Shown: piece after piece, positions 1-64,000 of the stretch
Numbering within the stretch: the first letter of the stretch is position 1
Layout: each line of letters opens with the position of its first letter
From: Litorivivens sp.
Lineage (GTDB): Bacteria > Pseudomonadota > Gammaproteobacteria > Pseudomonadales > Spongiibacteraceae
Direction of reading: 5' to 3'
Assembly (NCBI RefSeq): GCF_041624475.1
Contig: NZ_JBFJUX010000011.1
Location: 7,891 to 71,890 of the forward strand
Length of the DNA stretch: 64,000 nucleotides
The notes under the pieces: generated by a model
What the model was told of the DNA's origin: nothing
What the model saw: the letters and a program-made list of their open reading frames with translations, nothing else
Database searches by the model: none
Made by a program: the position numbers and the translations under genes

Positions 1-12
1 GGAGAAATCAAC

Positions 13-252
13 ATGGCTCACGCAAACCAATTGCCTTCTCAAATCCAGGCCAGCAAACGCCTACTGCGTATCCGGGATGTCATGCGCATCACCGGGCTTT
101 CGCGCTCGTATATCTACGCCTTGGCGGCGCAAGGAAAGTTTCCGCAGAGCCTCGCTTTGGTGCCGGGTGGTACCAGTCGAGCGTGGTTGGAGTCCGAGGT
201 AGAGGAGTGGTTGGACGAGAGGATCGCTGCGCGTGATCTCGGTGATGAATGA
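13..252 (+). CDS. alpA: AlpA-family (prophage CP4-57-type) transcriptional regulator / excision helper
   Basis: 79 aa. RIRDVMRITGLSRSYIYALAAQGKFPQ...SRAWLESEVEEWL is the typical AlpA MerR-like HTH. GGAG at 1-4 lies 8 nt before the ATG. Confidence 0.85.
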   Translation: MAHANQLPSQIQASKRLLRIRDVMRITGLSRSYIYALAAQGKFPQSLALVPGGTSRAWLESEVEEWLDERIAARDLGDE

Positions 253-327
253 GTGGCTATACCCCGGTTGGCGGGCAGCTAAACCGGGGCTAGCAACAAC
301 TCAACGTAACCAGAGGACTTATGTTTT

Positions 328-1776
328 ATGAGTGAATTAAAGCAAAATCACGTCACCATATTTTGTAAACCTTCTGTAGGCGACGAGATTGTGCCTATTG
401 AAGTGGATGCCGGCTCTGACGGCAGCATTTTTGGCCTTCTGGAGCGTCGGCTAGAGCAGCAGGCTCAGGGCGGAAATACTCCGCTTTATATTCAGATCGG
501 CTCAGGCGAGCAGATGTTTGTTGCACTATCAGTTGCTGATCTACAGGCGCTCTACTGTTTGCAGCCAAACGACATCGGGCTCATCGCTGTCGTAAATGAA
601 GATGGGCTTGCTGAAGCGTTGAATGCCCTTGCCCTCAGATACCCTGACGGGCTATGGCTGTTTGGCCACCATGCCCGTAAAGAAGAGATACGTCAGGCGC
701 GTTTGCAGTGCGCAGCTGAGCCTCTTTATCCGCCAACCTCCTATCCGACGTGGAGTCAGTATCTGGACGGGGAGGGCGATGAGGCGGTTTCAACGCGGAT
801 TGAAGAGACTATTGAGTCGAGACAGGTCCTCAGTAAATTTGCCGTGAAACGGGATCACATTCAGCATCTGGAAAACCAACGGTTTGTTTTTGACAATCTG
901 CTTTATGAAGGGCAGATAACGGTGATCTGCGCTGAACCCAATGGGGGAAAGACCACGGTCATGAACTGGATCTGTAGTCAGGTAGACGAAGGCTACCAGA
1001 TTACTTATCTGAATGAAGATTGCTCCGGCGCTGAGCTGAAGACCTACCAAGAGTATGCAGAAGTCAGAGGCTTCGAACTCTGTAATCTGGATATCCGTGG
1101 GGTGACCCCTGATCAATTCATGGGCAGCCTTGGGTCTCTCTCCAGTCTGAAAGGCCACGTATTTGTTCTCGATACTCTGAAGAAATTTGTCGATGTGATG
1201 AACAAGGCCAAGGTCAGCCAGTTCTACAGTCTTCTGCGAAGGCTGTGTAACAAAGGAGCGACTTTCGTCCTGCTGGCGCATACCACGAAGTACAAGGATG
1301 CGGAGGGACTGCCAAAATTTGATGGCGTAGGAGACGTCATGAATGACTGTGACACGCTTATCTACTTCCTGCCCGTCAAACACGAGGATGGCTCGATGAC
1401 GGTCTCGACCTTGCCCGCTAAAACCAGGGGGATTATGGAACCCCTGACCTTCACAATCGATAAGTTCCGGGAGGTCTCGCTGACCGACTATGTCGATACG
1501 CGGGAACACCGCCGCCGACAGGTCGATCATGAAGCCATTAAGGTAATCGCGGAGGCGATTTCTTCGGGGTGCTCTAACCAGAGCGAGATACTGAAGTTCT
1601 CAGCGGGTCGAGGGGTAGGGAGGCGCGTTGCACTCCGGGTGCTGGCTGACTACGAAGAAGGTGCCGCGCCCCTTTGGAAAAAAGCCCGAGGGCCTAATAA
1701 TGCCTGCCAGTATACTTTGGTCGAAAACGCCCAGGAGTATGAGGCAGAAGCTGCGGACGCATTCGCCATGACCTAG
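328..1776 (+). CDS. RecA-fold Rep/helicase-like ATPase (AAA_25 / RepA-DnaB-like) of the island
   Basis: 482 aa. Walker A is AEPNGGKTT, Walker B is HVFVLDTL, and there is an LLAHTTK motif. It has a ~190-aa N-terminal domain of unknown type and a C-terminal wHTH-like tail. It lies between alpA and an iteron cluster. Confidence 0.6.
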   Translation: MSELKQNHVTIFCKPSVGDEIVPIEVDAGSDGSIFGLLERRLEQQAQGGNTPLYIQIGSGEQMFVALSVADLQALYCLQPNDIGLIAVVNEDGLAEALNALALRYPDGLWLFGHHARKEEIRQARLQCAAEPLYPPTSYPTWSQYLDGEGDEAVSTRIEETIESRQVLSKFAVKRDHIQHLENQRFVFDNLLYEGQITVICAEPNGGKTTVMNWICSQVDEGYQITYLNEDCSGAELKTYQEYAEVRGFELCNLDIRGVTPDQFMGSLGSLSSLKGHVFVLDTLKKFVDVMNKAKVSQFYSLLRRLCNKGATFVLLAHTTKYKDAEGLPKFDGVGDVMNDCDTLIYFLPVKHEDGSMTVSTLPAKTRGIMEPLTFTIDKFREVSLTDYVDTREHRRRQVDHEAIKVIAEAISSGCSNQSEILKFSAGRGVGRRVALRVLADYEEGAAPLWKKARGPNNACQYTLVENAQEYEAEAADAFAMT

Positions 1777-1786
1777 GGTAATAACT

Positions 1787-1894
1787 GGGAAAACGTGAAA
1801 ACCGGGAAAACCGGTATTACGGGAGAGGGGGCTATGCCCGGTTTTCTCGTTTTACCGGTTTTCACGGCTTTCCCGGAGGGTGTCAGTTTTCCCC
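1787..1894. repeat. Iteron-like repeat cluster in dyad arrangement (candidate replication origin or Rep binding site)
   Basis: GAAAACCGG occurs at 1797-1805 and 1806-1814. Its complement CCGGTTTTC occurs at 1838-1846 and 1855-1863. The longer core GTGAAAACCGG is at 1795-1805, with its reverse complement at 1855-1865. Degenerate copies GGGAAAAC (1787-1794) and GTTTTCCCC (1886-1894) flank these. The cluster starts 11 nt after the stop of the Rep-like gene. Confidence 0.7.
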
Positions 1895-2452
1895 TATTTT
1901 TTCCCTCTGCAACCAGTACTCAAACCGATCCTCTAACCCCAGTTCCAGGCAATACGATATACACCCGATAATCTATCTTTCCCGGAAAAGTTCTCCCCGA
2001 TATTCTAACTATCTAGATTTGTCGTTTACGACTATATACAGCCGATATACCAACTGCTTGCTGGTATTCAATATGTGATATGGACAAGGGAATATGTGAG
2101 TGGAGTAGAGGAGTGAGGCTCGCCTATACCTGAGGAGCGCCTGGCTTCCACTACGTGTACGTCCTTATGATTCCACGCAGCAGCTGTTCTTCAATAGAAA
2201 TACGGAGTGCGCCAGAGCCCCCAGCCCGCAGGTGGGCTTTTGCCCACCGTCGCGAGGCGAAGGGGGCGATGGCGCAGATGTTAAATATAGAAGTTGTTCC
2301 CCACCTCGTTTGAGTTCCTGGGATTGATATACGAGTAATAGGTGTTGGCTTAATTTGGTGGGCTGTGTGTTGTTTGATCAGCGGGTTTTTCAAAAAATGC
2401 TCACAGACCTCCGCCTCCAGCACTTCCAGTAAGGTAGCCGCTTTCGCGCCTA

Positions 2453-2467
2453 CCCCCCCCCCCGGGG
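2453..2467. repeat. Homopolymeric tract C11 followed by G4
   Basis: Read directly: tac(c x11)gggg. It is intergenic, about 160 bp upstream of the radC-like start codon. Confidence 0.95.
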
Positions 2468-2624
2468 TCTTCGCCCCGTGTACCACACGAAAAGAAGCCC
2501 CACCGCTGCCTACCTGTTCATGGCTCTCTGTTTGCTGCCCGCAGGCGCTGGCGCGCGAGAGCGGGCAAGCGCCGGCTCTGCATGGTGCTGCCTCATCAAC
2601 TATTGACCGCATGAGGACAACCCC

Positions 2625-3110
2625 ATGACCGAACAAGAAGTCCTACCCTTGAAGTTGTACCCTCAGATCTCACCTGAGCAGCAGGCCACCATCCAAGAAG
2701 CCATAGGTATTCTGGAGTCGACTCTGCGAGCTGGTGACGCCTTTACCTCCGCCGTTGAAACCAAGAAGTTCTGTCGCCTCAAATTGGGCACAGCCCGTGA
2801 TGAATACTTCGGCTGCCTGTTCCTGGATAACCAGCACCGCCTGCTGAGCTTTGAGCGCCTATTCAGAGGCACTGTTGCCGGCGCTGCTGTCTACCCCAGA
2901 GTAGTGGTCAGACGTTCTCTGGAGCTCAACGCTGCCGCTGTCATACTCACCCACAATCATCCGTCTGGGGTCACAGAGCCCAGCAAGGCCGACAACGCCA
3001 TGACCTCACGGCTCATCCATGCCCTTGGTTTGATTGATGTCAGGGTGTTGGATCACGTAATTGTGAGTGCCGAAGGCGAACTCTCCATGGCCGAACAGGG
3101 CCTACTATGA
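2625..3110 (+). CDS. radC: RadC-like JAB/MPN-domain protein (short, island-type, no N-terminal HhH domain)
   Basis: 161 aa. The JAMM motif reads LTHNHPSGVTEPSKADNAMT (HxHPSG...SxxD). Confidence 0.85.
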   Translation: MTEQEVLPLKLYPQISPEQQATIQEAIGILESTLRAGDAFTSAVETKKFCRLKLGTARDEYFGCLFLDNQHRLLSFERLFRGTVAGAAVYPRVVVRRSLELNAAAVILTHNHPSGVTEPSKADNAMTSRLIHALGLIDVRVLDHVIVSAEGELSMAEQGLL

Positions 3111-3637
3111 AGCTGGGCACCTTTGTGGGGTGCTCAGCGTTTTTTGACCTTGGCTCAGTAAGGAAGTCGCAGAAGTAACATAAAACGGGATTATGCGCAG
3201 CGTGGCCGCTGTCCGCCTTCGCCGCATAATCAGTTCTATGTGTAAATCTGCTTGGTTTATTCATTACCGCAGGCTAGACCGCTCCCGTGCTCCCGGCGCT
3301 GCGGTTCACCTCCTCTGTCACACTCAGCCTTCACAGCCCGCCTTGCCGGCAGGCGCCGGACGGCGGCTCTGCTCAGGCCTCGTGCTCCGCCGTCGGTTCA
3401 TCCTCGCTTGGGGCACTGCGCGGCCTGCGCCTGCTGGGGAGGGAGGGTAAGGCTCTCCCTCAGCAGAGAGTCCAGGAGAAGTGGAGCTGATATCTGGTTT
3501 ACATTTCTGTGCTTCTTGTAACGGTGCAGAATGCAGGCATTCCCCTTGGTCTGGGGGCTGTTAGAATGGCAGCCATAATGAATAATCACCGACTGGCCCT
3601 TACTTCTATCCGGCGCCGGTATTGAGAAGGACATCCA

Positions 3638-5236
3638 ATGGCAAAGCAGTCAGCCACCAAAAAGACCAAACCCGCCAAACAACAGAGCTTTGAACAGACC
3701 CTCTGGCACACCGCCGACAAGCTGCGTGGCACGGTGGAATCCTCTGAGTACAAGCACGTGGTACTCAGCCTGATCTTCCTCAAGTTCGTCAGCGACACCT
3801 TCGAGGAACGCAAGCAGCAGCTCATTGACGAAGGGAAGGGGGACTACGTGGACATGGTGGAGTTCTACACCATGAAGAACGTTTTCTACCTGCCGGAAGA
3901 AGCCCGCTGGTCTTACATTCAAAAGCAAGCCAAGCAGGACGATGTCGCGGTCAAGATCGATACCGCTCTGCATACCGTAGAGAAGAACAATCCGGCCCTG
4001 AAGGGCGCCTTGCCCGACAACTACTTCTCGCGGCTGGGTATCGATGTCAGCAAGCTGGCGGCCCTGATTGATGCCATCAACAACATCGACACGATTGTTC
4101 AAAAAGAAGGGCAAGACAGCGAGCTGGATATTGTCGGTCGCGTCTACGAATACTTTCTGGGCAACTTCGCCGCCACTGAAGGCAAGGGCGGGGGTGAGTT
4201 CTATACCCCCAAGTGTGTGGTCAACCTGCTGGCGGAAATGCTTGAACCCTACCACGGCAAAATCTACGACCCCTGCTGTGGTTCAGGCGGTATGTTCGTT
4301 CAGTCGGTAAAGTTTATTGAGAGCCATCACGGCAACACCAAAGACATCTCTATCTACGGGCAGGAGCAGACCAGCACTACCTACAAGCTGGCCAAGATGA
4401 ATCTGGCCATTCGCGGTATCTCCGCCAACCTGGGTGAGGTGCCCGCCGATACCTTCTTCAAGGATCAGCACCCGGACCTCAAGGCCGATTTCATCATGGC
4501 GAACCCGCCCTTTAACCTGGATCAGTGGCGGGGCACCGACGAGCTGACCGACGACCCGCGCTGGGCCGGTTACGAGGTGCCACCGGTGGGTAACGCCAAC
4601 TACGCCTGGATACTGCATATGGTGTCCAAGCTGTCTGAGCGCGGTGTAGCGGGCTTTGTACTGGCTAACGGTTCCATGAGTACCAACACCAAGGGCGAGG
4701 GCGCCATTCGCCAGAAGCTGATCGAGAACGATCTGATCGACTGCATGATTGCCCTGCCGGGGCAGCTGTTCTACACCACCCAGATACCGGTCTGCTTATG
4801 GTTTATTACCAAAGACAAAACCGAACAACATTTTACCGATGGTCGTGAGCCCTTCCGCGACCGCCGGGGTGAAACCCTGTTTATCGACGCCCGCAATATT
4901 GGCTCCATGATCGACCGTACCCACAAGGAACTGACCGGCGACGACATCGCCGAGATAGCCCGCACCTACCACGCCTGGCGCGGTGAAGCCAAAGATGGTG
5001 TTTACGAAGACCACCCCGGCTACTGTAAAGCCGTCACGCTGGCCGACATTAAGGCCAATGACTACGTGCTGACCCCCGGGCGCTACGTAGGTGCTGCCGA
5101 GATTGAAGACGATGGGATTCCCTTTGAGGAAAAGATGGCGGAGCTGACCCAGACCCTGTATCGGCAGATGGATGAGGCCGAGAAACTGGATGGGGTGATT
5201 CGGGAGAATTTGGCGGGGCTTGGGTATGACCGGTGA
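3638..5236 (+). CDS. hsdM: Type I restriction-modification system methyltransferase subunit M
   Basis: 532 aa. It has an HsdM N-terminal domain (LWHTADKLRG...SEYKHVVLSLIFLKFVSD), an AdoMet motif DPCCGSGGMF and the catalytic motif NPPFN. The RBS is GAGAAGGA. Confidence 0.95.
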   Translation: MAKQSATKKTKPAKQQSFEQTLWHTADKLRGTVESSEYKHVVLSLIFLKFVSDTFEERKQQLIDEGKGDYVDMVEFYTMKNVFYLPEEARWSYIQKQAKQDDVAVKIDTALHTVEKNNPALKGALPDNYFSRLGIDVSKLAALIDAINNIDTIVQKEGQDSELDIVGRVYEYFLGNFAATEGKGGGEFYTPKCVVNLLAEMLEPYHGKIYDPCCGSGGMFVQSVKFIESHHGNTKDISIYGQEQTSTTYKLAKMNLAIRGISANLGEVPADTFFKDQHPDLKADFIMANPPFNLDQWRGTDELTDDPRWAGYEVPPVGNANYAWILHMVSKLSERGVAGFVLANGSMSTNTKGEGAIRQKLIENDLIDCMIALPGQLFYTTQIPVCLWFITKDKTEQHFTDGREPFRDRRGETLFIDARNIGSMIDRTHKELTGDDIAEIARTYHAWRGEAKDGVYEDHPGYCKAVTLADIKANDYVLTPGRYVGAAEIEDDGIPFEEKMAELTQTLYRQMDEAEKLDGVIRENLAGLGYDR

Positions 5237-6665
5237 ACTATACGAATACCCCTTAGAAGAATGCATGGACGCGATTATTGATTACCGGGGAAAGACCCCT
5301 AAAAAAACATCTGCTGGTATTCCGCTAGTGACTGCCAAGATCATTAAGGCAGGGGTAATACAGCCAACAACTGAGTATATTGCAGAAGCTGATTATGAAT
5401 CTTGGATGCGACGCGGTATTCCGAAGCCTGGTGATGTTGTACTGACGACAGAGGCACCGCTGGGCGAGGTAGCCCAACTGGGAGATGAAAAGGTAGCTCT
5501 CGCCCAACGAGTGATTACTTTACGAGGCAAAGCTGATCTTCTGGACAACACCTACTTAAAATACCTCTTCCTTACGAAAGAGATGCGAGCCCAACTAGAT
5601 GGTCGGGCTAGCGGAACTACGGTATCAGGTATCAAACAGTCAGAGTTGCGGAAGGTTATCCTGCGCTTTCCCGGTATCGCTAAACAGAAGAAAATCGCCC
5701 ATATCCTCGGCGCTATAGACGACAAAATCGAACTCAACCGCCAGATCAACATCACGCTGGAATCTATGGCCCAGGCTCTGTTCAAAAGCTGGTTTGTAGA
5801 CTTCGACCCCGTGATCGACAACGCCCTGGCGGCGGGTAACGACATCCCCGAGCCCCTGCAGGCCAAAGCCGAAAAGCGCAAAGCCCTCGGCGACAAACGT
5901 GCAGGACAGCATGTTTGGACGTCCGACGAGGACGCCCGCAGGGCGAGCGCCACGGAAGGCGCGAGTCACAAGCGCAAGCCCCTACCCGACGGCCTGCAAC
6001 GGCAGTTCCCGGATCGCTTTGCGTTTACTGAGGAAATGGGATGGGTGCCGGAGGGGTGGGAGGTTCAGCCAGTCAGCATTGCGCTATCAATTAACCCAAG
6101 AGTATCTGTGAAGAAAGGCCAGGTCGCGAAGTTCGTTGATATGAAAGCGCTACCAACCTCCGGTTACTCAGTTGATGAGATATCAGAGAAAGCATTTTCC
6201 GGTGGAGCGAAGTTTGAAAATGGTGACGTACTGCTAGCTCGGATAACCCCTTGCCTTGAAAATGGCAAAACGGCAGTTGTCGATTTTTTGGAACCCGAAA
6301 GCGCGGGCTTTGGCTCTACCGAGTTTATTGTCCTGCGTCCTGTCGGAGATATATCAACACCGTTTGTCGCAGCATTAGCGAGGGACGTAAATTTCCGGCA
6401 GCATTGTATTACCAACATGGTTGGTTCGTCTGGTAGACAGCGAGTGCAAAACTCCTGTTTCGATTCCTACTGCCTCGCATTGCCCACTGGGGGCTCTGTA
6501 TTACAGCTCTTTACACAGCACACGAGACCTTGGTTTTCCAAGATGACCGAGATAAGTAAAGAAATAAAAGCGCTTGGAAAACTCCGCGACACCCTTCTCC
6601 CCAAACTCCTCTCCGGTGAACTCCGCATCCCCGAAGCGGAAAAACAGATCGCCGAGGCGGTATAG
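5226..6665 (+). CDS. hsdS: Type I R-M specificity subunit S (two target-recognition domains)
   Basis: Two TRD-like halves are separated by a conserved central helix (LFKSWFVDFDP) and followed by a C-terminal helix (LRDTLLPKLLSGELRI). The ATG at 5226 overlaps the hsdM stop at 5234-5236. The ORF track's alternative TTG start is at 5220. Confidence 0.85.
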   Translation: MTGELYEYPLEECMDAIIDYRGKTPKKTSAGIPLVTAKIIKAGVIQPTTEYIAEADYESWMRRGIPKPGDVVLTTEAPLGEVAQLGDEKVALAQRVITLRGKADLLDNTYLKYLFLTKEMRAQLDGRASGTTVSGIKQSELRKVILRFPGIAKQKKIAHILGAIDDKIELNRQINITLESMAQALFKSWFVDFDPVIDNALAAGNDIPEPLQAKAEKRKALGDKRAGQHVWTSDEDARRASATEGASHKRKPLPDGLQRQFPDRFAFTEEMGWVPEGWEVQPVSIALSINPRVSVKKGQVAKFVDMKALPTSGYSVDEISEKAFSGGAKFENGDVLLARITPCLENGKTAVVDFLEPESAGFGSTEFIVLRPVGDISTPFVAALARDVNFRQHCITNMVGSSGRQRVQNSCFDSYCLALPTGGSVLQLFTQHTRPWFSKMTEISKEIKALGKLRDTLLPKLLSGELRIPEAEKQIAEAV

Positions 6666-6721
6666 CGAATGAATATCGGCAGGGTAGCCCTTTACCTAAA
6701 CCAACATCGCAAGGAGGCGAT

Positions 6722-7708
6722 ATGAGCACCGATCAGCAAATCGAAATTTACCAGACCGCAGATGGCCAGACCCAGATAGAGGTGCATCTGGAGGCCGATA
6801 CCGTCTGGCTATCGCAGGCCCAGATGGTAGATCTGTTTGGGCGTGATGTGTCAGTCATTTCTCGACACATACGTAACGCTTTGAATGAAAAAGAAATTTC
6901 TGAAAAAAGCAATTTGCAAAAAATGCAAATTGCAAATTCCGACCGCCCGGTGACCTTCTACGATCTGGATGTGGTGATCTCGGTGGGCTACCGCATTAAG
7001 TCTCCGCAGGGCGTGCAGTTCCGTCGCTGGGCGACCCAGCGCCTAAAAGAGCATCTGGTACAGGGCTACACCCTGAACCAGGCCCGCTTCGATAAGAACG
7101 CCGCCGCGTTGCAGCAGGCAATCGCGTTGATCCAGAAAACCGCCCAAAGCTCTGAACTGACAGGCGATGCCGGACGTGGGCTGGTGGATATTGTCTCCCG
7201 CTATACCCAGACCTTTCTCTGGCTGCAGCGCTACGACGAAGGTCTGCTGGATGAGCCTAGTGGTCAGAGCGGGGGAGCCCTGCCGAACCCCGGTGAGGCC
7301 ATGGACGCCCTGAATAACCTCAAGGCCCAGCTGATAGAGCGGGGGGAGGCCACGGATCTGTTTGCCCGGCCCCGGGATGCCGGATTGGCCAGTATCTTTG
7401 GTAACCTGGATCAGAGTGTTTTTGGTGAGCCAGCCTACCCCACGGTGGAGAGCAAGGCGGCTCACCTGCTGTACTTTGTGGTGAAGAACCACCCGTTTTC
7501 CGATGGCAACAAGCGCAGCGGCGCCTTTCTGTTTGTGGATTTTCTGCACCGCAATGGCCGGCTTATCGATTCCAGGGGTAACCCGGTGATCAACGATACC
7601 GGACTTGCGGCCCTGACCCTGCTGGTGGCAGAGTCTGATCCAAAGCAGAAAGAGGTGTTGATCCGCCTGATTATGCATATGCTGAGTCAGGGGCAGGCCT
7701 CGGGGTAG
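6722..7708 (+). CDS. RhuM-type N-terminal domain fused to a Doc-like Fic domain, embedded in the R-M operon
   Basis: 328 aa. The N-terminus IEIYQTADGQTQIEVHLEADTVWLSQAQMVDLFGRDVSVISRHIRN...VISVGYRIKSPQGVQFRRWATQRLKEHLVQGY is RhuM-like. The C-terminal motif HPFSDGNKRSG has NKR as in Doc, not the GNGR of AMPylating Fic proteins. The RBS is AAGGAGG. Confidence 0.8.
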   Translation: MSTDQQIEIYQTADGQTQIEVHLEADTVWLSQAQMVDLFGRDVSVISRHIRNALNEKEISEKSNLQKMQIANSDRPVTFYDLDVVISVGYRIKSPQGVQFRRWATQRLKEHLVQGYTLNQARFDKNAAALQQAIALIQKTAQSSELTGDAGRGLVDIVSRYTQTFLWLQRYDEGLLDEPSGQSGGALPNPGEAMDALNNLKAQLIERGEATDLFARPRDAGLASIFGNLDQSVFGEPAYPTVESKAAHLLYFVVKNHPFSDGNKRSGAFLFVDFLHRNGRLIDSRGNPVINDTGLAALTLLVAESDPKQKEVLIRLIMHMLSQGQASG

Positions 7709-7754
7709 GCAGAAACGGGTAACCAGAATAAGAACGCGAGGGAGCGGCTGATCT

Positions 7755-10700
7755 GTGAGTTTTAACGAAGCCAGGCTGGAAGAGGCCATCATTGCGCTGC
7801 TGGGAGAGCAGGGCTATCCCTATACCCCCGGCGGCACGATTACCCGAAGCCCTCAGGATGTACTGCTTACCGAAGATCTCACCGAGTACCTGCAGACCCG
7901 CTACGCCAGCGACAATATCACCCCCGGTGAAATACAGGCCATTATCAACCGCCTGCAAGCGCTGCCTGCCGCCGACTTGTACGACACCAACAGAGCTGTT
8001 CACAAACTGGTAGCCGATGGTTTTCTGCTCAAGCGGGAGCCTGCAGCGGGCCAAGAGCACCAGAGCCAGAAAGACCTCTACATTCAACTGATCGATTACG
8101 CGGGCTTACCCGAGGCCCGGATACCGCCAGAGGAAGAGCTGGACACGGTGGTGGCTGATCCCGATGCCGGCTACGCCGTGGGTACCCATACCCACAACCG
8201 CTACCGGGTGGTGAACCAGCTGGAAATAGAAGGCCGTGAGAAACGCATTCCCGATGCCATTCTCTACATCAATGGTTTGCCACTGGTGGTGTTTGAATTC
8301 AAGAGTGCGGTTCGGGAAGAGGCGACCATCCATGATGCCTACGTGCAGCTGACAACGCGGTATGCCCGAGATATACCGGAGCTGATGAAGTACAACTCCT
8401 TGTGTGTGATCAGTGACGGCGTGAACTCCCGGTTGGGCTCACTCTTTGCTCCCTACGACTTCTACTACACCTGGCGTAAGGTCACTGGCGACGAATCCAT
8501 TGAGCAGGATGGCATCAATGCCCTGCACACCATGATCGAGGGGCTGTTCAATCAGGATCGGCTGCGGCAGGTGTTGCGGCACTTTATCTACTTTCCGGAT
8601 GTGTCCAAGAAGGAAGAGAAAATCGTCTGCCGCTACCCTCAGTTCTATGCGGCCACGAAGCTGTACCAGAACATTCTGACCCATCGTAAACCGCTAGGGG
8701 ACGGCAAGGGCGGTACCTACTTCGGGGCCACTGGCTGCGGCAAGAGTTACACCATGTTGTTCCTGTCCCGCCTGCTGATGAAGAGCCTGGAGCTGGAAAG
8801 TCCGACCATTGTCTTGATCACCGACCGCACCGATCTGGACGACCAGCTCAGCAAGCAGTTCACCAACGCCAAGACCTATATCGGCGATCAGACCGTGATC
8901 AGCGTGGAGAGCCGGGCCCAGTTGCGCGAACTGCTCAAGGGCCGTAACAGTGGCGGTGTGTTCCTGACCACCATCCACAAGTTCACCGAAGATACCGAAC
9001 TGCTCACCGACCGCGACAACGTGATCTGTATCTCCGATGAGGCGCACCGAAGCCAGGTGAATCTGGACCAGAAGGTGAGGGTGACCAGGGACGGCGTGCG
9101 CAAGACCTATGGCTTCGCCAAGTACCTGCATGACTCCCTGCCCAATGCCACCTACGTGGGTTTTACCGGCACCCCCATCGACGCCACCCTGGATGTCTTT
9201 GGTGAGGTGGTGGACAGCTACACCATGACCGAGTCCGTGAAGGACGAGATCACCGTGCCGATTGTGTATGAGGGCAGGGCAGCCAAGGTGGTACTGGACA
9301 ACAGCAAGCTGGAGGAGATCGAGGCCTACTACGACCAGTGCGCCGAGGACGGTGCCAGCGACTACCAGATCGAGGAATCCAAGAAGGCCAGCGCCAATAT
9401 GATGGCCATCTTGGGTGACCCCGACAGGATCAAGGCACTCGCGGAAGACTTTGTCGCCCACTATGAAAAGCGCCTTTCGGAAGGCGGCACGATCAAGGGC
9501 AAGGCCATGTTCGTGTGCAGCAAACGGGAGATTGCCTACGATTTCTGGCAACAGGTGATTGCCCTGCGCCCGGCGTGGAATGACGTGCTGACTTGTGAAC
9601 CCGGAGCATCACTCACCGAGCAGGAAAAGAAAGAGATAAAGCCCATGGAGCGGGTCAAAATGATCATGACCCGGGGCAAGGACGACGCCAAGCCCCTGTA
9701 CGAAATGCTGGGTACTCAGGAGTACCGCAAGGAACTGGATCGCCAGTTCAAGAACCCCAAATCCAACTTCAAGATCGCCATCGTGGTGGATATGTGGCTC
9801 ACCGGTTTTGATGTGCCTTTTCTGGATACCATCTACATCGACAAACCTATCCAGCGCCACAACCTTATCCAGACCATCTCTCGGGTAAACCGCAAGTTTG
9901 AGGGCAAGGAGAAGGGGCTGGTGGTGGATTACATCGGCATCAAGAAGCAGATGAATCTGGCCTTGGCCCACTACAACAAAGCCGACCAGCAAAACATCGA
10001 AGAGATCGAACAGTCGGTTATTGTGGTGAAAGACCACCTGGATTTACTCAACAAGGCCTTCCACAAGTTTGATGCGACTCCTTACTTTAGCGGGAGCCCG
10101 GTAGAGCAGCTCAACTGCCTCAATATGGCGGCTGAGTTTGCGCAAATAACCGAAGCCTTTGAGAAGCGTTTTATGGCACTGGTGAAGCGCCTGAAGGCCG
10201 CCTACGACATCTGCAGTGGTTCAGAGCGGATCAGTCAGCAGGAGCGCGACCAGATCCACTTCTACCTGGCTGTTCGCTCCATCGTGTTCAAACTGACCAA
10301 GGGCAATGCCCCTGATACCGCGCAGATGAACGCCCGGGTGCGGGAGATGATTACCGAAGCCCTGAAAGCCGATGGTGTTGAGGAGATCTTCAAAATGGGC
10401 GAGCAGAGTACTGGCATCACCGACCTGTTCGATCCGGATTACCTCGCCAAGATCGAGAAGATCAAACTACCCAATACCAAGATCAAGTTATTGCAGCAGC
10501 TACTGGCTCGGGCCATTGAGGAGTTCAAGAAGACCAACAAGACCAAGGGGCTGGATTTCTCCCAGCGGTTTAAGGCGCTGGTTGATGCCTACAACGAGCG
10601 TAAGGAAGACAATGTACTGGTCAGCGACGTACTGGAGGACTTCTCCTCCGAGATCATGACCTTGATCGACGCCATCCGTATGGAACAACAAGACCTGCCC

Positions 10701-11006
10701 GAGGGTATCGATACCATTGAGGAAAAGGCTTTCTACGACATCCTCAAAGCTCTCGCCATCAAATATGACTTTACCTACCCGGAGGACAAGCTGGGACCCT
10801 TAGCCAAGGCGGTGAAGGCGGTGGTGGATGACAAGGTGAAGTACACAGATTGGAGCCAGCGAGCCGACATCAAAGCGGAGCTCAAGGTCGACCTGATATT
10901 GGTGCTGGCCGACCATGGCTACCCTCCTGTGGACCGGGATGAGGTGTACAAAGAGATATTCGAGCAGGCGGAGAACTTCAAGAAGTACCAGAGCGCCACA
11001 TCCTAG
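7755..11006 (+). CDS. hsdR: Type I restriction enzyme endonuclease/translocase subunit R
   Basis: 1083 aa with a GTG start. It has an N-terminal nuclease domain (PDAILYINGLPLVVFEFK) and SF2 helicase motifs GTGCGKS and ISDEAHRSQ. It is the last gene of the hsdM-hsdS-x-hsdR operon. Confidence 0.95.
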   Translation: MSFNEARLEEAIIALLGEQGYPYTPGGTITRSPQDVLLTEDLTEYLQTRYASDNITPGEIQAIINRLQALPAADLYDTNRAVHKLVADGFLLKREPAAGQEHQSQKDLYIQLIDYAGLPEARIPPEEELDTVVADPDAGYAVGTHTHNRYRVVNQLEIEGREKRIPDAILYINGLPLVVFEFKSAVREEATIHDAYVQLTTRYARDIPELMKYNSLCVISDGVNSRLGSLFAPYDFYYTWRKVTGDESIEQDGINALHTMIEGLFNQDRLRQVLRHFIYFPDVSKKEEKIVCRYPQFYAATKLYQNILTHRKPLGDGKGGTYFGATGCGKSYTMLFLSRLLMKSLELESPTIVLITDRTDLDDQLSKQFTNAKTYIGDQTVISVESRAQLRELLKGRNSGGVFLTTIHKFTEDTELLTDRDNVICISDEAHRSQVNLDQKVRVTRDGVRKTYGFAKYLHDSLPNATYVGFTGTPIDATLDVFGEVVDSYTMTESVKDEITVPIVYEGRAAKVVLDNSKLEEIEAYYDQCAEDGASDYQIEESKKASANMMAILGDPDRIKALAEDFVAHYEKRLSEGGTIKGKAMFVCSKREIAYDFWQQVIALRPAWNDVLTCEPGASLTEQEKKEIKPMERVKMIMTRGKDDAKPLYEMLGTQEYRKELDRQFKNPKSNFKIAIVVDMWLTGFDVPFLDTIYIDKPIQRHNLIQTISRVNRKFEGKEKGLVVDYIGIKKQMNLALAHYNKADQQNIEEIEQSVIVVKDHLDLLNKAFHKFDATPYFSGSPVEQLNCLNMAAEFAQITEAFEKRFMALVKRLKAAYDICSGSERISQQERDQIHFYLAVRSIVFKLTKGNAPDTAQMNARVREMITEALKADGVEEIFKMGEQSTGITDLFDPDYLAKIEKIKLPNTKIKLLQQLLARAIEEFKKTNKTKGLDFSQRFKALVDAYNERKEDNVLVSDVLEDFSSEIMTLIDAIRMEQQDLPEGIDTIEEKAFYDILKALAIKYDFTYPEDKLGPLAKAVKAVVDDKVKYTDWSQRADIKAELKVDLILVLADHGYPPVDRDEVYKEIFEQAENFKKYQSATS

Positions 11007-11035
11007 CGTCACCTATAAAAATATCCTCATCGAAG

Positions 11036-11399
11036 ATGGCTTTTGTCGGGGGCGCCACTACCGGACTTCTCGTTACAGATGAATTTACTAGAGAACAGGT
11101 ACGCGCAACAGATGACGTAGATCTGATAGTTCACGCAATAAGTTATGTTGAGTTCGTTGAATTACAATGCCGGCTTACTGAGCGTGGGTTCAAATACCCC
11201 TCGGCCAACCTGGATGATGACATTCCAATCTGCGCCTATGGATGTCAGAGATTATCTGGCGGAGGAGCTCGGAATTTTCTTATCTGAAGAGCGCTTTGAA
11301 GATGCGATCAACAGCCATGCCCGTGGCGACTCGGAGCGAGTCAGCATTATTTTTGATCGATTATATTTATTAGCAGGAATGGTCCAGCCAAACAGCTAG
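11036..11399 (+). pseudogene. 5'-truncated and frameshifted nucleotidyltransferase-fold gene remnant
   Basis: Two overlapping ORFs in different frames (11036-11287 and 11145-11399) read like one protein: VGGATTGLLV...ATDDVDLIV (GG...DxD NTase-like) followed by ...DVRDYLAEELGIFLSEERFEDAI. The first ORF starts almost directly at the GG motif, 30 nt after the hsdR stop. The region is lower in GC by eye. Confidence 0.45.
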
Positions 11400-11443
11400 A
11401 CACCTTATTGCCGAGATAGCTATGGCGGCGTAAGTTTCCAGCG

Positions 11444-12490
11444 CTACTCATTCTGCAACCGCTCCAAAGCCTTATTACCCGCAACCCGCTCCTTGATAAG
11501 CTCCAGCGACTCCACAAGAATATCCTCTGCCACCTGGTCCAGCCCTGACGACTCTTTCATCAGCATTTCCATAACCGCTTCGACAACCGTTCCCGCCAGT
11601 TGCTTGTTGTCGACGTGGGTCAGGTCGTCGGCAGACTGTTTGAAGATGTTGTAGACGATGTCGCTGATGGTACGTTCCAGCAGTTCCAGTGTGTAGTCGC
11701 CGACGAGGGGTACCTTTTCCAATTTGCCGATATCTTCGCTGGCCTCCATGGCTTCCCGAATACGGTTTTGAAGATAGCTGCGAATTGCGCTGTGATGACG
11801 CGCCAGCTGATGTTCAAGACCTTGGGTCATTGGGTCGGCCAGCGCTGTGGCAATGGCCTGTTTGCGGGGCAGAATAACTCGCTGGATCAGGTCGCGCATG
11901 ACTGGTCTGCCGTGCTGAACCTCGTCTGTCATTCCATCGAGTACGTTAATCACCACGCGGTCGGCTATATGCTCCATCAGTACGTCGTAGTTTGACTGTG
12001 CGAAGCGCCCGGCGCGGGTTTCCCGCAAATTGATGATGCCCAGTGTCTGCAGGCGGTAGAGCATTGAAATAATACGCAGCAGGCGCAGCAGGCGGAACCC
12101 GGTTAGGGGAATACAGCCGAGTACCTCATACCAGTGAATAAAGGGGTACCAGTACCAGCGCGTGTAGCGGCCCCGGCGGACGGCGACCACCCAGCGCACC
12201 AGAAATTCAGAAATAAATGCCGCGACAAACATCAGGTCATATTGCAGAAAATTGGGGTGAATCTGATCGGCGTAAAACTGATGAAAGCCGGGAGCCAGAC
12301 TTTGCAGAACGCTTGCAAAAGACTCCACAGTAAACAGCCAGTCAAATGTGAGCCAGATCAGGTTGACCATGAGCAGGGCAAGCATGATCAGGTCGACCGC
12401 AAACCAGGTGGCTTCCTGATTGTCGCGCAATTTTTGCCTATTCAAATTCAGCATAGTGCTGAATCGTACGGGGATGGTTGGAGACGGCAA
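11444..12490 (-). CDS. Voltage-sensor-domain (S1-S4) membrane protein with a soluble helical C-terminal domain and no pore domain
   Basis: 348 aa with four TM helices. S1 is WFAVDLIMLALLMVNLIWL. S2 is DLMFVAAFISEFLVRWVV (F-x-x-E charge-transfer-like). S3 is WYWYPFIHWYEVLGCIPL. S4 is FRLLRLLRIISMLYR (R every third residue). The remaining ~190 aa have no hydrophobic segment. The start codon is uncertain; an alternative Met lies at 12454. Confidence 0.7.
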   Translation of the reverse strand: MPSPTIPVRFSTMLNLNRQKLRDNQEATWFAVDLIMLALLMVNLIWLTFDWLFTVESFASVLQSLAPGFHQFYADQIHPNFLQYDLMFVAAFISEFLVRWVVAVRRGRYTRWYWYPFIHWYEVLGCIPLTGFRLLRLLRIISMLYRLQTLGIINLRETRAGRFAQSNYDVLMEHIADRVVINVLDGMTDEVQHGRPVMRDLIQRVILPRKQAIATALADPMTQGLEHQLARHHSAIRSYLQNRIREAMEASEDIGKLEKVPLVGDYTLELLERTISDIVYNIFKQSADDLTHVDNKQLAGTVVEAVMEMLMKESSGLDQVAEDILVESLELIKERVAGNKALERLQNE

Positions 12491-12883
12491 GGGCTGGGTG
12501 GAATACTACCAGAGTGATGCAATGGTCTATCTGCTTGTTTACGCAGGGCAGACTGGGCACAGGTCGCGGTTCCACAGTAAGACTCTGGTGGATTTACTGC
12601 ATCCAGTGCGACAGTGTCTTCGCCTTAAGCGAAATGGTTTGTTCAATTACACACCAGGATTACTTGACCGACTTAGGGTGTGACATTGCCAGATGGGAGT
12701 GCATGCGCTGTTCCATGCCGGTGCGATAAATCACATTTTGTCGCCAGTATGGCTGGTTTTCTGGTGTGGCACTGTTCTTGCTCAATGACTACTCGCAGCA
12801 GGCACCTGTTTTACAAAGGGCCAGCAAACAACAGGTTTATCGCTGCTTGGCGATAGGCGGCAAGTAGTCATAGAGGGGTGTGT

Positions 12884-14746
12884 ATGAAGTTTTATTGTCT
12901 TGTCCTGATAGCAGCGATGGTTCTGTTGGTCGGGTGTAACGACAGTGGCGGTTCCAGTTCGTCGCCGGCAGCGCCTGCTTCCGAATCGGAACCTTTTGTT
13001 GATGAGAACGACAATGGCATCAGCGATTTGCGTGAGTTTGAGCTGGTCGAGGCAACCATGGCAGACGTACATGCGGTGCTCGCCGGTGACATGGTAGCTG
13101 AGGATGGCGAGCCTCTGACCTGCGTGGAAATCACACAGATGTATATTGATCGTATCCTGGCCTATAACGATACGCCTCAGGAGAGTGGTGGACTGCCCAT
13201 TCTGGGGGTGCTGGCGATTATGCCTAACGCTCTGGATCAGGCGTCAGTTCTGGATGCGCTTTACGAGCGCGATCGTGGAATTGGCAATCGCTTTCTGCAT
13301 TGTATGCCGGTGCTTTTGAAGGATAATTACGACACCTTTGATTACCCCACCACCCAGGGCTCTTACTCTATGCTCGGGCATCAGGCCGGTGTTGACGCGC
13401 ATTCGGTAGATGGCTTGCGTCAGGCGGGCGCCGTCATTCTCGGCAAGGCCAATCAGGATGAATTTGCTTATTTCACTATGGGTTTTTCCGCTAGGGCCAT
13501 TCAGGTACGCAATCCCTACAATACGGCCGAAAGTCCGGCGGGTTCATCATCGGGTACCGGGGCCTCAATCGCGGCGAATTTTGCGCTGGGGGGAACCGGG
13601 TCCGATACCTGTCAGTCCATTCGTCACCCGTCTTCAGTCAACGGTCTGGTGGGTATTCGACCGAGTCTCGGGGTGATTTCCCAGCATGGGATTTACCCGC
13701 TGTCGCACGAACGCGACACCGGCGGCCCGATGACACGCACCGTGGAAGATGCCGCGCTGATGCTCAGTGCGATGGCAACCTTTGACGCGCGCGACCCGAA
13801 AGCCGCCTGGTTTCCTGCCAATGAACGTCCAGGAGACTACACCCAATTCTTGGACAGGGAGCAGTACGGTGTGGCTGGGCGAAATATAGGGGTACTTAGA
13901 AATCTTGGTGGCAGCACCTCGGTGACTGGTACCGGGGCTCAAGGTGAACTGATTGATGCGGCAATTGAACAGCTCAAAGCCATGGGCGCAAACATCTACG
14001 ATGTCTACCTGCCGGATTTCGCGAATCTGGGCGCGGGCTCACGACACTATGATATGAATCAGTATTTTGCCGGGTTTGAAGCTGAAGGGGGCTCCAGTCC
14101 GCGTCGGTGTGTCTCCAGCCTTCGGGCGACAGAAACCCACGACCGTGACGATTGCGCGGGTATCGACGGTATTGTCGAATCCGGTCGGATAGGACCGAGA
14201 ACCGCAGGCTTGGTTGCATTGACCGCTCTTGATAGTGCAGATCTCGCGCCTTCGGAATCGCAATTACAAGCAATTCGCGATATGCGGGCCTACGTGACTG
14301 GCGTCATGGATGCAATCACCGATGACAACGGCGATCTGGTGCGCGACGAGTTTGGCGAAACCATCAGTGTAGATGCGTTGATCCTGTCACCCGGGCCGAC
14401 CGGCGGCCGTACCTGCGATTTTGGGTCCACCACCCAGATGGGGTCGATCGTTGTGCCGGTAGGCTTTGATGAATCTGTTGGTGTGCCCCGAGGGATGGAG
14501 ATTTTTGTCCGTCAGTTTGATGAAGGCACCGGCATTGGCATCGCCTACGATTTCGAGCAGGCGACTCTGCATCGCAAACCGCCGGTAATCAGCCCCGCGC
14601 CCGGCGGCGAGAATGGCACCATTGCCCAATTCAACGCGCGCCAGCGCGCCGCAATCGCCACCTATGCCGAGCAAGCGCCCGAGAATATCGATCCAGCGCA
14701 CTACATCGAGGTGCTGGAGGCGCTGGCCGGCCCTACCGGTGACTGA
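12884..14746 (+). CDS. Amidase-signature family hydrolase, predicted lipoprotein
   Basis: The signal/lipobox is MKFYCLVLIAAMVLLVGC. The amidase signature is GSSSGTGASIAANFALGGTGSDTCQSIRHPSS. The ATG at 12884 follows AGAGGGG; the ORF track start at 12878 is a GTG. Confidence 0.85.
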   Translation: MKFYCLVLIAAMVLLVGCNDSGGSSSSPAAPASESEPFVDENDNGISDLREFELVEATMADVHAVLAGDMVAEDGEPLTCVEITQMYIDRILAYNDTPQESGGLPILGVLAIMPNALDQASVLDALYERDRGIGNRFLHCMPVLLKDNYDTFDYPTTQGSYSMLGHQAGVDAHSVDGLRQAGAVILGKANQDEFAYFTMGFSARAIQVRNPYNTAESPAGSSSGTGASIAANFALGGTGSDTCQSIRHPSSVNGLVGIRPSLGVISQHGIYPLSHERDTGGPMTRTVEDAALMLSAMATFDARDPKAAWFPANERPGDYTQFLDREQYGVAGRNIGVLRNLGGSTSVTGTGAQGELIDAAIEQLKAMGANIYDVYLPDFANLGAGSRHYDMNQYFAGFEAEGGSSPRRCVSSLRATETHDRDDCAGIDGIVESGRIGPRTAGLVALTALDSADLAPSESQLQAIRDMRAYVTGVMDAITDDNGDLVRDEFGETISVDALILSPGPTGGRTCDFGSTTQMGSIVVPVGFDESVGVPRGMEIFVRQFDEGTGIGIAYDFEQATLHRKPPVISPAPGGENGTIAQFNARQRAAIATYAEQAPENIDPAHYIEVLEALAGPTGD

Positions 14747-14867
14747 GCCCGGCACCTGACGGTGAAGCTTCGTCGCTGGCCGGCGGCGGGGTTTCACCAA
14801 AGTGGGTGAGGAAATAACCCGCAAATACTGCCATGCTGTCCCGGTGACAATAAATACAGGGGCAGAC

Positions 14868-15908
14868 ATGAAGCTCGGGCTTTTTATCGACTACGCGGCG
14901 TCAAAAATCACTATTCCCCTCAGCTTGGTTCAACGAGCAGAAGCGCTGGGCTTTGACTCGGTTTGGACGGCGGAAGCCTACGGCACCGATGCGATTACCC
15001 CTTTAGCCTATATCGCTGCCCATACCTCGCGGATACGGCTTGCTACGGGGATTGCGCAGGTATCTGCGCGAGCGCCGACGATGACGGCCATGCAATTTGG
15101 CACACTGGAGCAACTGGCCGGGGAGGGCCGGGTAATCGCAGGCCTGGGCTTGTCCGGGCCTCAGGTTGTCGAAGGCTGGCATGGCCAGAGCTGGGCCCAA
15201 CCCTATGATCGTATGAAGGACACGGTTGCCATTATGCGGCAGGTTTTTCGTCGCGAGGGCCCTGTCAGCTATCAGGGGAAAGCCCTGTCATTACCACTGC
15301 CTGAAGATGAGAGCACCGGGCAGGGCAAGCCTCTGAAACCCATTGCGAAAATGAATCCCGATATACCAATCTGGTTGGGCACCGGCAGCCAGAGTATGGT
15401 GACGCTCACCGCGGAAATTGCAGACGGCTGGATTCCCATGGGCTTCTGTCCGGGCATGATGGATGTTTACCGCCCCTGGCTTGACGAGGGCTTTCGACGG
15501 GCTGGTGGTGGAAAATCTTTGGCTGATTTTGAGATTCAAGGGCAAGTGCAGGTCGAAATCACTGACGATGTGCAGGCAGCTATCGACGCGCGCAAGCCTC
15601 AGGCGGCGCTTTATATTGGTGGTATGGGAAACGCGAAAAACAACTTTCATCGCGATCAGATGATCCGGCGCGGCTACCCTGAAGCAGCGGAAAGGATCCT
15701 GACACTATTCACAGAGGGGCGGCGCGATGAGGCGATAGCGGCAGTGCCGGATGAGTATATTGATGAGGGTGGCCTGTTCGGCGATGAAAAGCGCATAGCC
15801 GAACGTTTCGAACGTTGGCTGAATTGCGGCGCAACCGGGCTGACCTTGCACACGTCCTCACTTGCAGCATTGGAATTGATTGCTTCATTGAACAAACAGC
15901 AGAATTGA
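14868..15908 (+). CDS. Luciferase-like monooxygenase (LLM) class oxidoreductase
   Basis: MKLGLFIDY...AEALGFDSVWTAEAYGTDAITPLAYIAA is typical of F420/FMN-dependent LLM proteins. An internal Met was chosen as start over the longer ORF beginning at 14802. Confidence 0.8.
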   Translation: MKLGLFIDYAASKITIPLSLVQRAEALGFDSVWTAEAYGTDAITPLAYIAAHTSRIRLATGIAQVSARAPTMTAMQFGTLEQLAGEGRVIAGLGLSGPQVVEGWHGQSWAQPYDRMKDTVAIMRQVFRREGPVSYQGKALSLPLPEDESTGQGKPLKPIAKMNPDIPIWLGTGSQSMVTLTAEIADGWIPMGFCPGMMDVYRPWLDEGFRRAGGGKSLADFEIQGQVQVEITDDVQAAIDARKPQAALYIGGMGNAKNNFHRDQMIRRGYPEAAERILTLFTEGRRDEAIAAVPDEYIDEGGLFGDEKRIAERFERWLNCGATGLTLHTSSLAALELIASLNKQQN

Positions 15909-15917
15909 GGCGCAAAG

Positions 15918-16751
15918 ATGACCGAAAGTAATGAGTTGATTATTGATCGCCCCGAAGAGGGTGTGCTCCGGCTTACGCTTAACAGGCCTGAAAAGCGCAA
16001 TGCCATCAGCAACGCCCTGCGCGCTGAGCTTATTGCGGCGCTGCAGTCCGCCGATGGCGATGACAGTGTGCGGGTGAGCATTATTCGGGGCGCCGGTAAG
16101 TGTTTTTCGTCGGGCTATGACCTGAAAAGTGACCTCGCCGCAGAGCAGCCTTACTTTACCGCCAATGTGGGTATGCAGTGGGCGCGCCACGTGACCGAGG
16201 GGTGGATGGGACTGTGGGATCTGGCTAAACCGGTTATCGCACAGATTCACGGCTACGCTATGGCCGGTGGACTGGAGCTGGCCGGTGCCTGTGATTTGAT
16301 CTATGCCGCGGAGGATGCGCGCCTGTCACACCCGGTCTTACAGTTCGCCGGGTTGCCGGATTTCGCTTGGTTTCCCGCGTTTATGTCGCCTCGCCACGCG
16401 ATGGAACTGCACATTGCCGGCCGCGAATTTTGTGGTGAAGAAGCGGTTCATGCAGGGTTGTTGAATCAAGTGTTTCCGGCACAAAATCTCGACGACGAGG
16501 TGCTGGCTGTCGCTCGTCGAATTGCCAGCGCGCCGCCGCAGGTGGTCGCGGTCAACAAGCGCTATGTGCACGCGGCGATGGAGGCGCGGGGCACCCGCTC
16601 CATGCTGCGTATTGCCGGCGACTTGCAGGCGGGCCCGCATATGCAGGTATTGATGGGTGGCAGTATGAGCGCGGAGTCGCTTTCGGCATCGATCAAAGCC
16701 TCGACAGCCGGCGGCTCCGAAACAAACTCTTCTGATAAGGACGCTACATGA
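15918..16751 (+). CDS. Enoyl-CoA hydratase/isomerase (crotonase) family protein
   Basis: [13 protein letters not shown]...[21 protein letters not shown] is the crotonase fold signature. Confidence 0.85.
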
Positions 16752-17737
16752 CACGCTACGCCATGCTCGATGTCTGCTCTGTTCGTGAGGGTGGTTCTGT
16801 CGCCGAATCTCTCGCCAATTCGGTCGCGCTGGCTCAGAACGCAGAACAGTGGGGTTACAGTCGGTTCTGGTTGGCGGAACATCACAACTTCACCGGCATC
16901 GCCAGTGCGGCTACTTCACTGGTTATCGGCCATGTGGCCGCAGCGACAAAGTCGATCCGGGTTGGCGCTGGGGGCATTATGCTGCCCAACCATGCGCCGC
17001 TGGTCATTGCCGAGCAATTCGGCACACTTGAGGCGCTGTATCCCGGGCGCATCGATCTGGGGCTGGGCCGGGCGCCCGGCACCGATCAGCTTACGGTGAA
17101 TGCACTGCGCCGCAATCTGGACGGTGATGTAAATCAGTTTCCCCGTGATGTGGTGGAATTGATTCAATTTCTCGACGACCCCGAGCCGGGGCAAACGGTT
17201 GTTGCTACGCCCGGCGCAGGCAGTAAGGTGCCGGTGTGGATTCTCGGTTCCAGTCTGTTTGGCGCGCAGTTGGCGGCCGCGCTGGGATTGCCCTTTGGTT
17301 TCGCCTCGCATTTTGCGCCGGCCCAGCTGAGCGAGGCTATTCAGTTGTATCGCCAGCGTTTTTCTCCGTCGAAATGGCTTGATGTGCCATACGTTCTGGC
17401 GGGTTTTAATGTCATTGCGGCAGACAGCAACGATGAGGCTGAATTTCTTGCTAGCTCGATGCGGCGCGCCTTTGTCAATCTGACAATGGGCAAACCCGGC
17501 AAGTTGCAGCCCCCCAGTGCTGATTTGCAGCACTCCTTGAATGCGCGAGATCAAATGATGCTGTCACAGATCATGGCCTGCTCGGCGGTCGGCGATCGCG
17601 ACACCGTAGCGCAAAAGCTGAGCACGTTTATCGACGATACGGGTGTCGATGAGATTATTTTTTCCGGTCAGGTATACGATCTTCAGGCACGTTTACGCTC
17701 GTTCGAATTGGCGGCAGAGGTGATGCAGTCTCTTTGA
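16748..17737 (+). CDS. LLM class flavin-dependent oxidoreductase
   Basis: [37 protein letters not shown] is typical of this class. Its start overlaps the upstream stop (ATGA). Confidence 0.85.
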
Positions 17738-17833
17738 GTGCTGTTGAATAATAAGACGGTAAGTTTTTCTTCTTTGGCGCGGCGCCCTGAACATAAAGTC
17801 GGGCGTATTCGGGCAGAAAAGTGAGAGGTGATT

Positions 17834-18598
17834 ATGAATTTCAGCGAGTTAGTAGGAAAGGTGGCGATTGTCACGGGTGGCAGTCGCGGTCTTGGCCGTG
17901 CGATGTCTCTGGGGCTGGCAAAGGAAGGTGTCAAGGTTGTCGTTGCCAGCCGCAAAATGGAAAACTGCGAAGCGGTGTGTGCGCAGATAGTGCAGGATGG
18001 TGGCGAAGCATTTGCAGTGAGTGCTCATGCGGGTCAGACGGAAAGCCTCGACAACTTGATAAACCAAACTCTTGAGCACTTTGGCGCAATTGATATTGTT
18101 ATCAACAATGCCGGCATTAATCCTGCAGTTGGTGGCTTGTCCGATCTGGAATCCTCGCTGTTTCAGAAAATGTTTGAGGTGGATTTAATGGGGCCCTGGT
18201 ATCTGGCTTCGCGAGCTGCGCCCCATATGGCCAAGCAAGGTGGCGGGAACGTAATCAATGTGATTTCTGTATCGGGCTTGAAGCCGCCGGCCTATCAGGG
18301 CTTTTATGCGTCATTAAAGGCTGGGTTGAACGCCATGACCAAGGTCATGGCGGCGGAATGGGCAGGGGACAATATTCGCGTTAACGCGCTGGCCCTCGGT
18401 AGCTATCACTCTGACCTGTTTGACAATAGCGCCGCAGTGATTCCCGGCTTTGAAGAAGGCGCCAAGGCCGCCAGCCTACAAAAGCGCATCGCCGAGACCG
18501 ACGAAGTAGTCGGCCCCGTGCTGTATCTGCTCAGTGATATGTCGAAGTATACGACCGGCTCAACCCTTCTGTCCGACGGAGGCTACTGCGTACTCTAG
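17834..18598 (+). CDS. SDR-family oxidoreductase
   Basis: The Rossmann motif is VTGGSRGLGRAM. Also present are NNAG and a YxxxK motif (YASLK). Confidence 0.9.
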   Translation: MNFSELVGKVAIVTGGSRGLGRAMSLGLAKEGVKVVVASRKMENCEAVCAQIVQDGGEAFAVSAHAGQTESLDNLINQTLEHFGAIDIVINNAGINPAVGGLSDLESSLFQKMFEVDLMGPWYLASRAAPHMAKQGGGNVINVISVSGLKPPAYQGFYASLKAGLNAMTKVMAAEWAGDNIRVNALALGSYHSDLFDNSAAVIPGFEEGAKAASLQKRIAETDEVVGPVLYLLSDMSKYTTGSTLLSDGGYCVL

Positions 18599-18679
18599 GG
18601 ATAGTAAGTGACAGGTGACACGGGGCCACTATTGGAATCTTGATTACTATCCAGCACCCTTGACATCGCATTCTTTATC

Positions 18680-18698
18680 GCAAATGATAACCATTATC
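18680..18698. promoter_or_regulatory. Fur-box-like operator overlapping a candidate promoter
   Basis: gcaaatgataaccattatc matches the 19-bp consensus GATAATGATAATCATTATC at 16 of 19 positions. A TTGACA hexamer lies at 18660-18665, and the box covers the expected -10 region. It is 21 nt upstream of the ATG at 18719. Confidence 0.6.
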
Positions 18699-18718
18699 AT
18701 TTAATGCGAGGGGCAATC

Positions 18719-19201
18719 ATGTCTTGGCAATTTCTTTGTAGCAAGCATCGATCACTGCTTAATGAGCGGCTGGAGGCGACCGCGCCAATCTGGGCGAGCT
18801 GGATGCGCAAGGGCGAGGTTTGCTGTTCAGCGTCCAACTTTGAGGTAGGTATTCAGTATTTTGGCTGTGCCCTAGACCTTTCGCTGCTGTTGATAGAGCG
18901 CTATACCGCGCACGGAGAGCTTGATGGGCAGCGCCATATGGAACGGCTTCTGGCTTCAGGGCTAGCCCTGGCCTCGGCACTGGCACGGTGCGGGCATCTC
19001 TCATTGCGGCGACAATTCCTGGATTCGATCAGCGAGCTTCACTATCGCGAACAATTGCGTACACCACTTTTGGCTGATCGATTACCTGCCTGGGACAGCC
19101 ATAGCGCATTGGCCCTGAGCGGGTATTCAGGACAAGGCTTAGCCACGGGGGTATCTGGCGAGCCAGGGCGATCTGACAGGCTTGGGGCGAGTATCAACTG
19201 A
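18719..19201 (+). CDS. Hypothetical protein (no recognisable family)
   Basis: 160 aa. The RBS GAGGGG lies 5 nt before the ATG at 18719. It is helical and Leu/Ala-rich, and I recognise no motif. Confidence 0.5.
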   Translation: MSWQFLCSKHRSLLNERLEATAPIWASWMRKGEVCCSASNFEVGIQYFGCALDLSLLLIERYTAHGELDGQRHMERLLASGLALASALARCGHLSLRRQFLDSISELHYREQLRTPLLADRLPAWDSHSALALSGYSGQGLATGVSGEPGRSDRLGASIN

Positions 19202-19354
19202 TGGCGGAGGAAACCGTACATTTGGCGATTGCCACAGATGTTCTTGAGCGGTTAATCGCCAGTGGGGCCCTGTGTGCGGCGGAGGTGTGCTGCGACAGTG
19301 CTCAGGATACGTCCCGACTGTCATCCATATGCAAGCGATGCTGCATGAGACGGA

Positions 19355-21148
19355 TTACAGCATCAACTCGCTGCGACCTTCCTCAACATCGAGAATCTGA
19401 ACCCTCACTTCACCCACGGCCAGACCGAGGGCCTCCAGTACTGGATCAAGGGCCAGCTCTGCGACACCGCCAAGGATAGGTGCCAGTGCAGTGAGCAGAT
19501 TGTTGGTCAGGGTGGCTTGGTCGCCGGTCGACAGCGTGATGGGCAGGCCCAGCAACCTCGCTGAAATATTGCTGACCAACGAACTGCCTGCTGTGCTGAT
19601 GCCATTGCTGACAGCGCCGGAGATTGTGGTGCTTGCTGAACCCTCTTCACTGGGGAGGGCATCGGGCTGCGAAAGATCCATACTGAACGCAATGGTGCTG
19701 TCGCTGCCATTGGCGATCGGCAAGGTGCCGGCGACGTCCAGATCGGTTTCAACGAGGCCCAGACCACCGAGGGTCAGGTCAACGGACAGATTGGCTGGGT
19801 CGCCGGGGTTAGCGCCGCGTATTTCCGCACTGACTGCCCCGGGTGAGGTGCCCACGGTAAAGTCGAATTGGCGGGATAGCAGGCGTGGACACTGACTTAT
19901 CTGATCGAGCCAGGCTTCATTCTCGGCGGTTGATGTGGCAACCGTTATATTGCCGTTCACCGTTAGCAGCGTACCGAGCAGGGCGTTCAGGGCGCCACTG
20001 CTGCCGGGGCCGAAATTGAGATTCACGCTGGTGGCCAGGTCCAGTGCCGCGGTCCGTGCGCTGGTTCGAGGCAGGCCAAGGGAGTCGTAGCCAAAGCGCC
20101 CCACGGCTATGGTGGGTACGCTGTTGATCGTGAGCTCAACGGTCTGATTCAGGGTGCTGCCGAAAAGGTCCTGAATGATGGGTAGAGAGCTGGTAGGGGT
20201 CGTTATATTGACGCTAATAGTATCCCCTAAATTGATATCCATCAGCGATGCGGTGATTAGCTGCAGAGGCGTTACTTCACTGTCGTCTGATTGATCGTTT
20301 CCCACATAGTCGTCGTCGACTTGCAGAATATTGCCCAGATCGATTGTTTCGGCGGAGCTGCCGGCTGCAATGGCAGCATTCAAAATATCGTTAATGGCAG
20401 CGCTGCTGCCGCCGCTGAGGGTAATCGCGTTACTCAGTGCGCTTAGCAGTTCGCTCAAACTCAAATTGAGATTACTCAGGTCGTCCAGCCCGGCGCCTGC
20501 TGACAGCAGGCCGGCGCTGGTCAATTCAGCGGTTAGCTCGCCAAAGGTAATGGCGCCATCAATGAGCCCTTGATAGCTGGCGGCGGAAAGGTTGATCGAA
20601 CTGCCCAACAGTCCACCTAAAACCGAATTCAACACAGTGGATTGATCGCTGTCGACGGAGAGCAATGCATTGCCGGCGGAGAGGGTGGCGATCAGGTCGC
20701 GCTCGGCAACACCGGTCGCGGTGAGGGTAATGTTGTTGAAGACACTGCCGGCAAACAATGACGATGCTACCGTGCGCGACAGAACGACCTGTACCGATTG
20801 AAACTCGGCACTGCTGGTGAATTCTCGTCGGTTGTTGTTGACCGCCAGCGTACCGAGGTTCACCGAGAGCGAATTTTCTGTAGCGTCGGGGTTAAAACCG
20901 TGGTCGACCAGAGTGTCGCGGATGCCGGCTGCCACCGTGTCTGCGCTTTCAAAGCCGCTGCAATAGAGTTGTGCTGCCTGAATGGCTGCCAGATCGGCCT
21001 GTTGCTGCAACATACGTTTTTCGTAGTAAAGCCTGCCGGTGTCGACAGCCAGTGCGACGAAAATCAATATGGCGCCCATCAGTACGGCGGTACTGATAAC
21101 GATGGCGCCGTACTGCTGACTTATGCGAACAGGACTGGCGTCACGCAT
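19355..21148 (-). CDS. tadG: TadG-like Flp pilus assembly protein
   Basis: 597 aa. The N-terminal TadG motif is GAIVISTAVLMGAILIFVALAVDTGRLYYEKRMLQQQADLAA. It is the last gene of the tad operon. Confidence 0.8.
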   Translation of the reverse strand: MRDASPVRISQQYGAIVISTAVLMGAILIFVALAVDTGRLYYEKRMLQQQADLAAIQAAQLYCSGFESADTVAAGIRDTLVDHGFNPDATENSLSVNLGTLAVNNNRREFTSSAEFQSVQVVLSRTVASSLFAGSVFNNITLTATGVAERDLIATLSAGNALLSVDSDQSTVLNSVLGGLLGSSINLSAASYQGLIDGAITFGELTAELTSAGLLSAGAGLDDLSNLNLSLSELLSALSNAITLSGGSSAAINDILNAAIAAGSSAETIDLGNILQVDDDYVGNDQSDDSEVTPLQLITASLMDINLGDTISVNITTPTSSLPIIQDLFGSTLNQTVELTINSVPTIAVGRFGYDSLGLPRTSARTAALDLATSVNLNFGPGSSGALNALLGTLLTVNGNITVATSTAENEAWLDQISQCPRLLSRQFDFTVGTSPGAVSAEIRGANPGDPANLSVDLTLGGLGLVETDLDVAGTLPIANGSDSTIAFSMDLSQPDALPSEEGSASTTISGAVSNGISTAGSSLVSNISARLLGLPITLSTGDQATLTNNLLTALAPILGGVAELALDPVLEALGLAVGEVRVQILDVEEGRSELML

Positions 21149-21153
21149 ACGCT

Positions 21154-21429
21154 TTACTCGGAAAAGCTTTCGTTGATATAGGTCTCGGCAATGGGGTGCC
21201 CGAAACTGTTGATATAGCGCTCATAGATTTTGCTCTGGGCCTTGCCCGGCAGCTGTTGCTCGTTACGAGACGCAATTTTCCCGGAGCGCTGTAACTCCAG
21301 CAGCTGGGCTGTCGGCGTGGCCTGCTGGCCCTTGAGCAGGGCCTGGGTTGAATCTGCTTTTGCTTCCTCGGCATAACCAGGAAGGCTTGTCAGCAGTACG
21401 AATGAGGCGGCGATAACAAGCGTTTTCAC
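21154..21429 (-). CDS. Small secreted protein of tad loci (DUF3613-like)
   Basis: 91 aa with a signal peptide MKTLVIAASFVLLTSLPGYA. It sits between tadD and tadG. Family assignment is from memory of similar tad loci. Confidence 0.55.
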   Translation of the reverse strand: MKTLVIAASFVLLTSLPGYAEEAKADSTQALLKGQQATPTAQLLELQRSGKIASRNEQQLPGKAQSKIYERYINSFGHPIAETYINESFSE

Positions 21430-22187
21430 AGTGTTTCTCCTGTGCGAATAAGGATGGGTTGCTCCAGGCCGGAATCCGGAATTTGAACCGGGACCCTGGC
21501 AACCGCGTCTTTTTGTGGGCTAAGCGAGACTTTTTTGAATTGCGCGGCGCGAACCATCAGATCCTGGAAGGCTTCAGGCGTCATACGGTGGTGTTCTGCA
21601 ACCGCCCAGGCAGTCTTTGTGTCCTGGTCAAGAATCAGCGCCAAGACGAGGTTCTTAATGGCGATGCGGTGTTCATTGTGCAGCTGTATGGCCGTCAGAA
21701 ACTCCTGCTGGGCGCGCTTGAACTGGCCGCTGGCCAGCAGGGCAAAACCGTAGTCGTTGCGTATGTTGGCATCTGTCGGTAACAGGTCGCGAGCAACTTT
21801 CAACTCCTCCAGCGCCTCGTGGAGTTTGCCATTGACCGCGTAGATCTTGCCCGCACCGAGATAGCCAAGGGCGTGAAGACAGCCATCCTTGAGTTTGTGA
21901 TACTCGGCCAGGGCGGCCTCGGGCTGGCCACTTTTGCGCAGCGATTCAGCCATCAGAAAGCTGGCTCCGTCAGAGGCAAAGGGCTCTCTCTCAAGATGGG
22001 CGATGGCCGAGAAATATTGTCCTTCAGAGACCAGCTGCCGGATAAGATCAAGTCGCACACTCATCTCGCGGCTGGCTTCCTGATAGCATTGCTGGCCGCT
22101 GTCGACCGGCACCTTGCTCAGTTTCGGCTGGCTGCTGCAGGCGCTAAGCAGCGCGCTGGTGAGCAGTATTGCCAGTTGGATACGCAT
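21426..22187 (-). CDS. tadD: TadD TPR lipoprotein
   Basis: It has a lipobox (LLSAC) and TPR-like repeats, and it follows tadC. Confidence 0.75.
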   Translation of the reverse strand: MRIQLAILLTSALLSACSSQPKLSKVPVDSGQQCYQEASREMSVRLDLIRQLVSEGQYFSAIAHLEREPFASDGASFLMAESLRKSGQPEAALAEYHKLKDGCLHALGYLGAGKIYAVNGKLHEALEELKVARDLLPTDANIRNDYGFALLASGQFKRAQQEFLTAIQLHNEHRIAIKNLVLALILDQDTKTAWAVAEHHRMTPEAFQDLMVRAAQFKKVSLSPQKDAVARVPVQIPDSGLEQPILIRTGETL

Positions 22188-22190
22188 GGT

Positions 22191-23123
22191 TTAACCCCCG
22201 TTGAGTGATCCAAGTGCACGCGAAATAGCGATAAAACCGGGACCGCCAATGACAATGATCAGTGCCGGGAACATCATCAGCATCATAACCACCGACATAT
22301 TCGCCGAGGTTTTGCTGACCTTTTCCTGCAGATTGGTTTTGCGACGACTCTGCAGTACTTCATAGAGTTCCTGCAGTGATTTATCGACACCGCCACCGGT
22401 ACTGGATTCCTGTCGCAGAATAATCAGATACTCGCGAAAGCCCTCGGCGGTGGTGTTGTTGCACAGTTCCTGCAACGCTTCGTCCTGCGCCTGACCGGCA
22501 TCGATACGTTTCACGGCTATTTTCAGTTCGGTCGCGGTGCTGGGTGTCAGGTGTCGCAGCTCGTCACAGAGAATACCGAGGGTTTTCGGCAGTGACAGAC
22601 CTACGCGCCAGAGCATTCGGGTGGTTTGGATCAGCATCAACGCCTCTTCCTCCAGACATTTCTGGCGCTTTTCTGCCCGTGTCTGCAGGCCCCGCTTCAT
22701 CATCAGTAGGGCGACAATCAGGGCTATAATGGCGTAAGCAAAAGATTCCACCGCGTTGTAGCGGCCCACTGCCATGGCGATGCCCAGCAGCAGGCTGAAA
22801 GCTACTGCAGCGGCTATGGCGTAAACCAGATAACGCATTTGATCTGCGGCTGAACTTACACCGCACTGCCGAAACAGTTGGGCTATTTCGTTGATGGCTT
22901 TGTAGCGATTGCGCAGTTGGCGCCAGGGCTCCAGTTTATACCCGCGCAAAGCGTTTTTTCGCTGCTCGCGTTTCGCGCGTACATCCACCACGGTAGTCTT
23001 TTTATGCGGGGCTTGTGGTGCGGTGCGTGGCTGAGCTTCAAAGCGCGCCAGAACCAGCAGGGCCGGCGCCGCTAACAACAGCACGATACAGGCGAGAAAC
23101 AGCAGGTGATAAGCTTCCATCAT
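22191..23123 (-). CDS. tadC: TadC inner-membrane platform protein (T2SS-F family)
   Basis: 310 aa, polytopic, and the second of two paralogous platform genes after tadA. Confidence 0.8.
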   Translation of the reverse strand: MMEAYHLLFLACIVLLLAAPALLVLARFEAQPRTAPQAPHKKTTVVDVRAKREQRKNALRGYKLEPWRQLRNRYKAINEIAQLFRQCGVSSAADQMRYLVYAIAAAVAFSLLLGIAMAVGRYNAVESFAYAIIALIVALLMMKRGLQTRAEKRQKCLEEEALMLIQTTRMLWRVGLSLPKTLGILCDELRHLTPSTATELKIAVKRIDAGQAQDEALQELCNNTTAEGFREYLIILRQESSTGGGVDKSLQELYEVLQSRRKTNLQEKVSKTSANMSVVMMLMMFPALIIVIGGPGFIAISRALGSLNGG

Positions 23124-23130
23124 TGCCTCG

Positions 23131-24003
23131 TCAAATGGCCCGGACCATACGCCACAGGGTTACGGCGCCGAGCACTTGCAGCGCCGCCGCGATCATCAGC
23201 AAATTCTTGCCCAGACTGTCATGCCACATCTGCAGGATGAAATCCGGGTTCATGGTGGTCAGTAGCGTGATCATGGCAAGTGGGAGTACGGTTAAAACCA
23301 GCGCGGTTATCCGGGTTTCACCGGTTTGCGCTTTCAATTCCCGTTTGCCCAGATCTTCCATTCGCAGTATGTGCACAATGTCATCCAGAATCGCGCGAAT
23401 ACTGCCGCCAAACTGCTCGTTGATATGCAAAGCCGTTGAAATGATCAGCAATTCTTTCAGACCGCTGGTGCGTGCTTCGCGTTCAAAGGCCTGATGAAGT
23501 TCCAGGCCAAGGCCTACCCGTTGCATTACTCGCCGCATGGCCAGTTCAAGAGGGCCATCGATATTTTCCATGGAGTCGGTGAAGGCGTGTTCTACCGACA
23601 CACCGGCGGACAGGCGGCGTGAAACCTGATTGAGAAACGAGGGCAGCGTTTGCAGTAAGCGTTGTTTTTGTCTTGCGCCCAGCGCCTGAAGAGCCAAGTG
23701 GGTAATCAGCAGTAAACCGCCGGCGGCCAGCAGTGCTACCGAAAACTCCAGGGCAAGCCAAAGCATCACAGCCAATACCAGCTCCGCCACCAACAAGGTC
23801 ATAACGACAGAAGGTTTAAGGTTCAAGCCTAGACGGTTCAGGTAGCGAATCAGAATTTCCGGCGTCCAGGAGGCCTTTCTGGCAGCCAGAGGGTCGAAGT
23901 CCTCTTCTTTTTTAACGGAAGTCGGACGTGACTCATTCTTGCCTGCCAGCAATAGCACGGCGCCAGCGCCGGCGATTAATATGCTGACCAGAACCCAAAT
24001 CAC
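23131..24003 (-). CDS. tadB: TadB inner-membrane platform protein (T2SS-F family)
   Basis: 290 aa and polytopic. Its start overlaps the tadA stop. Confidence 0.8.
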   Translation of the reverse strand: MIWVLVSILIAGAGAVLLLAGKNESRPTSVKKEEDFDPLAARKASWTPEILIRYLNRLGLNLKPSVVMTLLVAELVLAVMLWLALEFSVALLAAGGLLLITHLALQALGARQKQRLLQTLPSFLNQVSRRLSAGVSVEHAFTDSMENIDGPLELAMRRVMQRVGLGLELHQAFEREARTSGLKELLIISTALHINEQFGGSIRAILDDIVHILRMEDLGKRELKAQTGETRITALVLTVLPLAMITLLTTMNPDFILQMWHDSLGKNLLMIAAALQVLGAVTLWRMVRAI

Positions 24004-25244
24004 GCCAGCCCTTCCTGCACACGGGCTTGAGCCGTGCCATTTTGATCAACCCGTTCAAGTGCTCTGGTATGCTCATTAAACTGGAATATGGGGTTTAACT
24101 CAGCCAGTTTTCCACTGACCTTAACGATTTCTTTCACGACGCGTTGGCCGTCGTCTAATCTGCCCACGTGGACAATATAATCCAGCGCACTGCCAATCAT
24201 TTTCTGGCACAGGCTATCCGAGCCCTTGAAGTCAGACAGGCCAATCATCATTTCCAGGCGCGTGATAGCATCCTCCGCCGAGTTGGCGTGGACGGTGCTC
24301 ATCGAGCCGCTGTGACCGGTATTCATTGCCTGCAACATATCAAGAACTTCGCCGCCGCGACTTTCACCAACGATGATTCGGTCAGGTCGCATTCGCAAAG
24401 CGTTGCGCAAAAGTTCGCGAGCAGAGACTCTGCCGATGCCTTCATTGTTGGGCGGTCGGGTTTCGAGCCTGACAACGTGACTGTGCTGCAGTTGCAGTTC
24501 GGCCGCATCTTCGATGGTGACAACCCGCTGACCATCAAAAATATACTGACTAAGTGCGTTGAGCATGGTGGTTTTACCGGCGCCGGTGGCGCCGCTCACC
24601 AGTATGTTGGCTCTTGCGTGGACGGCCTGTTTCAGAAACTCCATGGCCTCTGTGTTTATTGAACCACTATTGATCAGGTCCTCTTCGGTCAGGGCCTTCT
24701 GGCGAAATTTTCGAATCGACAGACAGGGGCCTTCCAGTGACAGCGGCGGCACAATGGCGTTGATCCGGCTGCCGTCGGGCAGGCGGCCGTCGACCAGTGG
24801 GCTGGATTCATCGATGCGCCGCCCCAGCGGAGAAATCATGCGACGGATAACCCGCAGTACATGGCGATCATCGAGAAAGCGCAGTCGGGTTTTCTCCAGC
24901 ACGCCATTGCGCTCGATAAAGATCGACGTGGGGCCGTTGATCAGAATGTCGTTGACGTCCGGATCTTCCAGCAGGCTTTGTAGCGGGCCGTAGCCTGCGA
25001 TCTCATCAAACAGCTCCTTTTCCAGCGCGGCCTGCTCTTCCTCGGGAATGGGCGTTTCGTATATGCGACAGTACTGACTGATATAGCCGGAAATAGAGCG
25101 TGCAAGACGGTTGGTGTCGCCATCGTAAAAGGCTTCTTCGTCTTCAATACGCTCTATAACAAAGCGGTGCAGTGCGGCCTTTAAGCGCTCATACTCGTCG
25201 CTGATATTGATCAGGTCATCGTTACTGAGTTCGGACACAGTCAT
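24000..25244 (-). CDS. tadA: TadA/CpaF secretion ATPase
   Basis: Walker A is [10 protein letters not shown]. It shows the VirB11/CpaF-type signature IEDAAELQL...[30 protein letters not shown]. Confidence 0.95.
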
Positions 25245-25274
25245 CTCCTGTCATCCACGGTTCCGTTGTGGCCT

Positions 25275-26591
25275 TCAATCCGAGAAGCCAACGCCTGGAG
25301 AGCTCCAGGTTTTACCGCTGTATTCCGGTTGCGGGTCACCAAACAGGATGTCGCCAAAGCTCGGTTGATGGCGGCGGTAGATCTCGCCGGGCAATTCAGG
25401 CAGCCGGGCCTGAGCGGCCAGCGGCCGCACCAGATGCGGCGTAACAATCATGATCAACTCCTTGTCTTCGCGTTCAAAACGGGTCGAGCGGAAGAAGGCG
25501 CCGAGAATGGGAATGTCGCCAAGACCGGGGAATTTGTCGGCACTGTTCGCGGTGCGGGTACTGATCAGTCCACTGATAATAAAACTTTCGCCTGAGGCCA
25601 GTTGCACTGCGGTGTCAGTGCGGCGCACGCGCAGCGACGGCACCGCAACGCCACCGGTTTGAATGCCGCTGACGAAATCCAGTTCACTGACTTCCGGTGC
25701 AACTTTCAACATGATGTTCTTGTCGTCGAGTACGGTAGGGGTGAGCTTGAGGCGCACACCAAACTCGCGATATTCAATTTCTACATCACCATTGTCATTG
25801 CTGGCCGGGTAGGGGAATTCACCACCCGCCAGAAAGCTTGCGGTGTGGCCGGACAAGGCCACCAGCGAGGGCTCGGCCAGGGTGTAGGCATAACCGTTGT
25901 TTTGCAGGGCGCTGATGACGCCGAGCAGTCCGCGCTGCGCTTTGCCGATGAGTAGCGAGTATCCATCGGCGTTTGGCAGAAATCCTGTGCTGGTCAGCAG
26001 GTTGAAGCCGCCGCTGCCGCCTTCAACACCGCCGAAGCTGCCGGGAGAGCCGATGGCGGCGGTTGTATTCAAGGTGTTTTTGGCCAGCAGGGAGCCGACT
26101 GTCTTCAGTTCGTTACGGCTGATTTCGACAATGCGAATATCGGTCTGCACCTGTATCGGCCCGGTCGAGTGCGTACTGTCGACGGCACTTTTACCAGCTG
26201 CGGCCACTGCCTTGTCATGCTCCGCCAGCGAGGCGACCGCACCGCTTACCATAATGCCGCCCTGGATGGCCTGTACGCTAGTCGATGGAGCCAGCTTTCC
26301 AATCTCCGGCGTCACATCGACCTTGTAGCGCAGTGGGTTGCGATAACCTTTCTTCCAGACCATAAGCGAAGTTTTACCATCGCCTTTGGCGGTCAACAGA
26401 ATTTCGCGACTGTTGATGACTTTGACACTGAGCACGTCGGGATTACCCACGGCGGTGCGCACAATGGCCTCCGGTGCGCGCATCTGATACTGCTCGCCGC
26501 TGATCATTTTCAAATCGGTATTGTCGAGGGCAAAGACTGACGCGGAAAACAGCAGGCCCAGTCCAAGCAAAATCATTTTCACTTTTTTCAT
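25275..26591 (-). CDS. cpaC: CpaC/RcpA secretin
   Basis: It has a signal peptide, an N-terminal BON-like region and a secretin C-terminal motif GDIPILGAFFRSTRF...LIMIVTPHLV. Confidence 0.9.
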   Translation of the reverse strand: MKKVKMILLGLGLLFSASVFALDNTDLKMISGEQYQMRAPEAIVRTAVGNPDVLSVKVINSREILLTAKGDGKTSLMVWKKGYRNPLRYKVDVTPEIGKLAPSTSVQAIQGGIMVSGAVASLAEHDKAVAAAGKSAVDSTHSTGPIQVQTDIRIVEISRNELKTVGSLLAKNTLNTTAAIGSPGSFGGVEGGSGGFNLLTSTGFLPNADGYSLLIGKAQRGLLGVISALQNNGYAYTLAEPSLVALSGHTASFLAGGEFPYPASNDNGDVEIEYREFGVRLKLTPTVLDDKNIMLKVAPEVSELDFVSGIQTGGVAVPSLRVRRTDTAVQLASGESFIISGLISTRTANSADKFPGLGDIPILGAFFRSTRFEREDKELIMIVTPHLVRPLAAQARLPELPGEIYRRHQPSFGDILFGDPQPEYSGKTWSSPGVGFSD

Positions 26592-27430
26592 GGGGAAGTC
26601 CTCACTGTTTCAACGCTGTCGCCATGGTAGACATAGACCTTCGGCCGGGGTTTGTAGACCTGCTTCGGCTTGCCGATAACATCACCCATATCCGCTTTAA
26701 TCTCGGCTCGTTCCGTTGGCGTTGCTTCAAGTTTTATCTGTTCAAGTTCGCGCTCACCGACGGCAGCCAGTCGCAGTGAGCCAGCAGTTTCTGCCAGTAA
26801 CAGCTTGCTGATATCGGCTTCCGGGACTTCCAGCACGGCAGTGCGGCTGCGTTTGCCGGATGCCTCTTCGCCTTTAGGGGTAGAGCCCTGCAGGACATTG
26901 CCGAAGGCCAGCACCTTGATGTCTGTGAGTATGCGCCGGGAAATACTGGCGTTGCCGGACTCGCGATTGGCTCGGGTAGCAAACAGCACGTCGACTTTGT
27001 CGCCGGGCATCAGATAGCCACCGGTACCGATGGTTTCGTCAACGGCAACCGCCAGAGCGCGAAAGCCCGGGTTTACCTGTTCGGCCAGGACGCTGGAGAC
27101 TTCGAAGTGCTGTTGGCGCAAAACTTCACCCTGGGGCAGGGCGACGTAGATTTCCTTGCCGACCACCGCGGAGGTCTCGCTGAACGTACCGCCTGCACTG
27201 AGCGGGTAGGGGATGCTCTGCACATCATCGGCGGTCAAAACTGTGTTAGGCGCAATGGCGCGCTTGGTGACCACGACCTTATAGGCAGATTCCGGCGCCA
27301 GTGCTACCGAGTTTACTTTCGGCTGAGAGCTCAGGCGAAGCCCGATAATGGCGAGAATCACCGAGAAACCGATCAGGCCGAAGGCGAGTATCTTGAGTGT
27401 TTTTGGCTGCATGGTCGCTTCCTTGTGCAA
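26588..27430 (-). CDS. cpaB: CpaB/RcpC pilus assembly protein
   Basis: It has an N-terminal TM helix (LKILAFGLIGFSVILAIIGL) and a SAF-like domain. It lies upstream of the secretin gene. Confidence 0.85.
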   Translation of the reverse strand: MHKEATMQPKTLKILAFGLIGFSVILAIIGLRLSSQPKVNSVALAPESAYKVVVTKRAIAPNTVLTADDVQSIPYPLSAGGTFSETSAVVGKEIYVALPQGEVLRQQHFEVSSVLAEQVNPGFRALAVAVDETIGTGGYLMPGDKVDVLFATRANRESGNASISRRILTDIKVLAFGNVLQGSTPKGEEASGKRSRTAVLEVPEADISKLLLAETAGSLRLAAVGERELEQIKLEATPTERAEIKADMGDVIGKPKQVYKPRPKVYVYHGDSVETVRTSP

Positions 27431-27440
27431 TCTTGCCTGC

Positions 27441-27929
27441 TTAGACCCGCAGGCTTGCCCGTCCGATTAAATGCTGTGGTACACGCGGTATCGTGCCAAT
27501 GGCCGGCAGGGTTACTGCGGGAATCAGCGGATTGGTGGCGTAATTGTCGTAGCGTACTTCGACGGTACAGGTGTCGCTCGCGCAATTGACCACGACTTCT
27601 TCACCCGCGCTGCCGAGAACAATGTTTTTCACCGAAGGGGGTAACCAGTCGAGGGATGTGACTACCTGTGCGCGAACTGCCGGAGTGATTCGGTTGTCGA
27701 TACATTGCTGGGTTGTCAGGCCATCGCAATCCACTGCAACTGCAGCGCGCAGCGCGTCTTCCGAGGCGTAGGTAAAACTTTGTATCAAGAGAAAGACAGT
27801 GGAGTAACTCACCACGGCGTACATTAAGGCCAAAAAGACCGGCAGCACGAGTGAAAACTCAATCGCTGAGGCGCCCCATTGCTTTTTGCTGTTACCTTTT
27901 CTATTGCGCGTGGACATCGTTGTCCTCAC
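27441..27929 (-). CDS. tadE: TadE-like pseudopilin
   Basis: The TadE N-terminal motif is GASAIEFSLVLPVFLALMYAVVSY. Confidence 0.8.
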   Translation of the reverse strand: MRTTMSTRNRKGNSKKQWGASAIEFSLVLPVFLALMYAVVSYSTVFLLIQSFTYASEDALRAAVAVDCDGLTTQQCIDNRITPAVRAQVVTSLDWLPPSVKNIVLGSAGEEVVVNCASDTCTVEVRYDNYATNPLIPAVTLPAIGTIPRVPQHLIGRASLRV

Positions 27930-28417
27930 AGTAGGGTAGTGAGCCAGCCGAGTGACAGGGCGGTTCCCAGAGGGATGCCTCGTTCACGCAACTGGTACAT
28001 GGATTGGTCGCGACGATCGACTGTAGTATTGCTGCCGCACATGGCCGGTCTCATTCGACTTCTGAACAGATCAGCCGCCAGACATAGGGTGAGCAAGATC
28101 ACCAGACCAAAGCTGAATGCCTGGAAATAGGTGTCTGTTGTCCAGAGCGGCGCAAGCGCAAACAGCAGTTTGACATCGCCGGCACCCAATGCCGCTTTCA
28201 TTAGTCCTGGCACGGAAATCACCAGTGCGATAATCACGTTAAACATCAACTCTGATGCGCTTGGAGCGGTCAGGCTCCAGCGCAGGGCCGCGCAGCCGAA
28301 AAGCACCAGTACTGCCCAGTTGGCTATTCGGCGTTGTGTCCAGTCCTGCCAGGCAATGACTGCCATGCAGACTGCGACAACGAGCAGGGCTACGTCCGTG
28401 ACAGCACTGACATCCAT
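27926..28417 (-). CDS. cpaA: Prepilin peptidase CpaA/TadV (A24 family)
   Basis: 163 aa and polytopic, with a GAGDVKL motif. It lies directly downstream of flp. Confidence 0.85.
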   Translation of the reverse strand: MDVSAVTDVALLVVAVCMAVIAWQDWTQRRIANWAVLVLFGCAALRWSLTAPSASELMFNVIIALVISVPGLMKAALGAGDVKLLFALAPLWTTDTYFQAFSFGLVILLTLCLAADLFRSRMRPAMCGSNTTVDRRDQSMYQLRERGIPLGTALSLGWLTTLL

Positions 28418-28448
28418 GCCGGCCTACTCCGCTAGCGGTGTCTGCCCG

Positions 28449-28637
28449 TTAGGCGCAGGTACCGCCCAGCGCGTTACAGATCGAAGTAAAGTAGGTCGAT
28501 ACGCTGCCACCGATGCCGGTGACTGCGACAATAATCAGTGCACCGATCAGGCCGGCAATCAGCCCGTACTCAATAGCACTGGCACCTTCTTCATTACTTG
28601 CGAATCGAATGATTTTGGACTTAAGGTTGGAGTACAT
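28449..28637 (-). CDS. flp: Flp-family type IVb pilin
   Basis: 62 aa. The Flp motif is EEGASAIEYGLIAGLIGALIIV. The C-terminal CNALGGTC carries two Cys residues. Confidence 0.9.
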   Translation of the reverse strand: MYSNLKSKIIRFASNEEGASAIEYGLIAGLIGALIIVAVTGIGGSVSTYFTSICNALGGTCA

Positions 28638-28778
28638 CTTTAAATTCTCCTAAGAGTTCAGTCGACGAAGTCGGACAGGGTTGTGACTTCTTGGGTATGA
28701 TTGTCACGCCCAAGGATGAATTGAGAAATAAGTACTTACCGAGGGGGTCGTTAGAATGTTGGCCGACGGGTTAACATT

Positions 28779-29240
28779 TTGATAAAGCAGAGAAACATGC
28801 GGGATAAAACCGGATTGATCGAGGTGCGGGTGGCGGCGATGGATTTGCTTGCCAGACGGGAGCACAGCCAGCGCGAATTGCGCACCAAACTGGAGCGTCG
28901 TTTTCCCCCGTCGCAGGTAGAAGAAACCCTGCAAGCCCTTGCTGCAGATGGTCTGCAGAGCGACAGCCGCTTTGCCGAGGCCTTTGTTCGTCAGCGCAGC
29001 CAGCGCGGCTATGGCCCGCTACGCATTCGTCAGGAGCTGCGCCAGCGCGGTATCGGCGATGAGCTGGCAGCGGCCGCAATGGAGGGCGCCGAGGTGGATT
29101 GGTTTGCCACATTGGCATACGTACTTGAGCGCAAATACGGTGATGCACCTGCTGCCGACCTCAAGGAAAAGGCCCGTCGCACCCGCTTTCTTCTTTATCG
29201 GGGCTTCACCGGCGATCAGATTCGCGAATTGCTCGACTAG
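28779..29240 (+). CDS. recX: RecA regulator RecX
   Basis: AAMDLLARREHSQRELRTKLERRF...SDSRFAEAFVRQRSQRGYGPLRIRQELRQRGI is typical of RecX. The start codon is ambiguous: TTG at 28779 or ATG at 28797. Confidence 0.85.
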   Translation: MIKQRNMRDKTGLIEVRVAAMDLLARREHSQRELRTKLERRFPPSQVEETLQALAADGLQSDSRFAEAFVRQRSQRGYGPLRIRQELRQRGIGDELAAAAMEGAEVDWFATLAYVLERKYGDAPAADLKEKARRTRFLLYRGFTGDQIRELLD

Positions 29241-29333
29241 GTGGGGCGATTAACCAGTTGGTAAGACACAGTTTTTCCAATCCCGGTAGAATTCACCGCC
29301 ACAATAACGACTGAACTCGATTTAGGAGGCCAT

Positions 29334-30917
29334 GTGTCTGCCAGTGATACGTTTCAGCAAGCCTGTGCGGCTGCTCCCCAGGGCATGGAAATTTCTGCCA
29401 TTGCCAGATTGGCGCCCACGCGTCGAGCCATTTGTTCTGAGCATGGAAACCGCGATTTTCAGACCCTGAACCAACGGGCCAACCAGATTGCCCGCTGTCT
29501 GCGCGAGGCGGGGCTGAAGGCGGGTGATCCGATCGCGCTGGTTTGCGGCAACCGCCCGGAGTTTGTCGAGGTGGTCATGGCAAGTCATCGCCTGGGGCTG
29601 CGTTTGACCCCCGTGAACTGGCATCTCAAGCCCGAAGAAATAGCTTATATCGTCGATGATTGCGAAGCGCGGGCCCTGTTTGCCGATATCCGAATCAGTG
29701 AGGCGGCCACGGCGGCCGCCAAGCTGAGCAGCCGTCTGGTGATGCAGCTGTCTATTGGCGGGGTGATCAGTGGGTTTGATGCCCTGGAGAGTGCTATAGC
29801 TGATTTCTCGGGCGAGGATATCGATGAACCCGCGCGCGGCAGTGTCATGCAGTACACCTCCGGCACCACTGGTCGACCAAAAGGGGTGTTGCGCAAGCAG
29901 GCCGATCCGGCCAAAGCGGCGGAAATGCAGCAATTGATCACTGCCGTGTTCCAGTATCAGCCGGAGAGCGGCACGGATTGCAGTCTGGCGACCGGGCCGC
30001 TGTACCACGCGGGCCCTTTTAATCTGTGCATGCTGACGCCCTTGTCGGCAGGCATTGGCATTGTGCTGATGGATAAGTGGGAGCCGGAGCAGACGCTCAA
30101 GTTGATTGCCGAGCACCGCGTTACCCACAGTTTTTTTGTGCCCACTATGTTCAATCGTTTGCTGCAGCTGCCGGAGTCTGTGCGCAAGGCCTATGATATT
30201 TCGTCTTTACGTTTTGTGATTCACGGCGCCGCACCGTGCCCTCCCAGTGTCAAACAGCAGATGCTGGACTGGTTTGGCCCGATTATCTGGGAACTGTTTG
30301 CGGGCACCGAAGGCCCCGGTACCTTTGTAAGCCCCCAGGAGTGGCTGGCCAAACCGGGTACTGTTGGAAAGCCGGGCCCGGATCAGGTGCGCATACTCGA
30401 CGAATCCGGCAAGCCAGTCGAGGCCGGAGAGGAAGGGCAGATCTGGATGATCAATCCGCCTGACAGTAAGTTTGAATATTTCAAAGCGCCGGAGAAAACC
30501 GCCTCAGCCCAGCGTGACGGCTACTACACGGCCGGTGATATCGGTTATCTGGATACGGATGGCTACCTGTTTCTCACCGGGCGCAGTGCTGAAACCATTA
30601 TCAGTGGTGGGGTGAATATCTATCCTCAGGAAATCGATGATGTACTGGCCAAACACCCGGCGGTGGCCGATGTCGCCTGTGTCGGCGTACCGAATGAGGA
30701 GTGGGGTGAAGAGGTCAAGGCGCTGGTCCAATTGGTGCCGGGTGCGACCGGTGATGCGGCGCTGGCGAAAGAATTACAGACCTTCTGTTCAGAGCATCTG
30801 TCGAGTCAGAAAGTACCTCGCAGCGTAGAGTATCTGGACGAAATTCCCCGCAGTGAAGCCGGCAAGGTCTATCGCAAGGCATTGCGTGATCGCTACTGGG
30901 GCGAGCGCAAGATCTAA
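29334..30917 (+). CDS. AMP-dependent acyl-CoA synthetase/ligase
   Basis: The AMP-binding motif is YTSGTTGRPKGV. The GTG start lies 5 nt after GGAGG. Confidence 0.9.
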   Translation: MSASDTFQQACAAAPQGMEISAIARLAPTRRAICSEHGNRDFQTLNQRANQIARCLREAGLKAGDPIALVCGNRPEFVEVVMASHRLGLRLTPVNWHLKPEEIAYIVDDCEARALFADIRISEAATAAAKLSSRLVMQLSIGGVISGFDALESAIADFSGEDIDEPARGSVMQYTSGTTGRPKGVLRKQADPAKAAEMQQLITAVFQYQPESGTDCSLATGPLYHAGPFNLCMLTPLSAGIGIVLMDKWEPEQTLKLIAEHRVTHSFFVPTMFNRLLQLPESVRKAYDISSLRFVIHGAAPCPPSVKQQMLDWFGPIIWELFAGTEGPGTFVSPQEWLAKPGTVGKPGPDQVRILDESGKPVEAGEEGQIWMINPPDSKFEYFKAPEKTASAQRDGYYTAGDIGYLDTDGYLFLTGRSAETIISGGVNIYPQEIDDVLAKHPAVADVACVGVPNEEWGEEVKALVQLVPGATGDAALAKELQTFCSEHLSSQKVPRSVEYLDEIPRSEAGKVYRKALRDRYWGERKI

Positions 30918-30979
30918 AGTATGTTCGTCTGACCGCGGCGCTAACTGCTTCGCACTGGTGTTGTTTCAGTGGCAAGGTT

Positions 30980-32344
30980 TTATTCGGAGGGGGGAGTGAC
31001 CTTCAGTGTGGCAGGCAGCCTCAGCTTTACTGCCAGCCCGGGCTTGCAGTTGTGAGCGCTGACTCTGCCACCGTGGCTCTCGACAATGCGGCGGCAGATG
31101 GCAAGGCCTAGTCCGAAGCCGCCGCTGTTGCGAGAGCGAGAGTCGTCCAGCCGAAAAAAAGGCTGAAACAGTTTGTCGAGGGCCTCCTCGGGTACACCGG
31201 GCCCCCGGTCGCGAATTTCCAGTTGTAGGTCGCCATTACTCAGTTCGCCCGAGACTATTTCGATGGTCTCGCCTTTGGGACTGTGACGAATGGCGTTACG
31301 CAAGACATTTTCGATGGCGCTGTGAAGGGCGCCAGCGGCAACCTGCAGCCAGATTTCCCGGGGCGCATTGTCAACTAGCCGCAGCTTTAACTGACGACTC
31401 TCGGCCTCCAGTTGATTCTGTTCGACCAGTCGCTGCAGAAAAGGCTGCAATGCAATGGTGTCGTTAAGCGCTTCCGACTGTGCGGGTTCGTCAAGTAATT
31501 GAGCAATGAGAGCATTTAGCGCATCGCATTCGCGACGAATATGACTGAGCTCTTCGGCACTGCCCTCACGGCGCTCAGCGAGGGCCAGCGCCGCTTGTAT
31601 ACGCGCCAGCGGTGTGCGCAACTCGTGGGATATGTCGTGAATCAAGCTGCGCTGCCGCTGCCGCGCCTCGTCCAGTCGCGCGGCCATTTCGTTAAAATCC
31701 CGGCGCAGCGCGCTCAGATCATCCTTACCTTCGGTATCGCTTAAGCGCAGGCTGAGGTCACCGCCCGCCAGCACCTGCGTTGCTTCGCGCAGCTGTCGTA
31801 TGGGCAGTGTATAGCGACGAACCATCCAGTAGCTGACGGCACCAGTCGCCAGCAGTGCGAGCAACAGGCGCAGCCACAAATGTTCATAGAGCCACTCCAC
31901 AACCAGTGGGTGAGGGTGTTTGACTTTGGCTACCAGGTAACCGTCCAAACCATTTTTGCTTACCAGGGGCCGAATAATCAGCACGCCGTCGTTCAGCGGG
32001 ATGGGCTTGCGAAAATTGCGCAGCGGCCGCGAATTGATCTTGGTTTCGAGCTCGGGGCTCCAGCTGAGTCCGTGTGACAGGTCCGCGCCATCCAGACGCC
32101 GCAGCATCCAATCAAAGGGTTGGTCTTTCCGGTCGAGCCATCGCAGCCATTCGACAGGATCATCCCAGCGATAGCGGCGGGCGGCGCGATGCAAAAATTG
32201 GCGCGCAGCCTCGTGTTGTTCCCGTACCTGATTGACTCGCGGGCCTTCGCGCTGCAGCAGGTGGCTGAGTTGCTGGCCGGCCACCAGGGTTATCAGGGTG
32301 GTAAGCCAGAAGGCTATAAAAATGCGTAGAAAAAGGCGGTTCAT
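30980..32344 (-). CDS. cpxA: Envelope-stress sensor histidine kinase, CpxA-like
   Basis: The N-terminus RIFIAFWLTTL, the H-box SLIHDISHELRTPLARIQ and the G-box SGGFGLGLAICRRIVESHGG resemble E. coli CpxA as I recall it. It has HAMP + HisKA + HATPase architecture and overlaps the cpxR stop. Confidence 0.7.
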   Translation of the reverse strand: MNRLFLRIFIAFWLTTLITLVAGQQLSHLLQREGPRVNQVREQHEAARQFLHRAARRYRWDDPVEWLRWLDRKDQPFDWMLRRLDGADLSHGLSWSPELETKINSRPLRNFRKPIPLNDGVLIIRPLVSKNGLDGYLVAKVKHPHPLVVEWLYEHLWLRLLLALLATGAVSYWMVRRYTLPIRQLREATQVLAGGDLSLRLSDTEGKDDLSALRRDFNEMAARLDEARQRQRSLIHDISHELRTPLARIQAALALAERREGSAEELSHIRRECDALNALIAQLLDEPAQSEALNDTIALQPFLQRLVEQNQLEAESRQLKLRLVDNAPREIWLQVAAGALHSAIENVLRNAIRHSPKGETIEIVSGELSNGDLQLEIRDRGPGVPEEALDKLFQPFFRLDDSRSRNSGGFGLGLAICRRIVESHGGRVSAHNCKPGLAVKLRLPATLKVTPPSE

Positions 32345-33036
32345 TCATTGTCGCCTTGGGTATTCAGACAGTAGCCAATACCGCGGATGGTAGTGATGTA
32401 TTCCTCCTGACTGTAGTCGACCAGTTTTTTTCGCAGATGGCTTACATGCATGTCGAGGCTGCGATCAAAGGGCTCAAGCGGTCGCTGCAGGACACGCTCA
32501 CTGAGTGCCTCCTTGCTGAGCACTTCGTTGGGCTTTTCCAACAACGCACATAACAAATCAAATTCGCGAGCAGTGAGTTTAATGTCATCGTTCCTACAGC
32601 TCAGGCGTCGTCGTTTTGTATCCAGCGAAAACGGGCCGAACCTCTGTGGCGTCTGCTCTTCGCCGGGCCGGGCACTTCCGCGCCGCAGCACGGCGCGTAT
32701 TCGCGCTGACAGTTCACGTGGGTTACAGGGTTTTGGCAGGTAGTCGTCGGCGCCCAGTTCCAAACCGAGAATACGATCCATATCGTCGCCGCGAGCGGTA
32801 AGCATGATGATCGGCAGATTGGTTCCAGCCTGACGCAGCTGCTTGAGCACATCCAGGCCCTGCAGCCCCGGCAGCATAATATCGAGGATCAGAAGATCAT
32901 AGTGCTTGTTCTGCAGCTGCGCGGCTACGGCGTCGCCCCGGTGAACACAGTCACAGGTGTAGCCATCCAGCTCGAGGTATTCGCTCAGCAATTGGCACAG
33001 GGCTTCATCGTCATCTGCCAGCAGCAGCGTGGGCAT
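32341..33036 (-). CDS. cpxR: OmpR-family response regulator, CpxR-like
   Basis: IMLTARGDDMDRILGLELGADDYLPKPCNPRELSARIRAVLRR and PFDRSLDMHVSHLRKKL closely resemble CpxR. Confidence 0.75.
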   Translation of the reverse strand: MPTLLLADDDEALCQLLSEYLELDGYTCDCVHRGDAVAAQLQNKHYDLLILDIMLPGLQGLDVLKQLRQAGTNLPIIMLTARGDDMDRILGLELGADDYLPKPCNPRELSARIRAVLRRGSARPGEEQTPQRFGPFSLDTKRRRLSCRNDDIKLTAREFDLLCALLEKPNEVLSKEALSERVLQRPLEPFDRSLDMHVSHLRKKLVDYSQEEYITTIRGIGYCLNTQGDNE

Positions 33037-33098
33037 GGTGGATATCCGGTGTTGAGACGTTTGTATTGTGTTGCGGCTGGCGGCGTTGGGGAACCGCT

Positions 33099-33137
33099 TT
33101 TACAGAAAATTTACAGTAGCCCGACAGTATTTTACAG
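33099..33137. promoter_or_regulatory. Three phased TTTACAG repeats (GTAAA on the opposite strand): candidate CpxR boxes
   Basis: TTTACAG occurs at 33099-33105, 33110-33116 and 33131-33137. Start-to-start spacings are 11 and 21 bp. The repeats lie in the cpxR/cpxP-like divergent intergenic region. Confidence 0.55.
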
Positions 33138-33184
33138 CGCATGGCGCTAATCTGAGGCTGTTCTTAACGTGTGGAGTAACGACG

Positions 33185-33631
33185 ATGAAAGCATTGAAAT
33201 GGTTTGCAATTGTTCTGCTGGGTAGCACGACGCTGCTTGCTCTGGCCAAACCCTACCACCATGAGGGCCGCGGTGGGGACCATTTTCGGGAGCAGCTGCA
33301 GACCCTGAATCTGGACGGGGCCCAGCAGGCCTCAGTGGATGACATTTTAAATACAGCAAAAAAAGACAGAAAGGCGCTGCGAAAGTCTCAGCGGGATCTG
33401 TTCAAGCGCATGCACGCGCTGGATATGGCATCTGTGACGGAAGCGGAAATCAATGAGCTGAGTGAGGCGGTTGGCCGCAACGCCGCAGAAAAATTCCGAC
33501 ACCGCCTGCAAACCCGTGCGGCCATTGCCGCAGTGCTTACACCGGAGCAGCGGGAGCAATTACAGCAGGCAAAACAGGCGCGGAAAGCGGAGCTGCGCGA
33601 GCGCATGAAGCATCACCGGGACGCCAATTGA
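33185..33631 (+). CDS. cpxP: Periplasmic Spy/CpxP-family (LTXXQ) protein
   Basis: It has a signal peptide MKALKWFAIVLLGSTTLLALA, is helical and charged, and carries an LTPEQ motif. It is divergent from cpxRA, as in E. coli. An internal Met was chosen over the ORF start at 33068. Confidence 0.65.
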   Translation: MKALKWFAIVLLGSTTLLALAKPYHHEGRGGDHFREQLQTLNLDGAQQASVDDILNTAKKDRKALRKSQRDLFKRMHALDMASVTEAEINELSEAVGRNAAEKFRHRLQTRAAIAAVLTPEQREQLQQAKQARKAELRERMKHHRDAN

Positions 33632-33637
33632 GGTGCG

Positions 33638-33659
33638 GCGGTGCATTGCACCGCATTTT
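33638..33659 (+). terminator. Rho-independent terminator after the cpxP-like gene
   Basis: GCGGTGC-att-GCACCGC forms a 7-bp stem, followed by ATTTT. Confidence 0.6.
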
Positions 33660-33664
33660 CCTGG

Positions 33665-36601
33665 TCACACTTTGTTGACGGACATTTGCAGTTCGTCGTA
33701 GCGACTCTGGTCTTGTTTGTAACGGGCCTGACCGGTCAGTACCGCAATGCTGGCCTGTTCCGGTTTCAGGTAGGTGTCGGCGACCCGGCGCAGATCGTCC
33801 AGCGTGACGCGAATAATCGCTTCGCGCAGGGCATCGCGCATTTCCTTGCTACGACCAAACAGGCGATTCTGGAAATCGCGTTTGGCTTCCCCCGCCGGTG
33901 ATCCCGGCTTATCCAGACTGCTGATGACGCCGAGTATGGCCTGCTCTAACTGTTCTTCGGAGTGAGAGTTGGACTGCAACCAGTGCAGGGCCTGATCAAA
34001 ATCATCCAGCGTACCCAGTGTTCGCGGGTCGCGATAAGAGTAGAAGCGGAAGGCCGCGATATTGGAATCCTGTGAGGCGCCGCCGCCATAGGCGCCGCCC
34101 TGTTCGCGAATGGCACGATGCAGATAGCCGTTGCGCAGGAAGCCACCCAGTACCGTCAATGGGGCCGCATCGGGATGGGTGAGTGGCACTGTGGCATAGG
34201 CCTTGGCGCAGAAGTTGACCTCGGCCGAGGTGATCCAGACCTGTCGCACACTCTCGCGCAGACTGGGGAGCTGCAGGACAGCATTTTCTCCACGCGCCAC
34301 GTCGGCCCAGACTTCGCTGTTACTGGCGAGTAGTTCGTCCTTGAGCTCTTCTTCACCAATGCACAGCAGTTGTTTGTCGGCTTGCTGAAACAGTTCGTGA
34401 AGGCGTTTGAGCTGCTGTGCGTGGGCTTGGATGCCGTCTTCACTCTGCGCCGTATCGTGGCGTTGCTTCAGTGCCTGAATACCCGCCAGGCCCGAGAGTC
34501 GGTGGGAAAGCGCGGCCACCGGGCTCATAGCGCTGGAAGCGGCATGCATGGCAAACATATGGCCATTGCCGGTAATGCTGTTCTCGGCATGGGCGCGCTG
34601 CTGTGCCAGCAATTCGCCCAGGCGTGCGTGCTCGTCAAAGCGGGCACTCTGCTGGGTTTCAAACATCAGCTCGCTCTGCTGGCGGTGGAAGCGCTGCAAT
34701 GCCTTGCTGCTGAGTATGCTGTAGCCCATAAAGTGCTGTTCATTATCAGCCGCTGCCCGGTAGCTGTTGAAGGCCGCGATTGAGCCGCACACGGCGGCCT
34801 GGCGTGCCTGAGTCTCCAGATAACTTTCATCGCCCACGCCCACTTCGGTCAGGGCTGTGTGGTAATTGTTCAGCAGGGGCAGAAGGTCATCGGGCAAGGG
34901 GGGCAGCGCGGTGATCAGCTGCTGATACACCAGCCCGTTGGTGCCGCGGCTGTACCAGGTGGCAGGCAGCTGGGCACAGGTCGTGTCGTCGTGAGGAATA
35001 TCGGGCAAACCGTCCGAAATATCATCCAGTCCAACCTTGGGCAGAATGGATTCGTCTTCCTCCGCTCGCTGGCGGGCCTCCAGCTCGGCGGCCTGTTCAA
35101 TAATGGCGGCGCGCTCGCTGTCGCTGAGGCTGTTCTTGATTGCCGCCAGGCGGGCTCTCTCGGCTTCCTGACGTTTAAGGGGCAACTCGGTGTCGGGCGC
35201 CATATGCAGGGTGACCCGGTGCGGGTTGTCGAGCAGAAGTTCACGGGTGAGCCGTTTGATGTAATCCGGGTCGTTGATTTTTTCCCGGATGGCGGCAATG
35301 GCCGGTTCCATATCGAGCAAGGCAATAGGGTCACCGCGATGAGTGGCGCTGCCCAGTGCATTGAGCAGTAATTGCAGGCCGTAGGGGTAGCTGTCGCCGG
35401 AGATTTCACGTTGATGCAGTTCCAGCTGGTTGAGCATGGCTTCCAGTTGCTCGACCGGCACGCCGTCTGTCGCTACGCCTTCCAGTGTAGTCAGAATCAG
35501 TGCTTCAACCTCAGCGACGCTATCGGCGTGGCAGCCTTCCAGACCGCAAACGAAGACCATCTCCTTCAAGGAGTCTTCCAGTCCACACAGGGGCGAGGGC
35601 GCTGTGCCTAGCTTGCTGGTTTCCAGCGCGTGCAAAAGGGGCGACGCGCTGTTGTCGAGCAGCACATTGTTCAACAGTTGGGCTTCGAGCGCCGCTTCCA
35701 GATCTGTAGAATGCCCCAGCAGCCAGCCAACCACGAGGTGATGGCGTTTGTCTTTTTCGCTGGCGTCCTGTTCCGTGAAGGGGTAAAGCTCTTTGACCCG
35801 CTGCGGTGTGCTGTAGCGCTGCTCGTCGGGAACATGGATTTCCTCGGGCAGAGCCTCGAATTCCTTCAGCGCCAGATTTTCAAAATTGTGCTGGTGCTCG
35901 GCGGCTGGAATGTCGCCAAAGGTCATAAAGATGGCGTTACTGGGATGATAGTGGGTCTCGTAAAAGGCCTTGAGCTGCTCGTAAGTGAGGTCGGGGATGT
36001 TTTCCGGTTCGCCGCCGCTGTTGTAGTGATAGGTGACGGAGGGGAAAAGGTGGTGACACAGGGCCTGCCACAGCTGGCTGGGCACCGAACTCATGGCGCC
36101 TTTCATTTCATTGAACACCACACCCTTGAACTGGAGCTCACTGTCGGGGTTGTCCGGTTCGGTAAATTCCAGGCGATGACCTTCCTGGGCGAAATCGAGG
36201 GGATCCAGCCGGGAGAAAAACACGGCGTCGAGGTAAACCTCGATCAGATTCTGGAAGTCTTTGCGGTTCTGGCTGGCAAAGGGGTAGGCGGTCCAGTCGG
36301 AGCTGGTCAGCGCATTCATAAAGGTATTCAGCGAGCGCCGAATCATCATGAAAAACGGGTCGCGAACCGGGAAGCGGCGACTGCCGCACAGAGCGGTGTG
36401 CTCCAGTATATGGGCAACCCCCGTTGAATCCTCCGGTACTGTGCGCAGCGCGACCATAAACACGTTCTCGGGGTGGTCGGCGGCCAGATGGTAGTGAATG
36501 GCGCCGGTGCGCTGGTGGCGGTATTCCTCAACGGTCAGGTTCAGGGCGTTGATGGTCTGCTGGCGCTGGAGGGTAAAAGCCGGGTGCGCAGGTTGTGGCA
36601 T
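33665..36601 (-). CDS. M16C insulinase-family metallopeptidase (PreP-like)
   Basis: 978 aa. The inverted zinc motif is HILEHTALCGS (HxxEH). Confidence 0.9.
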   Translation of the reverse strand: MPQPAHPAFTLQRQQTINALNLTVEEYRHQRTGAIHYHLAADHPENVFMVALRTVPEDSTGVAHILEHTALCGSRRFPVRDPFFMMIRRSLNTFMNALTSSDWTAYPFASQNRKDFQNLIEVYLDAVFFSRLDPLDFAQEGHRLEFTEPDNPDSELQFKGVVFNEMKGAMSSVPSQLWQALCHHLFPSVTYHYNSGGEPENIPDLTYEQLKAFYETHYHPSNAIFMTFGDIPAAEHQHNFENLALKEFEALPEEIHVPDEQRYSTPQRVKELYPFTEQDASEKDKRHHLVVGWLLGHSTDLEAALEAQLLNNVLLDNSASPLLHALETSKLGTAPSPLCGLEDSLKEMVFVCGLEGCHADSVAEVEALILTTLEGVATDGVPVEQLEAMLNQLELHQREISGDSYPYGLQLLLNALGSATHRGDPIALLDMEPAIAAIREKINDPDYIKRLTRELLLDNPHRVTLHMAPDTELPLKRQEAERARLAAIKNSLSDSERAAIIEQAAELEARQRAEEDESILPKVGLDDISDGLPDIPHDDTTCAQLPATWYSRGTNGLVYQQLITALPPLPDDLLPLLNNYHTALTEVGVGDESYLETQARQAAVCGSIAAFNSYRAAADNEQHFMGYSILSSKALQRFHRQQSELMFETQQSARFDEHARLGELLAQQRAHAENSITGNGHMFAMHAASSAMSPVAALSHRLSGLAGIQALKQRHDTAQSEDGIQAHAQQLKRLHELFQQADKQLLCIGEEELKDELLASNSEVWADVARGENAVLQLPSLRESVRQVWITSAEVNFCAKAYATVPLTHPDAAPLTVLGGFLRNGYLHRAIREQGGAYGGGASQDSNIAAFRFYSYRDPRTLGTLDDFDQALHWLQSNSHSEEQLEQAILGVISSLDKPGSPAGEAKRDFQNRLFGRSKEMRDALREAIIRVTLDDLRRVADTYLKPEQASIAVLTGQARYKQDQSRYDELQMSVNKV

Positions 36602-36681
36602 AAAGCGGAAAAACTCCTGTTAAAAATGCGGGTTGGTAGCCGCTGGGAGGAATAAAAACAAGGGGCCAAGCTTAGCGGAAA

Positions 36682-37458
36682 TCAGGGCGGCTGGCGAACG
36701 GTGGATGGCGAGGGCAGCGCGAGACGAACCCGGTAAATGCGCGGCCAGTATTTGCCGGTCACCAGCCAGCTGTCGCTGTCTTTGTCGTAGGCAATGCCGT
36801 TGAGTACGTCGGTGTGTGGGGCTCGTATGGCCGGGGGGTAAAGCCCGGTCATGTCTAGAATCTTGAGCACTTCGCCGCTCGCCTCGTCGATGACCAGGAT
36901 GCAGTTGGTCTGCCATTGATTGGCCAGTACCAGGCCATTGTGCCACTCCAGTTCATTGAGGAACTTCATGGGCTTGTTTTGATAGTGAACTGCAACACGC
37001 CGGCGTTCGGAGAAGTCGGATGGATTGATGAAGCGCAGCTCGGCGCTGCCGTCGCTCATAATCAATTCGCGGCCATTGTGGGTCAGCCCCCAGCCCTCGC
37101 CGGGGTAGAGGTGGCGTTTCTGAAAGGCCAGGGTCAGCGGGTCAAACACCAGCGCAGTCCCTTGTTTCCAGGTCAAGACATAGAGCCTGTCGCCGAACAC
37201 GGTCATACCTTCGGCGAAATAGTTGCCAGGCAAGGCCAGCTGGCGGTGTCCACCGCGCAGATCGCCGTAGATCAGAAAGGATTTGCCGTAACCGCCGCTG
37301 CTTTCATAGAGCTGTTTGTTGTGCAGCACCAGCCCCTGAGTAAAGCCTCGGCTGTAGTGCGGATAGCTGTCGATCAGTTCAAAGTCTGCAGCAGTTGCCA
37401 GCATGCTGCTGAGCAGCAGACTCCATAGCAGAGTGGTTCGCTGTAAGAGAGTTCTCAG
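36682..37458 (-). CDS. Glutaminyl-peptide cyclotransferase (beta-propeller, plant/bacterial type), probably secreted
   Basis: FTQGLVLHNKQLYESSGGYGKSFL...GEGWGLTHNG...LNELEW is glutamine-cyclotransferase-like. The first ATG is at 37404, but the in-frame upstream sequence encodes a signal peptide from a CTG at 37458 preceded by GGAG (see finding). Confidence 0.8.
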   Translation of the reverse strand: MRTLLQRTTLLWSLLLSSMLATAADFELIDSYPHYSRGFTQGLVLHNKQLYESSGGYGKSFLIYGDLRGGHRQLALPGNYFAEGMTVFGDRLYVLTWKQGTALVFDPLTLAFQKRHLYPGEGWGLTHNGRELIMSDGSAELRFINPSDFSERRRVAVHYQNKPMKFLNELEWHNGLVLANQWQTNCILVIDEASGEVLKILDMTGLYPPAIRAPHTDVLNGIAYDKDSDSWLVTGKYWPRIYRVRLALPSPSTVRQPP

Positions 37459-37649
37459 AAAACTGTCTCCATTTGCGGTGTAAAGTGACAGTCCAGTCTA
37501 GCGCAGAGCCACTCCATCCTGAAGCTGGAGCGACGACTGGCAGAATGTCGAGCTGTTAACACAAAGGTTGAGACGTCCTTCCTTGTGAGGGGGGGGCGTA
37601 TGGGGTTTGATGAGCGGTAAAAGCGGTGGCACGTTTTAGGGGGTATTAA

Positions 37650-38003
37650 ATGCTGCACAGCTTGAACCAGGTCAGTTTTACCGACCGTGTATTGCAGTTG
37701 ATTCCCGGTGCAGATCGGGTGCAACTGAGACGTATGTTTGGCGGCGTCGGCTTGTTTGAGCACAATACGATGTTTGCCATTGCTGTGAATGAGCGGCTGT
37801 TTCTGAAGGCCGATGCCAAAACCCGTGGCGATTTTGAACGACGCGGCCTGGAGCGATTTCACTACGATCACAACGATCAATCTCTGACCCTGGACTTCTA
37901 TCTGGCGCCAGCCGAAGTCTTCCGGCATGACCGCGATATGGCGCTGTGGGTTAATCGGGCCCGGGCCGCCGCATTTCGCGGCAAAACTGCGGCCAACAGC
38001 TAG
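37650..38003 (+). CDS. TfoX/Sxy N-terminal-domain protein
   Basis: 117 aa. RRMFGGVGLFEHNTMFAIAVNERLFLKAD is the TfoX_N signature. There is no TfoX C-terminal domain. Confidence 0.8.
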   Translation: MLHSLNQVSFTDRVLQLIPGADRVQLRRMFGGVGLFEHNTMFAIAVNERLFLKADAKTRGDFERRGLERFHYDHNDQSLTLDFYLAPAEVFRHDRDMALWVNRARAAAFRGKTAANS

Positions 38004-38037
38004 TCACGTTCACCAAGCCAGTAGCTGCCCGTCAGCT

Positions 38038-41000
38038 TCAGGTTGTAAGTTCTTCGGCTTCCGGCTCGTCATTCACCTGCGCCTTGTCGCGACTGAACAG
38101 GCGCAGAATATCCTCCAGAATCAGGTAGCTTGCGGGCACCATCATCAGGTTAACAAATGATGCAATCAATACCCCGAAGGCCAGCGAAACCGCCAGTGGA
38201 ACAAACATGAAGATGGCGAGGTTGTGGTTGGTAATCAGGGGGATTAGACCGACAAAGGTGGTGAGGCTGGTCAGAATAATCGGCCGAAAACGCACGACGC
38301 CGGCTTCCAGCGCGGCCTTTTCCACGGGCATTCCCTCGCTGCGGCGCTGATTGATGTAGTCGACCAGTACCAGCCCCGAGTTCACCACGACCCCGGCCAT
38401 GGCCACGATGCCGAGCAGTGACCAGATAATCAAGTCGAGTCCCAGCAGGTAATGTCCGACCAGCGAACCGATCATCCCAAAAGGTATAACGCCCATGATC
38501 ACAAAGGGCTGGAAGTAGGATTTCAAAGGAATAGCCAGCAGACTGTAGATTACGAACATAGCGATCACCATATTGCGCAGCAGTCCGGCCAGGGCGCCGG
38601 CCCGCTCTTCCGCTTCGCCGGCCAGCGAATACTCGATCGAAGGATAACGCTGGGTAATCTGCGGCATGATCTCGCTGATGGCGTGATTGATGATAGCTTC
38701 GGGCGTGGTGACGTCGCGATCGATATTGGCTTGAACCGATACGACCTGTTTGCCATCAACCCGCTGAATGGTCGAGTACCCCCGCCCGGTGGATACCCGA
38801 GCGACGCTGTTGAAGGGCACCTCGGCTCCGGTTTCTGTGCGGATCATCATATCTTCCACATCACCCAGCGAGCGCCGTTCGCTTTCCGGAAAACGGACCA
38901 TCACCCGCACATCGTCCTGACCGCGCTGAATGCGCTGTACCTCTAGGCCGTAGAAGGCTTCCCGCACCTGATTGGCCAGCGCTGATGTAGTGAGCCCAAG
39001 CGTGCGCGCTTCCGGTTTCAGGTCGAGCTGTATTTCCAGTTTGCCCGGGCGAAAGGTGTCGGTGATATCCAGCACACCGGGTAGTTCCGCCAGTGCTTCC
39101 TTGAGTAGAGCTGCACTCTGCTTCAGGTCCTCCGTCGATTCGCCGCGCAATTGCAGATCCAGCGCTTTGCCCACAGAAAAGGCCGATGCGGTAAAGGTCA
39201 GCTCCAGTGCTCCCGGTATGGCACCCGTTAGTTCTCGCCAGCGCTCGACGATGGCGTTGGGGTCCAGACCGTAGTCGTCGGGGTTGAGTGTCTCCAGTGC
39301 CACCTCTGCGAAGTGGCCGCCCACAGCACTGCCATCGCCGATAGATCCTTTTATTAGCGGGGCGCCAATGGAAGACAGAATATGCTTCACCCGACTGGGT
39401 TCACCCTCGGCCAGCTTGGCATCCAATTCCCGCTGCAGCTGGTTGGCGGCCTTCTCTATCTGCTGGACTCGGGTCAGCATGGTGGTCTGGTCGGTGCCTG
39501 CCGGCATGGTCAGCGTGGCATAAAGGCGCTCGCCAACCACATCGGGTATGAATTGCAGGGACAGACGTCCACTGGCGACCAGCCCGAAGGCCGCGATCAG
39601 CAGGGCGAGGCCCGAGGCCAGAGCCAGGTAGCGCCAGCGCAGGGTGATGACCAATAGAGGCTGGTAGACATTCTCCGCCAGTGACTGCAATTGCCGGGGC
39701 AGCCAGGATTCGCGGTTCTGGCGGCGGCCGCTGGTCAGAATACGGTGGGAGAGGTGCACGGGCAGAATCAGCTGGGATTCAATAATGCTGAAAAACAGTG
39801 CGGCAATAACCACAATGCCCAGCACCGCAAACCACTCGCCAATTGCGACCGGAATGACGACAAAGGGCATAAACGCAACCATGCTGGTCAGGACACCAAA
39901 AATGACCGGGATGGATACTTCCTGGGTGCCGGCAATAGCCGCCTCTTTGGGGCCAAGCCCTTTGAGTTGATGGGCGTAGATGCGTTCTGCCACAACTACC
40001 GCATCGTCCACCAGAATACCTAACACCAGAATAAAGGCGAGTATCGACATGGTAGAGATAGCGATATCGGCGACCGGGAAAATAATCAGGCTGCCTGCCA
40101 GCGCCACAGGAATGCCCACTGCCACCCAGAACGCGAGGTTGGGTTTGAGAAACAGTGACAGCAGCAGGACCACCAGCAGTAGCCCCGACCCGGCATTGGT
40201 GCGCAGTAGGTTCAGTCGGTCGACCAGATCCTGGGATTCGTCTTTCCACAGGGTCATGCTAATACCTTCGGGCAGATCCGCTTCGGCCTGCTCCAGATAG
40301 GTTTTGACCCGCTCGGCAAGATCGATAACGTCTTCCTTGCCAATGCGTTTGACCTGAATCATGACCGCCGGGTTGCCGTCAAAACGCACGCGCAGATCCT
40401 GGTCCATGAATCCATCCACGACATTGGCGATATCGCCTAGCGTAATGACACTGCCGTCTTCGCGGGTCAGGACGATGATCTCTTCAAAATCTCGCCGGCT
40501 ATAGGCCTGGGCCTTGGTGCGCAGCAGTACTTCACCGCTTTCGGTTTTGATTGCGCCGCCGGGCAGGTCCAGCGAGCTGTTTCTGATGGCGGCGGCGACC
40601 TGTTCCAGCGTCAGCCCATAGCGACGGAGGGTGTGCTCGGACACCTCAATCGACATTTCATAGGGGCGAACGTAGGTGACCTGTGCTTGGGAGACACCCG
40701 GCAGCTCCACGATATCGTCGCGAATTTTGTAGGCGAGTTCTTTCAGGCTGCGCTCGTCGGCTTTGCCGGCAAGCATGATGTGCAGCACGTGGGTGAGGAT
40801 GTCTTCCTCTTTGACCTGAGGTTCTTCCGCGTCCGTCGGAAAGGAGTCAATGCCATCCACCCGGCTTTTAATATCGTCGACCACCTTGCCCTTGTCGACG
40901 CCGATTTCCATTTCAACCCGGGTGACGCAGGCGCCTTCCTGGGCCGTTGTCAGAATCTTTTTGATATTGGGCGTGCCTTCGATGGCTTCTTCAACCCGTA

Positions 41001-41196
41001 CGCAAACCGATTCTTCCACTTCGGCCGGGGATGCGCCGAGGTAGGGAACGGTGACGCGAACCACATCGGTAGCGAGGTTGGGAAACTCTTCCCGGTAGGT
41101 GGAGGTCAGTGTCAGGCCGCCGACAATCAGCAGCACCCACATCATCAGGTTGGCGGCAACCGGGTTGTAGACAAACCAGCGAATCAGGGAATGCAC
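38038..41196 (-). CDS. RND efflux transporter permease (AcrB/HAE-type)
   Basis: 1052 aa. The 12-TM RND architecture and N-terminus IRWFVYNPVAANLMMWVLLIVGG are typical. Confidence 0.9.
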   Translation of the reverse strand: MHSLIRWFVYNPVAANLMMWVLLIVGGLTLTSTYREEFPNLATDVVRVTVPYLGASPAEVEESVCVRVEEAIEGTPNIKKILTTAQEGACVTRVEMEIGVDKGKVVDDIKSRVDGIDSFPTDAEEPQVKEEDILTHVLHIMLAGKADERSLKELAYKIRDDIVELPGVSQAQVTYVRPYEMSIEVSEHTLRRYGLTLEQVAAAIRNSSLDLPGGAIKTESGEVLLRTKAQAYSRRDFEEIIVLTREDGSVITLGDIANVVDGFMDQDLRVRFDGNPAVMIQVKRIGKEDVIDLAERVKTYLEQAEADLPEGISMTLWKDESQDLVDRLNLLRTNAGSGLLLVVLLLSLFLKPNLAFWVAVGIPVALAGSLIIFPVADIAISTMSILAFILVLGILVDDAVVVAERIYAHQLKGLGPKEAAIAGTQEVSIPVIFGVLTSMVAFMPFVVIPVAIGEWFAVLGIVVIAALFFSIIESQLILPVHLSHRILTSGRRQNRESWLPRQLQSLAENVYQPLLVITLRWRYLALASGLALLIAAFGLVASGRLSLQFIPDVVGERLYATLTMPAGTDQTTMLTRVQQIEKAANQLQRELDAKLAEGEPSRVKHILSSIGAPLIKGSIGDGSAVGGHFAEVALETLNPDDYGLDPNAIVERWRELTGAIPGALELTFTASAFSVGKALDLQLRGESTEDLKQSAALLKEALAELPGVLDITDTFRPGKLEIQLDLKPEARTLGLTTSALANQVREAFYGLEVQRIQRGQDDVRVMVRFPESERRSLGDVEDMMIRTETGAEVPFNSVARVSTGRGYSTIQRVDGKQVVSVQANIDRDVTTPEAIINHAISEIMPQITQRYPSIEYSLAGEAEERAGALAGLLRNMVIAMFVIYSLLAIPLKSYFQPFVIMGVIPFGMIGSLVGHYLLGLDLIIWSLLGIVAMAGVVVNSGLVLVDYINQRRSEGMPVEKAALEAGVVRFRPIILTSLTTFVGLIPLITNHNLAIFMFVPLAVSLAFGVLIASFVNLMMVPASYLILEDILRLFSRDKAQVNDEPEAEELTT

Positions 41197-41199
41197 GCG

Positions 41200-42378
41200 C
41201 TACGCTCCCTTGGCGGGGCTGGTGTTTACGCGCATGCCTTCAACCGCAACTGTCAGCGGAGAGATGCAGACTGCTTCGCCGGCTTTGAGACCGGACTGCA
41301 CCAGTATTTCCTCGCCCTGCACGCGCAGTATTTTCACATGACGAAAGTGCAGCCGGTTGTCTTCATCCACCACCAGTACCTGCTGGTTGTCGCGCAGTGC
41401 ACTGCGGGGCAGGGTAATTACGTCCGGGTAGACTTTGCCCTGAATGGCGGCTTTGACAAACATGCCCACCAGCAGTGGGGCGTGACCTGGCTCAACAATA
41501 TTCTCAACGGTGACCACGCCGTAGACCAGTCGCGTTGCCGCATCGATTTCGCCTTCGGTGCGCTGCAGTTCGCCGCTCCAGAAGTATTCGTTTTCGCCGA
41601 TATTGCCGGCGATAGTGACCGGCAGAGTGTTATCCGGCGCCAGCACGCCCTGGGTGCCGGGCGGGATGTCCAGATAAACGAATTGCTCAATGCCGATGGG
41701 CAGGTGCACTTCGTAAAAATCGGTGGCATAGAGGGTGGCTATATTTTCGCCCTGGGTCAGATACTGGCCAAAATCCACCGATTCCTTGCGCACCCGGCCG
41801 GCGAAGGGGGCCTTGATGATGGTCCGCTCCAGATTGGTTTTTGCCTGCTGCTGCTGAATCCGGGCTTCGTTAAGAGACGCTTCCGCAAGGCGGAAACTGC
41901 GCCGGGCCTGATCGACCTGTGTTTCACTGGCGAGATTGCGGCGAATCAGCGACTCGATGCGTTTTAATTCGCGTCGCGCGTGGTCAAATTCCACCTCGGC
42001 GCGCACCAGCCGGGTTTTGCTCGAGGCCAGCGCCGTGCGGTAGTCGGTATCGTCAATTTCCAGCAGTTTTTCGCCCGCCGCAAACAACCCGCCATTGACG
42101 AGCTGCGGCGAGATCCAGACAACCTTGCCCGACACTTCCGGTTTAAGCACCGTTTCACTGCGGGGCCGCACGGTTCCCTGAGAATAAACTTCGACCTCGG
42201 TATCCTGAGGTTGCGCGATAACGACTTCTACCGTCGGATAGTGAGGTTCAAGCGCTTTTTTCTGGATCTGCGGCGGGTTATTAACCTGATATTGGTAGGC
42301 GGCAATCCCCAGGCTAAGGGCGACAAGAGGCAGCAGGATCTTGAAAAACAGCGAGCGGTGCTTTCTGGGTTCAGACAT
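41200..42378 (-). CDS. RND periplasmic adaptor (membrane fusion protein)
   Basis: It is HlyD-like with a coiled-coil hairpin and lies immediately upstream of the RND pump. The start chosen is MSEPRKHRSLFFKILLPL. No outer-membrane factor gene is adjacent. Confidence 0.85.
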   Translation of the reverse strand: MSEPRKHRSLFFKILLPLVALSLGIAAYQYQVNNPPQIQKKALEPHYPTVEVVIAQPQDTEVEVYSQGTVRPRSETVLKPEVSGKVVWISPQLVNGGLFAAGEKLLEIDDTDYRTALASSKTRLVRAEVEFDHARRELKRIESLIRRNLASETQVDQARRSFRLAEASLNEARIQQQQAKTNLERTIIKAPFAGRVRKESVDFGQYLTQGENIATLYATDFYEVHLPIGIEQFVYLDIPPGTQGVLAPDNTLPVTIAGNIGENEYFWSGELQRTEGEIDAATRLVYGVVTVENIVEPGHAPLLVGMFVKAAIQGKVYPDVITLPRSALRDNQQVLVVDEDNRLHFRHVKILRVQGEEILVQSGLKAGEAVCISPLTVAVEGMRVNTSPAKGA

Positions 42379-42492
42379 TGTCGAAAATTCTTTTCTGGAA
42401 GGGCGGCGAGCCTGACGGCGGGCAGCTGCAACTATACGCAAGCCTGGCACGCCACGCCATTACGCGGCTTTAATCGCTCGTATTCATGCGGT

Positions 42493-43248
42493 CTATTTCG
42501 GGTGCATTGAGGGCTGGCTGTTGACCAGCTTGAACACCCAACCCGGCGGCAGCAGGTTCATCAACCAGCGCACAATTCGCCCTTCTCCTATCCAGATTTC
42601 ATCCCGGTTCTGTTCAAGGCCTTTCAGAATGGCTTTTACGCAGCTGTGAACGCCCACTTTGGCGCGGTGGATGTCGCTTGTCATAGCGGTTTCAACAGTT
42701 GGCGGAAAGACTTCGACCACTCGAACGCTGCCTTTTAGATGTAGGCGAAGCACCTGAGTAAAGGCGTGCAAACCGGCTTTGCTGGCGCTGTACATTGGCG
42801 AGGTGGATACCGCGACAATGCCGCCGGGGGAGCCGACATTGATGATGCAGGGTGACGGCTGTTGCTGGAGGAGGGGCAGCAGGGCCATTGAGAGCTCCAC
42901 CGGCGCCTGCAGGTTGGCGCGTATTTCGGTGTCGGCCACGGCCCGATCAAAGCGCTCCGGTTTGCCCAAATGGTAGTGGTTGAGAATAGCGGCATTGTTG
43001 ATCAGCACATTGACCGCATGTCCGTCATAACTCAGCTGTCGCACCAGATGGTCGATCTCATCGGATTTGCTGAGGTCACAGCGGTAACTGTGGATGGTGC
43101 TGTTCAGCGCCACGGTTTCATCCAGCGCTGCCTGTCGTCGTCCACATATGATCACCGTGTTGTCACGCTCGGCCAGCGCTACCGCCAGGCCCTGGCCAAT
43201 ACCGCTGCCGCCGCCGGTTATCAGTATGGTGTTGCCGCTCAACTGCAT
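42493..43248 (-). CDS. SDR-family oxidoreductase
   Basis: It has ITGGGSGIGQGLA, NNAA and YSASK motifs. Confidence 0.9.
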   Translation of the reverse strand: MQLSGNTILITGGGSGIGQGLAVALAERDNTVIICGRRQAALDETVALNSTIHSYRCDLSKSDEIDHLVRQLSYDGHAVNVLINNAAILNHYHLGKPERFDRAVADTEIRANLQAPVELSMALLPLLQQQPSPCIINVGSPGGIVAVSTSPMYSASKAGLHAFTQVLRLHLKGSVRVVEVFPPTVETAMTSDIHRAKVGVHSCVKAILKGLEQNRDEIWIGEGRIVRWLMNLLPPGWVFKLVNSQPSMHPK

Positions 43249-43324
43249 GCGAATTCCCCCAATGGTTTGACTGTATTGAAACAGAGCCTGCCAGTAGCCG
43301 CGCTTAATTTCTCTTCATGAGCAT

Positions 43325-45352
43325 CTATTCGCTAGACGAGGGGGCTACTCGACCGCGAATCAGGTCGCGAATCAGAAATCGACTGGGTGACAAAGCCTTT
43401 ACCAGATCGGCGGGCAGCGGTGCAAGCTCGCCGCAGATCTGACTGGCCAGCAGTTCCGCGCAGAGCGGCGTAGAGGTGAGCCCCCTTGAACCGTGGGCCA
43501 GATTAACAAACAGGCCGGGGAAGTTGGCGGGGGTGGCGTGAATCGGCGTTTTGGCATTTTTCGCCAGCGCGGCAAAGCGCTCCAGTGTGTCCGCTCGGTG
43601 GGCCAGAGGGCCCACCAGAGGCAGGTAATCCGGGCTGGCGCAGCGCAGTGCTGCTCTCCCGCCAGTGACCTGCACCGCATCGACGGCACTAAAGGCTTCG
43701 GGCAGTGCGGCCTGTATGCGCCTGAGATTGTCCTGATGTTCACTGTCGCGAAGGGTGGTATCGCTGCAATCAACTTCATAGCTGGCGCCGAGTATGGTGT
43801 TGCCGTTTACCGCGGGCGCGACATAGCCCTCATGGCAGACGACGGTTTTCAGCGGCGGTTCGATGGCGTCCGCAGGCAGGTAGCTCAGCTGACCTCGAAT
43901 ACTGCGCAGCGGCAAATAGTTCGCACAGTCAAAGTTGCTGGCGGACTGCCCGCTGGCAATGACAACTGCATCTGCCCGATAGCTTTGCCGTTCGCCTGAA
44001 AGCAGCCACTGGTTTTGTTCGCGCTCAAGCGCCGTAATTGGCTGGTTCAGGTGTAGGCTGATCAGCGGGTGGTCCAGCAGCTGCTGGCAGACCTTGGCCG
44101 GTTCTAGCCAGCCCGCTGTGGGATAGAGCACCCCCTGTGAGGCTACCTTCGCTCCGCTTGCCTCACTGGCTTGTTCGCGCGACAGAAACTGACACCAGTC
44201 ACCCTGATCGGCAAAGGTGCTGCGCAGTTGCTGCCATTGCTCAGGGGGCAACAATTGAAAGACGCCGCACATATCGCCTGGCAGGGGTGACAGGGAGCGA
44301 TAACTGCGCAGGGCGTGCAGAAAGCTGCTCAGGGCAAAACGATTAAGCTGGCCGTCGCGATGGGAGAGTTTGGTAAAGAGTATGCCCTGAGGGTTGCCCG
44401 AAGCATCGGGCGCGATGCTGCTGCCGCGCTCGAAAACCTGCACCCTCACACCGCGCTCGGCCAGCGCGCGCGCGGTGTGGCTGCCGGCTAAACCGGCGCC
44501 TATTACCGCGACCTCTTTCGGGCGCTCAGGCAGTGCAGTGGCAATATGCCAGGCGGCAGTATCGGCTTTTGCATCCAGCGCCATTGATGCAGGCGGATGC
44601 TGCATTTTGCCGCGCAGCATCTCACGCTTGCGCCCATAACCGCGCACCTTTTCTACAACAAAGCCACGCTCCTTGAGCGCGCGCTTGACGAAGCCTGCGG
44701 CGGTAAACGTGGCGAAGCTGGTGCCGGGTCGGCTGTGCGCTGCGATAAGGTCAAACAGTGGTTCATTCCACATGCCGGGGTTGGTGCCAGGCGCAAAACC
44801 GTCGAGAAACCAGGCGTCGACACAGGGGCCATAACGGTATAACTCGGGGTGGGTGGTGCTAAGTGCAGCGCGCAAGCCGGCTTCCGCTTCGTCGAATACC
44901 AGGTCGAGAATGATAGTGTGAATGCCGGCTTTGAAATGCAGGCGATGATGGCCGCGCAGCAGGGGCGGGTAGTGTTCGATCAGCGCGTCAGCTTGTGATT
45001 TGAGCTGCGGCCAGTTGCCCAGCGCACGTTGCAGATCGGCGCGGGTCAGCGGGTGTTTTTCCACACTCAAAAATTGCAGCGTGTGGGCCTCGGTTCGGTC
45101 CTGCACACAGGCTTGCCACTGCTGCCAGCAGGCCAGAAAATTCAGACCGGTGCCAAAACCGGTTTCTGCAACGCGAAACTGCGGTCCTGTCAGGTTCTGC
45201 CAGCGATGGGATAAATGATTGTTATCGAGAAAAACGTAACGAGTTTCTTCAAGGCCGTGATCCCGTGAATAGTAGACATCGCCGTAGTCGGACGATACTG
45301 GTACATTATCGTCTCCCCACTCGATGCGGGCTGCGCTTACTTGATAGGGCAC
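43325..45352 (-). CDS. mnmC: Bifunctional tRNA mnm5s2U34 methyltransferase / FAD-dependent cmnm5s2U oxidoreductase
   Basis: 675 aa. The N-terminus reads IEWGDDNVPVSSDYGDVYYSRDHGLEETRYVF. The C-terminal half has a DAO-type FAD motif VIGAGLAGS. Confidence 0.9.
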   Translation of the reverse strand: MPYQVSAARIEWGDDNVPVSSDYGDVYYSRDHGLEETRYVFLDNNHLSHRWQNLTGPQFRVAETGFGTGLNFLACWQQWQACVQDRTEAHTLQFLSVEKHPLTRADLQRALGNWPQLKSQADALIEHYPPLLRGHHRLHFKAGIHTIILDLVFDEAEAGLRAALSTTHPELYRYGPCVDAWFLDGFAPGTNPGMWNEPLFDLIAAHSRPGTSFATFTAAGFVKRALKERGFVVEKVRGYGRKREMLRGKMQHPPASMALDAKADTAAWHIATALPERPKEVAVIGAGLAGSHTARALAERGVRVQVFERGSSIAPDASGNPQGILFTKLSHRDGQLNRFALSSFLHALRSYRSLSPLPGDMCGVFQLLPPEQWQQLRSTFADQGDWCQFLSREQASEASGAKVASQGVLYPTAGWLEPAKVCQQLLDHPLISLHLNQPITALEREQNQWLLSGERQSYRADAVVIASGQSASNFDCANYLPLRSIRGQLSYLPADAIEPPLKTVVCHEGYVAPAVNGNTILGASYEVDCSDTTLRDSEHQDNLRRIQAALPEAFSAVDAVQVTGGRAALRCASPDYLPLVGPLAHRADTLERFAALAKNAKTPIHATPANFPGLFVNLAHGSRGLTSTPLCAELLASQICGELAPLPADLVKALSPSRFLIRDLIRGRVAPSSSE

Positions 45353-45472
45353 GGTTTCAGAGCTCGGTTAATAACACACGGTGGCGCTGGCTGTTGCTTG
45401 GTGGGTGGGCTTGCCAATGGGCGCATTGTAGCAACGCTGAGACGATAATCGAAGGAAGTGACTGTTAACCTC

Positions 45473-47071
45473 ATGCGAAAACTAGTTGTCGCTGCCAGTC
45501 TTTTTGCTCTCCTGTTTCATTCTATGCCACTGCTGGCCCGTGCCGTCGATGCCGAGCGGCAGCGTATTACCCTGAGCCTGGCCACCGAACCGCCTAGCCT
45601 CGACAGTGCCCTGGCAACTGACCAGATTAGCAGTTTCCTGCTGGCGCATTTGATGGACGGGTTGGTGCAATACGGCCCGGACGGCTCTCTGGTACCTGGA
45701 ATTGCCCGGCGTTGGGAGGCCAGGGAAGATGGCGCTACTTTCTGGCTGAGAGAGGATGCCACCTGGAGCGATGGCAAGCCGGTGACCGCCGAACAGTTTG
45801 TCTATGCCTGGCGTCGGGCGGTGGATCCGGCTACGGCCTCCCAATACGCTTTTATTCTGTTTCCCATCAAAAACGCTGAAGCAGTCAATCGCGGTGATAT
45901 GGCGCCTGAAAGGCTGGGCGTTCGGGCTTCGGGCTCTCATAAGCTGGAAGTCAGTTTTGATAAACCGTGCCCCTATTTTGCCAAGCTCACCGCGTTTATG
46001 ACCTTTTTTCCGGCGCGGCAGGATGTGGTTGAGCGCTGGGGACGGGCCTATGCTGCAGACGCCGATAAGATGATTTTCAATGGTCCCTTTGTGCTCGAGC
46101 GCTGGGTACACGGTGCGCGTTTGACCCTGAAGAAAAACCCGCGCTACTGGAATCAGGCAGCCATCAAGCTGCAGGAAATTGACCTGCCCTATATCACGTC
46201 CGACCCGAGCACCCACTACAACCTGTATAAAGACAACCGCATTGCTCTGTCGCCACTCGATTCCAGTACGCTCAGTGATGCGCTGGCTAGGGGCTATGAA
46301 ACCCATTTGTTTGATTTTGGTACCCTGTTCTTTCTGGAGTTCAATTTCCGGGAAGACCGGGCGACCCGCAATCTGGCTTTGCGCCGCGCCATTCAATCAG
46401 TGCTGAATCCCTCATTACTGGTCTACAAGGTGCTGGGCCTGCCAGGCATCAAACCCGCGTACAGTCTTTTCCCGTCGAGCATGCGCGCGGGAGGAGGGGT
46501 GTTTTCCCAGCAGTATCCGCCTCCCCGCATTGACTATGATATTGAACAGGCCCAGCGCTATCTGGCGCAGGCAAAACAGGAACTGGGCACGATTCCTCCG
46601 CTGACTTTGCTGGTGGGCGATAGTCCCCGAGCGGTTAACGAGGCGGAGTTTTATCAGTACGTGCTCAAGCAATCCCTTGGGCTGGAAACCCGGCTCGATC
46701 AGCAAACCTTTAAACAGCGCATTTCAAAAATGCGGCGCGGGGAATTTGATATTGCGGCGGCAGGCTGGGGGCCGGATTTCGACGACCCGATCACCTTTGG
46801 CGATCTGTTCGCCTCCTGGAATGAAAACAACCGCGGCCGCTTTATTCACGCCGGCTACGATGCGGCGGTAAGACAGGCTCAGCAATCCCTCGACCCGGAA
46901 GTGCGGCTACAGGCCTTTGATCGCATGCAGCACATTGTCAGCGAGGAAGTTGTCATTATTCCAACCTACGAGAATGTGGGGCTTTATGTGCAGCATCCAC
47001 AGCTCGCCGGAGTTCGGCGTTCCATTTTCGGTGGTGACCCCAATTTCCGCTATGCCTGGGTAGAGCCCTGA
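45473..47071 (+). CDS. ABC transporter substrate-binding protein, family 5 (peptide/nickel type)
   Basis: It has a signal peptide MRKLVVAASLFALLFHSMPLLARA and is SBP_bac_5-like. An alternative GTG start is at 45458. Confidence 0.85.
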   Translation: MRKLVVAASLFALLFHSMPLLARAVDAERQRITLSLATEPPSLDSALATDQISSFLLAHLMDGLVQYGPDGSLVPGIARRWEAREDGATFWLREDATWSDGKPVTAEQFVYAWRRAVDPATASQYAFILFPIKNAEAVNRGDMAPERLGVRASGSHKLEVSFDKPCPYFAKLTAFMTFFPARQDVVERWGRAYAADADKMIFNGPFVLERWVHGARLTLKKNPRYWNQAAIKLQEIDLPYITSDPSTHYNLYKDNRIALSPLDSSTLSDALARGYETHLFDFGTLFFLEFNFREDRATRNLALRRAIQSVLNPSLLVYKVLGLPGIKPAYSLFPSSMRAGGGVFSQQYPPPRIDYDIEQAQRYLAQAKQELGTIPPLTLLVGDSPRAVNEAEFYQYVLKQSLGLETRLDQQTFKQRISKMRRGEFDIAAAGWGPDFDDPITFGDLFASWNENNRGRFIHAGYDAAVRQAQQSLDPEVRLQAFDRMQHIVSEEVVIIPTYENVGLYVQHPQLAGVRRSIFGGDPNFRYAWVEP

Positions 47072-48015
47072 TGCTGCGTTATGTTCTCAAACGGATTGCT
47101 TACGGCGCGCTGACGATCTGGTTTATTGCCACTGCGACCTTTTTCGCCATGCATGCGGTGCCGGGTGACCCCTTTAACAGCGCCAAGGCGGCGACGCCTC
47201 AGCTGCGGGAAAACCTGCGCGCCCGCTACGGTCTGGACAAGCCCGTCGGCGAACAGTACGTGCTGTATCTGAAAAACATGTTACGCGGTGATTTTGGTAT
47301 TTCCTTCACCCAGGAAAATCGCCGGGTAAACGATATTATCCGCGAGCATTTTCCGGTATCCGCCATTCTCGGTGTGGTGGCCCTGCTGATAGCCACCGCA
47401 GGCGGTATTGCCGGCGGCGCGGTGGCTGCTTACTGGCATAACCGCTTGCCTGACCGTCTGTTGATGATGGCGGTGGTGCTGGCGATTTCGATACCCAGTT
47501 TTGTGATCGCCGCGCTGGCTCAATTGCTCATTGTGCAAGCCAATGATCTGACCGGGCGCAGCCTGCTGCCGGTGGCCGGCTGGGGCACCCTGTCACATTT
47601 GTGGATTCCGGCGCTGGTGCTGGGGCTCGGCACGATGGCTTACCTGGCACGTCTGATGCGCTCGTCGATGCTTGATGTCATGAATACCGATTATATTCTC
47701 ACCGCCCGAGCCAAAGGTTTGGGCAATTGGCAGATTTTCTGGCGCCATCAGTTGCGCAATGCCCTGTTGCCGGTGGTGACGGAACTGGGGCCCACGATCG
47801 CCGCAATCACAACCGGCGGTTTTGTGGTGGAGTTGATCTTCGCCATACCTGGGCTCGGACGCTATTTTGTGCAGGCGGTGCAGCAGCTCGATTACACCGT
47901 CATTATGGGGACGACCGTGTTTTACGGCGCCTTTCTGGTGCTGATCGTGGTGATTGTGGATTTGCTCTATGGCGTTATCGATCCTCGCATTCGCCTGCAC
48001 GGGGGGCGGCGTTGA
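47071..48015 (+). CDS. ABC transporter permease (DppB/OppB-like)
   Basis: 314 aa. MLRYVLKRIAYGALTIWFIATATFFAMHAVPGDP is typical. Its start overlaps the upstream stop. Confidence 0.9.
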   Translation: MLRYVLKRIAYGALTIWFIATATFFAMHAVPGDPFNSAKAATPQLRENLRARYGLDKPVGEQYVLYLKNMLRGDFGISFTQENRRVNDIIREHFPVSAILGVVALLIATAGGIAGGAVAAYWHNRLPDRLLMMAVVLAISIPSFVIAALAQLLIVQANDLTGRSLLPVAGWGTLSHLWIPALVLGLGTMAYLARLMRSSMLDVMNTDYILTARAKGLGNWQIFWRHQLRNALLPVVTELGPTIAAITTGGFVVELIFAIPGLGRYFVQAVQQLDYTVIMGTTVFYGAFLVLIVVIVDLLYGVIDPRIRLHGGRR

Positions 48016-49319
48016 TGAGCTATCTGGCTACCGATTTTGAGCCCCTGCCGCCGCAGGCTCCCGAAACTGCCGAAACTCTTATACCGAGTCCGCCGCTGTG
48101 GCGCTTGTTGCTCGGTGATGTTCGCGCCTGTATTGCTGCCCTTACTGTCGTCGCGATGCTGTTGCTGGCGGCGGTGGGCCCCTGGATCTGGCCGCAAAGC
48201 CCGGCGACCCAGTGGCTGTCTCAGGTATCCGTAGGGCCGAGCGGGGCGCGGACGGTAGATGTGGTGCCGGACGATCCCTGGCAGGGCCCTGACCGGGCGG
48301 TCGATTCACTGACGGCACTGCAGGCTACGACCACTGCAGTAAAACTCGCCTGGCCGAGCCTGCCCACGGCGGTAAGCTACCGGGTGTATCGCAATACCGG
48401 CGGTGTCGGACTGGGTATGCCATTGACGGAAACGGTGAATACCTACTACGCCGATCATTTGCAGCTGTCGGAGCAGACTTATCGCTACAGTGTGGTGCCG
48501 GTAAAAGTCGATGGCACGACCGCTGAGCCGCTCTGGATTGAGGTCAATCCGCGCCTGACGCTGGGAGCGTTTGAGGCAAAGCTGTTGGGGCTGGTGCCTC
48601 ATGAGGGGCAGGTGTCACTGCCGGCCCACCCGCTGGGTACCGACGCCCTGGGCCGGGATATGCTCAGCCGCATTCTGCACGGGGCCCGCACTTCGATGCT
48701 GGTCGGGTTAAGCGCTCCTCTGTTATTTATCACTCTGGGCGCGTTCTACGGTGCGCTGGCGGGTTTGTTGGGCGGCTGGGTCGACAACCTGCTGATGCGC
48801 TTCGCGGACTTCGTGGTTGCTCTGCCGTTTCTGTTATTCATGATTTTGTTTCGGGTGGCTCTGGGCATCGAATCGGGTGAAAGCGGCCTGTTTCCCATGG
48901 TGCTGGCGATGGTGCTGTTAAGCTGGCCCTCGGCCGCGCGGTTGGTGCGGGGCCAGGTGCTGCAGTTGCGCGAAAGCGCGTTTGTCATGTCGGCGCGATT
49001 GGCCGGTGCGAGCAATTTCTATCTGATTCGTCGCCACCTTTTACCCAATGTACTGCCCCTGCTGCTGGTGTCTCTCAGTTTTGCCATTCCCCAGGCCATT
49101 TTCACCGAGGCCCTGCTGTCGTTTATCGGCATGGGTGTGGTGCCGCCCACGCCGTCCTGGGGCACCCTGTGCAATGAGGGTATTCGCAGCATGCTGACCC
49201 ATCCTCACGAGCTGGTGATTCCGGCGCTGGCCATCAGTGCCACGGTGCTGGCCTTTAACGTGCTGGGTGACGCCTTGCGCGATGCGATGGATGTAAAAGT
49301 GCGCAGGGGGGTGAGATGA
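48015..49319 (+). CDS. ABC transporter permease (DppC/OppC-like) with a ~140-aa periplasmic insert containing an FN3-like module
   Basis: The ATG at 48015 overlaps the upstream stop (ATGA). The canonical HPLGTDALGRDMLSRILHGARTSM motif appears only after residue ~205. The insert contains AVKLAWPSLPTAVSYRVYRN...YYADHLQLSEQTYRYSVVPV. Confidence 0.85.
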   Translation: MSYLATDFEPLPPQAPETAETLIPSPPLWRLLLGDVRACIAALTVVAMLLLAAVGPWIWPQSPATQWLSQVSVGPSGARTVDVVPDDPWQGPDRAVDSLTALQATTTAVKLAWPSLPTAVSYRVYRNTGGVGLGMPLTETVNTYYADHLQLSEQTYRYSVVPVKVDGTTAEPLWIEVNPRLTLGAFEAKLLGLVPHEGQVSLPAHPLGTDALGRDMLSRILHGARTSMLVGLSAPLLFITLGAFYGALAGLLGGWVDNLLMRFADFVVALPFLLFMILFRVALGIESGESGLFPMVLAMVLLSWPSAARLVRGQVLQLRESAFVMSARLAGASNFYLIRRHLLPNVLPLLLVSLSFAIPQAIFTEALLSFIGMGVVPPTPSWGTLCNEGIRSMLTHPHELVIPALAISATVLAFNVLGDALRDAMDVKVRRGVR

Positions 49320-50272
49320 GTCTGTTGCAGGTTCGCGACCTTCACCTTCATATTGGCGACCAGCATCTGGTGCGCGGCGTCGATCTCTCAATCGATGCTG
49401 GTGAGTGTCTGGCGCTGGTTGGCGAGTCCGGTTCCGGTAAAAGTCTGACCGCGCTGTCGCTGATGCAGTTATTACCCTCCAATGCCCGGCTTGAGCACAG
49501 AGAATGGCTGTTTGCCGGGCAGGATATGCGATTTGTTGATGAGGCGGGTTGGCGCAAGCTGCGGGCCCGGCGCATTGCCATGGTGTTCCAGAACCCAATG
49601 ACCGCTTTGAACCCGACCATGACCATCGGGCGCCAGATTGCAGAAGTGATCAATCTGCATACCGGTAAAAGTCGCCGCTCCGCTTTGGCGCGCGCCGTCG
49701 AGTTGCTGGACCGGCTGGGTATCGTCAATGCCCCCCGCCGGGCCAGACAGTACCCCTTTGAGCTGTCCGGCGGCATGCTGCAGCGGGCGGTGATCGCGAT
49801 GGCGGTGGCCTGCGGGCCCTCTCTGCTGATCGCGGATGAGCCCACCACGGCGCTGGATGTCACGGTGCAGGCCGAGGTGCTGATGCTGCTGAGGGAGTTG
49901 TGCAGTGACGAAGGTTTAGGCTTGCTGTTGATTACCCACGACCTGGGTGTAGTCAAGGATATGGCTCGGCAACTTGCTGTCATGTATGCGGGCCGTATTG
50001 TCGAGTCTGGAAGCTGCGAGCAGGTGCTGCGTGATCCGGCCCACCCGTATACGCGGGCGCTGCAGGCGGCGATGCCAAGCCTCGGCGGAGAGGCGCAATC
50101 ACTGCAAGGTATTGCCGGTACGCCGCCGGATCTGTCCCGGCAGATCGACGGCTGCGCATTCGCGCCGCGCTGCCCACAGGCCATGAATATCTGTCCCCGA
50201 CGTTTGCCGCCGGCATTCAGCCCGGTACCGGAGCAGCGGGTGGAATGCTGGCTTTGGGAGCAGGCGCGATGA
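49316..50272 (+). CDS. ABC transporter ATP-binding protein (DppD/OppD-like)
   Basis: Walker A is GESGSGKS, the signature motif is LSGGMLQR, and Walker B is LLIADEPTTALD. Confidence 0.9.
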   Translation: MSLLQVRDLHLHIGDQHLVRGVDLSIDAGECLALVGESGSGKSLTALSLMQLLPSNARLEHREWLFAGQDMRFVDEAGWRKLRARRIAMVFQNPMTALNPTMTIGRQIAEVINLHTGKSRRSALARAVELLDRLGIVNAPRRARQYPFELSGGMLQRAVIAMAVACGPSLLIADEPTTALDVTVQAEVLMLLRELCSDEGLGLLLITHDLGVVKDMARQLAVMYAGRIVESGSCEQVLRDPAHPYTRALQAAMPSLGGEAQSLQGIAGTPPDLSRQIDGCAFAPRCPQAMNICPRRLPPAFSPVPEQRVECWLWEQAR

Positions 50273-51192
50273 GTCTGCTGGAGATTGATCGACTGACCTG
50301 CCGTTTTGGTGAGGTCACGGCGGTGGATGAGGTCAGCCTGAGCGTTAATGAAGGAGAGTTGCTGGGGCTGGTGGGGGAGAGCGGTTCTGGCAAGTCCACC
50401 CTGGGACGCGCCATCTGTGGGCTGGTGCCCCCGTCGCAGGGCCGAATTCGCTTTGCCGGTCGCCCTTTGCCTGAACGGTTTACCGCCAGTACCTTCCGGC
50501 GTCAGGCCGCGCTGGTGCAGATGGTTTTTCAGGATGCTTACAGTGCTATGAACCCGCGCATGACCCTGCTCGACAGCCTGCGCGAACCTCTGCTGCTGCA
50601 AGGCAAACAGTGCGGCAAGGAATCTCGGCTGGCGCTGGACTGGCTTGATCGGATCGGGCTTCCCCGGCGCTTTGCCATGCGCTACCCCCATGAATTATCC
50701 GGTGGCCAGCGCCAGCGTCTGGGTATTGCCCGCGCCTTTATCACCGAGCCCAAGCTGGTGATCTGCGATGAGCCGGTTTCTGCGCTGGATGTGTCTGTAC
50801 AGGCCCAGATCATCAATCTCCTGCAGAATCTGCAGCGCGATACCGGCGTCGCCATGCTGTTTATTGCGCACGATCTGGCCGTTGTGCGCCATCTGGCTGA
50901 GCGTACAGCGGTGATGTATCACGGGCGGGTGGTTGAGCTCGGGGGGCGGGATTTGTTCGCCAGGCCGCGCCACCCCTACACCCGGGCTCTGGTAGCTGCA
51001 AACCCCGGAGCGGGCGGTGAGCTTATGGAATCGAGGAGTCTGCTGCCGCCGGCAGCGACGGGCTGCGCTTATCGAAAGCGCTGTCCCTATGCGGCATCAG
51101 TCTGCGAAGCTTCAGTGCCGAAGCTGATAACTGACGAAGCTGACCGGCAGGTGGCCTGTCACCGGCTGGAGGACATTGACAAGCTGCGGTAG
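50269..51192 (+). CDS. ABC transporter ATP-binding protein (DppF/OppF-like)
   Basis: It has GESGSGKST, LSGGQRQR and LVICDEPVSALD motifs. Its start overlaps the upstream stop (ATGA). Confidence 0.9.
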   Translation: MSLLEIDRLTCRFGEVTAVDEVSLSVNEGELLGLVGESGSGKSTLGRAICGLVPPSQGRIRFAGRPLPERFTASTFRRQAALVQMVFQDAYSAMNPRMTLLDSLREPLLLQGKQCGKESRLALDWLDRIGLPRRFAMRYPHELSGGQRQRLGIARAFITEPKLVICDEPVSALDVSVQAQIINLLQNLQRDTGVAMLFIAHDLAVVRHLAERTAVMYHGRVVELGGRDLFARPRHPYTRALVAANPGAGGELMESRSLLPPAATGCAYRKRCPYAASVCEASVPKLITDEADRQVACHRLEDIDKLR

Positions 51193-51211
51193 TGGAGAGA
51201 AATACGGAGGA

Positions 51212-52225
51212 CTAACTATCCAGCGACTCCGGGTAAGCAATGATACGCGGCGCGTCGCGGTCGCTCGCATCCATCAGAATCACCATCTCTTGACCGCCGA
51301 ATTCTTCGGGCATCTCTATATTCCAGCGAAAAAATGACACGCGGATGCGGTTTTCACCAGGCTGAATAACCGTGTTCGCTCGGTACTGATAGTTTCCCAG
51401 ACCTTTGAAACGGTCGCTGTTCTTCTCCACTTCCTGTCCATTCACAAAGTGGCGAACATTCAGAATCTTGTTACTGCGAATCTTCAGACCGTCGCCACCG
51501 ATGCGCAGCTGCAGGTTGGCAAGTTCCGTCAGCACCTGTGCGCGGCTGGTCAGCAGGGTGAAGTCGCGGTCCAGCTCCAGCGGTTCATTGCTGCTTGCCA
51601 CTTTATTGTCGGGCTCTGACTTTGCTTTGGTCTCGGCTTTGGCGACCGGTTTTTCGGCGGCGGAGGGCTGGTTGTTGTTTGCCTGAGCGCGATTGCGGGC
51701 TTCGGCCTCAGCGCGCCGAGCCGCCTCTGCTTGCTGGCGCTCGCGATAGGCTGCAATTTCCCGCTTCATTTCAGGGATGCGTTTTTCGACCCGCTCAAGT
51801 TCACGGCGAACGCGGATCAGCTCGCTTTCCACGCCGTCCTGTTTGGCCTCCAGCTGACGCAACTGACTATTGGCTGAACGAAATTTGCGCTCTGCCAGAT
51901 GCATCTTGAATTCGGCGTTGCGCAGCCGGCTTTTGTTGGTTGGTGTGGGGTCGGTTTCGTACTGCTCGCTGGCCTCTTCAAAACCGGCGACAGCTTCGTC
52001 GTAGGCGGCTTTTTCGGGCCCGTCCGACGGCTCCGTATTGGCCATCTGCTGGCTCAGCGAAACCGATTGCTCGCGCAGGGACTGAATTTCTTCCTGCAGC
52101 TCTGCCTGACGTGCCTGCAGGCGGGATAAATCCTGGCTTGAGGGTTGCGCCAACGCACTCTGGCTCACGATGCTGGCTGCCAACAGGCAAACTTTGCCCA
52201 AGCGAATAATATCTGAGGGTTTCAT
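51212..52225 (-). CDS. Secreted coiled-coil protein of unknown function
   Basis: It has a signal peptide (...LLAASIVSQSALAQ), ~170 aa of heptad-like charged sequence, a low-complexity linker and a ~130-aa C-terminal domain. Confidence 0.6.
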   Translation of the reverse strand: MKPSDIIRLGKVCLLAASIVSQSALAQPSSQDLSRLQARQAELQEEIQSLREQSVSLSQQMANTEPSDGPEKAAYDEAVAGFEEASEQYETDPTPTNKSRLRNAEFKMHLAERKFRSANSQLRQLEAKQDGVESELIRVRRELERVEKRIPEMKREIAAYRERQQAEAARRAEAEARNRAQANNNQPSAAEKPVAKAETKAKSEPDNKVASSNEPLELDRDFTLLTSRAQVLTELANLQLRIGGDGLKIRSNKILNVRHFVNGQEVEKNSDRFKGLGNYQYRANTVIQPGENRIRVSFFRWNIEMPEEFGGQEMVILMDASDRDAPRIIAYPESLDS

Positions 52226-52857
52226 GGCTGAAGTGGAGGCTCTAAGCGATTTCTACAAAGGTGTCACTGGTATACAGTCATTATTGTTTTGCTTGTCTAT
52301 TGTACAGTGAGGACGGCAATATCCCCGCCCCTACAAAACAGCGCCAACTATTACAGAAAATGGTCGTCGGGTCAAAAATCCTCAGTTCCGTTCATCCGAT
52401 GGTAATCTTTCCGGTCTGGTCGACAGCGGAGCAGATTTTTTCAATCATGGCAATAACTTGTGAATTCTGGCGCGGCAGGTTTCGGGTGGGCTTGTGACGT
52501 CGAAACCCGAGTTGGCAGGCGGTTTGCGTCAGATCAGTGCTTTGAGCCTGAAAGCGGTCGTCTATATCGGCAGCATTCGGCTGGAGCGTGTGAAGGAGTG
52601 GACAGCGACCGATGCCCTTGCTCGCTCGATCGTTTGTGGAGAGGAGTTGAACTGAGTTCATCAAGCGCTTGTTTTCAATGGGTTTAGCTGGCGGGTCCAT
52701 AGATTGCATGAATGCCCGCTATTGCCGCTGTAACCCCGGCAGAGTGCGTTGACAGGGTTATCAAAGACCGTTAGCTTCACCTAGCCCAAATTCAAACAAG
52801 ACGGATAAGCCTGCGCCAAGGCTGACCGCGATAAATAATACCGATCGAGGAAGGACC

Positions 52858-54555
52858 GTGTCCGAACAAAACAAGACCGTGAACGAAGCCATTTCCGCCG
52901 CGCGTGCCCGGGCGCGAGTGCCCGAAACCATTGATCCAGACAAATTCAAGAATCTCGTCGAGCTGTTTCACTTTTGCGTAGAAAGCTACCGCTCACGCGA
53001 TGCGGTCAGCAGCATCGGTCACACCCTGACCTATGACGATCTGGAGCGCCAATCGGCTGCGCTCGGTGCTTATCTGCAACATAAAACAAATCTCAAGCCC
53101 GGTGATCGCGTTGCGATCCAGATGCCCAACATTATCCAGTATCCGGTTACTTTGTTTGCGGTGCTTCGCGCTGGATTTGTAGTGGTTAACACCAACCCGC
53201 TGTACAGCCCGCGTGAGATTAAGCACCAGCTGAACGATTCTGGTGCCAAAGCGCTGATTCTGTTGGCGAATGTTGGGGAAGCAGCGGCGGAAGTGCTGGC
53301 GGAAACGCCGGTCGAAACTGTCATCATGACTGAGCTGGCCGACCTGCACCCCGGTTTCAAGGGGCGTCTGATCAACTTTGCCGCCCGCCACGTCAAGAAG
53401 ATGATTCCCGACTACGATATGCCGGGTGCTATTTCCTTCCGCAAGGCGATTGCCCAGGGGCGCAAGCTCACCCTGAAAGAAGCGTCGCCTGACTCCAACG
53501 AGGTAGCACTGCTGCAGTACACCGGGGGGACCACCGGTGTGTCGAAAGGGGCGATGATAAGCCACCGCAATCTGGTCGCCAACATCCTGCAGGCGGCGAG
53601 TATTTTCGATACCTACGGCTTTGAGGAAGGCCCTCAAACCTTTATCGGGCCGCTGCCGCTGTATCACATCTACTCCTTTACCCTGGGCTTTATCGTGATG
53701 ATGCAGGGTAACCACACGGTTCTGATCCCCAACCCGCGGGATATGGATGCCTTTGTCAAGGAGATGAAAAAGTGGAAGTTCAGCGGCATGAGCGGCCTGA
53801 ACACCCTGTTTGTGGGGCTTTGCAAGCATCCTGAATTCAAGAACGTTGATTTTTCTCACCTGAAAATGACTCTGTCAGGTGGTATGGCACTGACCACGGC
53901 GGCAGCGAATACCTGGAAGGAAATTACCGGGTGCGAGGTTTATGAAGGTTACGGCCTGACCGAGACCTCGCCGATTGTATCTACCAATCCCGGTGGTGCG
54001 AATGAGCTGGGTACGATCGGCGTGCCGGTGTCGAATACCGAGATCAAAATCGCCGCCGAGGATGGCTCCGAGCAGCCCATCGGAGAGCGCGGTGAGCTCT
54101 GCGTGCGCGGCCCTCAGGTGATGCTGGGCTACTGGCAGCGCGATGACGAAACCGCCAAGATGATCGACGAAGATGGCTGGCTGCACACTGGCGATGTTGC
54201 GGTTGTGCGTGAGGACGGTTACCTGAAAATCGTCGACCGGATGAAAGACATGATTCTGGTATCAGGCTTCAACGTCTACCCCAACGAAATTGAAGATGTG
54301 GTCTGCGCCCACCCGGAAGTAGCCGAGTGTGCGGCAATTGGGGTGCCGGACGACAAATCCGGTGAAGTGGTCAAGATCTTCGTGGTCGGCAAGAATGGAG
54401 CGGTCAACGAAGATTCCCTGCGCGCCCACCTGCGCGAACAGCTGACGGGTTATAAAATGCCCAAGCATATTGAGCAGCGCGACGAGCTGCCCAAATCCAA
54501 TGTCGGCAAGATCCTGCGCAGGGAGCTGCGTGACGAGGAAATGAGTAAGGCCTGA
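52858..54555 (+). CDS. fadD: Long-chain fatty acid-CoA ligase
   Basis: NPLYSPREIKHQLNDSGAKALI and YTGGTTGVSKGA are FadD-like. The GTG start follows GAGGAAGGA. Confidence 0.9.
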   Translation: MSEQNKTVNEAISAARARARVPETIDPDKFKNLVELFHFCVESYRSRDAVSSIGHTLTYDDLERQSAALGAYLQHKTNLKPGDRVAIQMPNIIQYPVTLFAVLRAGFVVVNTNPLYSPREIKHQLNDSGAKALILLANVGEAAAEVLAETPVETVIMTELADLHPGFKGRLINFAARHVKKMIPDYDMPGAISFRKAIAQGRKLTLKEASPDSNEVALLQYTGGTTGVSKGAMISHRNLVANILQAASIFDTYGFEEGPQTFIGPLPLYHIYSFTLGFIVMMQGNHTVLIPNPRDMDAFVKEMKKWKFSGMSGLNTLFVGLCKHPEFKNVDFSHLKMTLSGGMALTTAAANTWKEITGCEVYEGYGLTETSPIVSTNPGGANELGTIGVPVSNTEIKIAAEDGSEQPIGERGELCVRGPQVMLGYWQRDDETAKMIDEDGWLHTGDVAVVREDGYLKIVDRMKDMILVSGFNVYPNEIEDVVCAHPEVAECAAIGVPDDKSGEVVKIFVVGKNGAVNEDSLRAHLREQLTGYKMPKHIEQRDELPKSNVGKILRRELRDEEMSKA

Positions 54556-54599
54556 GCACTTGCTTTATAATTGCCGCTGAATTCTCAGTGGTTAATGAG

Positions 54600-54622
54600 A
54601 AACGCCCTGCGGGGCGTTTTTT
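54600..54622 (+). terminator. Rho-independent terminator after fadD
   Basis: AAACGCCC-tgcg-GGGCGTTT forms an 8-bp stem, followed by a T run. Confidence 0.8.
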
Positions 54623-54635
54623 CGTTTTGAGGGCT

Positions 54636-57600
54636 ATGCAGACTAAACAGCAGATTGACGCCATCTGGCTCGCCGACGAACCCCGCTTGCGGCGTTTGCA
54701 GGGCGATATTAGAAAGCGATCGCGCCAGGGCAAGCCAACGGATCGTTTGCAGGCCAAATTCAGCGATATGTTGGCTCAGTCGCAAGCCAAGGTGGCTGCG
54801 CGCCGGCAGACACTGCCACAGATCAGCTATCCTGACCTGCCCGTCGCCCGTGAAGTGGAGCGCATCCGCGCGGCCTTGTTGGACAATCAGGTTATTGTGG
54901 TGGCCGGCGAAACCGGTTCCGGCAAAACCACCCAGTTGCCCAAACTCTGTCTTGAGGCCGGGCGCGGTATTCACGGTCTGATCGGCCATACCCAGCCGCG
55001 ACGGCTGGCGGCCCGCACCGTCGCCCAGCGCATTGCCAGCGAACTGCAGACGGAGTTGGGCGCGGCGGTGGGCTATCAGGTGCGCTTTCACGATCAGGTG
55101 TCAGATGGCACCTATATCAAGTTGATGACCGATGGCATTCTGCTCGCTGAAATTCAGCACGATCCTTACCTCTATCGCTACGATACGCTGATAATCGATG
55201 AGGCCCACGAACGCAGCCTCAATATTGACTTCCTGCTCGGCTACCTGAAGCTGTTGCTGCCCAAACGGCCCGATCTGAAAATCATCATCACCTCAGCGAC
55301 CATCGACGTGCAGAGATTTTCCGAGCACTTTGATAACGCGCCGGTCATAGAGGTCTCGGGGCGGACCTATCCGGTGGATATCCGCTATCGACCGCTGGAA
55401 GAGTTGAGTCCCGAGCTGGACCAGGCCGAGGCCATCGAGCAGGCGCTGCAGGACCTGGACGCCGAGGGCGGTCGTCGGCAAGGCGATGTGCTGGTTTTTC
55501 TGAGTGGCGAGCGCGAGATTCGCGCAGCGGCGAAACAGTTGCGGCGCTCCAGCCTGATGGGACTGGAAGTCCTGCCCTTGTATGCACGCCTGAGCGCGCG
55601 TGAGCAACAGCGCATCTTTGACGAGGGCGGGAGACGGGGATGGCGCGTTGTGCTGGCGACCAACGTCGCGGAAACCTCGTTGACCGTGCCGGGTATTCGC
55701 TTTGTTATTGACACGGGCACGGCGCGCATCAGCCGCTACAGTTATCGCAGCAAGGTGCAGCGCCTGCCGATCGAGCCGGTGTCACAGGCCAGTGCCAACC
55801 AGCGGGCCGGGCGCTGTGGGCGCGTCGCGCCAGGCGTTTGTGTGCGCTTGTATTCCCAGGAGGATTTTGAGGCCCGCCCGGCCTTTACCGAGCCGGAAGT
55901 GCAGCGCACCAATCTCGCATCAGTGATTCTTCAGATGCTCAATATGCGATTGGGCGATATCGAAAACTTTCCTTTTGTAGACGCGCCGGATCGCCGCTTT
56001 ATCAATGACGGCTACAAGCTGCTCGAAGAGCTGGCGGCGGTGGACAAGGGTGAACTGACGCCGCTGGGCAAAACTCTGGTGCGCCTGCCGGTTGATCCGC
56101 GTATGGCGCGCATCCTGCAGGCGGCCAGCCAGCTCGGTTGTCTGCAGGAAGCCTTGATCGTTGTCAGCGCGCTCAGTATTCAGGATCCGCGCGAACGGCC
56201 CGCCGACAAGCAGCAGGCCGCCGACGAAAAGCACCGTCGCTTTATCGATAAAGACTCGGATTTTTCGGCCTATGTGAATCTCTGGAACTATCTGGAGGAG
56301 CAGCGTCAGGAACTGTCCAACAACCAGTTCCGAAAAATGTGTCAACGCGAGTTTATCGCGCCGAGTCGCGCTCAGGAGTGGCGTGAGCTGCACTGGCAGC
56401 TAAAGCTAGCCTGCCGCGATAACGGTTGGAAACTCAACGCGGAACCAGCCTCCTTTGAAGCCCTGCACCGGGCGGTGCTGGCCGGCTTTTTGAGCCACGT
56501 GGCCAAGAAGGACGAGCAGCACTGGTATCGCGGCACCCGCAACCGCAAGCTGCGCATTTTTCCGGGCTCCGGGCTGTTCAAGAAAAACCCGGCCTGGATT
56601 GTGGCGGCAGAACTGGCGGAAACCTCCCAGCTTTTTGCCCGCTGCGTGGCCAGAATTGAACCGGAGTGGATACCCGGCATCAACGACGCAGTGCTGAAAC
56701 ACCAGTATTTTGAACCCCACTGGCAGGCAAAGGCGGGGCGTGTCAGCGCCTTCCGGCAGACCAGCCTGTATGGGCTGGTCATTCAGGATCGGCAGCGAGT
56801 CAATTACGGGCCCATCGATCCGGTGTTATCGCGGGAGATACTAATTCGCAGTGCATTGGTAGAAAGGCAGTACCGGGGCAAGGCGGCATTTTTCGCTCAC
56901 AACAAAGCAGCAATTGATAAGGTGCTGGCGCTTGAAAGCAAGCTGCGGCGGCGAGACCTGTTGATCAGCGATGATGCCATGTTTGCCTTTTACGACCGCC
57001 GGCTGCCGCCGGAAATTGTCAGTGCCCGACATCTGGAGAGCTGGCTGGGCAAGGCGGAAGAAAGCGAGCGCAAGGCACTGGAGATGAGCGATGACGATGT
57101 GCTGGCCGTTAGCCAGAGTCGCGAGGCCATCAATCAGTTTCCGGACACCTGGCGTTGGGGCGAGCTGCGCCTGCCCCTGCGCTATCGCTTTGAGCCCGGT
57201 CATCAGGGCGACGGTGTGACTCTGGTGGTCCCGTTGGTGCTGCTCAATCGAGTGCCCGAGCACCTTCCCGAGTGGCTGGTTCCGGGTTTGCTGGAAGATA
57301 AATGCGTCGCGCTGCTAAAAGCTCTGCCCAAACAGTGGCGCAAAAAGCTGATGCCGATACCCGTCACGGTCGGAAAAGCGCTGTCACTGATGGAGGCCGG
57401 TGATCAGCCCCTCAGTCGCGCGCTGGCCGAGGCGCTGCGACGGGTGGTCGGCGAGACGATACCGCCGGAGCTGTGGCGTGGAGATCTGCTCGACGCGTTC
57501 TATCTGATGAACTTCGAAATTGTGGATGAGCGCGGCAAAGTGCTCGCGCAGGGTCGGGACCTACAGGCACTGAAAGCGCGTTACAGCGAGCAGTCGGCGG

Positions 57601-58517
57601 CCGAGTTACAGGCTCGGGGCGAGCAAAACACCGAGCAGCAGATATTTACTGAATGGACACTTGATCGGCTGCCGCAAAATAAACGTATCAAGCAGGGCGG
57701 TGCCGAGGTTACGGCCTATCCTGCTCTGATAGACCGCGGCGACGCGGTGGAGCTGACCCTGCTGGATACGGCAGACGAGGCCGACCGCCAGAGTCGCAGG
57801 GCGGTAGTCAGGCTGCTGACGCTGCAGTTGACCCGCCAGTTGAAACCCTGGCGGGAAAGTCTGTTGCGCGGCAATACTGAGCAGTTACAGTTGGCGGCCC
57901 TTGGCGTGCGGCGCAAGGATTGGGTTGAAGACGTGATTGAGGCGGCCGTCTACCAGACATTTGTCGACGGTCGCGAATTGCCCCGTGACAGCGAAGATTT
58001 CGCTGCGCTGATTGCCTTACCGGGGCTCGAAGAGCAGTTGGAGCGGACGGCAGAGCTGACAAAACGCATACTGGAAAGCGCAGCCGCGGTACGCAAACGA
58101 CTGAAAAAGCTGACCCAGCTGACCTGGATAGAAACGGTCGGCGACGTCAGAGAGCAACTGGACGCTCTGTTGTTCAAGCGGTTTTTGCGAGAGCTGCCGA
58201 CAAACAGGCTGGAGCAGTACCCCCGGTATCTTGATGCTGTGTCACAGAGGCTGGACAAACTGGAGGGGCACTATCAGCGTGAGCGGCAGATACTGATCGG
58301 CTTGCGTAAACTGACTGAGCCGCTGTGGCAGACGACGAGTCCGGAGAAACTGGCGGCTGACAGTTCAAATGCGGTGCTAGAAGAGTATCGCTGGGTATTG
58401 GAGGAGTATCGGGTCTCGCTGTATGCTCAGGGGCTTGGGACGCGGGCTCCGGTGTCGGAAAAGCGACTCAAGGCGCTGTGGCGAGATTATGAACAAAGCC
58501 GTGCCGCCCGGGTTTAA
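54636..58517 (+). CDS. hrpA: ATP-dependent RNA helicase HrpA (DEAH-box)
   Basis: It has GETGSGKTTQLP and IIDEAHERS motifs. Its ~1290-aa length and C-terminal extension are typical of HrpA. An internal Met was chosen as start. Confidence 0.9.
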   Translation: MQTKQQIDAIWLADEPRLRRLQGDIRKRSRQGKPTDRLQAKFSDMLAQSQAKVAARRQTLPQISYPDLPVAREVERIRAALLDNQVIVVAGETGSGKTTQLPKLCLEAGRGIHGLIGHTQPRRLAARTVAQRIASELQTELGAAVGYQVRFHDQVSDGTYIKLMTDGILLAEIQHDPYLYRYDTLIIDEAHERSLNIDFLLGYLKLLLPKRPDLKIIITSATIDVQRFSEHFDNAPVIEVSGRTYPVDIRYRPLEELSPELDQAEAIEQALQDLDAEGGRRQGDVLVFLSGEREIRAAAKQLRRSSLMGLEVLPLYARLSAREQQRIFDEGGRRGWRVVLATNVAETSLTVPGIRFVIDTGTARISRYSYRSKVQRLPIEPVSQASANQRAGRCGRVAPGVCVRLYSQEDFEARPAFTEPEVQRTNLASVILQMLNMRLGDIENFPFVDAPDRRFINDGYKLLEELAAVDKGELTPLGKTLVRLPVDPRMARILQAASQLGCLQEALIVVSALSIQDPRERPADKQQAADEKHRRFIDKDSDFSAYVNLWNYLEEQRQELSNNQFRKMCQREFIAPSRAQEWRELHWQLKLACRDNGWKLNAEPASFEALHRAVLAGFLSHVAKKDEQHWYRGTRNRKLRIFPGSGLFKKNPAWIVAAELAETSQLFARCVARIEPEWIPGINDAVLKHQYFEPHWQAKAGRVSAFRQTSLYGLVIQDRQRVNYGPIDPVLSREILIRSALVERQYRGKAAFFAHNKAAIDKVLALESKLRRRDLLISDDAMFAFYDRRLPPEIVSARHLESWLGKAEESERKALEMSDDDVLAVSQSREAINQFPDTWRWGELRLPLRYRFEPGHQGDGVTLVVPLVLLNRVPEHLPEWLVPGLLEDKCVALLKALPKQWRKKLMPIPVTVGKALSLMEAGDQPLSRALAEALRRVVGETIPPELWRGDLLDAFYLMNFEIVDERGKVLAQGRDLQALKARYSEQSAAELQARGEQNTEQQIFTEWTLDRLPQNKRIKQGGAEVTAYPALIDRGDAVELTLLDTADEADRQSRRAVVRLLTLQLTRQLKPWRESLLRGNTEQLQLAALGVRRKDWVEDVIEAAVYQTFVDGRELPRDSEDFAALIALPGLEEQLERTAELTKRILESAAAVRKRLKKLTQLTWIETVGDVREQLDALLFKRFLRELPTNRLEQYPRYLDAVSQRLDKLEGHYQRERQILIGLRKLTEPLWQTTSPEKLAADSSNAVLEEYRWVLEEYRVSLYAQGLGTRAPVSEKRLKALWRDYEQSRAARV

Positions 58518-58767
58518 GGCGAGTGCGCTGATGCGCGACTAAGCTAATTGGGTATGCATAGAAACAGTAAGGAAGTGATGTTTCGGCAGAAAGTGGCTGT
58601 GCACGAATTTATGCCTTGACCTGCCTGTGCAGAACGCGGGTAAATCCGTCAGGGTAGCGTAATAGAATAATGAAACGTATGAGCGCGAATATCGATTTTT
58701 CTGTGGGCTGTAACAAATCGGTATTTGCTTCATCTAAAAGGCAACATCAACTCAGGAGAGTACTCCC

Positions 58768-59187
58768 ATGGCGAAAATGAGCAAAAAACCTTTGGCTGCA
58801 GCATTGAGCGCAGCGGTATTGGCTGGCGGTGCAGTATCCACAGTCAGTGCGGAAACCAACCCCTTCGCGGCAACGCCGCTGACCGCGGGCTACGATTTGG
58901 CATCCTTTGGTAAACACGCCGAGGGCAAGTGTGGCGAAGGTAAATGTGGTGCTGAATCCAAAGCCAGGGGTGAGGGCAAATGTGGCGAAGGCAAGTGCGG
59001 TGAAGGCAAGTGCGGCGCTGAGTCCAAAGCCAAGGCTGAGGGCAAGTGCGGTGAAGGCAAATGCGGAGAAGGTAAGTGTGGTGCCAGCTCCAAAGCCAAG
59101 GAAGGGAAGTGCGGCGAAGGCAAATGCGGCGCCAGTTCCAAAGCCAAAGAAGGTAAATGTGGCGAAGGCAAGTGCGGCAGCCACTGA
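58768..59187 (+). CDS. hvfA: Sec-signal RiPP precursor with 12 EGKCG repeats (HvfA/oxazolin-type metallophore precursor)
   Basis: 139 aa. The signal peptide is MAKMSKKPLAAALSAAVLAGGAVSTVSA|ET. It carries 12 copies of (E)GKCG grouped 2-3-3-2-2 and separated by (A/S)(E/S)SKA(K/R)-type linkers. The RBS is GGAGAG. DUF692 and DUF2063 genes follow immediately. Confidence 0.85.
   Translation: MAKMSKKPLAAALSAAVLAGGAVSTVSAETNPFAATPLTAGYDLASFGKHAEGKCGEGKCGAESKARGEGKCGEGKCGEGKCGAESKAKAEGKCGEGKCGEGKCGASSKAKEGKCGEGKCGASSKAKEGKCGEGKCGSH
58921..59178 (+). repeat. Coding tandem repeat with 15-nt period (GAR GGY AAR TGY GGY) inside the precursor gene
   Basis: Read directly. The units use mixed synonymous codons. 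The repeat creates long spurious ORFs in the other frames and on the other strand. Confidence 0.9.
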
Positions 59188-59204
59188 GCACGCTGTACTG
59201 AGCT

Positions 59205-60032
59205 ATGTCTGAAGTACTGGCAGGACTGGGATTGCGTCGCGGTCTGAGTGACGCCTTGCAGTCCGTGGAGCCGGGGCGTATCGACTTTATGGAGGTCGCC
59301 CCGGAAAACTGGATGCACCTTGGAGGGCGACTGCGCCGTGAGTTCCGGCGCTTTGCCGAACGCTACCCTATTTATCTGCACGGCTTGTCCCTGAATGTCG
59401 GCGGTTTTGCTCCGCTCGACAGGGACCTGCTGCTGTCGATCCGGCAATTCATGTCGGAGTTTGACTGTCCCCTTTACACTGAGCATCTAACCTATTGTGC
59501 AGATGACGGTCATCTTTACGATCTGCTGCCGATTCCCTTTACCGAAGAAGCCGTGCAGCACGTAGCTGCCCGGGTTCGCCAGGTACAGGATATTCTCGGT
59601 GAGCAGATCGCGCTGGAAAACGCCTCCTACTATGCAGCGCCGGGCCAGGTTTTGTCTGAGAGCGAGTTTATTCGCGCCGTTCTTGAAGAGGCCGACTGCA
59701 AATTGCTGCTCGACGTCAACAATATCTATGTAAATAGCATCAATCACCGCTATGACCCGCTGCGGTTTCTTGATGAGCTGCCGCTGGAGCGCGCCTGCTA
59801 TATGCATATTGCCGGGCACTATGAAGAGGCGGAAGATATTCGTGTCGATACCCACGGCGCCGATGTTATAGAGCCGGTGTGGGCACTGCTGAATGAAGCC
59901 TATGCCCGGGTGGGTCCGCTACCCACCTTGGTTGAGCGGGATTTCAATTTCCCACCCATTGAAGAGCTCTTAGCAGAGGTCGATCAGGTTCGATCTGCCC
60001 AGCTCAGGTACGCTGCGGCGGTGACAGACTGA
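59205..60032 (+). CDS. hvfB: Multinuclear non-heme iron oxidase (MNIO, DUF692/MbnB-like)
   Basis: 275 aa. GLGLRRGL...IDFMEVAPENWM...LHGLSLNVGG...YTEHLTYC...LENASYY...DVNNIYVNSINH...HIAGH...VDTHG...ERDFNFP is the DUF692 TIM-barrel pattern. It starts 17 nt after the precursor stop. Confidence 0.9.
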   Translation: MSEVLAGLGLRRGLSDALQSVEPGRIDFMEVAPENWMHLGGRLRREFRRFAERYPIYLHGLSLNVGGFAPLDRDLLLSIRQFMSEFDCPLYTEHLTYCADDGHLYDLLPIPFTEEAVQHVAARVRQVQDILGEQIALENASYYAAPGQVLSESEFIRAVLEEADCKLLLDVNNIYVNSINHRYDPLRFLDELPLERACYMHIAGHYEEAEDIRVDTHGADVIEPVWALLNEAYARVGPLPTLVERDFNFPPIEELLAEVDQVRSAQLRYAAAVTD

Positions 60033-60775
60033 TGCATTTCCAGCAGTTACAGCGCTCACTTACGTCACACCTGCGCGATCCTGAACGGCGCGCGGCACCG
60101 CCCGATATCGAGTCGCGCCGGGTGGGCATCTACCGCGATCTCATTTACAACAATATCGAAAGTTTTCTCAGCGGCGGTTTTCCGGTGCTGCGCAGCATCT
60201 ATAGCGATGAACGCTGGCACGCACTGGTACGAGACTTTGTGCGCGACCATGTCAGCCATTCGCCGTATTTTCTGGAAATCAGTGAGGAATTCCTCGCCTA
60301 TTTGCAGCATGAGCGCGGCGAGCGGGCCAGCGATCCGCCCTTCCTGCAGGAGTTGGCGCACTACGAATGGGTTGAGCTGGCATTGGATGTTGCGCCCGAT
60401 GAGGAGCTGGAGGCAGACCCTGAGGGTGACCTGATGTCGGGGCGCCCACTGGTTTCACCCCAGGCCTGGCCCTTGGTTTACCATTTTCCGGTCCATCTGA
60501 TCGGTGAGTCTTTCCAGCCCGACGAGCCGCCCCCGCAGCCGACCTGGCTGGTGGTGTACCGCACGCCGTCACTGGAGATTGAATTCATGGAAATCAACGC
60601 GGTGACCTTTCGCCTGCTGGCGCTGCTGGACGATACCGTTAGCGGACAGGCGGCGCTTGAAGCGCTCGCAGCGGAGTTGCGGCACGACGATCCGGCACAG
60701 CTGATGCAGTTTGGGGGCGAGCTACTTGAACAGTTGCGTGAGGCCTCCATTCTGCTCGGAACGGAGCTCTCCTGA
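60032..60775 (+). CDS. hvfC: DUF2063-family MNIO partner protein (HvfC/MbnC-functional analogue)
   Basis: 247 aa. LQRSLTSHLRDPE...GIYRDLIYNNIESFLSGGFPVLRS...WHALVRDFVRDHVSHSPYFLEISEEFLAYL is DUF2063-like. Its ATG overlaps the hvfB stop (TGATG). Confidence 0.85.
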   Translation: MHFQQLQRSLTSHLRDPERRAAPPDIESRRVGIYRDLIYNNIESFLSGGFPVLRSIYSDERWHALVRDFVRDHVSHSPYFLEISEEFLAYLQHERGERASDPPFLQELAHYEWVELALDVAPDEELEADPEGDLMSGRPLVSPQAWPLVYHFPVHLIGESFQPDEPPPQPTWLVVYRTPSLEIEFMEINAVTFRLLALLDDTVSGQAALEALAAELRHDDPAQLMQFGGELLEQLREASILLGTELS

Positions 60776-60855
60776 TGACCTTGCTGCGGCTGGATTTACG
60801 GGTGAATCCGCTATATCGTTGCAGCTCAATAAAACTGATAAATTCCGGACTCCGA

Positions 60856-61578
60856 ATGCGTCTTTCTGCTCTGTTCAGGCTTTGCTCCCTGTGGCTTTTG
60901 GTTGTGCTTGCTGGCTGCGCCAGTCAGCCGGAAAACCCCGACCCCTGGGAAGGTTTTAATCGTAAGGTGTTTGCCTTCAACGAGGTGGCGGACAAGTATG
61001 TCGCCAAACCCGTTGCCGAGGGTTATCAGGCGGTGCTGCCCAATTTTCTGGAGCAGGGCATCGACAATATGCTCGGTAACCTGCGCGAACCGCTGAATAT
61101 CGTGGCCGACCTCGGTCAGCTGAAATTCAAGGCGGCTGTCGTTGACGGCGGTCGCTTTGTAATTAACTCCACCGTGGGTATCGCCGGCTTCTTTGAAGTT
61201 GCGTCACATATCGGCCTGGAAAAACGTACTGAAGACTTTGGTCAAACCTTGGGCTATTGGGGAGTTGGGCCCGGCCCCTATCTGGTGTTGCCGATTTTGG
61301 GGCCGTCTACGGTTCGGGACGCGGGTTCTTCGGTGATCGATGCACAGGTTGACGCCATCAGTCAGGTCGATCACGTGCGTACCCGCAATCAGATGCGCTT
61401 TCTCGATCTGGTTAATACCCGCGCCAACCTGTTGAAGACCGAAAGTCTGCTGTCGGGAGACCGCTACACGTTTATGCGCGACGCCTATTTGCAGCGGCGT
61501 GAGTATCTGATCAGTGACGGTGCTGTTGTGGAAGACAGCTTCGGCGAAGAGGAATTCGAGGAGTGGGACGAGTTTTAG
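60856..61578 (+). CDS. mlaA: MlaA/VacJ outer-membrane lipoprotein
   Basis: It has a lipobox (VLAGCAS). DPWEGFNRKVFAFNEVADKYVAKPVAEGY is typical of MlaA. An internal Met was chosen as start. Confidence 0.9.
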   Translation: MRLSALFRLCSLWLLVVLAGCASQPENPDPWEGFNRKVFAFNEVADKYVAKPVAEGYQAVLPNFLEQGIDNMLGNLREPLNIVADLGQLKFKAAVVDGGRFVINSTVGIAGFFEVASHIGLEKRTEDFGQTLGYWGVGPGPYLVLPILGPSTVRDAGSSVIDAQVDAISQVDHVRTRNQMRFLDLVNTRANLLKTESLLSGDRYTFMRDAYLQRREYLISDGAVVEDSFGEEEFEEWDEF

Positions 61579-61653
61579 CGGTAATTCCGCGCTCGTCTGT
61601 CTATACTTTTTCTGAAATGATGCTCGCAGCGAGAGGGATATGCCTGTCCCTCC

Positions 61654-62859
61654 ATGCCGCAAAGGCCTGACATGACCCAGCAAGAACGACGAAAACGCCT
61701 GTTGCTGATTCAGCGCGCTGATGATCAGCGGGAAGAGCTTGTGTCTGCCCTGAGCCGTCTGGGGTATACGGTAAGCGTCAGTGACAACGGCGAAGCGGCT
61801 TTCGAGCGTTTTCATGAGCAGACGCCGGATGCTGTGCTGCTGGATCTCTATGTCGGCGAGGATGGTCGTCGGATACTGGAAGTGCTGACCGCTGACAAGC
61901 GAGAAGTGCCGGTCATCGTTATCTCACGCCGTCGTGTGATGGCCGATGTGGTGGAAGCCCTGCGCAAGGGCGCCTGTGACTACCTGATGATTTCGGGCAC
62001 CATCGGTGACGAAAAGCTGCTTGGTCATGCGATGGAGCGCGCTTTCCAGCAAGGCGCATTGCGCCGCGAAAACCGCGAATACCGGAGCAAGCTGGAAGCG
62101 GCCAACCGGGAATTGCTGGAAAGCCTCAGCCACTTGAAGAAAGACCAGCAGGCCGGCCGTCATATCCAGCTCAAAATGCTGCCCGAAACCCCAAAGACTA
62201 TTGGCAAGTTCCGTTTTCATCAGCATATTCTGCCGTCGCTGTATCTCAGCGGTGATTTTATCGATTATTTCATTGTCGGTGACCGCTACGCGGTGTTCTT
62301 TGTCGCCGATGTGTCGGGGCACGGCGCCAGCTCGGCCTTTGTGACGGTCATGCTGAAGAACCTGTTTGCCCGCAAACGCAGTGATTTCCATCATCGCCAC
62401 AGCAGCGCGATCCTGTCTCCTGCCCATATGCTGGACAAGGCCAATCGGGAATTGATCGGCATGGAGATCGATAAGCACGTCACCATGTGTGTGGGCGTGA
62501 TCGATCTGCACAGCGATGAGCTGTGTTACAGCATTGCCGGCCATCTGCCGGCGCCCATACTCAGTGTGGACGGTACCGCCCGCTATCTGGACGGTCACGA
62601 TTTGCCCGTCGGCCTGTTTCCGGACGTAAATTATTCGGAACATCGGATGTTACTGCCGCCCAAGGCTGTCCTCACCTTGTTCTCCGATGGTATATTGGAG
62701 GTGTTGAACCCCAAGGGGGTGATCGCCAAAGAGCAGTATCTGCTTGAGGCGCTCGAGGATGGCCCGCAGACGGCCGATGATGTTATTCAAACCTTCAGGC
62801 TGGATAGCATCGAGGAAGCGCCCGACGATATCGCTGTGTTAGTGGTGTCGCGAGTTTAG
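61654..62859 (+). CDS. Response-regulator receiver fused to a PP2C/SpoIIE phosphatase (RssB-like)
   Basis: The REC domain has a candidate acceptor Asp in AVLLDLYV. A coiled linker follows, then a PP2C-like domain FFVADVSGHGASSAF...FSDGILEV. An alternative start is at 61672. Confidence 0.8.
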   Translation: MPQRPDMTQQERRKRLLLIQRADDQREELVSALSRLGYTVSVSDNGEAAFERFHEQTPDAVLLDLYVGEDGRRILEVLTADKREVPVIVISRRRVMADVVEALRKGACDYLMISGTIGDEKLLGHAMERAFQQGALRRENREYRSKLEAANRELLESLSHLKKDQQAGRHIQLKMLPETPKTIGKFRFHQHILPSLYLSGDFIDYFIVGDRYAVFFVADVSGHGASSAFVTVMLKNLFARKRSDFHHRHSSAILSPAHMLDKANRELIGMEIDKHVTMCVGVIDLHSDELCYSIAGHLPAPILSVDGTARYLDGHDLPVGLFPDVNYSEHRMLLPPKAVLTLFSDGILEVLNPKGVIAKEQYLLEALEDGPQTADDVIQTFRLDSIEEAPDDIAVLVVSRV

Positions 62860-62896
62860 TGCCCTGAGCCAGACGTTCGATGCGTCTCAGAGCCTG

Positions 62897-62975
62897 CAAA
62901 AAAGCCAACTACAAGACGTGTTCCGCAGGCAATAGCAGCCGGCAAGGAGTACTGAAACAGTAGTTGGCTTTTTTG
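62897..62975. repeat. Perfect 16-bp inverted repeat with a 47-nt loop (bidirectional-terminator-like or structured RNA)
   Basis: CAAAAAAGCCAACTAC at 62897-62912 and GTAGTTGGCTTTTTTG at 62960-62975 are exact reverse complements. Confidence 0.8.
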
Positions 62976-63121
62976 AAAGCTCCCGTAGGGCGCGTCCAAA
63001 AAGCCCTGCGACGGCGTTGCGCGCCCTGGGAAGGACTTGCCATTCCCGGCAGAGCGCGCCCTGACGCAAGACTTTTGGGGTCGCTGAAATAAACGAACTT
63101 TTGGCTTAGGGCACTTGCCAT

Positions 63122-63607
63122 ATGCAACCAGGTAGAATCATGGTTGCTGAACATCAGGGTTCTAATGTTATCAAGCTGGTCGGCGATGTCCGTCTGACTT
63201 TGTGCAACGTGCTTGATGACTACTTTGAAGAGATGTTCAGCAGTAGCGATTTTTCCAGTGTTATTGTCGATCTGACAGAAGCCGATAATGTGGACAGCAC
63301 CACACTCGGCTTGCTTGCCAAATTGGCCTTAATGGCGAAAAACCGCTTTCAATTTGTCCCTGTCATTCTTTCTACCAACCCGGATATTACCCGGGTGTTG
63401 CAGAGCATGGGCTTTGATCGGGTATTCAAAATTCGCCAGCACCCGCTGCACACCGACCAGGATCTGGGTGAGTTGCCCCAGGTCGAAGGCAGTGAAGGGG
63501 TAGTGAAGGAAAAAGTGCTGGAAGCCCACCGGGTATTGATGGGCTTGAACGAATCCAATAAAGCCCGCTTTCGCGAGCTGGTCTCAATGCTTGAGAAAAA
63601 ACACTGA
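63122..63607 (+). CDS. STAS-domain anti-sigma-factor-antagonist-like protein
   Basis: VIKLVGDVRL...SVIVDLTEADNVDSTTLGLLAKLAL is STAS/SpoIIAA-like. It lies downstream of the REC-PP2C gene. An alternative start is at 63140. Confidence 0.75.
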   Translation: MQPGRIMVAEHQGSNVIKLVGDVRLTLCNVLDDYFEEMFSSSDFSSVIVDLTEADNVDSTTLGLLAKLALMAKNRFQFVPVILSTNPDITRVLQSMGFDRVFKIRQHPLHTDQDLGELPQVEGSEGVVKEKVLEAHRVLMGLNESNKARFRELVSMLEKKH

Positions 63608-63627
63608 CCTGTCTGGTCAGTTTTTTT
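63603..63627 (+). terminator. Rho-independent terminator between the convergent STAS and fadE genes
   Basis: ACTGACC-tgtct-GGTCAGT forms a 7-bp stem, followed by T7. Confidence 0.75.
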
Positions 63628-64000
63628 CCGCAGGTCGCTCGACCACCCGTCTTTTTCCCCGCTGCGATTCCGCAATCTCCTTCAAACCCTCTGCATCAAA
63701 GGCATCAACCCGTATCACGTCGTAGAGCGCGGTCAGTGCTTCCAGCAGGCGATCGCGGTCGGCGCTGTCAATAATCTCATTGGACACTGCCCAGTCCACC
63801 AGTTCCTCGCGCTCGTGTCCCATCAGCAGGGCAATGCCATCGAGTTCGTTGACGTCGCGGTTGCGCACCGCCGTGTGCAGGCGATCGCGCAGTGAACGGG
63901 TTTCATTGGCAAGCTGATAGGCGTGCAATACCCGGCCCACAGGATCTTCCGGATTACTGTTCAGGTAGACGCCCTGGGTAATGCGGTCGCGCAAACGGGT
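63617..64000 (-). CDS. fadE: Acyl-CoA dehydrogenase FadE, C-terminal part (gene continues beyond the window)
   Basis: The reading frame is open to the window edge. RITQGVYLNSNPEDPVGRVLHAYQLANETRSLRDRLH...VIRVDAF resembles the FadE C-terminal (DUF1974-type) domain. Confidence 0.7.
   Translation of the reverse strand, partial: TRLRDRITQGVYLNSNPEDPVGRVLHAYQLANETRSLRDRLHTAVRNRDVNELDGIALLMGHEREELVDWAVSNEIIDSADRDRLLEALTALYDVIRVDAFDAEGLKEIAESQRGKRRVVERPAEKN

Follow-up and report, generated by a model that had tools for sequence, protein, structure and literature searches.

Characterised relatives of the locus analysed here belong to the captophorin class, which comprises more than 20,000 clusters. 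In the three-gene mmrABC cluster of Microbulbifer, every EGKCG cysteine of the precursor is converted to a thiooxazole, giving a Cu(I)-binding product (PMC12538549). The 5-thiooxazole chemistry has been demonstrated for oxazolin, fontiphorin and gonophorin (bioRxiv 10.64898/2026.06.05.730506; PMC12668002), and the fontiphorin and gonophorin heterocycles bind Cu (PMC12668002). The bufferins likewise combine thiooxazole chemistry with periplasmic copper binding (PMC11626156, PMC12452194). Removal of the signal peptide from Haemophilus influenzae HvfA has been demonstrated experimentally (PMC11252979), and both a mixed-valent di-iron cofactor and a requirement for HvfC have been reported (bioRxiv 10.64898/2026.07.17.739211). 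Proteomics of Microbulbifer did not detect MmrA-C, whether or not copper was added, and mmrABC conferred only slight copper protection on Escherichia coli (PMC12538549); expression and a copper-detoxifying role can therefore not be assumed for the locus analysed here.

Here, a locus from the marine gammaproteobacterium Litorivivens sp. is compared with these systems. It lies in a stretch of 64 kb, all of which was analysed and which is referred to below as the window. We consider it probable (about 0.88) that the locus is an hvfABC/mmrABC-type captophorin cluster whose product is modified and binds Cu(I) as proposed below. The initial annotation had described the family as essentially unstudied outside Haemophilus. 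That description does not hold, as the Microbulbifer cluster (PMC12538549) and the Fontimonas fonABC and Neisseria ngoABC clusters (PMC12668002) have been characterised and two genome-wide surveys have been published (PMC12452194; PMC12668002). The Litorivivens cluster is genuine but unremarkable, belonging to a very common, catalogued cluster type, and with curated models, four characterised members and two surveys available for the family it carries little weight as a discovery.

Organisation and genomic setting of the cluster

The genes are arranged in the order hvfA-hvfB-hvfC on the + strand between positions 58768 and 60775 of the window (Table 1). A gap of 17 nt separates the hvfA stop codon from the hvfB ATG (59205), and the hvfB TGA overlaps the hvfC ATG in the sequence TGATG at 60030-60034. 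This layout, together with the 139-residue precursor and its grouped repeats, is exactly as first annotated. A second TGATG at 60773-60777 hinted at translational coupling of hvfC to mlaA, but this was ruled out because the RefSeq MlaA protein (WP_372779473.1, 240 aa), which carries a lipobox, begins only at 60856. The GC content of the cluster (0.579) is like that of its surroundings (0.567), which, together with the old synteny described below, led to horizontal transfer of the cluster being rejected.

Table 1. Features of the Litorivivens sp. hvfABC locus (positions in the window)
Feature	Position	Strand	Basis or remark
hrpA-hvfA intergenic region	58518..58767	+	Presumed promoter location; direct sequence reading
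Ribosome-binding site, AGGAG	58754-58758	+	9 nt 5' of hvfA ATG
hvfA/mmrA-type precursor gene, 139 aa	58768..59187	+	NCBIfam NF050137
Predicted Sec-type signal peptide of HvfA, 28 aa, predicted cut after VSA	58768..58851	+	Inspection
Leader-like conserved segment of HvfA, ETNPFAATPLTAGYDLASFGKHA, 23 aa	58852..58920	+	Pattern common to relatives
HvfA core, 12 EGKCG units (2-3-3-2-2), SKAK-type linkers	58921..59178	+	
hvfB/mmrB, predicted MNIO (DUF692) thiooxazole-forming maturase, 275 aa	59205..60032	+	PF05114, NF003818
hvfC/mmrC, DUF2063 + RRE-type partner protein, 247 aa	60032..60775	+	PF09836, PF22106, NF050145

Of 80 related genomes retrieved, about 32 have the arrangement hrpA-hvfABC-mlaA-rssB without a DoxX gene; Microbulbifer is among them and most are from marine gammaproteobacteria. 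The position of hvfABC between hrpA and mlaA-rssB is kept across several bacterial families. No DoxX was detected when all six frames of the entire 64-kb window were searched with a local HMM made from 17 hvf-linked DoxX proteins, in agreement with the initial annotation. Nor was DoxX present in the 27 relatives whose hvfC is immediately followed by mlaA, or 3' of hvfC in the other five loci with the hrpA...mlaA frame; it lies directly 3' of hvfC in 17-18 other loci. In the published surveys DoxX is optional in captophorin clusters (PMC12452194), and its absence therefore does not exclude membership. Judged from these genomes, clusters of this lineage as a rule lack DoxX, and the Litorivivens locus adds a further data point for a DoxX-less three-gene form inherited at a fixed site in many marine gammaproteobacterial genomes.

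Further inspection of the window identified no copper-specific regulator and no second MNIO or second Cys-repeat precursor, and no ECF sigma/anti-sigma pair, exporter or protease was found near the cluster; the lack of a copper regulator and dedicated exporter nearby had already been remarked upon. The closest two-component system, at 30980-33631 and accompanied by a CpxP/Spy-like gene, lies 25 kb away and scores below every equivalog cut-off. An RND pump encoded at 38038-42450 belongs to the multidrug class.

The HvfA precursor

The HvfA open reading frame begins with MAKMSKKPLAAALSAAVLAGGAVSTVSA, followed by the 23-residue spacer and the EGKCG array. The signal region, as judged by inspection, comprises a positive n-region (MAKMSKK), a 16-residue hydrophobic core and V-S-A at -3 to -1, a layout that recurs in the precursors of relatives. 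The order of signal peptide, conserved leader and EGKCG array is typical of the family, having been observed across 74 precursors. The spacer conforms to the pattern PF-x(6-10)-G[Y/F], which is present in 64/74 full-length precursors. The Microbulbifer study describes a conserved MmrA leader that was modelled onto the RRE of MmrC (PMC12538549) and, by analogy, the Litorivivens segment is probably what the HvfC RRE domain recognises.

The core contains exactly 12 EGKCG units; all 12 cysteines (12/12) sit in a G-K-C-G context, and HvfA has no others. These are the predicted modification sites, from the behaviour of the homologues. The precursor scored 118 bits, in four stretches, against the HvfA-family KCGExKCG_twice model NF050137 (cut-off 19.5) and 79.1 bits against the HvfA equivalog model NF050188, below its cut-off of 95, while a Pfam search returned no match. 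By these scores the protein is an HvfA-family member but not an HvfA equivalog.

The repeat array is far beyond chance. Across the 12 unit-coding 15-mers all five third codon positions vary (5/5) and the first and second positions do not (0/10), every change being synonymous; the + frame is therefore the frame under selection, and the repeats are under purifying selection. One conspecific assembly carries an extra in-frame 15-nt unit, giving 13 cysteines, and repeat number thus shifts by single 15-nt units inside one species. The initial annotation put the 12 cysteines at about twice the six modified ones of the characterised Haemophilus protein. Among 73 relatives, however, the precursors contain 4-17 (median 8), with at least 12 in 11/73, and the highest published count is 58. 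On this comparison 12 is on the high side of normal and is not unusual.

It had also been suggested that such a precursor would be missed or called on the wrong strand. The exact HvfA sequence is reported as absent from the protein collection, yet an identical 139-aa + strand gene has been called in two assemblies of the same species, GCA_041635775.1 (NCBI) and a Logan assembly. The absence therefore reflects a gap in the look-up; annotators did not miss the gene.

The HvfB and HvfC proteins

Comparison of the 59205-60032 product with DUF692/MNIO models, the check proposed in the initial annotation, gave a clear match: HvfB scored 339.4 bits against PF05114 (cut-off 25) and 424.5 bits against the NCBIfam HvfB model NF003818 (cut-off 360). 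The closest solved structure is that of the H. somni HvfB-like protein (PDB 3BWW, E 2.5e-84). The iron ligands H59, H94, E138, D170, N173, H201, D215, H217 and E244 are all present, aligning with MbnB H54, H90, E133, D163, N166, H192, D208, H210 and E239, respectively, and the nine ligand columns are each conserved in at least 80 of 81 sequences.

HvfC exceeded the cut-offs of both PF09836 (90 bits) and PF22106 (103.5 bits), and scored 321.5 bits against the NCBIfam HvfC model NF050145 (cut-off 142). It also matches PDB 3DEE (NGO1945/NgoC; E 5e-9), the sole solved HvfC homologue found. The DUF692, DUF2063 and HvfA-family assignments of the initial annotation are thus borne out by curated models, although its suggestion of novelty is not, as RefSeq already contains Litorivivens sp. 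proteins identical to HvfB (WP_372779469.1) and HvfC (WP_372779471.1).

Proposed maturation of HvfA

The sequence analysis above establishes the identities of the genes, the catalytic residues, the architecture of the precursor, the synteny and the purifying selection acting on the repeats. How the cysteines are modified, whether this precedes export and that copper is bound are inferred from the characterised homologues. HvfA would be synthesised in the cytoplasm as the 139-aa precursor, whose conserved NPF...GY leader segment would dock onto the HvfC RRE domain. The HvfB-HvfC complex, using a mixed-valent di-iron cofactor and O2, would then remove four electrons from each EGKCG cysteine. Each is predicted to lose 4 Da in becoming a 5-thiooxazole that absorbs maximally near 302-305 nm; the calculated shift for 12 modified cysteines is -48.4 Da. 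Only after oxidation would HvfA be exported via Sec and the 28-aa signal peptide removed, which would take the precursor (calculated mass 13,413.1 Da) to a 111-aa Gly/Lys/Glu-rich periplasmic protein of ∼10.8 kDa (10,829.0 Da, calculated for the unmodified chain) with up to 12 thiooxazole-thiolate ligands. This mature form may bind Cu(I) at a ratio of about one Cu per heterocycle pair, or about six in total.

Physiological role and alternative readings

The product could serve in copper buffering or detoxification, in copper acquisition, or in a general envelope-stress function. It is rather unlikely that the modified peptide is made for a role other than copper detoxification, be it chalkophore-like copper acquisition or an envelope/oxidative-stress function governed by an ECF/sigmaE-type sigma factor. 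The slight protection in E. coli and the undetected Microbulbifer proteins (PMC12538549) are consistent with such a role, as are the lack of a copper regulator in the 64-kb window, the proximity of the envelope gene mlaA and the stress regulator rssB, and a literature that describes the function as unknown (PMC11252979; PMC12668002). In addition, an AACTT-N16-GTCATA (sigmaE/ECF-like) motif is found 5' of hvfA in 20/70 relatives, against 0.0096 expected per 300 nt. However, this motif, itself a candidate promoter, is absent upstream of Litorivivens hvfA and from the window. Moreover, bufferins, with the same chemistry, protect against copper, and each of the products fontiphorin, gonophorin, oxazolin and bulbicupramide is a Cu(I) binder (PMC11252979; PMC12452194; PMC12538549; PMC12668002).

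A more specific proposal, which we put forward as a doubtful one, is that the DoxX-less hvfABC fixed at the hrpA/mlaA-rssB site is a functional subtype of its own, responding through an envelope-stress (sigmaE/ECF-type) promoter and not to copper. Such control would explain why MmrA-C went undetected in Microbulbifer irrespective of added copper. If true, the job of the peptide would be envelope/oxidative-stress protection or supply of copper to periplasmic enzymes, not copper detoxification, and the candidate motif in relatives could help explain when apparently silent clusters turn on.

It is very improbable that the cluster is silent or decaying, with HvfA unmade or exported unmodified as a plain Cys-rich protein. 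In favour of this reading, no sigma-70 consensus promoter was recognised on the + strand of 58518..58767, and the Microbulbifer proteins were undetected (PMC12538549). The same interval contains no + strand terminator, the sole terminator-like match being on the - strand at 58768-58753, and an Rfam scan around the operon returned no family match. Against decay, the three reading frames are intact, the catalytic residues are invariant, the repeat units differ only synonymously and the position is kept across several bacterial families. Among conspecific assemblies hvfBC is 99.75-99.94% identical, and the in-frame unit change is the sole difference in the HvfA protein. Together, these features are signs of purifying selection.

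Still less credible is a product of the same enzymology that bears methanobactin-like oxazolone/thioamide pairs, the modification given in the initial annotation. H. influenzae HvfA was first assigned this modification (PMC11252979), and the NCBIfam family name is still based on it. The assignment was revised in 2025-2026. The original authors moved to 5-thiooxazole because selective 13C/15N HNCO NMR and reactivity with iodoacetamide supported it and no oxazolone breakdown products were seen (bioRxiv 10.64898/2026.06.05.730506), and a second group independently assigned thiooxazoles in oxazolin, fontiphorin and gonophorin (PMC12668002). Microbulbifer MmrA was likewise assigned thiooxazoles (PMC12538549), and Litorivivens HvfB scored just 45.7 against the MbnB model TIGR04159, where the cut-off is 325.

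Finally, although long antisense ORFs (145, 115 or 198 aa) are present over the repeat array, there is almost no chance that one of them is the true gene and the repetitive ORF an artefact, as the curated family model is matched by the + frame only, variation is confined to + frame third codon positions, the + ORF has a ribosome-binding site and a predicted signal peptide and lies on the strand picked by gene callers, and a collection of 15 billion proteins contains 0 antisense products.

Comparison with known systems

The captophorin assignment favoured here places the locus beside Microbulbifer mmrABC (bulbicupramide; Tang et al., ACS Chem Biol 2025, PMC12538549), which has the same A-B-C order, with no DoxX or protease reported, in a host that is also a marine gammaproteobacterium. 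In Microbulbifer agarilyticus the cluster occupies the same hrpA-ABC-mlaA-rssB position, and its HvfB and HvfC are 62% and 54% identical, respectively, to those of Litorivivens. The precursors share a signal-like N-terminus, a conserved NPF..GY leader and EGKCG cassettes; however, MmrA has 5-8 cysteines in di-Cys cassettes, whereas Litorivivens HvfA has 12 and includes two tri-Cys cassettes. The host genera also differ.

The H. influenzae hvfABC(X) system (oxazolin; Manley et al., PNAS 2024, PMC11252979, revised 2026) is represented by the HvfB and HvfC models that the Litorivivens proteins pass, and its HvfA is a Sec-type precursor, as is predicted for Litorivivens, with AEGKCGEGKCG motifs. 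The Haemophilus operon has a fourth, DoxX-type gene, hvfX, which has no counterpart in the 64 kb, and its HvfA (95 aa) has six repeat cysteines plus an N-terminal disulfide pair that is absent from the 12-repeat-Cys Litorivivens protein. Fontimonas fonABC (fontiphorin) and Neisseria ngoABC (gonophorin) also combine EGKCG-repeat precursors with an MNIO and a DUF2063-type partner (PMC12668002), but differ in repeat number (fontiphorin has seven thiooxazoles), lineage and genomic context. Fontiphorin has been seen to aggregate when copper is added.

The bufferins (BufABC; PMC11626156, PMC12452194) share the MNIO sequence cluster and the DUF2063-type partner, and have Sec-type precursors, as is predicted for Litorivivens. 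Their precursors are of the DUF2282 or Buf_6/12Cys type, whereas the Litorivivens precursor has no DUF2282; HvfB scores 263.6 against the BufB model NF050167, below the cut-off of 310, and the cluster is without ECF sigma, anti-sigma and DoxX genes. Methanobactin MbnABC has in common the MNIO fold and iron ligands, and the cysteine oxidation (-4 Da) and copper binding that are predicted for Litorivivens. It differs, beyond the HMM score given above, in its MbnC partner, in place of which Litorivivens has a DUF2063/RRE protein; in its leader peptide and dedicated exporter, as opposed to a predicted Sec signal and EGKCG repeats; and in its oxazolone/thioamide groups, where thiooxazoles are predicted for Litorivivens HvfA.

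Organisation of the precursor gene

The hvfA product consists of three parts: an N-terminus (MAKMSKKPLAAALSAAVLAGGAVSTVSA) whose layout of charged, hydrophobic and small-residue regions is that of a Sec signal peptide, a spacer of 23 aa (ETNPFAATPLTAGYDLASFGKHA), and 12 EGKCG units, grouped 2-3-3-2-2, within which all 12 cysteines of the protein lie. The sequence AGGAG is located 9 nt 5' of the hvfA ATG, the hvfB ORF (275 aa) starts 17 nt past the hvfA stop, and the hvfB TGA overlaps the ATG of hvfC (247 aa). The ORF list and the sequence thus bear out the 139-aa precursor, signal-peptide layout, spacer, unit grouping and both gene junctions described in the initial annotation.

Comparison of the 12 unit-coding 15-mers revealed variation at all five third codon positions and at none of the ten first and second positions. 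This restriction of the differences to third positions indicates an old array under purifying selection in the + frame, and rules out both a recent DNA expansion as the origin of the repeat and overlapping antisense ORFs as the real gene at this site. The precursor scored 118 bits against NF050137, the NCBIfam HvfA-family domain model (cut-off 19.5), and 79 against the HvfA equivalog model, which is below the cut-off of 95.

The EGKCG repeat number is polymorphic within the Litorivivens species. In the conspecific assembly GCA_041566015.1, where hvfBC is 99.87% identical to the window, hvfA (L082:2722-3156) carries one additional in-frame 15-nt EGKCG unit, giving a 144-aa protein with 13 cysteines grouped 2-4-3-2-2. 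Three of the six short-read contigs (L084, L085 and L087) begin within the hvfA array, indicating that assemblies are prone to break there.

Exact-sequence look-up of the 139-aa and 136-aa HvfA sequences returned no entry in the protein collection; very repetitive small proteins may be lost from such an index. The initial annotation had considered the precursor easily missed or assigned to the wrong strand. On contigs of the same species, from NCBI GCA_041635775.1 and from a Logan assembly, a 139-aa + strand gene encoding an identical protein is called, so hvfA has been neither missed nor mis-stranded.

Features of the window
Feature	Position	Strand	Remarks
ORF, 482 aa	328-1776	+	No Pfam match
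Type I restriction-modification region	~3600-11000, with ORFs near 2150-3110	+ (~3600-11000)	Indicated by Pfam family counts: HsdM N6_Mtase, HsdS Methylase_S, HsdR with T1RH-like C-terminal domain; accompanied by RhuM-family and RadC-like proteins
Tad/Flp-type pilus cluster	~19300-28400	-	Indicated by Pfam family counts: RcpC/CpaB, secretin, T2SSE ATPase, two T2SSF proteins, pilus N-terminal region domain
Two-component genes	30980-33631		OmpR-type response regulator and histidine kinase on the same strand, CpxP/Spy-like LTXXQ gene divergent
ORF, 157 aa	37455-37928	-	No Pfam or NCBIfam match
ORF, 337 aa	51212-52225	-	No Pfam or NCBIfam match
HrpA-type helicase gene			Upstream of hvfABC
hvfA	58768-59187	+	139 aa, three parts; from ORF list and raw sequence
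hvfB	59205-60032	+	MNIO (DUF692) enzyme
hvfC	60032-60775	+	DUF2063 partner
mlaA	true start 60856		Downstream of hvfABC; lipobox present
RssB-like response-regulator phosphatase gene			Downstream of hvfABC
STAS protein gene			Downstream of hvfABC
fadE-like gene		opposite	Downstream of hvfABC

Identity of HvfB and HvfC

The gene identities of hvfABC and the catalytic residues of HvfB are directly apparent in the window. The profile search proposed in the initial annotation placed PF05114 (MbnB_TglH_ChrH) in HvfB with 339 bits, and both DUF2063/NGO1945 domains, N-terminal (PF09836) and C-terminal (PF22106), in HvfC. Among the NCBIfam models, the enzyme passed that for HvfB (424.5, cut-off 360) and failed those for BufB (263.6, cut-off 310) and MbnB (45.7, cut-off 325), while the partner passed the HvfC model (321.5, cut-off 142). 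Together with the HvfA-family match, these results uphold the MNIO, DUF2063 and HvfA-type assignments. Both proteins are identical to RefSeq entries from Litorivivens sp. (WP_372779469.1 and WP_372779471.1), and are named 'HvfB family MNIO-type RiPP peptide maturase' and 'HvfC family RiPP maturation protein' in UniRef.

Of the solved structures, the best match to HvfB was the Histophilus somni entry 3BWW (E 2.5e-84), taken by the Rosenzweig group as a structural proxy for HvfB; HvfC matches 3DEE (NGO1945/NgoC). HvfB was aligned to MbnB of known structure using the ligand list of PMC9060507, and none of the nine iron ligands is missing (H59, H94, E138, D170, N173, H201, D215, H217 and E244); each occupies a column conserved in 80 or more of the 81 homologues.

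Genomic neighbourhood

A second TGATG (60773-60777) joins the hvfC stop to an upstream ATG of the mlaA ORF. This only mimics translational coupling, as RefSeq MlaA (WP_372779473.1, Litorivivens sp.; 240 aa), which is identical to the protein encoded here, begins at 60856, just ahead of a lipoprotein signal ending LAGC. The 267-aa mlaA ORF, a long form used in several metagenome gene calls, is therefore probably over-extended.

As the initial annotation had stated, DoxX is missing from the vicinity: searching all six translated frames of the window (64 kb) with a local HMM of 17 hvf-linked DoxX proteins gave no match. Its statement on regulators and exporters also holds: the window ORFs scanned include neither a copper-specific regulator nor an exporter, and ECF sigma factors and proteases were likewise not seen among them. 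The window contains no second MNIO or KCG-rich ORF, and scans around the operon gave no sigma-70 promoter, no terminator on the + strand and no Rfam match. The GC content of the cluster is 0.579 vs 0.567 for the window. The two-component genes are Cpx-like in arrangement, with every match under the equivalog cut-offs; they lie 25 kb from hvfA, and no link to hvfABC is claimed.

Comparison with related loci

A scan for HvfB, using one genome per species, gave at least 594 loci, 80 of which were fetched for comparison. Among the loci listed, the closest HvfB proteins (72-74% identical) come from Spongiibacteraceae and Halieaceae genomes. The order hrpA-hvfABC-mlaA-rssB-like (54588-62859 in the window) is common to ∼32 of the 80 loci, from Halieaceae, Spongiibacteraceae, Porticoccaceae, Cellvibrionaceae and Microbulbifer, among others; mlaA is directly 3' of hvfC in most of these and DoxX is 3' of hvfC in none, whereas 17-18 loci from other lineages have a DoxX gene there.

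A KCG-rich ORF lies 5' of hvfB in 76 of 81 loci. Full-length precursors contain 4-17 cysteines (median 8; at least 12 in 11 of 73), tri-Cys cassettes like those of the window HvfA are common among them, and 64 of 74 carry the leader motif PF-x(6-10)-G[Y/F]. Overall, the window cluster is one ordinary example of a well-catalogued family, and its lineage normally shows such a repeat count, a three-gene layout and no DoxX.

A conserved sequence, AACTT-N16-GTC(A/T/G)TA, occurs 90-220 nt 5' of hvfA in 20 of the 70 loci from relatives (including L003, L004, L009-L011, L013, L016, L017, L020, L022, L024 and L040), against an expected background of 0.0096 per 300 nt; it is not found in window positions 58468-58767. 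We take this candidate element to resemble sigmaE/AlgU-type ECF promoters, and it could place the relatives' clusters under envelope-stress control.

Proposed mechanism and known systems

By analogy with characterised systems, the most likely mechanism is thiooxazole formation by HvfB-HvfC, followed by Sec export and periplasmic Cu(I) binding. HvfC would bind the HvfA leader, and HvfB-HvfC would then oxidise all 12 cysteines to 5-thiooxazoles in the cytoplasm. The active species has been shown to be a mixed-valent di-iron cofactor that forms only with HvfC present (bioRxiv 10.64898/2026.07.17.739211). Modified HvfA would be exported by Sec and lose its signal peptide; the predicted mature protein has 111 aa and 10,829 Da unmodified, with an expected shift of -48.4 Da. 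In the periplasm it may bind Cu(I), at ∼1 Cu per two heterocycles if it behaves like oxazolin. The oxazolone-thioamide chemistry quoted for HvfA in the initial annotation has been superseded, since oxazolin was reassigned to 5-thiooxazoles in the work that defined the 'captophorin' class, with > 20,000 clusters in RefSeq (PMC12668002; bioRxiv 10.64898/2026.06.05.730506).

A 2025 survey lists ∼2,000 'Buf_EGKCG/oxazolin' precursors of 31-506 aa with up to 58 cysteines, in clusters that mix precursor, MNIO, DUF2063 and DoxX genes 'in various combinations' (PMC12452194). H. influenzae HvfA has 95 aa and six modified cysteines, with a DoxX gene in its operon (PMC11252979), whereas the window precursor has 139 aa and 12 cysteines, with no DoxX in 64 kb. 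The window cluster shares its three-gene layout and EGKCG-type precursor with the characterised mmrABC of Microbulbifer, in which the MmrA product loses 4 H at every EGKCG cysteine and contains thiooxazoles; it binds Cu(I), whereas Fe(III), Ni, Zn and Mn are not bound, and MmrA-C went undetected in the Microbulbifer proteome with or without added copper (PMC12538549).
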